In this document: positions 1 through 32,000 of the stretch, piece after piece
How the letters are laid out: every line of letters starts with the position of its first letter
Position numbering within the stretch: the first letter of the stretch is position 1
Assembly (NCBI RefSeq): GCF_017876815.1
Contig: NZ_JAGIOS010000002.1
Location: 960,001 to 992,000, forward strand
Length of the DNA: 32,000 nt
From: Sinorhizobium meliloti
GTDB lineage: Bacteria; Pseudomonadota; Alphaproteobacteria; Rhizobiales; Rhizobiaceae
Direction: 5' to 3'
Program-made: the position numbers and the translations under genes
Notes under the pieces: model-generated
The model's input: the letters and a program-made list of their open reading frames with translations, nothing else
The model's database searches: none
What the model was told of the DNA's origin: nothing

Positions 1-201
1 GTATTGGGCAAATGCGCCTGCTCGATCGATGTGATCGCTTCCATCCTGCCCTATGACAAATATGTCCAGGCTGAAACGGTGCTGTCTCTCCAGCAGGGGA
101 GCGGCGAGCAGCTGGCCATGTTCAAGTCGGCGGTCGTGCCACGCACCATGGTCGCGGATATGAGACGCGCCCAGGCCGAGGCGGAGATGCTGTGTTTTTA
201 A
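1..201 (+). CDS. 3' end of a CDS entering from upstream of the window (partial, function unknown)
   Basis: Frame 1 is open from base 1 to TAA 199-201. Codon position 3 shows the strong G/C preference of real genes in this DNA. No family is recognisable from the 66 C-terminal residues. Confidence 0.4.
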   Translation, partial: VLGKCACSIDVIASILPYDKYVQAETVLSLQQGSGEQLAMFKSAVVPRTMVADMRRAQAEAEMLCF

Positions 202-203
202 AA

Positions 204-251
204 GCACTTCCAGGAAAAGTGTGTAGCGGTTCTTCGTCGGGAAGTGCGTGG
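204..251 (+). repeat. Intergenic palindromic repeat, family 1, copy A
   Basis: 8-bp inverted arms gcacttcc (204-211) and ggaagtgc (240-247) flank a core gaaaagtgtgtagcggtt. A degenerate copy in the same orientation lies at 2321-2383. It sits between two convergent stop codons (201 and 275). Confidence 0.55.
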
Positions 252-274
252 CCTCAGGCTGATTCAGCTATCAT

Positions 275-1087
275 TCAGGCGGGCGGCGTCTTCGGCAGGA
301 CGCGGTCGAAGACATTGCCGTCCGTGTCGACCGCATGGACCGTGAAGTCCGGGGCACCATTGTCGGTATAGCTGAAGCGGAACACGGGATTTTCACTGAT
401 CGATATCCCGCCGTCGAGCGCGAACAGAAGCTCGTCTCCCTGCTTCACGACCAATTCGGTGATGAATTTCGCACTGACGAAGAGCTGAGTGATCTGGTCC
501 CGCTGGAGACCGGAATAGTTCGGATGGCGGATCATGATCTGCGCCTCGCGGCGGGCTTTTTGTACTTCGCCCTTGCCATCGAAGAGCTTCAGCCGCATCT
601 CTCCCATGTCCTTCAGCGCCGCGACCGGGTCCTTTGTGGCGGGCGCCGAGCAGCCGCCGGATGCCTTGACGAAGCGGCCATTCATGAAAATGCCCCGCGG
701 CGTTTCGGCGATCGCTCGGATGTTCGAATATTGGTTGACGCGCACGCGGGTTTCGAATTTCAGCGGTGCCATTGCGGGGCCGAAGCGGATTTCGGCGGCC
801 ACCGGCGCCGGGTTCTCGTCGATCACCAGCTTGAGGGATTCGATCGGGTCCGCCGCCGCGTCCGTCTGCTCGATCGTGACCGGCACCGTCGCGGCGTCGT
901 TGGCGCGGTAGGGCGCGGTGACGGAGAACAGGGCGGAGCCGTCGAGAATGGCCGCCTCGCCGACGACGTCGCCCTTCAAATCGCGCCAGGTCGTGCCGTC
1001 TGCTAGCGGGTTGTTCGGCTTCTCCGGCTCGGCAAGTGCGAGGCTTGCCGTCAGCGTGACGGGAATAAGCGCGAGAATGAGCTTCAT
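275..1087 (-). CDS. Periplasmic SoxY-SoxZ fusion protein (quinoprotein dehydrogenase-associated SoxYZ-like carrier type)
   Basis: ATG at 1085-1087 with a purine-rich AAGGGGG upstream. Signal peptide MKLILALIPVTLTASLALA. The only cysteine is in GGC (KASGGCSAP; Cys146 codon 650-652), the SoxY carrier motif. The C-terminal half is beta-rich like SoxZ. Confidence 0.75.
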   Translation of the reverse strand: MKLILALIPVTLTASLALAEPEKPNNPLADGTTWRDLKGDVVGEAAILDGSALFSVTAPYRANDAATVPVTIEQTDAAADPIESLKLVIDENPAPVAAEIRFGPAMAPLKFETRVRVNQYSNIRAIAETPRGIFMNGRFVKASGGCSAPATKDPVAALKDMGEMRLKLFDGKGEVQKARREAQIMIRHPNYSGLQRDQITQLFVSAKFITELVVKQGDELLFALDGGISISENPVFRFSYTDNGAPDFTVHAVDTDGNVFDRVLPKTPPA

Positions 1088-1221
1088 GGTTCAAAGCCCC
1101 CTTTTTGGACAGGCTGCGAGTATCTTATAGCATAGAACGAGATGCCCGGGAGCAGAAGCGAGCCTTTCGGATATGTTGTCTGGCGCGACCGGCGGCCGCA
1201 ATCTTGTAGATCGCCGAGTTC

Positions 1222-2319
1222 GTGTATCGCCCACTTTTTCGAAAATGCCGGGGGCTCGAGGTGTTCGAAGCATTCGTGACGATGTGCATCCTTGCTGCAG
1301 CCGTTCCTGACGCGCCGCCGAGCGAGATGTGCCGGGCGGCATTGCTGCCCGGCTTTGCGGCGGAGACGAAAGCGGGGTGCGAGCATGCGTTGCACTCCGT
1401 CATACGCAAGCCGGACGACTGGACCGAGAAGCCGCCATTTTGTGCCCCGAGGCCGAAGTCGGCTCTTTCCTTCAGCGAAGCGGCCCCAGGGGTCTTCCTG
1501 CATCGCGGCCGGGTGGCGGAGCCGGATGCGGAAAACGGCGGCGACGTGTCCAACTTCGGCTTCGTCGTAGGGTCGCGCAGCATCGCCGTGATCGATTCCG
1601 GCGGCGCGCGCAAACTCGGAGAAGAGATCTATCTGGCGATCCGCGAACGAAGTCGCCTGCCGATCAGCCATCTGGTCCTGACGCATATGCATCCGGACCA
1701 CGTCTTCGGCGCCGAGCCGCTCCGCGAGGCAGGCGCGGCAGTGCTCGGCCAGGCGAATTTACCGCGTGCGCTCTCCGACCGCGCCGAAGACTATCGCGCA
1801 AGCTACGCCCGTCGGATCGGCGAGGCGGCCTTCCTGGGCAGCCGCATAGTCGCGCCGGATCGGACGATAGCGCAGCAGGAGGCGATCGACCTCGGCGGCA
1901 GGGTGCTGGAGCTGCGCGCCTGGCCAACGGCGCACACCTCTACCGACCTCACTGTCTTCGACCGGACGTCCGGTATCCTTTTCGCCGGCGATCTTCTGTT
2001 CGACAGGCACACGCCGGCCCTCGACGGTTCGCTGCGCGGCTGGCTCGCCGTTCTTTCCGAAATGAAGGACCTCGGCGCGCCGAAGGTCGTGCCGGGCCAT
2101 GGAGGGCCGCTGCTCGACTGGCCGCAGGCCGCCGCGCCGCTCGAACGCTACCTCCGTGTTCTGGAGTCCGACACGAAGAAAGCGCTCGACGAGGGCCTGG
2201 CGCTCGGGGAAGCAAACGAGGTCATCGGTCAAAGCGAATCGGGCCGATGGCGCCTGTTCGATCTCTTGAACCCGCAAAACGCCACGGCAGCCTATACGGA
2301 GATGGAATGGGATCCTTAG
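1222..2319 (+). CDS. Metallo-beta-lactamase-fold hydrolase (quinoprotein relay system zinc metallohydrolase-like)
   Basis: HxHxDH zinc motif (THMHPDHVFG) plus later His/Asp ligands (TAHTSTD, PGHGGP). Start is uncertain: GTG 1222, ATG 1282 or ATG 1327, none with a strong RBS. Divergent from the SoxYZ-like gene. Confidence 0.75.
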   Translation: MYRPLFRKCRGLEVFEAFVTMCILAAAVPDAPPSEMCRAALLPGFAAETKAGCEHALHSVIRKPDDWTEKPPFCAPRPKSALSFSEAAPGVFLHRGRVAEPDAENGGDVSNFGFVVGSRSIAVIDSGGARKLGEEIYLAIRERSRLPISHLVLTHMHPDHVFGAEPLREAGAAVLGQANLPRALSDRAEDYRASYARRIGEAAFLGSRIVAPDRTIAQQEAIDLGGRVLELRAWPTAHTSTDLTVFDRTSGILFAGDLLFDRHTPALDGSLRGWLAVLSEMKDLGAPKVVPGHGGPLLDWPQAAAPLERYLRVLESDTKKALDEGLALGEANEVIGQSESGRWRLFDLLNPQNATAAYTEMEWDP

Positions 2320-2320
2320 A

Positions 2321-2383
2321 GCCACTCCCGCGAAAGTGTGACGGTTTCCCGTGCGGGAAGTGCGTAGTTTCAAAGCGCTAGCG
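2321..2383 (+). repeat. Intergenic repeat, family 1, copy B (degenerate)
   Basis: gccactcccgcgaaagtgtgacggtttcccgtgcgggaagtgcgtag aligns with 204-251 (shared GAAAGTGTG..CGGTT..CGGGAAGTGCGT). It also lies between convergent gene ends (2319 and 2448). Confidence 0.5.
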
Positions 2384-2447
2384 GGGTGACAAATGCGGAA
2401 TTGATCCTCTCGGGAGGCACGATGCGCAGATCCGATGCGTTCAGGCG

Positions 2448-3089
2448 TCAATCAGGCACATGCTTCAGCAGCATCTGTGCGATGGCATAGGCGCGTTTTT
2501 CCAGAAGCACCGGCGTTTCGCAGACATAGGTGAGCGCCTGCGAGCGATCGCGATAAATGCGCTCGTCCCAGTCGATCTGTTCCTCCAGCTTGTCGATACG
2601 GTCGAAATCGGGGCTTTTCTCCCGCGAGAGCTTCGCCATCTCGACGCGCGCGCCTTCGATGCGCGACGAGAGCGCGATCTGGCTGCGGGAATAGCGGGCT
2701 ATCCCGGCGATCAGCCGCTGTCGGGTCTCGGCGATATTGTCGAACACGCCGTAGAAAATGTTGCCGAGAAGTTGACCGTCGGCCTGCTTGTTCCGCTCCA
2801 CGAAAGCCCTGACATGCGCGTCGGCCTCTTCCAGGCTGACCCGGCGAAGCGACAATGCTTCCACGAGATCGGTTGCTTCGGGCGAAAGAGGCGTGCGGGT
2901 CACCGGCGCGGGCCACATCAGGCTCGCCGACAGGTTCTCGACCTTGCGCTGGATACAGGGCCAGTCGGGATCGGAAAAATCCATTGCTCCTGCGATGCCG
3001 GGGGCTTGCGTCAGGCAAAGCGCCAGCCCTAGCGCCAGATTGAGCGGCAAACCGCGCATCCGGCGAAGCGCATGACAGGCGACTCTCAT
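2448..3089 (-). CDS. Secreted hypothetical protein, charged and helix-rich
   Basis: ATG 3087-3089 with GGAGA 8 nt upstream (alternative ATG at 3059). Signal-like MRGLPLNLALGLALCLTQAPGIAGA. Codon bias is good. I recognise no family. Confidence 0.6.
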   Translation of the reverse strand: MRVACHALRRMRGLPLNLALGLALCLTQAPGIAGAMDFSDPDWPCIQRKVENLSASLMWPAPVTRTPLSPEATDLVEALSLRRVSLEEADAHVRAFVERNKQADGQLLGNIFYGVFDNIAETRQRLIAGIARYSRSQIALSSRIEGARVEMAKLSREKSPDFDRIDKLEEQIDWDERIYRDRSQALTYVCETPVLLEKRAYAIAQMLLKHVPD

Positions 3090-3258
3090 CCTTGATGTCT
3101 CCGTGTTCTCACCGGTGTCAGTATAGGGTGACCGGGGGAGAAGCCAAAGGTCGCGTTTTACACACTAAGGTCGCAATTGTCTTTGTGCTTTGGCCCGTCT
3201 GTAATCTGTGCACACGGCCTCACAAGGCCGCTTACATAAAGTAGTACCGGAGGCATCC

Positions 3259-4386
<1,128 letters not shown>

Positions 4387-4394
4387 GCGCGAAG

Positions 4395-5225
4395 ATGGAA
4401 CTCGTAACGCAAAGCCAATGTTTCGGCGGAACCCAGTCGGTCTACCGCCACGCCTCCGAGGTTTGCGGCGTCGAGATGACATTCGGCCTCTACATGCCGC
4501 CACAGGCGCGGACGCGTTCGGTACCGCTCCTGTGGTATCTCTCGGGCCTGACATGCACGCATGAGAACGCGATGATCAAGGCGGGCCTGCAGCGGCACGC
4601 GGCCGAGCAGGGGCTGGCGCTGGTTTTCCCCGACACCTCGCCGCGCGGCGAGGGCGTGGCCGACGACGAGGCCTATGATCTCGGTCAGGGTGCGGGCTTC
4701 TATGTCAATGCGACGCAGAAGCCCTGGTCGCCGCACTATCGCATGTATGATTACATCGTCACCGAATTGCCCGCCCTTCTGCAGGAGCAGTTGCCGCTCA
4801 ACGGCGTCAACGGCATTACCGGGCACTCGATGGGCGGCCACGGCGCGCTGACGATCGCCTTCCGCAATCCGGAATTGTTCCGCTCCGTTTCGGCCTTCGC
4901 GCCGATCGTGAATCCGACCCGGTCCGACTGGGGGCGTAAGCAGTTCTCGGCCTATCTCGGCGACGACGAGGCCGACTGGGGCAGCTATGACGCCTGCCTG
5001 CTTCTCGGCGAGCTCGGCTGGCATGGCGATATCCTGATCGATCAGGGCGCGGCGGACCAGTTTCTGGACGAGCTGCAGCCTGAGGCTATGGCCCGCTTGC
5101 TGGCGGAGCGGCGGCAGGCCGGCGTGGTCCGGCTGCAGGCGGGTTACGATCACAGCTATTATTTCGTGGCGAGCTTCGGCGAGGACCACGTGCGCTGGCA
5201 TGCAGAGCGGCTGAATGCCGCGTAA
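4395..5225 (+). CDS. fghA: S-formylglutathione hydrolase (esterase D family)
   Basis: ATG 4395 lies 8 nt after the adhC stop. Nucleophile elbow GHSMGGHGA and C-terminal GYDHSYYF motif. 276 aa. The track ORF 3531-5225 is this gene fused to an out-of-frame upstream extension. Confidence 0.92.
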   Translation: MELVTQSQCFGGTQSVYRHASEVCGVEMTFGLYMPPQARTRSVPLLWYLSGLTCTHENAMIKAGLQRHAAEQGLALVFPDTSPRGEGVADDEAYDLGQGAGFYVNATQKPWSPHYRMYDYIVTELPALLQEQLPLNGVNGITGHSMGGHGALTIAFRNPELFRSVSAFAPIVNPTRSDWGRKQFSAYLGDDEADWGSYDACLLLGELGWHGDILIDQGAADQFLDELQPEAMARLLAERRQAGVVRLQAGYDHSYYFVASFGEDHVRWHAERLNAA

Positions 5226-5238
5226 GGGAGAGGAAAGA

Positions 5239-5649
5239 ATGGCTTTTAGACTTGGTACCCTGTTGACCGCTTTCGTCCTGTTCGGTGGAACTCTTGGCGC
5301 TGCTGCGCCGGCTCTTGCCCTGGATCCCTCGGTCGGAGATCCCGGGGCAGGCGAGAAAGTCTTCCGCAAGTGTCAGGCCTGTCACGCCGTCGGTCCGGAT
5401 GCCAAATCGAAGACCGGACCCTTGCTGAACGGGATAATCGGCCGGTCGGCCGGCAAAGCCGAAGGCTACGCCTACTCGCCGGCGATGAGCAAGGCGGCCG
5501 AGGCAGGACTTACCTGGACGCCGGAGAAGATCGCTGAGTTTCTGACGAGTCCGAAGGGCTTCCTACCCGGCACCAAGATGACCTTTGCGGGTCTGCGCAA
5601 GGATCAGGAGCGCGCCGATATAATCGCGTATCTGGCAACCTTTCCCTGA
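5239..5649 (+). CDS. Periplasmic class I c-type cytochrome (c2/c550-like)
   Basis: ATG 5239 after GGAGAGGAAAG. Signal peptide ending ALALD. Single heme motif CQACH with a distal Met region (PGTKMTFAG). Confidence 0.85.
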   Translation: MAFRLGTLLTAFVLFGGTLGAAAPALALDPSVGDPGAGEKVFRKCQACHAVGPDAKSKTGPLLNGIIGRSAGKAEGYAYSPAMSKAAEAGLTWTPEKIAEFLTSPKGFLPGTKMTFAGLRKDQERADIIAYLATFP

Positions 5650-5826
5650 TCGAAGAGGAGGAGGCGAAAACAAGGACAGAAGCAAGGTACCCCTGTAGCA
5701 GACGGAGCTTTCTCCAGCGGCAGGGGCAGAGTCGCAAGCCGATACCGGGAGATGAGGAGACCGCGAGGTTTTCCCGGAGCGAGCGGGTTCAACGGCCCTA
5801 TCGGCAGCACCCAAGAGGAGGATGAA

Positions 5827-7632
5827 ATGAAACGACTTCTTACAATGCTTGCCATTATGTCGATAGGCGGCGGTGCACAGGTCGCTTTCGCCAACGATGA
5901 GTTGCAGAAGCTCATCGATGACCCCAATCAATGGGCCATCCAGACCGGCGATTATGCCAACCTGCGCTACTCCAAGCTCGACCAGATCAACAAGGACAAC
6001 GTAGGCAAACTTCAGGTTGCCTGGACCTTCTCGACCGGCGTTCTGCGTGGTCACGAAGGTTCGCCGCTCGTCATCGGCGACCTGATGTACGTCCATACGC
6101 CGTTCCCGAACACGGTCTACGCGCTGGATCTCAGCAAGGATGGCCAGATCGTCTGGAAATACGAGCCGAAGCAGGATCCGAACGTGATCCCGGTGATGTG
6201 TTGCGACACCGTTAATCGCGGCGTGGCCTATGCGGATAACAAGATCTTCCTGCATCAGGCCGATACGACGGTCGTGGCACTCGACGCCAAGACCGGCAAG
6301 GTCATCTGGAGCGTCAAGAACGGCGATGCTACCAAGGGCGAGACGAATACCGCCACCGTCATGCCGGTGAAGGATAAGATTCTCGTCGGCATATCCGGCG
6401 GCGAGTTCGGCGTCCGCGGTCACGTGACGGCCTATTCGATGGCAGACGGGAAGGTCCTGTGGCGTGGTTACTCCATGGGGCCGGACAGCGATACGCTGAT
6501 CGATCCTGAAAAGACTACCCATCTGGGCAAGCCGGTCGGCAAGGACTCCGGCCTCACCACCTGGGAAGGCGATCAGTGGAAGATCGGCGGCGGCACGACC
6601 TGGGGCTGGTACTCCTACGATCCGGAAGAAAATCTGGTATATTACGGAACCGGTAACCCTTCGACCTGGAACCCGACCCAGCGGCCGGGCGACAATCGGT
6701 GGTCGATGACCATCTTCGCGCGTGATGTCGATACCGGCATGGCCAAATGGCTCTATCAGATGACGCCCCATGACGAATGGGACTATGACGGCGTCAACGA
6801 GATGATCCTGACCGAACAGCAGATCGACGGTAAGGACCGCAAGCTGCTGACCCACTTCGACCGGAACGGCTTCGGCTATACGATGGACCGCGTCACTGGC
6901 GAGCTGCTCGTGGCCGAGAAATACGATCCCACGGTCAACTGGGCGACTGAAGTGGTCATGGACCCGAAGTCCGACAAATACGGTCGGCCTCAGGTCGTGG
7001 CACAGTATTCGACCGAGCAAAACGGCGAAGACACCAACACCACCGGCGTCTGCCCGGCGGCACTCGGCACCAAGGACCAGCAGCCTGCGGCCTATTCGCC
7101 TAAGACCGAGCTGTTCTATGTGCCCACCAACCACGTCTGCATGGACTACGAGCCTTTCCGGGTAAGCTACACCGCCGGCCAACCCTATGTCGGGGCCACG
7201 CTTTCGATGTACCCGCCGAAGGACAGCCACGGCGGCATGGGCAATTTCATTGCCTGGGACAACAAGGAAGGCAAGATCAAGTGGTCTCTGCCGGAGCCTT
7301 TCTCGGTCTGGTCCGGCGCTCTGGCGACAGCCGGCGATGTGGTCTTCTACGGAACGCTCGAGGGCTATCTCAAGGCGGTCGACGCGGCAACCGGCAAGGA
7401 GCTCTATCGCTTCAAGACGCCTTCCGGGGTGATCGGCAACGTGATGACCTATGCCCGTGAAGGCAAGCAGTACGTGGCGGTGCTCTCCGGTGTCGGCGGC
7501 TGGGCCGGTATCGGTCTGGCAGCGGGCCTGACCAACCCGACTGAAGGTCTGGGAGCCGTCGGCGGCTACTCGGCCCTCAGCAACTACACCGCACTCGGCG
7601 GCACGCTCACCGTGTTCAAGCTGCCGGAGTAA
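5827..7632 (+). CDS. xoxF: XoxF-type PQQ-dependent methanol/alcohol dehydrogenase (lanthanide-dependent type)
   Basis: ATG 5827 after GAGGAGGA. Signal peptide. Vicinal Cys-Cys (VMCCDT, 6199-6204). WDYDGVN with the extra Asp diagnostic of XoxF (DYD at 6781-6789). Repeated W-motif propeller blades. 601 aa. Confidence 0.93.
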
Positions 7633-7650
7633 GGGGCAAACTTCGCCCGG

Positions 7651-7685
7651 GAGTTGGCGCGGGCTCATAAAGCCCGCGCCAACTC
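7651..7685 (+). promoter_or_regulatory. Perfect 15-bp stem-loop between xoxF and xoxG
   Basis: gagttggcgcgggct (7651-7665), loop cataa, agcccgcgccaactc (7671-7685). The arms are exact reverse complements. No U-tract follows. Confidence 0.6.
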
Positions 7686-7710
7686 ATACCAGCCCCCAAA
7701 AGGACGCAAG

Positions 7711-8241
7711 ATGACCAGATCAAGACCAGCCGTACCGATGATCCTCGCCTTTTTGACGTTTATGGCGAGCGCCGCAGGCGCAGAAGATGCGCCAAAGGAC
7801 AACATCACCGCTGTGCGCGACGAAAACGGGCGCTACTACACCGCCGACGACGTTCCCACTTTCAAGATCGCCGAGGACGGCACGGTCGACTGGCTCACCT
7901 ATTCGGGCTTTCGCCGCTACCACTCGGAATGTCACGTCTGTCATGGCCCGGAGGGCGAGGGGTCGAGCTATGCGCCGGCCTTGAAGACCTCCGCGATCAA
8001 CATGGACTACTACGATTTCGTCGATGTCGTCACGAACGGGCGCAAGAAGGTGAACGCTGCCGAGAACTCGGTGATGCCTGCCTTCGGCGAGAACGTCAAC
8101 GTGATGTGTTATCTCGACGACATCTACGTCTATCTGAAAGCGCGCGGAGCCGATGCGCTGCCGCGGGGACGTCCGGCCAAGAAGGAAGCGAAATCCGATG
8201 CGATCAAGGAAGCTGAAACGGCTTGTCTCGGTCACGAGTAG
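7711..8241 (+). CDS. xoxG: XoxG, cytochrome cL-like electron acceptor of XoxF
   Basis: ATG 7711 after AAAAGGA. Signal peptide MTRSRPAVPMILAFLTFMASAAGA. Heme motif CHVCHG. It sits directly downstream of xoxF. Confidence 0.85.
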   Translation: MTRSRPAVPMILAFLTFMASAAGAEDAPKDNITAVRDENGRYYTADDVPTFKIAEDGTVDWLTYSGFRRYHSECHVCHGPEGEGSSYAPALKTSAINMDYYDFVDVVTNGRKKVNAAENSVMPAFGENVNVMCYLDDIYVYLKARGADALPRGRPAKKEAKSDAIKEAETACLGHE

Positions 8242-9064
8242 CCTCCTGGCAGCCGCCGGCGCTCTCATGGCGGCCGCCGGCTCTCAGCAGGCGGCGGCCC
8301 AGACATCGGATCTTGTTTCGAAGACGGCGTTTCGAGTCTGTGCCGATCCGGCCAATCTGCCGATGTCGGATCGTTCGGGTAAGGGCTACGAGAACAGGAT
8401 CGCCGAACTGATGGCATCCAAGCTCGGTTTGCCGGTGGAGTACACCTGGTTTCCGATGGCGACGGGCTTCGTGCGCAAGACCCTGCAGGCCAATGCCTGC
8501 GACGTGGTCATCGGTTTTGCCCAGGGCGATGAGCTGGTCCTGAACACCAACCATTACTATACATCGTCCTATGTGCTGATCGTTGCCTCGGAAGGTCCCC
8601 TGGGCGGTGTCACGACGCTTGCCGACCCTCTTCTCAAGGACAAGCGGATCGGCATCGTTGCGGGAACGCCGCCGGCGACGCATATGGCGAGAAACGGACT
8701 GCTGCCCAAGGCCAAAGGCTATCATTTGATGGTCGACCGGCGCTACGAGGATCCGGCCGACGACATGCTCGCTGACCTGGAATCCGGCGCCCTCGACGCA
8801 GCCATCCTCTGGGGGCCGATCGGCGGTCCGCTCGTCAAGGGAAGCCACCCGAAGCTGAAGGCGACCCCGCTTCTGTCGGAGACCACGCCGCCAAAGCTCT
8901 TCTACCGCATCACGATGGGCGTGCGGCAAGGCGAGAAGGTCTGGGAGCGCAAGCTCAATTCTCTCATTCGTCGAAATCAGTCCGAGATCAACGCGATCCT
9001 CGCCGATGCCGGCGTGCCGCTCCTGAACGACATGGGAACCGGCCCGCTCGAGGCGCAGCAATGA
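8198..9064 (+). CDS. xoxJ: XoxJ/MxaJ-like periplasmic binding-fold protein
   Basis: ATG 8198 gives a proper signal peptide (MRSRKLKRLVSVTSSLLAAAGALMAAAGSQQAAA). Type II solute-binding-protein-like sequence. Position is canonical after xoxF-xoxG. The start overlaps xoxG by 44 nt. Confidence 0.8.
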   Translation: MRSRKLKRLVSVTSSLLAAAGALMAAAGSQQAAAQTSDLVSKTAFRVCADPANLPMSDRSGKGYENRIAELMASKLGLPVEYTWFPMATGFVRKTLQANACDVVIGFAQGDELVLNTNHYYTSSYVLIVASEGPLGGVTTLADPLLKDKRIGIVAGTPPATHMARNGLLPKAKGYHLMVDRRYEDPADDMLADLESGALDAAILWGPIGGPLVKGSHPKLKATPLLSETTPPKLFYRITMGVRQGEKVWERKLNSLIRRNQSEINAILADAGVPLLNDMGTGPLEAQQ

Positions 9065-9606
9065 CCCGCCTGCGGCTCCATTCGCTGGTCCTGCTCCTGC
9101 TTGCCGCCTTCCCGGCGGCGGCGGCCGAGGAGCCTGCCGGCTACCGCGAGAGCGAGTACCGCGCCGAGGTGCCGGCGACGCTTTCCGGTGCGACGGTCGT
9201 GTCGACCGAAGCTGCCCATGCATTGTGGAAGACCGGTCAGGTCGCTTTCATCGACGTCCTGCCGCGGCCGCCGAAGCCGACCAATCTCCCGGAGGGGACG
9301 GTCTGGAACGAAAAGCCGCGCCTGTCCATTCCATCTGCCCTATGGCTGCCGAATGTCGGCTATGGCCAGCTGGCCGACGCCATGCACGCCTATTTTCGCG
9401 CCGGCCTGGAAAAGGCGACCGGTGGCGACAAGGACCGGCCGGTGCTTTTCTTTTGCCTCGACGGCTGCTGGATGTCCTGGAACGCCGGAAAGCGAGCTCT
9501 GGAGTATGGCTACACACGTGTCTTCTGGTATCCGCAGGGCACCGATGGCTGGACGGCCGCCGGCTACCCCACGGAGCGCATCGACCCGGAGCCCGGCGGC
9601 CGGTGA
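9061..9606 (+). CDS. Secreted rhodanese-like protein with CXXCW motif (PQQ-dependent catabolism-associated CXXCW family)
   Basis: ATGA start/stop overlap with xoxJ (9061-9064). Signal peptide MTRLRLHSLVLLLLAAFPAAAA. Motif CLDGCW at 9454-9471. Confidence 0.8.
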   Translation: MTRLRLHSLVLLLLAAFPAAAAEEPAGYRESEYRAEVPATLSGATVVSTEAAHALWKTGQVAFIDVLPRPPKPTNLPEGTVWNEKPRLSIPSALWLPNVGYGQLADAMHAYFRAGLEKATGGDKDRPVLFFCLDGCWMSWNAGKRALEYGYTRVFWYPQGTDGWTAAGYPTERIDPEPGGR

Positions 9607-9663
9607 AATGAGGGGACGTGTCGGAGGCTGCAATCTCTCCGCTTCCGTGGCGCGGGAAGAGTT

Positions 9664-9722
9664 CTTTCAGCCCAAGGACTTGGTCTGGCTGGATCCCTGT
9701 GACGAGCACAGGCATGAGGAGA
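9664..9722 (+). repeat. Intergenic palindromic repeat, family 2 (RIME/REP-like), copy 1
   Basis: ctttcagcccaaggacttggtctggctggatccctgtgacgagcacaggcatgagga is about 90% identical to the reverse complement of 17835-17892. It contains hairpins ccaag-ga-cttgg and cctgtg-acgag-cacagg. It lies between convergent gene ends. Confidence 0.65.
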
Positions 9723-9777
9723 TCAAACAAGCCGCGGCGGGGATCCCGAACCTCAAAAGGCCTTGATCGGGAATCCT

Positions 9778-10299
9778 TCAGGATTTGAAGAAGTGGTTTT
9801 TCAGGATGTAGCGGATGCCGCGCAGCCAGCTGTCGTCGGTGTTCGAGCGGATGTCGACGGCAAGGCCGCGCAGCATCTCGCCGGAGTCCACGTCGCGCAG
9901 TACGAGCTCCACCGATAGGATAAGGTTGGAGATCTTCCGCACTTCGCCGACCAACACGTAGTCGGCGCCAAGCCGCTCGCCCATAGTCAGGTCGCAGCCG
10001 TTGCAGTCGGCAGGATTGACCGTGCCGGCGAGTTCGGCCGCCACTGGCTCGTTCGTGAGAATGACGAAGCCTTCCTGAACGAAGCGGTCGCGCGCGGCGC
10101 CTTCCATGAGCTCGAGCCGCGCGGTCTCGTCGGCGCGCACTCCGTTATAGGCGCCCTCCGTCGACAGATCGATGAAGGTCATGCCGAGGAATGCTACCTT
10201 GGCGCCCGGCGTGAGCGGCTTGTCCAGCGCGGCGCGCGCGAGCGCCGGCAACAGTGCCAGGACAAGGATGGAGACAAGGACTGTCAGGATGTGCCGCAT
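9778..10299 (-). CDS. Secreted hypothetical protein with CNGC motif (possibly DUF2380/DUF3280-like)
   Basis: ATG 10297-10299. Signal peptide MRHILTVLVSILVLALLPALARA. CxxC pair C99/C102 (codons 10003-10005 and 9994-9996). The family name is recalled only weakly. Confidence 0.65.
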   Translation of the reverse strand: MRHILTVLVSILVLALLPALARAALDKPLTPGAKVAFLGMTFIDLSTEGAYNGVRADETARLELMEGAARDRFVQEGFVILTNEPVAAELAGTVNPADCNGCDLTMGERLGADYVLVGEVRKISNLILSVELVLRDVDSGEMLRGLAVDIRSNTDDSWLRGIRYILKNHFFKS

Positions 10300-10425
10300 G
10301 AAATTCAGCCTAGCACACGCATGTCGCTAAACTACGCTCCTTAAGTATCGGTTTTGCGACCCATACTGCGCTGTTAGTCTCCATTTCCGAGGGAGTGTCA
10401 GGAGGATTGGGAGGTCGTTCCGGCA

Positions 10426-11613
10426 ATGCCTAACCTAAAGCTTTTGCTTGCCGTTTTCTGGGCGACGGTGCTGCTCACGTCTCCCTTGCCGGCGGCGGAG
10501 GTGAAGACGGCTGTGCTGCGGATCGATCGTGTCGTCGGTCCGCCGATCTCGCGGCTCGATGCGCCGCCCGCCGACCTGGGCTTTGCCGGCGCCATGCTGG
10601 GCAACGAGGACAACCGGACCACCGGCGCTTTCACCGGCATGGACTACACCGTGAAAACGCAGGCGGTTGCGCCGGAAGAGGCAGTGGCGGCGCTCGATGG
10701 GCTGAAGGCGGAAGGCATCGGGCTCATCGCGGTGATCGCCGAAGGCGACATACTGAAGGCGCTCTCCGACAAGGCCGGACCGGAAGTTCTGCTTTTCAAT
10801 GCGGGCGCTCGCGACGACGGGCTGCGCGATGCCGACTGCCGGGCCAATGTGCTGCACGTCTCGCCGAGCCGTTCGATGCTCAGCGACAGCATCGTTCAGT
10901 TTCTCATGTGGAAGAAATGGCAGCGTATCCTGCTGATCCACGGCTCTCATCCCGAAGACAAGCTGCTTGCCGACAGCTATCGCAAATCGGCCGCCAAGTT
11001 CGGCGCTGAGATCGTCGAGGAGCGGGAGTTCGTCGACACCGGCGGCAGCCGGCGCACGGATACCGGTCATGTCATGGTGCAAAAGCAAATTCCCGTCTTC
11101 ACCCAGGAGGCCGAGGAATACGACGTCATCGTCGCGGCCGACGAGGCGGGCGTTTTCGCGCCCTATCTGCCCTATCACAGCTGGGACCCGAGGCCGGTTG
11201 CCGGCTCTGCGGGCCTGCGTCCGGTCTCCTGGCATCCTGCTCACGAGGCCTGGGGTGCGACCCAGTTCCAGCGCCGCTTCGAAAAACTCACCGGCCGCTA
11301 CATGCGCGAGGAAGATTACCAGGCATGGCTTGCGATGCGGGTGATCGGGGAGGCGGTGACGCGGTCCGGCAAGGCCGATCCCGGAACCGTGCGGGCCTAC
11401 GCCCTTTCCAAGGATTTCGAACTGGCTGCGTTCAAGGGCCAGAAATTGACCTTCCGCACCTGGAACGGGCAGTTGCGGCAGCCGGTTCTTTTGACCGAGG
11501 GCCGGGTGACCGTTTCCGTATCGCCGCAGGACGGCTACCTGCACCAGCATTCGCCGCTCGACACGCTGGGTATCGATGCGCCCGAGACAGCCTGTCACGC
11601 ATTTGGAGGATAA
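10426..11613 (+). CDS. Periplasmic type I (LivK-like) solute-binding protein, PQQ-alcohol-dehydrogenase-system type
   Basis: ATG 10426 after GGGAGG. Signal peptide. Length and alternating alpha/beta pattern fit branched-chain amino-acid-type binding proteins. First gene of the operon. Confidence 0.78.
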   Translation: MPNLKLLLAVFWATVLLTSPLPAAEVKTAVLRIDRVVGPPISRLDAPPADLGFAGAMLGNEDNRTTGAFTGMDYTVKTQAVAPEEAVAALDGLKAEGIGLIAVIAEGDILKALSDKAGPEVLLFNAGARDDGLRDADCRANVLHVSPSRSMLSDSIVQFLMWKKWQRILLIHGSHPEDKLLADSYRKSAAKFGAEIVEEREFVDTGGSRRTDTGHVMVQKQIPVFTQEAEEYDVIVAADEAGVFAPYLPYHSWDPRPVAGSAGLRPVSWHPAHEAWGATQFQRRFEKLTGRYMREEDYQAWLAMRVIGEAVTRSGKADPGTVRAYALSKDFELAAFKGQKLTFRTWNGQLRQPVLLTEGRVTVSVSPQDGYLHQHSPLDTLGIDAPETACHAFGG

Positions 11614-11614
11614 G

Positions 11615-12589
11615 ATGCTCAGACCCGCACTGGCGATTGTGTCTGCCGTTCTGCTGTCTGCCGGTTCGGCCGAGGCCAACAAAGTCTTCGTGAGCAACGA
11701 GCGCGGCAACAACATAACCGTGCTCGACAGTGAAAGCTGGGAAGTGATCGCCACGTTTCCGGCCGGAAACAGGCCGCGCGGCATCACCATCAGTCCGGAC
11801 GGCAAGGAACTCTACGTCTGCGCGTCGGATGACGACACTGTTCGGGTTTTCGATCCCGAGACCTATAAGGAACTGCACACGTTGCCGTCAGGCCCGGATC
11901 CGGAGCTTTTCGCCCTCGATCCTTCGGGCAATCCGCTCTACATCGCCAATGAGGACGACAATCTCGTGACCGTCGTGGACGTCAAGACGCGCCAGGTACT
12001 GGCCGAGGTGCCCGTCGGGGTCGAGCCGGAAGGCGTCGCGGTCAGCCCGGATGCAAAGACGATCATCAATACGTCCGAAACCACCAATATGGCACATTTC
12101 ATCGACGCCTCGACCTACAAAATCGTGCACAACGTGCTGGTGGACCAGCGGCCGCGCTATGCGGAATTCACGGCAGACGGCAAGAAGCTCTACGTCAGCG
12201 CCGAGATCGGCGGCACGGTTTCGGTGATCGACGTGTCGGCGGCCGAGCCGAAAATCACCAAGAAGATCACTTTCGAAGTGCCGGGCGTTCTGCCGGAATG
12301 GCTGCAGCCGGTCGGCGTCAAGGCCACCAAGGACGGCTCGCGCATCTTCGTGGCGCTTGGACCCGCAAACCGCGTCGCAATAATCGACGGGAAGACCGAC
12401 GAGGTGCTCGATTACCTCCTTGTCGGACAGCGGGTCTGGCAGATGGCATTCACGCCGGGCGAGGAATTCCTGATCACCACCAACGGCAATTCCAATGATG
12501 TCAGCATCATCGACGTGAAGGCGGAAAAGGTGATCCGCTCGGTTCAGGTGGGCGAGCAGCCCTGGGGGGTCGTGGTCGCGCCGGATTGA
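11615..12589 (+). CDS. Secreted YVTN-repeat beta-propeller protein (PQQ-dependent catabolism-associated propeller type)
   Basis: ATG 11615 lies 1 nt after the upstream stop, with GGAGGA at 11605-11610. Signal peptide MLRPALAIVSAVLLSAGSAEA. About 40-aa repeats (..P.GI.ISPDGK.LYV.., ..PEGVAVSPDAK..). Confidence 0.85.
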   Translation: MLRPALAIVSAVLLSAGSAEANKVFVSNERGNNITVLDSESWEVIATFPAGNRPRGITISPDGKELYVCASDDDTVRVFDPETYKELHTLPSGPDPELFALDPSGNPLYIANEDDNLVTVVDVKTRQVLAEVPVGVEPEGVAVSPDAKTIINTSETTNMAHFIDASTYKIVHNVLVDQRPRYAEFTADGKKLYVSAEIGGTVSVIDVSAAEPKITKKITFEVPGVLPEWLQPVGVKATKDGSRIFVALGPANRVAIIDGKTDEVLDYLLVGQRVWQMAFTPGEEFLITTNGNSNDVSIIDVKAEKVIRSVQVGEQPWGVVVAPD

Positions 12590-12628
12590 ACGGTGCAATT
12601 TGCAAATATCAACGGGGAGGAGTTCATC

Positions 12629-13072
12629 GTGCATAAATCGGTTCTTGCGGCGCTCGCCGCGCTCTCTCTGGCGAGCCCGGCCGTTGCCGCGCCGCTTTGC
12701 AGCGACCTCGGCTTTGCCGGCCTGCTTGCCAAATGCAACCGCGGCGAGCCGATCGAGATCACGCTCGCGTCCGGAAAGCCGCTCGGCAAGGGTGCCATTA
12801 CGCTTCAGTCCGGCGCATACTACGAAATGCAGATCACGGCGGACGGATCGGCGGAGCTGGCGATTACCGGTGCGCCGTTCTTTCGTGCGATCTGGATGAA
12901 CGAGATCGTTGTCAACGGCATAGAAGTTCGCCCAATGGCGATCGACAGTCTGGAATTCGACGAGGCCGGGACGGCAACCCTGTCCTTCATCGCCGTCAAG
13001 CCGGGCAGCTATGAGGTGAAGATTCCGGAAACCTCCGGCGACAGCCAGAAAGTATCGATTTCCATACAGTGA
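12629..13072 (+). CDS. Small secreted beta-rich hypothetical protein (147 aa)
   Basis: GTG 12629 is preceded by GGGGAGGAG (12614-12622). Signal peptide VHKSVLAALAALSLASPAVA. A Cys pair sits near the mature N-terminus. The track start 12593 lacks an RBS. Confidence 0.6.
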   Translation: MHKSVLAALAALSLASPAVAAPLCSDLGFAGLLAKCNRGEPIEITLASGKPLGKGAITLQSGAYYEMQITADGSAELAITGAPFFRAIWMNEIVVNGIEVRPMAIDSLEFDEAGTATLSFIAVKPGSYEVKIPETSGDSQKVSISIQ

Positions 13073-13126
13073 AACGGTCGCCCGAGAAGTCCGCGGGACA
13101 GGAGCGGCGGTTCCGGGGAGGAAGAA

Positions 13127-14098
13127 ATGAAGACTTTGAGACTGATCGTGGCCGCTTGCCTGTTCGCATTCGGACCGGCAGCGGCCGCAGCCGAGGAGCT
13201 GCCGCAATTGCGGGCGGCCATGCTGGCATCGGGAACCGTCACCTGGGAAATATCCACCATCAAGACTCATGAATTCGACCGCAAGAACGGTTTTGAGCTG
13301 ACGGTCCAGGACTATGCGGACAACGGCGCGACGCGCGTCGCCTTCGAGGGCGGCGAGGCCGACACCATGGTGGCCGACTGGATTTGGGTGGCCAACCAGC
13401 GTGCCTCCGGCAAGGACTATGTTTTCATCCCCTATTCGCGGGCAGTCGGCGGCCTGATGGTCAAGGACGACAGCGGCATCAAGGCGCTGCCGGATCTTGC
13501 CGGCAAGAAGATCGGCATTGCCGGAGGTCCGCTCGACAAGAGCTGGCTGATCCTGCGCGCCTATGCCAGGCAGCAGCATGACATGGACCTTGCAGCCGAA
13601 ACCGAGCAGGTGTTCGGCGCTCCGCCTTTGATCTTCAAGTCGGCGCTTTCGGGCGAGACGGCGGGTACGATCAATTTCTGGCACTTTCTCGCGAAGATGA
13701 GGGCCAAGGGCATGCATGAACTGGTCTCCGTCTCGGATGCTGCGGCGGCGCTCAAGCTCGATCCCGATACGCCGCTCCTCGGTTACGTGTTGAAGGGCGA
13801 ATATGCCGCGACCCATCCGGAAATCGTGAAGGGGCTTTACAAGGCCTCGCGCGCGGCCAAGGATCTGCTGAGCGAGAACGACGAGGTGTGGGAGGAATTG
13901 CGGGACAAGATGAATGCGGCCGACGACGCTGAATTCATTGCCCTGCGCGACGGCTATCGCGCCGGCATTCCGAGCGGCAAGCCGATCGACGAGGCGGCCG
14001 CCGACCGGTTTCTGCGGCTGATGGCGGAACTTGGTGGAGAAGAGCTCGTCGGCAAGGCGACAAGCCTGCCCAGTGGATTGTTCCTGCACCTTGAATAA
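13127..14098 (+). CDS. Periplasmic solute-binding protein, NMT1/SsuA/TauA-like
   Basis: ATG 13127 after GGGGAGGAAG. Signal peptide MKTLRLIVAACLFAFGPAAAAA. Sequence pattern resembles sulfonate/nitrate/bicarbonate-family binding proteins. Confidence 0.75.
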   Translation: MKTLRLIVAACLFAFGPAAAAAEELPQLRAAMLASGTVTWEISTIKTHEFDRKNGFELTVQDYADNGATRVAFEGGEADTMVADWIWVANQRASGKDYVFIPYSRAVGGLMVKDDSGIKALPDLAGKKIGIAGGPLDKSWLILRAYARQQHDMDLAAETEQVFGAPPLIFKSALSGETAGTINFWHFLAKMRAKGMHELVSVSDAAAALKLDPDTPLLGYVLKGEYAATHPEIVKGLYKASRAAKDLLSENDEVWEELRDKMNAADDAEFIALRDGYRAGIPSGKPIDEAAADRFLRLMAELGGEELVGKATSLPSGLFLHLE

Positions 14099-14852
14099 GA
14101 CGCTGCAACATCCTGCCTTGGTGCGCGCATTGTCGCTGGGGCTGCTGTTGCTCTTGTGGATAGCGGCCGCCGGCTTCACGGACGACGCGTCGGTCCTGCC
14201 GCAGCCCTGGGCGCTCTGGGAACCCTTCGTGCAAGCGGCCAGTTCCGGCGCCTTGCCCTATCACCTGGGAATGACGCTCTGGCGCGTGATCTGCGCATTC
14301 GTGCCGGCCATGGTGATCGGCGTGGCGGTCGGCTTTCTGATGGGACGCGTTGCCGCGGTCGATCGATGGCTCGACCCATGGCTCGTCGTGTTTCTGAACC
14401 TGCCGGCACTCGTGCTCATCGTGTTGTGCTACATCTGGATCGGCCTCAACGAGACGGCCGCCATTACCGCGGTGGTGCTCAACAAGATCCCGAATGTCGC
14501 AACGCTTCTGCGCGAGGGCGCGAGGGCGCTCGACCCGGACCTCGACTCCATGGCGGCGGTTTACCGCATGCGTCCGCTGGCGCGGCTGCGACACGTGATC
14601 ATGCCGCAGCTTGCGCCCTTCATTGCCGCTGCCGCCCGGTCCGGCATCGCGGTGATATGGAAGATCGTGCTGGTGGTCGAGTTTCTCGGCCGCTCCAGCG
14701 GGATCGGATTCCAGATCCATTTCTATTTCCAGCTTTTCAACGTCGCCATGGTGCTTGTCTATGCGCTTTCCTTCATCGGCGTGATGCTGCTGGTGGAGGC
14801 TTTCTTCCTGCAGCCGGCCGAACGCCGGGTGCGGCGCTGGAGGACGGCGTGA
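14091..14852 (+). CDS. ABC importer permease (SsuC/TauC-like, binding-protein-dependent family)
   Basis: Six predicted TM segments. EAA-like loop (LREGARALDPDLDSMAAVYRMRPLARLRHVIMPQL). I chose TTG 14091, which overlaps the upstream stop. TTG 14031 or GTG 14034 are alternatives. Confidence 0.78.
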   Translation: MNKTLQHPALVRALSLGLLLLLWIAAAGFTDDASVLPQPWALWEPFVQAASSGALPYHLGMTLWRVICAFVPAMVIGVAVGFLMGRVAAVDRWLDPWLVVFLNLPALVLIVLCYIWIGLNETAAITAVVLNKIPNVATLLREGARALDPDLDSMAAVYRMRPLARLRHVIMPQLAPFIAAAARSGIAVIWKIVLVVEFLGRSSGIGFQIHFYFQLFNVAMVLVYALSFIGVMLLVEAFFLQPAERRVRRWRTA

Positions 14853-15472
14853 TCAGGATCGATGTCAGACGAAAGGCATTCGGCGAAGAGGAGGTCCTGC
14901 GCGACATCCGCTTCGAGATGGAGATCGGCGAGACGGTCGCCATTCTCGGTCCGTCGGGCGTCGGCAAGTCGACGCTGCTTCGTCTCGTCGCCGGCATCGA
15001 CACCGCTTTCGAGGGCGAGATCACCCGGCCGGAAAACATTGCCATGGTTTTCCAGGAGCCTGTCCTTCTGCCGTGGAGAAGCGTCATCGAGAACCTGACA
15101 TTGGTGCATCCGCAACTCGGGTCGCAAGCTGCACTCTCAGCGCTGGAGCGGACCGGCATTGCCGACAGGGCCGGGCTCTTTCCCGGCCAGCTGTCGCTCG
15201 GCCAGCAGCGGCGGCTGGCGCTGGCGCGGGCCTTTGCCGGCCGGCCGGAGCTTCTCGTCCTGGACGAACCCTATGTGTCGCTCGATCCTGCGATGGCCGA
15301 GGACATGCTGGCCCTGACCGAGGCGCTGATCGCGGAAACGGCCCCTGCCGTCATTCTCGTGACCCATTCGGAGGCCGAGGCGCGGCGGCTCGCCCGGCGC
15401 TGCCTCCGCCTTGCCGGGAAACCGGCGACGATTATAGAAGAGTTTGCGGCGGCGCCGGGAAGGGCATCATGA
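14849..15472 (+). CDS. ABC transporter ATP-binding protein (SsuB/TauB-like)
   Basis: GTGA overlap with the permease stop (14849-14852). Walker A GPSGVGKST, signature LSLGQQRR, Walker B LLVLDEP. The track ORF 14156-15472 has a spurious N-terminal extension. Confidence 0.85.
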   Translation: MIRIDVRRKAFGEEEVLRDIRFEMEIGETVAILGPSGVGKSTLLRLVAGIDTAFEGEITRPENIAMVFQEPVLLPWRSVIENLTLVHPQLGSQAALSALERTGIADRAGLFPGQLSLGQQRRLALARAFAGRPELLVLDEPYVSLDPAMAEDMLALTEALIAETAPAVILVTHSEAEARRLARRCLRLAGKPATIIEEFAAAPGRAS

Positions 15473-16197
15473 TCGGGCTCGAGATCAGCCATGTCAGCTA
15501 CAGCTACGGAAAGTCCCGGGCGCTGGACGATGTCAGCTTCTCCGTCAGGACCGGCCGCTTCTGCGCACTGCTCGGGCCGAACGGCGCCGGCAAATCGACG
15601 CTCTTCGCTCTTCTGACGCGGCTGCTCGCGACAAGGGCCGGCACGATCGGCGTGGCCGGCTTCGACATTGCGCGCGAGCCGCGTGCGGCGCTCGCACGCA
15701 TCGGGGTGGTGTTCCAGCAGCCTACCCTCGATCTCGACATGTCGGTGCGCCGCAACCTGCGCTATTTCGCCGGACTTCATGGCTTGTCGGGGCGGCAGGC
15801 CGCTGTGGCGATCGAAGCGGCGCTGACGCAGCTCGGCATGGCCGAGCGGGCCGACGAGCAGGTGCGTGCGCTCAACGGCGGTCACCGGCGGCGCATGGAG
15901 ATCGCGCGGGCCTTGATCCACAAGCCGCAGATATTGCTGCTCGACGAGCCGACGGTCGGACTGGACGCCGCCTCCCGGCAGGCGATCACCGACCATGTGC
16001 ATCTGCTTGCCGAGAGCGGGCTTGCGGTCCTCTGGGCGACGCATCTGGTCGACGAGATCCGGCCGGAGGACCAGGTAGTCGTTCTGCATCGCGGCAAGGT
16101 GCTGAGCGACGGTACCGCCGCGGAACTCGCGGGCGGGCAGGGGCTCGCCAAGGCGTTCCTGTCGATGACGGCCGAGGGCCGGGAGGTTCCGGCATGA
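15469..16197 (+). CDS. ABC-2-type transporter ATP-binding protein (PQQ-alcohol-dehydrogenase-system / PedA2-like)
   Basis: ATGA overlap with the preceding stop (15469-15472). Walker A GPNGAGKST, signature LNGGHRRR, Walker B ILLLDEP. Confidence 0.88.
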   Translation: MIGLEISHVSYSYGKSRALDDVSFSVRTGRFCALLGPNGAGKSTLFALLTRLLATRAGTIGVAGFDIAREPRAALARIGVVFQQPTLDLDMSVRRNLRYFAGLHGLSGRQAAVAIEAALTQLGMAERADEQVRALNGGHRRRMEIARALIHKPQILLLDEPTVGLDAASRQAITDHVHLLAESGLAVLWATHLVDEIRPEDQVVVLHRGKVLSDGTAAELAGGQGLAKAFLSMTAEGREVPA

Positions 16198-16985
16198 AGG
16201 CATGGCTGGTCGCGCTTTCCGCAATCGTCACCCGCGAAAATCTGCGCTTCGTCCGCCAGCGCGGGCGGTTTCTGGCGGCACTCGTGCGCCCGCTCGTTTG
16301 GCTGATCGTCTTTGCCGCCGGCTTCCGCGCGGCGCTCGGCGTGTCGATCATCCCGCCCTACCAGACCTATATTACATATGAAGTCTATATCCTTCCGGGG
16401 CTCTGCGGCATGATCCAGCTCTTCAACGGCATGCAATCGTCGCTGGCGCTGGTCTATGACCAGGAGATGGGATCCATGCGTCTCCTGCTGACCTCGCCCC
16501 TGCCGCGCTGGTGGCTGCTGTTCTCGAAGCTTCTCGCCGGTGTGATAGTCTCCATCCTGCAGGTGGCAGTGTTCCTGGCCATCGCTGCGCTGACCGGCAT
16601 CACCGTGCCGCCCGTCGGCTATGTCGCGGTGCTGCCCGCCCTGGTCATCAGCGGATTGATGCTCGGGGCCTTCGGCCTGCTGATATCCTCGACCGTCCGG
16701 CAACTCGAGAACTTCGCCGGCGTCATGAACTTCGTGATCTTTCCGATGTTCTTCCTTTCCTCGGCACTTTATCCGCTGTGGAAGATGGCCGAGAGTTCGC
16801 CGCTTCTGCGCGACATCTGTGCTCTCAATCCGTTTACCTACGCGGTGGAACTGATACGTTTCGCGCTTTACGGCGAACTCAACCTGACGGCTCTCGCCTG
16901 GGTCGGCGCGTGCTTCGTCCTGTTCATGCTCGCTGCCCTTTGGGGCTATAATCCAGCCCGCGCCATGCTCCGGTCGAAAGGCTGA
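16194..16985 (+). CDS. ABC-2-type transporter permease (PedC-like)
   Basis: ATGA overlap (16194-16197). Six hydrophobic segments. The ABC-2 exporter-type layout has no EAA loop. Confidence 0.85.
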   Translation: MKAWLVALSAIVTRENLRFVRQRGRFLAALVRPLVWLIVFAAGFRAALGVSIIPPYQTYITYEVYILPGLCGMIQLFNGMQSSLALVYDQEMGSMRLLLTSPLPRWWLLFSKLLAGVIVSILQVAVFLAIAALTGITVPPVGYVAVLPALVISGLMLGAFGLLISSTVRQLENFAGVMNFVIFPMFFLSSALYPLWKMAESSPLLRDICALNPFTYAVELIRFALYGELNLTALAWVGACFVLFMLAALWGYNPARAMLRSKG

Positions 16986-17105
16986 GCCCTGCCCTTATTC
17001 GGATGTTCGGCGCCGAAAACCGACACTTTCCGCTATATTGCCGCGAGCCGCATTTGCACTGATCCTGCTTGTGAACGAAGGACGTTCAAAGCCGAGGAGG
17101 AACCA

Positions 17106-17675
17106 ATGCTCAAGCTACATCCGTCCATCGACAACGGCTTCCCGCCTGCCAGTCCGGGCTTTGCCGGCGGTACGCTGAAATGCAAATGCGCCTCAAATCC
17201 GGTGACCGTGCGGATCGGCTCGCAGACGGCGCACAACCACGCCTGCGGCTGCACCAAGTGCTGGAAACCCGAGGGTGCCATCTTCGCGCAGATCGCCGTC
17301 GTCGGCCGCGACAACGTGAACGTCACCTCAGGTGCGGAAAAACTGCAGGTCGTCGATCCGAGCGCGACGATCCAGCGTTACGCCTGCCGCGATTGCGGCA
17401 CGCACATGTATGGCAGGATCGAAAACACCAAGCATCCCTTCTACGGCCTCGACTTCGTCCATACCGAACTCAGCGACGAAACGGGCTGGTCGCCGCCCGA
17501 ATTCGCAGCCTTCGTTTCTTCGATCATCGAAAGCGGTGTGAACCCGGAGAGCATGCCGGAGATACGCGCAAGGCTGACCGAGCTCGGCCTGCAGCCCTAT
17601 GATTGTCTGTCTCCGCCGCTGATGGACGCGATCGCCACGCATATCGCCAAACAGACCGGCGCCCTGCCGGCCTGA
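17106..17675 (+). CDS. gfa: S-(hydroxymethyl)glutathione synthase (glutathione-dependent formaldehyde-activating enzyme)
   Basis: ATG 17106 after GAGGAGG (17094-17100). Cys clusters CKC..., CGCTKCW and [11 protein letters not shown] are typical of Gfa zinc sites. 189 aa. Confidence 0.92.
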
Positions 17676-17728
17676 CCCTTTGCACATTGGGGACACCGCG
17701 CCACCAGCCGACCGTCTCCTCCCTCGGA

Positions 17729-17787
17729 CCCCGCCCGTCGCCTCTTGTTGGAGAGGCATTTCGACGGGCGGGGGCTGAGGCGTTTTT
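17729..17787 (+). terminator. Nested GC-rich stem-loop downstream of gfa, followed by T5
   Basis: Outer 12-bp perfect stem ccccgcccgtcg (17729-17740) / cgacgggcgggg (17762-17773). Inner hairpin cctct/agagg. TTTTT lies at 17783-17787, 9 nt after the stem, so spacing is not canonical. Confidence 0.5.
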
Positions 17788-17834
17788 CTCGACGGGCCCC
17801 AGCCTGTGCGCTCGTCTGCCTTGGTATCCTTACA

Positions 17835-17952
17835 TCCTCATTCCTGTGCTTTTCACAGGAATCCAGCCAGACCAAGTCCTTGGGTTGAAAAGACATTCCC
17901 GCGCCGCAGACGCGGCGCCGATGGATCCCTGTGACAAGCACAGGGATGAGGT
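17835..17952. repeat. Composite of family 2 repeats: one full inverted copy plus one forward half-copy around a small GC hairpin
   Basis: 17835-17892 is the reverse complement of the 9664-9722 element. 17921-17952 (atggatccctgtgacaagcacagggatgaggt) repeats its palindromic half in forward orientation. The spacer contains gcgccgc-agac-gcggcgc. Confidence 0.65.
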
Positions 17953-18028
17953 AGAAGGAGGGAGCCTTTGCTCGGCTGTCGTGCATGGTGGCGTATCAGA
18001 AGACGCGTGGCGAGATCGTGAACGTCCA

Positions 18029-18595
18029 TCAAACCTGAAAAGCCGAAATCTTCCATTTGATGGTACAGCCTATGGAAGGCTGCTGCTCGGCCGGTCCCTT
18101 GCCGAACAGCGCGACCATGACCATGGCCTCGTAGAGATCGCGTCTGAGATCGGCAGGACCGATCTCCTTGCGCGAGGCGTCCAGCCGTCCGCGATATTGC
18201 AGCTTCATGTCCTTGTTGAAGCCGAAGAAATCGGGCGTGCAGACGGCGCGGTAGGCCTTGGCGACGGATTGGCCCTCGTCGTGGAGATAAGGAAAGGGCA
18301 GGGCATTTTGCGAAGCGAAGCGCTTCATGTTTTCGAACGAGTCCTGCGGGTAATTGCCGGCGTCGTTGGAGTTAACAGCCACGAAGCCGATTCCATGAGC
18401 CCTGAGGTCGATCGCGTCCCGAACGATCCGGGCGATGACCGCTTTCACATAGGGGCAGTGATTGCAGATAAAGGCAACGACCAGCCCTTTCGGGCCGGCC
18501 TGGCTGAATATGGAGTGGGTGAAGCCATCGACGCCCGGAAGCCTGGCGTCGAACGCGGGCCAGCCGAAATCACAAAGGGGTGGTGTAGCGGCCAT
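18029..18595 (-). CDS. Cytoplasmic thioredoxin-fold protein (AhpC/TSA-redoxin-like) with CNHC motif
   Basis: ATG 18593-18595 lies 3 nt after the rpe stop (18599-18601). Motif VAFICNHCPYV. No signal peptide. Confidence 0.8.
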   Translation of the reverse strand: MAATPPLCDFGWPAFDARLPGVDGFTHSIFSQAGPKGLVVAFICNHCPYVKAVIARIVRDAIDLRAHGIGFVAVNSNDAGNYPQDSFENMKRFASQNALPFPYLHDEGQSVAKAYRAVCTPDFFGFNKDMKLQYRGRLDASRKEIGPADLRRDLYEAMVMVALFGKGPAEQQPSIGCTIKWKISAFQV

Positions 18596-18598
18596 GGC

Positions 18599-19285
18599 TC
18601 ACGCTGCCTTCCTGATCGCGCCGTCGGAGGCGGCGCGGATAGCCGCGATGTTCCTGGCGTAGTGCTCCTCGCTACCGCCCTTGAAGACCGCCGAGCCGGC
18701 AACCAGCACATCGGCCCCGGCCGCGGCAACGAGCGGCGCGGTCTCCGGCGTCACGCCGCCGTCGATTTCTATGTGGATCGGACGGCCGCCGATCATCGAC
18801 CTCACCCGCCGCACCTTGTCGACCACGGCCGGGATGAAATCCTGGCCGCCGAAGCCCGGATTGACCGTCATCAGGAGGACGAGGTCCAGCCGGTCCAGCA
18901 CATATTCGATGACGCTCTCCGGCGTCGAGGGGTTGAGCGATACGCCCGCCTTGCAGCCGACGTCGCGGATGGCCTGCAGCGAGCGATCGAGATGCGTGGT
19001 CGCCTCCGCATGCACGGTGATGATGTCGCAGCCGGCACAGGCGAAGGCGCCGAGGTAGGGCGTGGGTGGTTCGATCATCAGATGGCAATCGAACACCTTG
19101 TCCGTGCGGTCCCGCAACGCCTTAATGACCGGGGGGCCGAAGGTGATGTTGGGCACGAAGTGGCCGTCCATCACGTCGAGATGTATCCAGTCCGCACCGG
19201 CCCGGCACACGGCCTCGACCTCTTCGCCGAGCCGCGAGAAATCGGCCGACAGAACCGAAGGCGCAATGATGGTCTTCTCATTCAT
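18599..19285 (-). CDS. rpe: Ribulose-phosphate 3-epimerase
   Basis: N-terminus [17 protein letters not shown]...[16 protein letters not shown] is the classic Rpe signature. ATGA overlap with the cbbX stop (19282-19285). Confidence 0.93.
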
Positions 19286-20217
19286 GGCGATGTCTCCGTA
19301 TGACTGGGTTCGACCGTGGCGAACACGCGGCTCGCGGCAATGTCCCGCGCCGTGATGGTCGACAGTTGTTCGGCATCGACCGGTCCGGCGCTTTCCTCGA
19401 ACAGGCGGTTCGCCTGCCGCAGCCGGGCCCGGTCGAGCGCGTTTCGGATGGAGCGCGCATTGGCGAAATGCGGCTGGCGCCGGCGGCGCGCGATGTAGTC
19501 GCTCATCACCGCAGACGCCTTGCTGTCGAAGCGGTACCCCTGCCGGCTGAGCATGCTCTCGGCGATCGACAGAAGCTCCCCGTTATCATAGTCGGGGAAG
19601 TCTATGTGGTGGGCGATGCGCGATCGGAAGCCGGGATTGCTCTCGAAAAACCGGTCCATGCGGTCGGCGTAGCCGGCGAGAATCACGACCAGGTCGTCGC
19701 GATTGTTCTCCATCACCTGCAGCAGGATCTCGATTGCCTCCTGGCCGTAATCGCGTTCGTTGTCGGGACGGTAGAGGTAGTAGGCCTCGTCGATGAAGAG
19801 CACGCCCCCCATCGCCTTCTTCAGGATCTCCTTGGTCTTGGGTGCGGTGTGGCCGATATATTGCCCGACCAGATCGTCGCGCGTCACCGACACCAGATGG
19901 CCCTTGCGGATATAGCCGAGCCTGTGCAGCAGGTTGGCCATGCGCAGCGCCACCGTCGTCTTGCCGGTGCCGGGGTTGCCGGTGAAGCTCATATGCAGCG
20001 ACGGCGGCTCATGGCTGAGGCCCATTGCACGGCGGGCCCGCTCGACGAGAAGCAGCGCCGCCGTCTCGCGGATACGCTGCTTCACGGGTTTCAAGCCCAC
20101 GAGTTCCCGGTCCAGTTCGTCGAGGATTTCGGCGACGCCGGAGGCTTGGTATTCCTCAGCGAGGTCGACCGAGGTCGGCAGGCTTTCGGTGTTCGATGGA
20201 GCATCCGGCATCAGCAT
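19282..20217 (-). CDS. cbbX: CbbX, AAA+ red-type RuBisCO activase
   Basis: ATG 20215-20217 preceded by GGAGGAG. Walker [10 protein letters not shown], Walker B VLFIDEAY. 311 aa. Located after cbbLS. The track ORF extends spuriously to 20478. Confidence 0.92.
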
Positions 20218-20228
20218 TGTCGCTCCTC

Positions 20229-20618
20229 CTATCGCTGCGTTTCCCACATATAATGCTGGCTGCGGCCGTTGCTCTCCGTCCGGGTCATCCTGAGGCTCGG
20301 CTCGTTTTCGGGACGGTTGACTATGAACGACATCGTCACCGTCTCCAGGCCGCGGCTGGAATCGAAGGCGTTGAGGCGGATATAGTCCTGCGGATGGGCC
20401 TTGCGGCAATCCTCCACCTCCATCATCACGCCTTTGGCGTCCTTGAGGTCGAACATCGGGTTGCCCCACATTTCCCAATAGGTGTTTCTAGGATGAGGGT
20501 CGTCGGTATACTCGACGCCGATAGCCCAACCCTTTCCAAGGCAATATTCCACCTGCGCCGTGATCTGCTCGTCGGTCAGGTCGGGCAGGAACGAGAAGCA
20601 TCCCTGGGTGATACGCAT
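20229..20618 (-). CDS. cbbS: RuBisCO small subunit
   Basis: ATG 20616-20618 after [25 protein letters not shown]...YWEMWG is the typical red-type small-subunit N-terminus. 129 aa. Confidence 0.95.
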
Positions 20619-20659
20619 GTCGTCTCTCCTTCTCTTCTTGTCCGTCAGGTTCGGGTCTG

Positions 20660-23232
<2,573 letters not shown>

Positions 23233-23234
23233 TG

Positions 23235-25319
23235 TCATGCCTCCTCGGATGATCTGACGATGTGGGCGACCGGTTTGCCGGTCCGGGCACCTATGGGCGG
23301 CGTTTCCGGGCATGCCCGGCGGAGAAGCTCCAGGGCTTCTGCGACGACATGGTCGGCGGTAATGCCGAAATGGCGGTAGAGGTCTCCGGCCGGTGCCGAG
23401 GCACCGAAGCCTGTCATCCCGACGAAAGCACTGTCGGGGCCCATCCAACGGTCCCAGCCGAGGCGGCCCGCCGCCTCGATGGCGATGCGCGGTGCATCTC
23501 CGAGGACCTGCCTTTGATAGGCCGCGTCCTGAGCCTCGAACTTCTCCCAGCACGGCATGGAGACCACCGCCGCTGCTATGCGTTCTTCGGCCTGCAGGCG
23601 CTCCGCTGCGGCAACGGCGATCTCGACTTCGGATCCCGTGGCGAGAAGCGTGATATCCCGGTCGCCGCGCGCCTCCATCAGGACATAGGCCCCGAGCGCC
23701 GACAGGTTCTCGTTCCCGTCCGTCCGGCGCAGCATCGGCAGGGCCTGCCGCGAAAGGGCGAGGACGCTCGGCGTGTTCTTCTCGCCAATCGCGATCTCCC
23801 AGCATTCCGCCGTCTCGATGATGTCGGCCGGCCGGAAGACGTTGAGGTTGGGCGTGGCGCGCAGCATGGCCAGATGCTCGACCGGCTGGTGCGTCGGTCC
23901 GTCTTCGCCGAGCCCGATGGAATCATGGGTCAGCACATAGATGACCGGCAGGCCCATCAGGGCCGAAAGGCGCATCGCACCGCGGGCATAGTCGGAAAAG
24001 ACCAGGAAAGTGCCCCCATAGGGGATGAAGCCGCCATGGAGCGCGATGCCGTTCATGGCGGCCGCCATGCCGTGCTCGCGGATGCCGTAATGCAGGTAGC
24101 GGCCCTTGAAATTACCCGGCGAGATGGGCTGGGTCTGCGAGGTCAGCGTCAGGTTCGAACCGGTCAGGTCGGCCGAGCCGCCGATGGTCAAAGCGGTGGC
24201 GCCGTTGATGACCTCCAGAGCCATCTGCGAGGCCTGACGCGTCGCGACCTTCGTAGCCCTTGTGCGATGCGCGCCCCGGAATCTTGCAAGCAGATCGCCG
24301 ACCTCGCCGTCGAGCTGCCGCTCTACGGTCTGCTCGTAGCGCTTTTTCGAGCGCGAAGCGTCAAGGCGGATTTCCCACGCCTCGCGGGCCGTGCGGCCCC
24401 GCGTCGCCACCTTTTCCCAGGCGGCCTTGATCTCGGGCGGAACGAAGAAGGGCGGATGCGGCCAGCCGAGTTTTTCGCGTGTGGCAGCGATCTCCTTTTC
24501 GCCGAGCGCCGCGCCGTGGGTCTTGTGCGAGCCCTCCATGCTGGCGGCACCCTTGCCGATACGGGTGCGGCAGGCGATCAGCGACGGCTTTCGGGTCCGG
24601 CGCGCCCGTTCGATCGCTTTTTCCACCGCGTCGGGGTCGTGGCCGTCGACTGCTTGCGCGTCCCAGCCGGCGGCGCGGAAACGCGCAAGCTGGTTCATCG
24701 AGGTGGAGAGATCGGTCGAGCCGTCGATCGATATCCGGTTGTCGTCCCACAGCACGACGAGCTTGCGCAATTTCAAATGTCCGGCAAGGTCGATCGCCTC
24801 GTGGCTGATCCCCTCCTGCAGGCAGCCGTCTCCGGCTACCACGTAAGTGAAGTGGTTGCAGAGCGCACTGCCGAAGCGGGCGGCCATCATCTGTTCGGCG
24901 ATCGCCATGCCGACAGCGGTCGAGATCCCCTGGCCGAGCGGGCCGGTGGTGGTCTCGATACCGAGGGCATGGCCATATTCGGGGTGGCCGGCCGTTTTCG
25001 AGCCAAGCTGGCGAAAGGATGAAAGCTCGGCCATCGGCATATCGGCGAAGCCGATGAGGTGATGGAGCGAATAGAGCAGCATCGAGCCATGGCCGGCCGA
25101 AAGCACAAAACGGTCGCGGTCCGGCCAGTCGGGGTGTGACGGATCGATCCTGATGAAGCGGTTGAAGAGGACCGTCACCGCGTCGGCCATGCCCATCGGC
25201 ATGCCGGGGTGACCGGAATTGGCCTTCTCGACGGCATCCATGGAAAGAAACCGGATGGCATCGGCCATGCTGCGCTCCGAGGCGGCGGCGCGCGGTCCGA
25301 TCTGCTGCGAAACATTCAT
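23235..25319 (-). CDS. cbbT: Transketolase
   Basis: ATG 25317-25319 after GAGGAGG. ThDP motifs SGHPGMPMG and GDGCLQEG. 694 aa. Confidence 0.95.
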
Positions 25320-25329
25320 GATGTCCTCC

Positions 25330-26199
25330 TCACGACATGCGGTGCTTGCGCTCGAGCAGCTTGTGGATGAGCGGGGTGAAGATCAGCTGCATGGCGAGAT
25401 CGAGCTTGTCGCCCGGCACCACGATGGAATTGGCGCGCGACATGTAGCTGTTGTGCAGCATCGACAGCAGGTAGGGGAAATCGATGCTTTGTGGCTTGGC
25501 GAAGCGGATGACCAGGATGGATTCGGCCGGCGTCGGTATCCAGCGGGCGATAAAGGGATTGGATGTGTCGACGATCGGTACGCGCTGAAAATTGATGTCC
25601 GTCAGGGAGAATTGCGGGCAGATATAGTTCACGTAGTCGGGCATGCGCCGCAGGATGGTGTCGGTCACGGCCTCGGTGGAGTAGCCGCGGGTCGCCTTGT
25701 CGCGATGGATCTTCTGGATCCATTCGAGATTGATCACGGGCACGACGCCGATCTTCAGGTCGCAATGCTGGGCGAGATTGACCGTGTCGGTGACGGCGCA
25801 GCCATGCAGCCCCTCGTAGAAGAGGAGATCACTGTCGCGGAATTCTTCCCAGTCGGTGAACGTGCCGGGGTCCGAACCGAATTTCGCGGCCTCGGCCTCG
25901 TCGTGCACGTAGTGACGGGTGCGGCCGACCCCGCGCCGGCCATATTCGGCGAAGACGCTTTCAAGGATTTCCAGTTCGTTCGCCTCGGCGGAGAAATGCG
26001 TGAAGTCGACGCCTCGGGCTTTCTCCTCCGCTATCTTGCTGCGCATGGTTTCCCGGTCGAAGCGATGAAAGGCATCGCCTTCGATGAAGGACGCCGAAAT
26101 GTTCTCGCGCTTGAATATCTTCTCGAAGGTGTCCTTGACGGTCGTGGTTCCGGCGCCGGACGAACCCGTGATGGAGATGATGGGGAATTTGGCCGACAT
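25330..26199 (-). CDS. cbbP: Phosphoribulokinase
   Basis: ATG 26197-26199 after GAGGAG. P-loop [13 protein letters not shown]. 289 aa. The track ORF start at 26259 is an extension. Confidence 0.95.
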
Positions 26200-26209
26200 A
26201 TTTTTCTCC

Positions 26210-27259
26210 TCAGGCCCGGAACAGACCGCGCTTGCCGAAGAGCGGAGCGCGTTCGCCAATCATGTTCGGGTCGACGTGATAGCGGGTGATGCGCGCCACC
26301 TCGCGGCGCGAACCGAAAACCAGAGGCACGCGCTGGTGCAGATTTTCCGGAACGAGATCGAGAATGCGGTCGATGGACGTGGTGGCCGCGCCGCCGGCAT
26401 TCTCGATGATGAAGGCGATCGGGTTGGCCTCGTAGACGAGCCGCAGCCGGCCCTGGCTATATCCCTTCCGGCCGTCGGCGGGATAGAGAAAGATCCCGCC
26501 GCGGATGAGGATGCGATAGGTTTCCGCGACGAGCGAGGCGATCCAGCGCATGTTGAAATCCCGCTCGCGCGGGCCCTCGGAGCCTGCCAGGCAGTCGTCG
26601 ACATAGAGCCGGATCGCTTCTTCCCAGTGCCGGTAGTTCGACATGTTGATGGCGAATTCGTGCGAGCGCTCCGGGATGATGGCCGACTTGTAGGCCTCGA
26701 CGAAACATCCGAGCCTGCTGGAGAAGATGAAGATCTCCGTCCCCTTGCCGAGCGACAGGACCAGAGCGGTCTGCGGTCCGTAGATAAAGAAGCCCGCCGC
26801 CAGTTGCCGGTTTCCAGGTTGCAGGAAGGACTGGGAGGGGTCCACGTCCGGCCCCTTGGCGGCGGGAAGCACCGAGAAGATCGTGCCGATGGAAACGTTG
26901 TTATCGATGTTCGAAGAGCCGTCGAGCGGGTCGATGGCAACTGCGAGGCGCGCCGACGGGTCGAGCAGAACCGGATTTTCCAGTTCTTCCGAGGCGTAGC
27001 ATGCGACGGGGGCGCCTTGCAGACACGTCAGGAATTGGTCGTCGCACAGGATGTCGAGATCCTTCTGCAGATCGCCATCCGTGTTGCTGCCGCCGTGGGT
27101 GCCGTTGAAAGCGGTGCCGAGCGCTCCCTGGTTGACGAGCTTGCGGATGTCAAGGGCGGCCTTCGCCAGCCTCTGGATCACGGCGGCGACGTCCCCTGAA
27201 AGGTCGTCGCCGCGGGCCGTGCATGAAGCGAGGTAAGCTTCGAGAGTCGCGCCTGACAT
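26210..27259 (-). CDS. cbbF: Class 1 fructose-1,6-bisphosphatase / sedoheptulose bisphosphatase
   Basis: ATG 27257-27259 after GGAGGAG. The metal-binding region VAIDPLDGSSNID is typical of FBPase class 1. 349 aa. First gene of the cbb operon. Confidence 0.93.
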   Translation of the reverse strand: MSGATLEAYLASCTARGDDLSGDVAAVIQRLAKAALDIRKLVNQGALGTAFNGTHGGSNTDGDLQKDLDILCDDQFLTCLQGAPVACYASEELENPVLLDPSARLAVAIDPLDGSSNIDNNVSIGTIFSVLPAAKGPDVDPSQSFLQPGNRQLAAGFFIYGPQTALVLSLGKGTEIFIFSSRLGCFVEAYKSAIIPERSHEFAINMSNYRHWEEAIRLYVDDCLAGSEGPRERDFNMRWIASLVAETYRILIRGGIFLYPADGRKGYSQGRLRLVYEANPIAFIIENAGGAATTSIDRILDLVPENLHQRVPLVFGSRREVARITRYHVDPNMIGERAPLFGKRGLFRA

Positions 27260-27299
27260 GATGTCTCCTCCACACGCTGTCGAGGGAAGGATGGCGCAA

Positions 27300-27360
27300 A
27301 AGGGGAGTTTGTAAAATTTATTCATTTGACTTCATAAGTTAGATTTCCTTACTTTGGCGC
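27300..27360. promoter_or_regulatory. AT-rich cbbR-cbbF divergent control region with candidate CbbR operator
   Basis: The only strongly AT-rich patch in the window (ttgtaaaatttattcatttgacttcataagttagatttccttactt). TTCAT direct repeats sit 10 bp apart (27321, 27331). Imperfect inverted repeat AAGTTAG-N5-CTTACTT at 27336-27354. Confidence 0.5.
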
Positions 27361-28302
27361 ATGCGCAATGTGACCTTTCGCCAGCTCCGCACCGTCGAAG
27401 CCGTTTGCCGGTTGGGGAAGATCAACCTTGCCGCCGAAGCCTTGGGACTGACCGGACCGGCGCTCACCCTGCAGATCCAGCATCTGGAACGGGACGCCGG
27501 CATTGCGCTCTTCGACCGCACGCGCGGCGGCATGGTGCCCACGGCCTACGGCCTCGCCTTTCTCGAGGCTGCGCGGGCGATCGAGGACAGCCTTACCGCC
27601 CTCGAGGATTCGATCGACGCCATCAAGGGCCTCAGAACCGGGCGGTTGCGCCTCGGGGTCGTGTCGACCGGCAAATATTTCGCGCCGCAGCTGATTGCTG
27701 CCTTTCGCGATCAGGTCCCCGCCGTGGAGATAAATCTCTTCATCGGCAACCGTGCCGAAATCATCGCCAAACTGCGGGACCACGAGATCGACATCGCTCT
27801 GATGGGGCGGCCGCCGCGCGATTTCGAGGTGAGGGCGCAGGTGTTCGGCGATCATCCTCTGGTCTTCATCGCCCCGGCCGGTCACCCGCTCGCAGGCGTG
27901 CTGGAGATTTCACGGGAGCGGATCGCGCAGGAACAGTTCCTGGTGCGCGAAAAAGGATCGGGAACCCGGATATCGCTCGAAATCTTCCTGAGCGACACAC
28001 CGCACGAGCTCGAGGAGCTTGGCACAGAGATCGCTTCGAACGAGACGATCAAGCAGGCCGTCATTGCCGGTCTCGGTATCGCCTTCATCTCGGCGCATAC
28101 GATAGAACAGGAGGTAAAGCTCGGCAGGCTCGTGATCCTCGATGTGATCGACACGCCGATCCGCCGGCAGTGGTTCACCGTGTCGCGCCTGGACCGTGTC
28201 GCCACCCCGGCTATGCAGGCTTTCGAGCGGTTCGTGCTGGCATCCGGCGCGCGCTATCTGCCTGTGGTCAGCAAGCCTTATCCGGCCAACGCATTTGGCT
28301 AG
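27361..28302 (+). CDS. cbbR: LysR-family transcriptional regulator of the cbb operon
   Basis: N-terminal HTH (LRTVEAVCRLGKINLAAEALGLTGPALTLQIQHLE). 313 aa. Divergent from cbbF with a 101-bp intergenic region. Confidence 0.9.
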   Translation: MRNVTFRQLRTVEAVCRLGKINLAAEALGLTGPALTLQIQHLERDAGIALFDRTRGGMVPTAYGLAFLEAARAIEDSLTALEDSIDAIKGLRTGRLRLGVVSTGKYFAPQLIAAFRDQVPAVEINLFIGNRAEIIAKLRDHEIDIALMGRPPRDFEVRAQVFGDHPLVFIAPAGHPLAGVLEISRERIAQEQFLVREKGSGTRISLEIFLSDTPHELEELGTEIASNETIKQAVIAGLGIAFISAHTIEQEVKLGRLVILDVIDTPIRRQWFTVSRLDRVATPAMQAFERFVLASGARYLPVVSKPYPANAFG

Positions 28303-28584
28303 ATGCGAGCTTCATGCGGGCGGAAAGCGGCGTCGACCGACACCTAGGTCGTAATTGTGGGGCACCACATCGCTTGCTACCATGCGCCCAAGAGGAGATT
28401 TTACGATGCCTAAAGCCCGGCCACGGCGCCGCCGGGCTCTGCCGGAGCAGCGAACTGCCGCTCCGGCGCCTTGACCCGGGCAGGACTGCTACAGGTCCTG
28501 CCTGGTTTCATGCCCGCCCCGACCGCAAGGGCGCCTGCCGGAACGGGAGCGAGCACAACGACCCCACGGGCGAATGGAGGAAGT

Positions 28585-28680
28585 ATGGCCTGGCATAAAC
28601 CGAAATTCATCGAAGTCAGCTGCGCTATGGAAATCACCCGCTATGCTCCTGCGGACGGGGATGAACCGATCCTCTTCTGA
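28585..28680 (+). CDS. pqqA: PQQ precursor peptide PqqA (31 aa)
   Basis: ATG 28585 after GGAGGAAG. MAWHKPKFIEVSCAMEITRYAPADGDEPILF carries the conserved Glu-X3-Tyr (E16 at 28630-28632, Y20 at 28642-28644). It sits immediately upstream of pqqB. Confidence 0.9.
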   Translation: MAWHKPKFIEVSCAMEITRYAPADGDEPILF

Positions 28681-28688
28681 AGGCCAGC

Positions 28689-29633
28689 TTGACGAGGATC
28701 GGTAAGGCATCAGGTATCCCGGTGAACAAAACGTCCGATCTTCGCATCATCGTCTTGGGGGCCGCCGCCGGCGGCGGTCTCCCGCAATGGAATTGCGGCT
28801 GTCGCAACTGCGCGATGGCGCGCGATCCGGCCTCCGGCCTCAGACCGCAAACCCAGTCGTCGCTTGCGGTGAGCCTCGACGGCGAGAGCTGGACCGTCTT
28901 CAACGCCTCCCCGGACATCCGCCAGCAGGTTCAAGACAATTGCCCGCTTCAGCCACGCCGGCTGCGCCACAGCCCCATCGAGAGTGTGGTGCTGACGAAT
29001 GGCGACATCGACCATCTGGCAGGGCTTCTCGTTTTGCGGGAGAAGCAGGCATTCACCCTATTTTCGACCGGCGCAGTCGGCCGGATCGTCTCCGACAATC
29101 CGGTCTTCCAGGTCCTCGATCCGGAACTGGTGTCAAGAAAGACCATCGAAATCGATGAGGCTTTCTCTCCGCTGTCGGGCCTCGATGCACGGCTCTTCGC
29201 CGTTCCGGGCAAGGTGCCCCTCTTTCTCGAGGACGGCGAGCCCGATCTGGGCATCGAGGGCGAGCACACGGTCGGGCTCGAACTGGAGGCCGCCGGCAGG
29301 CGGGTCTATTATGTTCCTGGCTGCGCCATGATGACGGATAGCCTCGCCGCGCGCCTGCGCGATGCCGATGCTGTCTTCTTCGACGGCACGCTCTTTTCCG
29401 ATGACGAGATGATCCTGACCGGGACCGGCCGCAAGACAGGCCGTCGCATGGGCCACATGCCGATCGACGGGGAAGGTGGCAGCCTCGACGCGCTCGATCT
29501 CTTGAACATTCGCAGAAAGATCTATGTCCATATCAACAACACCAACCCGATCTGGCGGGCCGGCAGCGAGCGAGAGCGCGTCGAGGCCCGCGGTTTCGAG
29601 ATCGGCTATGACGGCATGGAGGTCCGGCTGTGA
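28689..29633 (+). CDS. pqqB: PqqB (metallo-beta-lactamase-fold PQQ biosynthesis protein)
   Basis: Characteristic N-terminus IIVLGAAAGGGLPQWNCGCRNC. Start is TTG 28689 (track) or GTG 28722. The stop overlaps the pqqC GTG (GTGA at 29630-29633). Confidence 0.9.
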   Translation: MTRIGKASGIPVNKTSDLRIIVLGAAAGGGLPQWNCGCRNCAMARDPASGLRPQTQSSLAVSLDGESWTVFNASPDIRQQVQDNCPLQPRRLRHSPIESVVLTNGDIDHLAGLLVLREKQAFTLFSTGAVGRIVSDNPVFQVLDPELVSRKTIEIDEAFSPLSGLDARLFAVPGKVPLFLEDGEPDLGIEGEHTVGLELEAAGRRVYYVPGCAMMTDSLAARLRDADAVFFDGTLFSDDEMILTGTGRKTGRRMGHMPIDGEGGSLDALDLLNIRRKIYVHINNTNPIWRAGSERERVEARGFEIGYDGMEVRL

Positions 29634-30400
29634 CGACGGCAACTGACAGACAAGCTTTCCATGCCCGCCTGCTGGAGATCGGCAAGGAGCGCTACCATGA
29701 CAAGCATCCGTTTCATGCGATGCTCCATGGCGGCGGTTGCACGACGACGCAGGTCCGCGCCTGGGTGATCAACCGCTATTATTACCAGAGCCGCATCCCC
29801 ATGAAGGATGCGGCCTTTCTGTCGCGTTGCGACGACCCGGATATGCGCCGGGCCTGGCGCTCCCGCATCGAAGATCACGACGGCGGCGTCGAGGAGGGCG
29901 GCGGCATCCGGCGCTGGCTGCGTCTCGCCGAGGCCGTGGGACTAGATCCAGCCTATGTCGGCTCCGCAAGGGGCGTACTGCCGTCGACCCGGTTTGCCGT
30001 GGACGCCTATGTTTCCTTTGTGCGTGAGAAGCCGCTGCTCGAGGCGGTGGCCTCCTCGCTGACGGAGCTTTTTGCGCCGAAGATCCACTCGGAGCGCATT
30101 GCCGGGCTGCTGGAGCACTACGCCTTCGCCGATGACGCCGCACTCGCCTATTTCCGCCAGAGGCTGGCGGAGGCGCCCCGGGATGTCGAGTTCGGCCTCG
30201 CCTATGTCCTTGACCATGCCGACACGCGGGAAAAGCAGGACGCGGCCGCTCAGGCACTCACCTTCAAGACGGATGTTCTCTGGGCCCAGCTCGATGCACT
30301 TTATTCGGCCTATGTCACGCCGGGGCGCATTCCGCCGGGGGCCTGGGACGGCCGGGAGGGGGTGATCCGCGAGCCGAGAGCGCGGGAGGCCGCGGAATGA
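29630..30400 (+). CDS. pqqC: Pyrroloquinoline-quinone synthase PqqC
   Basis: HPFH..., INRYYYQSRIPMKDAA and other PqqC-typical segments. 256 aa. Confidence 0.93.
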   Translation: MTTATDRQAFHARLLEIGKERYHDKHPFHAMLHGGGCTTTQVRAWVINRYYYQSRIPMKDAAFLSRCDDPDMRRAWRSRIEDHDGGVEEGGGIRRWLRLAEAVGLDPAYVGSARGVLPSTRFAVDAYVSFVREKPLLEAVASSLTELFAPKIHSERIAGLLEHYAFADDAALAYFRQRLAEAPRDVEFGLAYVLDHADTREKQDAAAQALTFKTDVLWAQLDALYSAYVTPGRIPPGAWDGREGVIREPRAREAAE

Positions 30401-30693
30401 CGGCCGACGCGCCCGTGATTTCAGGATCGAGCGTCGTCAAGCTGGCACGAGGGGTCCGGCTGCATGAGGATCCGGTCCGCGGCCAGACAGTGCTGCTGGC
30501 TCCGGAGCGCGCCATGGCCGTGGACGACATCGCCGTCGCCATCGTTCAGGCTCTCGATGGCGAACGGAACCTCGACCGGATCGCCGCCGACTTTGCCGAG
30601 AAGTTCGACGCCCCCGTCGAAGAGATCGCCGAGGATGTCAGGACTTTCGTCCAGGAGCTCTCCGTCCGCCGCATGCTGGAGATCGTCCAATGA
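30397..30693 (+). CDS. pqqD: PqqD, peptide chaperone (RRE domain)
   Basis: ATGA overlap with pqqC. 98 aa. Position and size are canonical. C-terminal ...FVQELSVRRMLEIV is typical. Confidence 0.9.
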   Translation: MTADAPVISGSSVVKLARGVRLHEDPVRGQTVLLAPERAMAVDDIAVAIVQALDGERNLDRIAADFAEKFDAPVEEIAEDVRTFVQELSVRRMLEIVQ

Positions 30694-31817
30694 GCGACAC
30701 TATCGCCCGGCCAGCCGAAACTGCCCGCACCTTGCCGCGCATTCTTCCGCCGATGGCCATGCTGGCGGAACTGACGCATCGCTGCCCGCTCGCCTGCCCC
30801 TATTGCTCCAATCCGATCGCCCTGACGCAAGCCAAGGAAGAACTATCGACAGAGGAGTGGACAGGCGTCTTCGCGCAAGCCGCCGATCTCGGCGTCCTGC
30901 ATCTGCACCTGTCCGGCGGGGAGCCTGCCGCGCGTCGGGACCTTGTCGAAGTGACGCAGGCGGCGAGTTCGCTCGGCCTTTACACCAACCTGATCACCTC
31001 CGGCGTGGGACTGACGGAGGCGAGGATGAACAGCCTCGCCGATGCCGGACTCGACCATATCCAACTTTCCATCCAGGGCGTTTCTCCCGAAAGCGCCGAT
31101 CGGATCGGCGGGTACAAAGGCGGTTATGAACGGAAAATGGCGGTTGCAGGCTGGGCGGCCGATGCCGCTATACCGCTGACGCTGAACGCCGTCTGCCACA
31201 GGCAGAACATGGGCGAGATCGATGAGATGATTGAGCTGGCTATCCGGCTGAAGGCGCGCCGCATCGAAGTCGCCACCGTGCAGTTTCACGGTTGGGCCGA
31301 GCGCAACAAAGAGGTTCTCATGCCGACCCGCGAGCAGGTCGAATGCGCTACGCGAAGCGTCGCCGAAGCACGCGAGAAATATCAGGGCATATTGGTGATC
31401 GACTATGTGCCCGCCGATTATTATTCGAAGTATCCGAAGGCCTGCATGGGCGGCTGGGGCCGCGTCGGCTTGAACATCACGCCGTCCGGGCGGGTGCTTC
31501 CATGCCATGCCGCCGAAACCATTCCGAGCCTCTCTTTCGAGAACGTGCGCGAAAACTCGCTTTCCAGCATCTGGTACGAGAGCAATGCGTTCAATGCCTA
31601 TCGCGGCGAGGACTGGATGCCGGAGCTCTGTCGGAGCTGCGAGCGCAAGAAGGTGGATTTCGGCGGCTGCCGCTGCCAGGCGATGGCGCTTGCCGGCGAC
31701 GCGAGCGCAACGGACCCGGTTTGCATCCGGTCTCCGCTTCGCGATCGCCTGACGCTCGAAGTGGAACAGCTTTCGGCACCGTCGGTCGTGCCGATGAATT
31801 ATCGCGGCCGGGCATAA
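30690..31817 (+). CDS. pqqE: PqqE, radical SAM/SPASM PqqA cross-linking enzyme
   Basis: ATGA overlap with pqqD. CPLACPYC (CX3CX2C) radical SAM cluster. C-terminal Cys-rich SPASM region (CRSCERKKVDFGGCRCQ). Confidence 0.93.
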   Translation: MSDTIARPAETARTLPRILPPMAMLAELTHRCPLACPYCSNPIALTQAKEELSTEEWTGVFAQAADLGVLHLHLSGGEPAARRDLVEVTQAASSLGLYTNLITSGVGLTEARMNSLADAGLDHIQLSIQGVSPESADRIGGYKGGYERKMAVAGWAADAAIPLTLNAVCHRQNMGEIDEMIELAIRLKARRIEVATVQFHGWAERNKEVLMPTREQVECATRSVAEAREKYQGILVIDYVPADYYSKYPKACMGGWGRVGLNITPSGRVLPCHAAETIPSLSFENVRENSLSSIWYESNAFNAYRGEDWMPELCRSCERKKVDFGGCRCQAMALAGDASATDPVCIRSPLRDRLTLEVEQLSAPSVVPMNYRGRA

Positions 31818-31833
31818 CCGTTAACGGTGTCGG

Positions 31834-31865
31834 CACGCTTCACCGGTTGGAAACGGTGAAGCGTG
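31834..31865 (+). terminator. 12-bp perfect stem-loop downstream of pqqE
   Basis: cacgcttcaccg (31834-31845), loop gttggaaa, cggtgaagcgtg (31854-31865). Preceded by the palindrome accgttaacggt (31817-31828). Only a weak, displaced T-run (attttg) follows. Confidence 0.5.
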
Positions 31866-31885
31866 GCGGGCAGATTTTGCCGGCT

Positions 31886-32000
31886 TCAGGATCGGGCCGT
31901 CTCGTCGCGCTGCCGGCGGAATTGCACTGTCGGGAGGCCACCCCAGCCCCAGTTATCGAGCTCGACTTCCTCGATAACCACATAGGTGGATTCGAGCGGC
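31886..32000 (-). CDS. 3' end of a minus-strand CDS, tautomerase (4-oxalocrotonate tautomerase-like) C-terminus, partial
   Basis: My manual translation of the reverse strand gives ...PLESTYVVIEEVELDNWGWGGLPTVQFRRQRDETARS-stop (TGA = tca at 31886-31888). The V.IEEV..DNWG.GG pattern resembles tautomerase-family proteins. Not in the ORF track because it runs off the window. Confidence 0.4.
   Translation of the reverse strand, partial: PLESTYVVIEEVELDNWGWGGLPTVQFRRQRDETARS

Follow-up and report, generated by a model that had tools for sequence, protein, structure and literature searches.

A Catalogued SoxYZ-Like Carrier, Metallohydrolase and Rhodanese-Like Set beside XoxF on Sinorhizobium meliloti pSymB: A Tentative Sulfur Relay

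What would a secreted protein with a single cysteine carry, when its gene is paired with that of a metallo-beta-lactamase (MBL)-fold protein and lies 4.7 kb from a gene for a lanthanide-type XoxF alcohol dehydrogenase? The question is raised by a 32,000-nt stretch of Sinorhizobium meliloti pSymB, hereafter the window. GenBank already names the two genes as SoxYZ-like carrier and quinoprotein relay metallohydrolase (MBL2). The pair is treated as uncharacterised in two papers (PMC11237559, PMC12997753). No biochemical data on the carrier or the hydrolase were found in the literature searched, in agreement with an earlier sequence-only reading of this DNA, which had known of none. Queries with the S. 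meliloti locus tags returned nothing relevant, and those with the PP_ and META1 tags gave, beyond the ped-cluster review (PMC12997753), irrelevant or passing mentions only; the module is not the subject of PMC12423496 and PMC9371685. The features of the locus are as follows (coordinates in the window, strand, description):

4–201, plus strand: 3′ end of up_hypB, encoding a 117-aa secreted four-Cys protein; it abuts the carrier gene, and its start is outside the window
275–1087, minus strand: SoxYZ-like carrier, 270 aa, secreted SoxY–SoxZ fusion (TIGR04557, Pfam, AF2/Foldseek)
650–652, minus strand: TGC codon of Cys146, the sole cysteine of the carrier, in the motif FVKASGGCSAP (G144-G145-C146)
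1031–1087, minus strand: Sec-type signal peptide of the carrier, residues 1–19, ending in SLALA/EP (MKLILALIPVTLTASLALA/EP), judged from the translation by inspection
1088–1260, no strand: divergent intergenic region between carrier and MBL2, 173 nt, given the conserved MBL2 start at 1261
1261–2319, plus strand: quinoprotein relay system zinc metallohydrolase 2 (MBL2), SoxH-related MBL fold, 352 aa (TIGR04559, PGAP start)
1261–1455, plus strand: N-terminal extension of MBL2 with conserved C9, C24, C40 and C61 (orthologue alignment)
1684–1701, plus strand: HMHPDH metal-binding motif of MBL2 (HxHxDH in 74/74 orthologues)
2448–3089, minus strand: conserved secreted protein with two conserved Cys (DPxWPC, YxCETP), syntenic partner downstream of MBL2
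3259–5225, plus strand: adhC, S-hydroxymethylglutathione dehydrogenase (TIGR02818, 592 bits), and fghA, S-formylglutathione hydrolase (TIGR02821, 477 bits)
5827–7632, plus strand: XoxF-type PQQ methanol/ethanol dehydrogenase with the lanthanide-type WDYDG Asp and a vicinal Cys-Cys (TIGR03075, 787 bits)
7711–9064, plus strand: XoxG four-Cys c-type cytochrome (TIGR03874, 267 bits) and XoxJ-like periplasmic binding protein (TIGR03871, 295.7 bits)
9061–9606, plus strand: PQQ-dependent catabolism-associated CXXCW motif protein, secreted, rhodanese-like (TIGR03865, 245.3 bits, cut-off 128; Pfam Rhodanese)

The carrier matches NCBIfam model TIGR04557 over all of its positions (1–226 of 226) with 269.6 bits (E = 1.6e-80, cut-off 140), and MBL2 matches TIGR04559 with 382.4 bits (E = 1.3e-114, cut-off 280); the family assignments of the sequence-only reading were thus borne out. 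These scores, and that of XoxF, are well above chance level. Pfam places SoxY at residues 40–146 and SoxZ at residues 179–261 of one secreted chain. The AF2 model of the carrier (pLDDT 91.6) matches, in Foldseek, both the SoxY and the SoxZ chains of Paracoccus pantotrophus SoxYZ (2oxg/2ox5) with a TM of about 0.83–0.85. Since both curated cut-offs are passed, the GenBank names agree and the fold fits SoxY and SoxZ, the family identity is near certain. It is likewise near certain that the pair belongs to a known accessory set found with lanthanide-dependent PQQ alcohol dehydrogenases, which comprises the SoxYZ-like carrier, a SoxH-related, putatively dizinc hydrolase and a rhodanese-like CX3CW protein. 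The carrier/MBL2 pair is real, but it is already catalogued and adds no new family.

The SoxY match stops exactly at Cys146, which is the last position of the profile; in the alignment with Paracoccus SoxY (2oxg_Y), Cys146 falls on residue 122 of 124, the GGCGG cysteine. The only cysteine of the carrier is in an internal GGC, as had been described from the sequence. Its conservation in orthologues, to which that description had been tied, holds as well: Cys146 is retained in 146 of the 148 aligned representatives of a diverse set (50% clustering) and is invariant across a 77-sequence alignment (A1), with the extended motif [FY]VKA[SA]GGCSAP, and 85 of the 97 full-length representatives have exactly one Cys past residue 25. 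The carrier family is large, with 7143 clusters (90% identity) matching at E ≤ 1e-5, a number that may include other proteins with SoxY/SoxZ domains.

The carrier retains the NPxP, TRxR and HPN motifs of canonical SoxYZ and has its cysteine at the homologous post-GG site. Unlike the canonical heterodimer, it is a single fused chain, in which the cysteine is internal (GGCSAP, then a linker and SoxZ) and not part of a C-terminal GGCGG; Cys146 sits in a conserved internal loop, modelled with a pLDDT of about 91, and not on a free C-terminal arm. Assignment of the carrier as a true SoxY or SoxZ was rejected, as its scores with TIGR04488 (SoxY, 53.2 bits) and TIGR04490 (SoxZ, 50.9 bits) do not reach the cut-offs of 125 and 76, respectively, GGCSAP is internal and the C-terminal GGCGG arm is missing. 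The locus also differs from canonical Sox loci in that an NCBIfam scan of 32 window ORFs turned up no soxXA, soxB or soxCD.

The translation start of MBL2 is most likely at 1261 (MFEA..., conserved in orthologues and chosen by PGAP) rather than at 1222, judging from the alignment. The spacer between the two genes contains one weak sigma-70-like match, at 1106–1133(+). The type 1 model TIGR04558 gives MBL2 153 bits and misses the cut-off of 300. The glyoxalase II-type ligand pattern HxHxDH...H...D...H is intact, and each of the ligands H142, H144, D146, H147, H225, D244 and H280 (1261-based) is kept by 85% or more of the 74 orthologues. Nevertheless, MBL2 was rejected as glyoxalase II itself (TIGR03413 GSH_gloB, 32.3 bits vs. 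200.8, with only residues 111–179, i.e., 69 residues, aligned) and as a subclass B1 metallo-beta-lactamase (NF033088, 44 bits vs. 200); in our reading of the alignment, an Asp (FAGDLLF) stands where B1 enzymes carry the Zn2 Cys. The 60 PDB matches listed, of 104 in all, comprise hydrolases and B1 lactamases but no persulfide dioxygenase, Chd (6uxu and 8d2z) being the nearest among them.

As all seven ligands are kept, including the last second-site His (VPGHG), and the nearest solved relatives are hydrolytic, MBL2 is probably a hydrolase rather than an oxygenase. This bears on a detoxification of the persulfide dioxygenase (PDO) type, in which MBL2 would be an iron oxygenase converting the carrier persulfide to sulfite, and the rhodanese-like protein would make thiosulfate. 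The pairing of an MBL with a rhodanese, seen here in a trio operon and a fusion (below), mirrors the pairs and fusions of ETHE1/PDO with rhodanese, which are known to exist; the PDO–rhodanese systems use glutathione. However, persulfide dioxygenases, to our knowledge, have a mononuclear 2-His-1-Asp iron site and no final His at the second site, while MBL2 keeps this residue. Together with the absence of any PDO from the 60 matches, this makes an oxygenase role very improbable.

The earlier description of the pair as periplasmic stands for the carrier, on the basis of the signal peptide, and is not established for MBL2. In the query clade, MBL2 begins MFEA..C..C..C..C with no basic n-region and no recognisable signal peptide; a lipoprotein signal was rejected, as there is no lipobox and just 8 residues precede the first Cys. 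Distant orthologues, from Azospirillum and Methylobacterium and from three further loci (L068, L080 and L082), carry classical Sec or Tat signals at the N-terminus, where the query clade has the four-Cys extension. Since the query clade has no recognisable signal peptide, the action of MBL2 on a periplasmic carrier is not assured there.

The conservation of the neighbourhood was studied in related loci collected with a profile from a 15-sequence alignment (A2). In total, 80 loci were kept, biased to Alphaproteobacteria near the query; counts on 44 loci refer to those with full flanks, and counts on 73 and 80 to larger sets of related loci. All-against-all clustering of the locus ORFs was disturbed by long shadow ORFs in the high-GC DNA, and only independently labelled clusters were used. 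Three distant representatives were also looked up, two of them being on contigs of 1–2 kb with an uninformative neighbourhood.

MBL2 accompanies the carrier in 41/44 full-flank loci, and the two genes are adjacent in 65 of the 73 related loci and both divergent and adjacent in 60. A lanthanide-type XoxF is found within 10 kb of the carrier in 35/44 full-flank loci, some other loci adjoin pqqB, and the rhodanese-like CX3CW protein is present in 34/44. Both the pairing with an MBL-fold protein and the linkage to quinoprotein genes, noticed at first in this one window, therefore recur among relatives once co-occurrence is checked. The full up_hypB gene (L001:5848–6201) is present in 69/80 loci (40/44 with full flanks) and adjoins the carrier in Azospirillum and Phyllobacterium. 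It has no family match; its AF2 model is all-helical (pLDDT 78.5), and Foldseek against the PDB gave nothing below E = 1. Orthologues of ORF 2448–3089 occur in 61/80 loci (32/44 with full flanks). Searches of Pfam, NCBIfam and PDB sequences gave no match for either this ORF or up_hypA.

In most alphaproteobacterial loci, genes for a LuxR-type response regulator, a FIST protein and a hybrid histidine kinase, then up_hypA and up_hypB, stand beside the carrier. The position of this regulatory set immediately next to the carrier gene would suit a sensing function, with the carrier signalling an electrophile or a sulfur species in the periplasm to the regulator, the FIST protein and the kinase. However, Azospirillum, S. 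mexicanum and Phyllobacterium have no such regulators beside the pair, and a hydrolase partner suggests turnover, so we give sensing only a slim chance.

The same named families are encoded in the Pseudomonas putida ped cluster (PP_2677, PP_2678 and PP_2666) and in Methylorubrum extorquens (META1p1703–1705), where they likewise adjoin lanthanide-dependent PQQ dehydrogenases and are all uncharacterised (PMC12997753). The S. meliloti locus differs from these in its setting, an island of xoxF, glutathione-formaldehyde (adhC-fghA-gfa), cbb and pqq genes on a rhizobial megaplasmid, in the divergent orientation of carrier and MBL2 (the ped and META1 genes are co-directional) and in the four-Cys N-terminal extension of MBL2. 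MBL2 resembles SoxH as an HxHxDH MBL protein encoded beside a SoxY-type carrier, a relation given by the NCBIfam names SoxH_rel_PQQ_1/2 only. The context is different, as sox clusters serve thiosulfate oxidation, and MBL2 is found with alcohol/C1 metabolism.

A motif census found the lanthanide-type Asp and the Cys-Cys pair in all 42 of 42 neighbouring PQQ dehydrogenases. This constancy favours a role in thiol-disulfide maintenance or maturation, proposed by the ped-cluster review (PMC12997753), where the set would maintain the proper redox state of the vicinal Cys-Cys in XoxF, or of the extra Cys pair in XoxG, with Cys146 forming mixed disulfides and the CX3C loop acting as a redox-active pair. 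Cysteines are indeed frequent in the secreted partners (C132/C136 of the CX3CW protein, four-Cys XoxG, four-Cys up_hypB and two-Cys ORF 2448–3089) as well as in the MBL2 extension, and the rhodanese domain of the CX3CW protein resembles that of the rhodanese/DsbD-like TsoB. Yet a disulfide role does not account for a metal hydrolase whose ligands are intact and whose linkage is the tightest of all partners. Disulfide exchange would also be an odd task for a carrier with one Cys, and P. aeruginosa has the same disulfide in ExaA without these three genes (PMC12997753). We consider such a role unlikely.

The rhodanese-like protein has the CX3CW active-site loop FC-LDG-CW (C132, C136), conserved as FC-x3-CW across 43 orthologues. 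Aligned with Sud (1qxn) and YgaP, the first Cys of the loop falls on their catalytic Cys, and Sud, a periplasmic polysulfide-sulfur transferase, is among the closest solved relatives of the protein. One natural fusion (P0185), found on two contigs, joins the carrier to the CXXCW protein through a Pro/Ala linker with no internal signal peptide, and it adjoins a stand-alone HAHPDH MBL. S. mexicanum has a compact MBL2–carrier–rhodanese operon with no quinoprotein within 12 kb. The rhodanese-like CX3CW protein is thus proposed as the third member of the relay. Fusions of the carrier with an MBL domain also occur. They were rejected as proof of catalysis on the carrier because their metal motif is degenerate (THSRAEF, THARAEF), and they show association rather than catalysis.

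Taken together, the set is read here, tentatively and at less than even confidence, as a Sox-like sulfur relay beside XoxF. The carrier–hydrolase logic itself is probable; an inorganic sulfur cargo on Cys146 is the leading but unproven option. The secreted carrier would hold its cargo covalently on Cys146, as suggested by SoxY homology and the conservation of the cysteine; the rhodanese-like protein would load or exchange the cargo from Cys to Cys, as suggested by the fusion found in nature and by the preserved catalytic Cys; and MBL2, with its intact glyoxalase II-type dinuclear ligand set, would hydrolyse the adduct and free the thiol. The cargo would most likely be a persulfide, an S-sulfonate or a thiosulfonate. 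Such a small Sox-like relay, yielding no energy, may clear sulfur nucleophiles or adducts that threaten XoxF at the electrophilic C5 carbonyl of PQQ and the strained vicinal disulfide.

A sulfur adduct is favoured over a thiohemiacetal or thioester because SoxY/Z, SoxH and rhodanese are all sulfur-trafficking homologues, and the leaning is strengthened by the catalytic Cys of the rhodanese and by Sud being among its closest solved relatives. In Hyphomicrobium, growth on methanol is inhibited by thiosulfate, and the literature proposes a protective role (PMC11237559, PMC12997753). A precedent for linking Xox, sulfur and a thiol is ThdT of Advenella kashmirensis, a quinoprotein of the XoxF family that reportedly joins tetrathionate with a thiol (bioRxiv 10.1101/683490), acting on tetrathionate/thiosulfate together with glutathione (bioRxiv 10.1101/683490, 10.1101/708438). 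As described there, it differs in working with glutathione and with canonical SoxB and SoxCD.

Several observations weaken the sulfur relay. Neither S. meliloti nor P. putida is a sulfur oxidiser, and cargo on the carrier has never been observed. RB-TnSeq of PP_2666, PP_2677 and PP_2678 gave minimal phenotypes, in assays from which rare-earth elements were absent (PMC12997753), and a xoxF knock-out of Paracoccus thiocyanatus is reported to have no sulfur phenotype. In addition, the conserved linkage to adhC and to fae/mch also suits an aldehyde role.

The aldehyde role was the chemistry first proposed for this locus: the aldehyde that the quinoprotein produces would be trapped on Cys146 as a thiohemiacetal, which would be oxidised to a thioester (e.g., by XoxF) and hydrolysed by MBL2, making the set a protein-borne periplasmic analogue of Gfa/AdhC/FghA. 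The cytoplasmic gfa/adhC/fghA route was correctly located in the same window, where all three genes were found, and the two routes would share the sequence of thiol adduct, oxidation and hydrolytic release. Formaldehyde-oxidation genes are conserved syntenic neighbours (adhC in 30/44 and fghA in 27/44 full-flank loci), and in Azospirillum the carrier pair comes after the H4MPT pathway genes fae, mch and mtd. The published SoxYZ-S4 loci adjoin xoxF and formate dehydrogenase genes, and the glyoxalase II-type ligand pattern of MBL2 also fits. The known route differs, however, in being cytoplasmic, in using the glutathione thiol and in its hydrolase, since FghA is an esterase D-type serine hydrolase and not an MBL.

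Aldehyde capture assigns no role to the rhodanese-like partner that is naturally fused to the carrier, the trio operon exists with no quinoprotein nearby, and the GloB score is 32 bits against 200.8 over just 69 residues; on these grounds, the claim was not upheld. It also requires an oxidant of the thiohemiacetal, with none identified, and access of Cys146, modelled in an internal loop, to the buried PQQ site would be hard to picture. We regard aldehyde capture as quite unlikely, and a variant of it as slightly more doubtful again, in which the carrier would be a periplasmic substitute for glutathione, the quinoprotein would oxidise the S-hydroxyalkyl adduct, MBL2 would cleave the thioester and the rhodanese-like protein would only reactivate the carrier. 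These two readings retain some probability because synteny with two different formaldehyde-oxidation pathways is conserved. Of the chemistry proposed at first, the persulfide option fits better than the aldehyde thiohemiacetal or thioester with glyoxalase II-like release.

Few alcohol dehydrogenases are as widespread in soil and sea as the lanthanide-dependent XoxF enzymes, which in many bacteria are accompanied by a cysteine-based accessory set of three proteins. Should the role of this set be to shield or repair the PQQ enzyme when sulfur nucleophiles attack, it would provide a mechanistic link between the carbon and sulfur cycles and account for the thiosulfate inhibition that has been reported for methylotrophy. 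With an aldehyde as cargo, the set would instead amount to a periplasmic carbon-carrier pathway of a new kind. Genetic work is readily done in S. meliloti, and with the locus lying in a compact xoxF/adhC-fghA-gfa/cbb/pqq island, this species offers a convenient place to settle whether the cargo is sulfur or aldehyde.

The identity of the two divergently oriented genes encoding a SoxYZ-like carrier protein (family TIGR04557) and MBL2, a protein with the metallo-beta-lactamase (MBL) fold, is settled. The first 10.4 kb of the window, which was the portion compared, is 100% identical to the S. meliloti SM11 megaplasmid pSymB. The features of the pair are:

275–1087, reverse strand: carrier, 270 aa, Sec-type signal peptide
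1261–1455, forward strand: N-terminal extension of MBL2, about 65 residues, conserved MFEA..C9..C24..C40..C61
1684–1701, forward strand: HMHPDH motif of the MBL2 fold

Translation and Pfam searches confirmed the secreted SoxY–SoxZ fusion described in the sequence-only reading, with its sole cysteine, Cys146 (codon TGC, nt 650–652), in a Gly-Gly-Cys motif. The SoxY domain occupies residues 40–146 and the SoxZ domain residues 179–261; the SoxY match stops exactly on the cysteine, the last profile position, and the GGCGG cysteine of Paracoccus SoxY aligns with Cys146. Unlike that of SoxY, the carrier cysteine is situated in a conserved internal loop leading into the linker that joins SoxY to SoxZ. 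The carrier scored below the true-SoxY (53 vs. 125) and true-SoxZ (51 vs. 76) models. The AlphaFold2 model (77 sequences) has a mean pLDDT of 91.6, about 91 around the motif, and of the PDB structures it matches SoxY and SoxZ chains best (TM 0.83–0.85).

Among 1.84 billion representatives clustered at 50% identity, 160 carrier clusters were found at E ≤ 1e-30, and the best 150 were aligned. The conservation of Cys146 on which the earlier proposal depended was found in 146 of the 148 sequences covering this column, the two exceptions resembling fragments, within the extended motif [FY]VKA[SA]GGCSAP..KD. Exactly one cysteine past the signal region is present in 85 of 97 full-length representatives; hence, the cysteine is the defining residue of the family.

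On TIGR04559 ("quinoprotein relay system zinc metallohydrolase 2"), for which the cut-off is 280, MBL2 reached 382.4 bits. The family and HxHxDH motif of the divergent partner thus stand as first described, while the start codon was corrected to position 1261, as in the GenBank record of a nearly identical pSymB, where both family names are present. All seven canonical ligands (H142, H144, D146, H147, H225, D244 and H280) are conserved, and HxHxDH is kept in 74/74 orthologues. The nearest solved relatives among the matches listed (best 60 of 104) are a chlorothalonil hydrolytic dehalogenase, an uncharacterised MBL protein and then B1 lactamases. The glyoxalase II model gave 32 bits against 200.8, with the match confined to the metal-motif region. 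Persulfide dioxygenases are not known to have the last His of the second metal site, and its conservation in MBL2 favours a predicted dinuclear hydrolase over an iron oxygenase.

The MFEA four-Cys extension is typical of MBL2 in Rhodobacterales and Rhizobiaceae, where no signal peptide was recognisable at the N-terminus, the window copy included; hence, a periplasmic location of the latter is only putative. Orthologues of Azospirillum, Methylobacterium and several metagenomic lineages carry classical signals, and the four-Cys extension in their place was unexpected.

Eighty loci were fetched and scored with the proteins of the window. All are alphaproteobacterial where classified, mostly Rhodobacterales and Rhizobiales. 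Neighbours were counted in the 44 loci having full 10-kb flanks.

Genes near the carrier gene in full-flank loci
MBL2: 41/44
up_hypB, secreted four-Cys protein: 40/44
up_hypA, secreted protein: 38/44
PQQ dehydrogenase, the linkage to quinoprotein genes first suggested from the window: 35/44
CXXCW (CX3CW) rhodanese-like protein: 34/44
homologue of ORF 2448–3089: 32/44
adhC: 30/44

Of the 73 loci containing MBL2, 60 have it next to the carrier gene and in divergent orientation. The lanthanide-type Asp (WD[YF]DG) and a vicinal Cys-Cys pair occur in 42/42 neighbouring dehydrogenases. In some loci the dehydrogenase is not nearby; in Paracoccus, MBL2 adjoins pqqB. A Phyllobacterium plasmid carries ABC transporter genes, MBL2, carrier, up_hypB, xoxFGJ, CXXCW and pqqABCDE, and one distant metagenomic carrier has a TonB-dependent receptor gene and MoxR/VWA accessory genes of methanol dehydrogenase as neighbours. 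Sinorhizobium mexicanum possesses a compact MBL2–carrier–rhodanese operon, and no quinoprotein is encoded within 12 kb of it.

In the window, MBL2 is followed by ORF 2448–3089, adhC, fghA, cytochrome c, a XoxF-type PQQ dehydrogenase (787 bits on TIGR03075), XoxG (a four-Cys cytochrome), a XoxJ-like binding protein and the CXXCW protein, and then by PQQ-linked ABC-transporter substrate-binding and beta-propeller proteins. Further features of the window and of the region upstream of the carrier gene, which lies partly outside it, are:

2448–3089, reverse strand: secreted protein, 213 aa, conserved DPxWPCxQRKV and YxCETP motifs
7711–8241 and 8198–9064, forward strand: xoxG and xoxJ-like genes as annotated, 44-nt overlap
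9778–10299, reverse strand: DUF3280 protein, among PQQ-associated ABC-transporter/beta-propeller genes
12593–13072, forward strand: secreted hypothetical protein, 159 aa, among the same genes
17106–31817: C1 and autotrophy island of pSymB (gfa, complete cbb operon, cbbR, pqqB)
4–201, forward strand (full gene L001:5848–6201 in the fetched locus): up_hypB, secreted protein of 117 aa ending in CF, with four invariant Cys
L001:5180–5851, upstream of the window: up_hypA, secreted, 223 aa
L001:929–5073, upstream of the window: LuxR-type response regulator, FIST protein and 715-aa hybrid histidine kinase, preceding up_hypA and up_hypB

The xoxG/xoxJ-like overlap suggests translational coupling. The cbb genes (rpe, cbbX, RuBisCO, transketolase, phosphoribulokinase, FBPase) form a compact island with gfa, cbbR and pqqB. 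The product of ORF 2448–3089 has no match in Pfam, NCBIfam or PDB; the gene is not listed for the near-identical plasmid in the PLSDB gene table, and its homologue is syntenic downstream of MBL2 in 61/80 loci. The DUF3280 and 159-aa proteins were found again in merely 4–5 of 80 loci. The regulator, FIST protein and kinase are probably the regulatory unit of the island; in Paracoccus loci the kinase is ErcS/NahK-like.

Neither up_hypA nor up_hypB has a family assignment. The 6373 database relatives of up_hypB are each unnamed or labelled "Rap1a domain", and its all-helical model has no fold match in PDB; the gene also adjoins the carrier in Azospirillum and Phyllobacterium. The many conserved cysteines accord with a role in thiol-disulfide maintenance, which we consider unlikely, as the hydrolase does not fit it.

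Synteny with two different formaldehyde pathways is conserved: gfa, adhC and fghA are all encoded in the window, as first noted, and in Azospirillum brasilense the pair directly follows the H4MPT genes fae, mch and mtd. This synteny would fit the earlier proposal that Cys146 captures an aldehyde later released by the MBL protein. Such chemistry would, however, leave the rhodanese-like partner without a role, require an oxidant and oblige an internal loop to reach the buried PQQ site; it is quite improbable and the less likely among the available readings.

The CXXCW protein of the window, named "PQQ-dependent catabolism-associated CXXCW motif protein", has a rhodanese-like domain. In alignments with YgaP and with Sud, a periplasmic polysulfide-sulfur transferase, the catalytic Cys of these proteins coincides with the first Cys of its FC-LDG-CW motif, and both cysteines of the motif are conserved across 43 orthologues. 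One of the 150 carrier representatives, P0185 (470 aa), is a carrier–CXXCW fusion with both halves above curated cut-offs, a Pro/Ala-rich linker and no internal signal peptide. It occurs on two contigs after a stand-alone MBL gene (HAHPDH, Tat-like signal). The metagenomic operon L082:4038–6415 consists of an MBL gene with a Tat-like signal followed by a carrier–CXXCW fusion; its neighbours encode MAPEG, AraC and VOC/glyoxalase-fold proteins, and the 16 kb covered contains no PQQ dehydrogenase. Carrier–MBL fusions form two clusters, P0225 (L083:447–2147) and P0249 with P0392. Their MBL domains have THSRAEF or THARAEF instead of HxHxDH, so these fusions argue for physical association, not catalysis, and may represent pseudo-enzyme partners for the carrier.

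The family names are already curated and the finding itself is not new: the initial observation is correct and careful, and the family is catalogued and discussed as an open problem. As first stated, no biochemical characterisation of either family was found in the literature searched. According to a review of 2026 on the ped cluster of Pseudomonas, lanthanide-dependent dehydrogenases are accompanied by three conserved but uncharacterised proteins, PP_2666 (rhodanese), PP_2677 (SoxYZ fusion) and PP_2678 (SoxH-like), with minimal RB-TnSeq phenotypes when rare-earth elements were absent; it proposes either that they maintain disulfides or the cofactor, or that they shield PQQ against sulfur nucleophiles (PMC12997753). 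SoxYZ fusions with PQQ-ADH and soxH, and with xoxF and fdh, were described in 2024 in work on the diversity of SoxY, which speculates that methanol dehydrogenase is protected from thiosulfate (PMC11237559). Li et al. (2024) found the same genes in Hyphomicrobium (PMC11582611). The XoxF homologue ThdT, reported to couple tetrathionate to glutathione (as cited in bioRxiv 10.1101/683490 and 10.1101/708438), is a precedent for Xox–thiol–sulfur chemistry; the former gives no sulfur phenotype for the Paracoccus thiocyanatus xoxF knock-out.

We tentatively favour, on comparative grounds, a sulfur relay in which Cys146 would carry an adduct that the rhodanese-like protein would load or exchange and MBL2 would remove by hydrolysis. 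The relay would act in support of the lanthanide quinoprotein, not of energy metabolism. It is preferred because the carrier, MBL2 and CXXCW protein are each homologous to sulfur-trafficking proteins and tightly linked, because the trio can form a stand-alone operon and a natural carrier/rhodanese-like fusion exists, with the catalytic Cys of the rhodanese-like protein kept, and because the dinuclear site of MBL2 is intact. The S. meliloti locus is a good experimental entry point.

Follow-up and report, generated by a model that had tools for sequence, protein, structure and literature searches.

Described systems for lanthanide and PQQ handling

In Methylorubrum extorquens, lutA, lutE, and lutF mutants build up La in the periplasm and do not grow on methanol with La (PMC7391723). 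In Pseudomonas putida, deletion of pedA1A2BC raises the La requirement ~100-fold (PMC6839425). The solved structure of M. extorquens PqqT with bound PQQ (PDB 9B1U) shows contacts at T41, K142, N143, and Y188 (PMC11331073), and a PQQ Kd of ~50 nM has been reported for this protein; binding by PqqT is documented in the accessible literature, but transport is not.

Sinorhizobium meliloti 2011 was reported in 2025 to grow on methanol only with La (PMC12628762). The same study assigned lutA (SM2011_b20178; Table S3), lutB (b20179), lutE (SM2011_b20184), lutF (SM2011_b20185), and lutG (SM2011_b20169), and found the genome to lack a lutH homologue. The intervening genes b20180-b20183 go unmentioned: the term "PqqT" does not appear in the paper, nor "lutC" or "pqqT" in its supplement. 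In a separate study, the SMb20178 protein co-varies with the SMb20170-74, gfa, and cbb proteins (PMC12542648). In the accessible literature, we found no mutation or assay of any of the eight S. meliloti genes analyzed here. We consider it likely that these genes, SMb20178-SMb20185, form an operon of two ABC systems that serve both cofactors of the adjacent XoxF.

Eight tightly spaced genes downstream of xoxF

The DNA analyzed here (hereafter the window) is a stretch of 32,000 nt that is 100% identical to S. meliloti pSymB (strain SM11). Eight open reading frames, all on the plus strand, span positions 10426-16985. The first three encode a LutA/PedA1-type periplasmic binding protein (g1, SMb20178, 10426-11613), a LutB/PedA2-type YVTN beta-propeller (g2, SMb20179, 11615-12589), and a LutC-like secreted protein of predicted cupredoxin-like fold without copper ligands (g3, SMb20180, 12629-13072). 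These are followed by a PqqT-type periplasmic binding protein and candidate PQQ binder (g4, SMb20181, 13127-14098), its putative partner, a type I importer permease (g5, SMb20182, 14091-14852), and the ATPase of this PqqT-type importer (g6, SMb20183, 14849-15472). A LutE/PedB-type ABC-2 ATPase (g7, SMb20184, 15469-16197) and a LutF/PedC-type ABC-2 permease (g8, SMb20185, 16194-16985) complete the set. For g1-g4, signal peptides were assessed by visual inspection of the translated sequences.

The g1 stop (11613) and the g2 ATG (11615) are separated by 1 nt, the g2 stop (12589) and the g3 GTG (12629) by 39 nt, and the g3 stop (13072) and the g4 ATG (13127) by 54 nt; in the mechanical list of reading frames, g3 begins earlier, at a GTG at 12593. 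At the four remaining junctions, neighbouring genes share 4 or 8 nt. The TTG start of g5 (14091) lies within an 8-nt overlap with the g4 stop (14098), and the junctions g5/g6, g6/g7, and g7/g8 consist of GTGA (14849-14852), ATGA (15469-15472), and ATGA (16194-16197), respectively. GGAGG-like ribosome-binding sites precede g1, g2, g3, g4, g6, and g8. In a pSymB record that is 99.3% identical (CP130050), PGAP places the same eight coding sequences with identical starts, including the TTG. An earlier note on this DNA had described eight same-strand genes with these junctions and no gap above 54 nt; sequence and PGAP bear it out, and its domain calls agree with our profile results (Peripla_BP_6, YVTN propeller, NMT1, BPD_transp_1, two ABC_tran, and ABC2_membrane).

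A terminator scan returned 8 sites, against an expectation of 5.4 +/- 2.9; each lies within a gene or upstream of g1, and the spaces between g1-g8 contain none. No promoter for g1-g8 was identified in the sequence scan. The spacing of the genes is what suggests that g1-g8 are co-transcribed.

Upstream, the genes xoxF-xoxG-xoxJ-CXXCW occupy 5827-9606 on the plus strand (limits from PGAP; TIGR03075 at 787 bits, TIGR03874, TIGR03871, and TIGR03865). XoxF lies 2.8 kb upstream of the operon and contains the D-Y-D motif of the Ln type; this gene group is the presumed client of the operon. Divergent from g1, a gene for a DUF3280 secreted protein (9778-10299, minus strand; PF11684, E 4.7e-50) holds a position that recurs beside lutA at loci L002-L004, L115, and the LanM-bearing L097. 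A LutG-like exported protein, SMb20169 (2448-3089, minus strand), is encoded away from the operon and is 35% identical to AM1 LutG (C5B162) over 211 aa (E 2e-35; 35-37% across LutG references). The PQQ biosynthesis genes pqqB, pqqC, and pqqE (28689-31817, plus strand; TIGR02108, TIGR02111, and TIGR02109, all above cut-offs) sit 12 kb from the operon, with pqqD presumably between pqqC and pqqE. Searches of the window by tblastn at E<=0.01 returned no homologue of a TonB-dependent receptor, LanM, or LanD (C5B159; PMC11551332). The first two absences agree with the earlier reading of the window, and the lack of an outer-membrane receptor, LanM, and LanD is a point against the two-cofactor model.

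Five genes resemble the Lut and Ped systems

As a lut reference, we used Methylorubrum-group metagenome contigs on which lanM is also present (L091 and L097). A cluster look-up links them to M. extorquens AM1, with C5B158 in the LutC cluster and C5B162 in the LutG cluster. Four genes pass curated family cut-offs and are 43-66% identical to lut genes of this group. For g1, whose Pfam match is Peripla_BP_6, TIGR03863 (PQQ_ABC_bind) gives 499.9 bits (cut-off 413.6), with 43% identity to LutA of L097. The propeller g2 reaches 530.1 bits with TIGR03866 (cut-off 287.3); its identity to the L097 LutB is 61%, and to a partial LutB on L091 66%. Likewise, g7 scores 355.8 bits with TIGR03864 (cut-off 302.25; 52.5% identity to LutE of L091), and g8 scores 420.7 bits with TIGR03861 (phenyl_ABC_PedC; cut-off 241.35; 62% identity to LutF of L091). 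The kinship to Ped and Lut on which the earlier note had based its proposal is supported by these comparisons. Its broader suggestion, lanthanide or cofactor supply for the adjacent Ln-type XoxF, gains support from the family cut-offs, the identity to lut genes, and the D-Y-D motif.

The small protein g3 had no match in Pfam and NCBIfam searches. It is 39% identical to M. extorquens AM1 LutC (C5B158) over 74 aa of the core region (E 3e-18), and alignment of its family profile to LutC by hhalign gives a probability of 99.1% over 124 columns. We therefore assign g3, on sequence comparison, as a LutC homologue, a sharper identity for what had been described only as a small secreted protein. The best of five AF2 models (pLDDT 84; the other four are lower) has a cupredoxin-like beta-sandwich fold. 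In Foldseek, its top matches are the cupredoxin domains of laccase, nitrite reductase, and AcoP (probability 1.0), with TM scores of 0.49-0.55 normalised to g3 and, for AcoP, 0.54-0.60 normalised to the AcoP chain; M. extorquens LutC is itself labelled "cupredoxin-like" in the sources. Assignment of g3 as a blue copper cupredoxin was rejected, as the His/Cys/His/Met type-1 ligands are missing and the mature protein contains no His. Its two Cys residues (C24, C36) lie in an N-terminal loop and are missing from other LutC branches.

The architecture of LutE/F is ABC-2 (DrrAB-like), usually that of exporters, and the best secondary matches of g7 and g8 are DrrA/DrrB, NodI/NodJ, and other ABC-2 exporters, which counts against a model of lanthanide import. 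Instead of an importer, g7/g8 might be an exporter that delivers PQQ or a metal chelator into the periplasm and, together with the PqqT-type importer, drives a cycle of PQQ export and recapture. We know of no PQQ exporter, which speaks for such a role, as does the repeated fusion or adjacency of PqqT-type genes to lutE/F. Several observations make this reading quite improbable. M. extorquens lutE and lutF mutants pile up periplasmic La and do not grow with La (PMC7391723), and the P. putida phenotype tracks La concentration specifically, without dependence on pedH transcription (PMC6839425). In addition, the operon opens with the gene for a dedicated binding protein, LutA, as is typical of importers.

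A PqqT-type importer lies between lutC and lutE

Over its full length, g4 matches the PqqT structure (PDB 9B1U/9B1V) at E 7.9e-61 and 39.7% identity, with residues 29-321 aligned to 6-299 of 9B1U; the next-best solved structure has E 3.5e-4. We compared with g4 the PqqT contacts T41, K142, N143, and Y188 as well as the backbone positions L37, A42, and G112. T41, K142, L37, and G112 are identical in g4 and invariant in 45 family sequences, and the changes N143S, Y188F, and I222L are conservative and occur throughout the g4 branch. The partner genes show the same relationship. In the Methylorubrum-group contig L010, the permease directly 3′ of pqqT is 52% identical to g5 (Pfam BPD_transp_1), and the ATPase that follows is 43% identical to g6 (Pfam ABC_tran); gene order in Methylorubrum is pqqT-permease-ATPase-xoxF1GJ. 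These comparisons point to g4-g6 as a homologue of the PqqT system, with g4 as a predicted PQQ binder.

Alternatively, g4-g6 may carry a solute other than PQQ, such as a sulfonate, nitrate, a thiamine-precursor-type compound, or a lanthanide chelate, with its likeness to PqqT reflecting shared ancestry only. The Pfam match of g4 is NMT1, and the importer gives weak SsuA, TauA, SsuC, and NrtB matches. Identity to PqqT is only ~40%, and three contacts differ; S. meliloti makes its own PQQ through pqqB, pqqC, and pqqE. The modest identity, the altered contacts, and the organism's own PQQ synthesis also count against the two-cofactor model. The weak binding of La3+ and Ca2+ by PQQ-loaded PqqT (PMC11331073) is a further point in favour of this alternative to PQQ. 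We nevertheless regard a non-PQQ solute as unlikely. The score of g4 falls far below the cut-offs for SsuA (TIGR01728, 27.3 versus 163.5 bits) and TauA (TIGR01729, 24.1 versus 304.25 bits), PqqT is by far its best solved match, and T41 and K142, the central contacts, do not vary among the family sequences. Furthermore, the genes track three types of PQQ enzyme, including at loci without lut genes. The earlier description of a sulfonate/nitrate-type importer, its substrate type left open, gives way to a PqqT-type assignment.

Gene order and linkage to PQQ dehydrogenases recur in other genomes

The eight-gene order g1-g8 is found in Sinorhizobium, Rhodobacteraceae, Roseibium, and Rhodospirillum, covering at least four genera and three orders. 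This recurrence far exceeds chance expectation, and the order is widespread in Alphaproteobacteria. Even the overlap of the TTG start with the g4 stop is kept in Rhodobacteraceae (L002), Roseibium (L115), and another Ensifer-like genome (L006). In 13 of 13 taxa examined, no more than 10 kb separates PqqT-like genes from a PQQ-dependent dehydrogenase. At two loci with no lut genes near, they stand beside a soluble glucose/sorbosone dehydrogenase (L114) or a PQQ alcohol dehydrogenase and pedF (L118).

These patterns bear on whether the eight genes are instead two unrelated transporters packed together by chance on pSymB. No promoter or terminator is assigned to the operon, and in several genomes, such as Azospirillum, the Lut and PqqT systems are apart or on separate replicons, as chance packing would allow. 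Set against this are the four overlapping junctions and the identical order across the groups above, with the same TTG overlap in several. In other arrangements, too, ~5 kb at most separates the two systems from one another and from a PQQ dehydrogenase. Chance packing is, in our judgment, very improbable.

A model for supply of both XoxF cofactors

We return to the reading of the operon as two ABC systems serving XoxF. By analogy to LutAEF of M. extorquens and PedA1A2BC of P. putida, the Lut/Ped-type system (g1, g2, g3, g7, and g8) would bring periplasmic lanthanide, or a chelate of it, into the cytoplasm. The PqqT-type system (g4, g5, and g6) is placed between lutC and lutE; its binding protein, g4, is a predicted receptor for free PQQ in the periplasm, which it would deliver to g5/g6 for uptake or recapture. 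Translation of the two systems would be coupled through the overlapping stop and start codons, and both would be made together. Because Lut/Ped and PqqT homologues are merged in one operon, a single transcript probably supplies XoxF with both lanthanide and PQQ.

Comparison with known systems

The arrangement is not as novel as the earlier note had assumed, given the widespread eight-gene order and the publication in 2025 of lutA/B/E/F/G of S. meliloti 2011 (PMC12628762); we regard it as a neat variation on known systems rather than a new kind. In Bradyrhizobium sp. USDA 3456, lutABEFG have consecutive locus numbers, whereas the S. meliloti lutA/B/E/F/G do not (PMC12628762).

P. putida KT2440 PedA1A2BC belongs to the same four families (TIGR03863, TIGR03866, TIGR03864, and TIGR03861), a likeness drawn from family membership, and similarly adjoins a Ln-dependent PQQ alcohol dehydrogenase. 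In contrast to S. meliloti, the Ped operon has four genes, without a LutC-like gene or a PqqT-type importer (PMC6839425), and its client is PedH (ethanol type) rather than XoxF.

Like S. meliloti, M. extorquens AM1 (lutA-H and lanM; META1p1778-1786) has its lut cluster near xoxF; LutA, LutB, LutC, LutE, and LutF have homologues in both, and their relative order is conserved. A LutG homologue is also present in the S. meliloti window, but lies 7 kb off on the other strand. The divergent DUF3280 gene beside lutA is shared with the LanM-bearing contig L097. In contrast to the S. meliloti window, the AM1 cluster includes LanD (LutD), the TonB-dependent receptor LutH, and LanM. Where M. extorquens has lanD, between lutC and lutE, S. 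meliloti has the three-gene PqqT-type importer.

The M. extorquens PqqT unit (PDB 9B1U) and g4-g6 are alike in their homologous permease and ATPase genes and in the xoxF nearby. The binding proteins are alike over their full length and share the Thr and Lys contacts to PQQ, with Ser, Phe, and Leu replacing N143, Y188, and I222 in g4. They differ in placement: in Methylorubrum, the pqqT triad stands on its own upstream of xoxF1, outside the lut cluster, whereas in S. meliloti it is embedded within the lut operon.

An eight-gene unit on pSymB

The genes lie on the S. meliloti megaplasmid pSymB: over bases 9000-17800 the window matches strain SM11 at 100% identity and 41 other plasmid records at 99% or more, those listed all being S. 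meliloti pSymB. In a record with 99.3% identity, PGAP annotates the same eight coding sequences on the + strand (10426-16985, hereafter g1 to g8) with identical starts, matching the genes and starts proposed in the earlier note, and the junctions given there were borne out when we re-read the sequence. These comprise gaps of 1 nt (g1 to g2), 39 nt (g2 to g3) and 54 nt (g3 to g4), an 8-nt overlap at g4/g5 with a TTG start at 14091, a GTGA overlap at g5/g6, and ATGA overlaps at g6/g7 and g7/g8. Shine-Dalgarno-like GGAGG motifs precede most of the eight starts, and a terminator scan detected no terminator-like hairpin between the genes. Scanning for sigma-70 promoters and terminators gave nothing usable for the operon itself; the one notable site is a terminator-like hairpin followed by a T-rich stretch (9643-9657, + strand), 37 nt past the stop codon of the upstream CXXCW protein gene, which suggests that xoxFGJ-CXXCW is transcribed separately from the eight-gene operon. 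An Rfam scan of the whole window returned no RNA family, and therefore no riboswitch upstream of g1. Published tables list these genes as SMb20178 to SMb20185, with SMb20178 as a Peripla_BP_6 protein and gfa as SMb20186 (PMC12542648, PMC12628762), and a literature search by SMb locus tags retrieved only omics tables.

Upstream of the operon are also glutathione-dependent formaldehyde genes, xoxF-xoxG-xoxJ, the CXXCW protein gene and a divergent DUF3280 gene, and downstream are gfa, a cbb (Calvin cycle) operon and then the PQQ biosynthesis genes pqqB, pqqC and pqqE (28689-31817, + strand), 12 kb away. XoxF contains the D-Y-D motif of lanthanide-type enzymes. The methanol-oxidation region is flanked by genes for a SoxYZ-like carrier (275-1087, - strand, TIGR04557) and a SoxH-like zinc hydrolase (1222-2319, + strand, TIGR04559), both of the 'quinoprotein relay system', with relatives also found in Rhodobacteraceae and Azospirillum loci. 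A TTG-initiated ORF of 566 aa (17603-19303, + strand) matches no family and overlaps the thioredoxin-family and rpe genes annotated on the minus strand; a spurious high-GC ORF is the likeliest explanation.

Lut/Ped-type genes

Curated cut-offs were exceeded by g1 (TIGR03863), g2 (TIGR03866), g7 (TIGR03864) and g8 (TIGR03861, named after PedC). These scores, together with 43-66% identity to lut proteins, support the relatedness to Ped and Lut components suggested previously, membership in Ped being based on shared curated families and published Ped-Lut identities. For the lut comparison we used metagenome contigs carrying lanM, found with a LanM query that was validated by its 94% match, by a LanD ORF with E75 and E78 as in PMC11551332, and by cluster look-up to M. 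extorquens AM1 accessions. One contig (L091) reads lutB(end)-lutC-lanD-lutE-lutF-lutG-TonB receptor-lanM, and the other (L097) reads DUF3280(-)-lutA-lutB-lutC-lutE-lutF-lutG-lanM. Exact-sequence cluster look-up links L091 proteins to AM1 C5B158 (LutC position) and C5B162 (LutG position); LanD is C5B159 (PMC11551332). Relative to their homologues on these contigs, the window proteins are 43% (LutA), 61-66% (LutB), 52.5% (LutE) and 62% (LutF) identical. A phmmer search of the LutA-like g1 against the PDB found no match, and signal peptides of g1 to g4 were assigned by eye.

In M. extorquens, lutA, lutE and lutF mutants accumulate La in the periplasm and do not grow on methanol with La (PMC7391723), and P. 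putida lacking pedA1A2BC requires ~100-fold more La (PMC6839425). As noted before for the TonB-dependent receptor and lanmodulin, the window contains no homologue of LutH, LanM or LanD, and others detected no lutH in the genome of S. meliloti 2011 (PMC12628762). A LutG-like exported protein (2448-3089, - strand; 35-37% identity to AM1 LutG, C5B162) is encoded 7 kb upstream of the operon on the opposite strand; elsewhere lutG comes straight after lutF.

The g3 product matches no Pfam or NCBIfam family, and its family profile finds nothing in the PDB, yet the family is strongly conserved (978 matches; ~70% identity between Rhizobiaceae and Rhodobacterales). It aligns with AM1 LutC at 39% identity over a 74-residue core (E 3e-18), and profile comparison with LutC gives an hhalign probability of 99.1% over 124 columns. 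Residues invariant in all LutC branches include E76, R86, W89, E99, E109 and D111. The AlphaFold model resembles cupredoxin domains; of five models only the best, with pLDDT 84, was confident. A true blue-copper protein was ruled out for want of ligands: mature g3 has no histidine, so a type-1 copper site is impossible. LanD was likewise rejected, being a 6.8-kDa three-helix bundle (PMC11551332), whereas g3 is a 147-aa beta-sandwich. By homology, then, g3 is LutC-like and not LanD; lutC deletion in M. extorquens causes only a small defect (PMC7391723). Within this family, a poly-aspartate run (DNDDDD) directly follows the signal peptide in proteins of R. leguminosarum (L007, 10107-10589), Phaeobacter (L009, 10122-10574) and Shinella (L117, 10583-11041); the Sinorhizobium/Rhodobacteraceae branch has a Cys24...Cys36 loop in its place.

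A probable PqqT-type importer within the operon

The earlier note had described the importer encoded by g4 to g6 as sulfonate/nitrate-type. This identification did not hold: g4 scores 27 bits against SsuA and 24 bits against TauA, far below the curated cut-offs of 163 and 304, and such an importer was rejected on these grounds. Instead, g4 matches PDB entries 9B1U/9B1V over its whole length (E 8e-61, 39.7% identity). The protein in 9B1U is PqqT, with which M. extorquens AM1 binds PQQ in the periplasm; it contacts PQQ through T41, K142, N143, Y188 and backbone amides (PMC11331073). Later papers quote a Kd of 50 nM for the M. extorquens protein, and PqqT has been proposed to recapture lost cofactor. 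T41, K142, L37 and G112 do not vary among 45 aligned family members; in the g4 branch, N143, Y188 and I222 are replaced by Ser, Phe and Leu, respectively. Scanning genomes with PqqT as query gave 80 loci in Methylobacterium and Methylorubrum, and the M. extorquens group has the order pqqT-permease-ATPase-xoxF-xoxG-xoxJ. The permease g5 is 52% identical to the permease of that locus, and the ATPase g6 is 43% identical to its ATPase. From the match of g4 to PqqT and those of g5 and g6 to its neighbours, we assign g4 to g6 as the probable counterpart of the whole PqqT transporter, with PQQ binding or import predicted. Since pqqB, pqqC and pqqE lie downstream, the replicon encodes PQQ synthesis as well as this putative PQQ importer. 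A literature search on xoxF with NMT1 and ABC transporters found nothing.

Gene order in other genomes

We surveyed gene context in 13 taxa, leaving out Methylobacterium gregans (L050), which has LutA/LutB-like genes near pqqT with unresolved genes between them. The exact eight-gene order beside xoxFGJ-CXXCW and DUF3280 recurs in Rhodobacteraceae (L002-L004), in an Ensifer-like genome (L006) and in Roseibium (L115), where fghA and gfa also hold matching positions; Rhodospirillum (L005) likewise keeps the order, but without lutC or DUF3280. Both systems also stay together in differently ordered loci: R. leguminosarum has lutABC-EF-G, then pqqT-permease-ATPase, then xoxF, and Microvirga has lutAB-xoxFGJ-(lutGFE reversed)-pqqT-permease-ATPase. 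The block from fghA through xoxFGJ-CXXCW-DUF3280 and the eight genes to gfa (window 4396-17675) is syntenic in Sinorhizobium and Roseibium. Its proteins are 63-86% identical to those of Rhodobacteraceae (LutB 86%, XoxF 85%), which is high for different orders and would fit a laterally transferred fghA-to-gfa module.

The DUF3280 gene (9778-10299, - strand), encoding a secreted protein and divergent from lutA, occupies the same position in the Rhodobacteraceae (L002-L004), Roseibium (L115) and the LanM-bearing, Methylobacteriaceae-like contig L097. Lying outside the named lut cluster, its product looks like an unrecognised conserved partner.

In Phaeobacter, Gemmobacter and Shinella, lutABCEF adjoins the gene of an ethanol-type PQQ dehydrogenase, and a PqqT-like binding protein and an ATPase are encoded there without a permease. 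In such pedF-linked clusters the binding-protein gene is directly followed by the ATPase gene (L009, 12664-14277; L116, 6896-8535; L117, 6899-8525), and the pair adjoins a sel1/TPR protein gene and lutF/lutE. Two loci carry the triad apart from lut genes. In L114 (8001-11770), a PqqT-like binding protein (65% identity to g4), permease and ATPase adjoin a soluble glucose/sorbosone dehydrogenase (PF07995, a PQQ enzyme), with no lut genes within 8 kb; in Azospirillum (L118) the triad lies by a PQQ alcohol dehydrogenase with pedF, and lut genes are absent. Because the triad accompanies PQQ enzymes even here, it appears to track these enzymes and not the lanthanide genes, an independent argument for PQQ as the ligand.

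A model for cofactor supply, and comparison with known systems

The sequence comparisons demonstrate homology, residue conservation and linkage; for S. meliloti we infer the substrates, the directions of transport and co-transcription. A single translationally coupled transcript would yield both systems. Periplasmic LutA, LutB and LutC with the LutE/F ABC-2 transporter would move lanthanide from periplasm to cytoplasm, and the PqqT-like binding protein, working with a dedicated permease and ATPase, would capture or take up PQQ. A more speculative reading, which we consider improbable, is that lanthanide and PQQ handling are physically or functionally coupled in the periplasm, with LutC as an unrecognised lanthanide-binding chaperone replacing LanD/LanM where these are absent. 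It arises because PqqT-type genes are repeatedly fused or adjacent to lutC/lutE/lutF, because some ethanol-dehydrogenase-type clusters pair a PqqT-like binding protein and ATPase without their own permease, and because the LutC family combines a cupredoxin-like fold lacking a copper site with invariant E76, E99, E109 and D111.

All operon components belong to known families, and the current picture of lanthanide biology is unchanged. Four S. meliloti genes left out of the published lut annotation nevertheless gain a testable function, SMb20180 as lutC-like and SMb20181-83 as a putative PqqT-type PQQ importer. In many Alphaproteobacteria, putative uptake genes for both XoxF cofactors would be fused in one inferred transcription unit. 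Being genetically tractable and growing on methanol only with lanthanum, S. meliloti is a convenient host for testing PQQ transport by PqqT systems and the roles of LutB and LutC.

[quoted passage not shown] Our independent, homology-based lut assignments agree with that work, which does not mention lutC or pqqT; among the papers mentioning PqqT that we searched, none places it inside a lut operon. To these known systems the present analysis adds the predicted assignment of b20180-b20183 and, from the 13-taxon survey, a fused operon that appears to be widespread.
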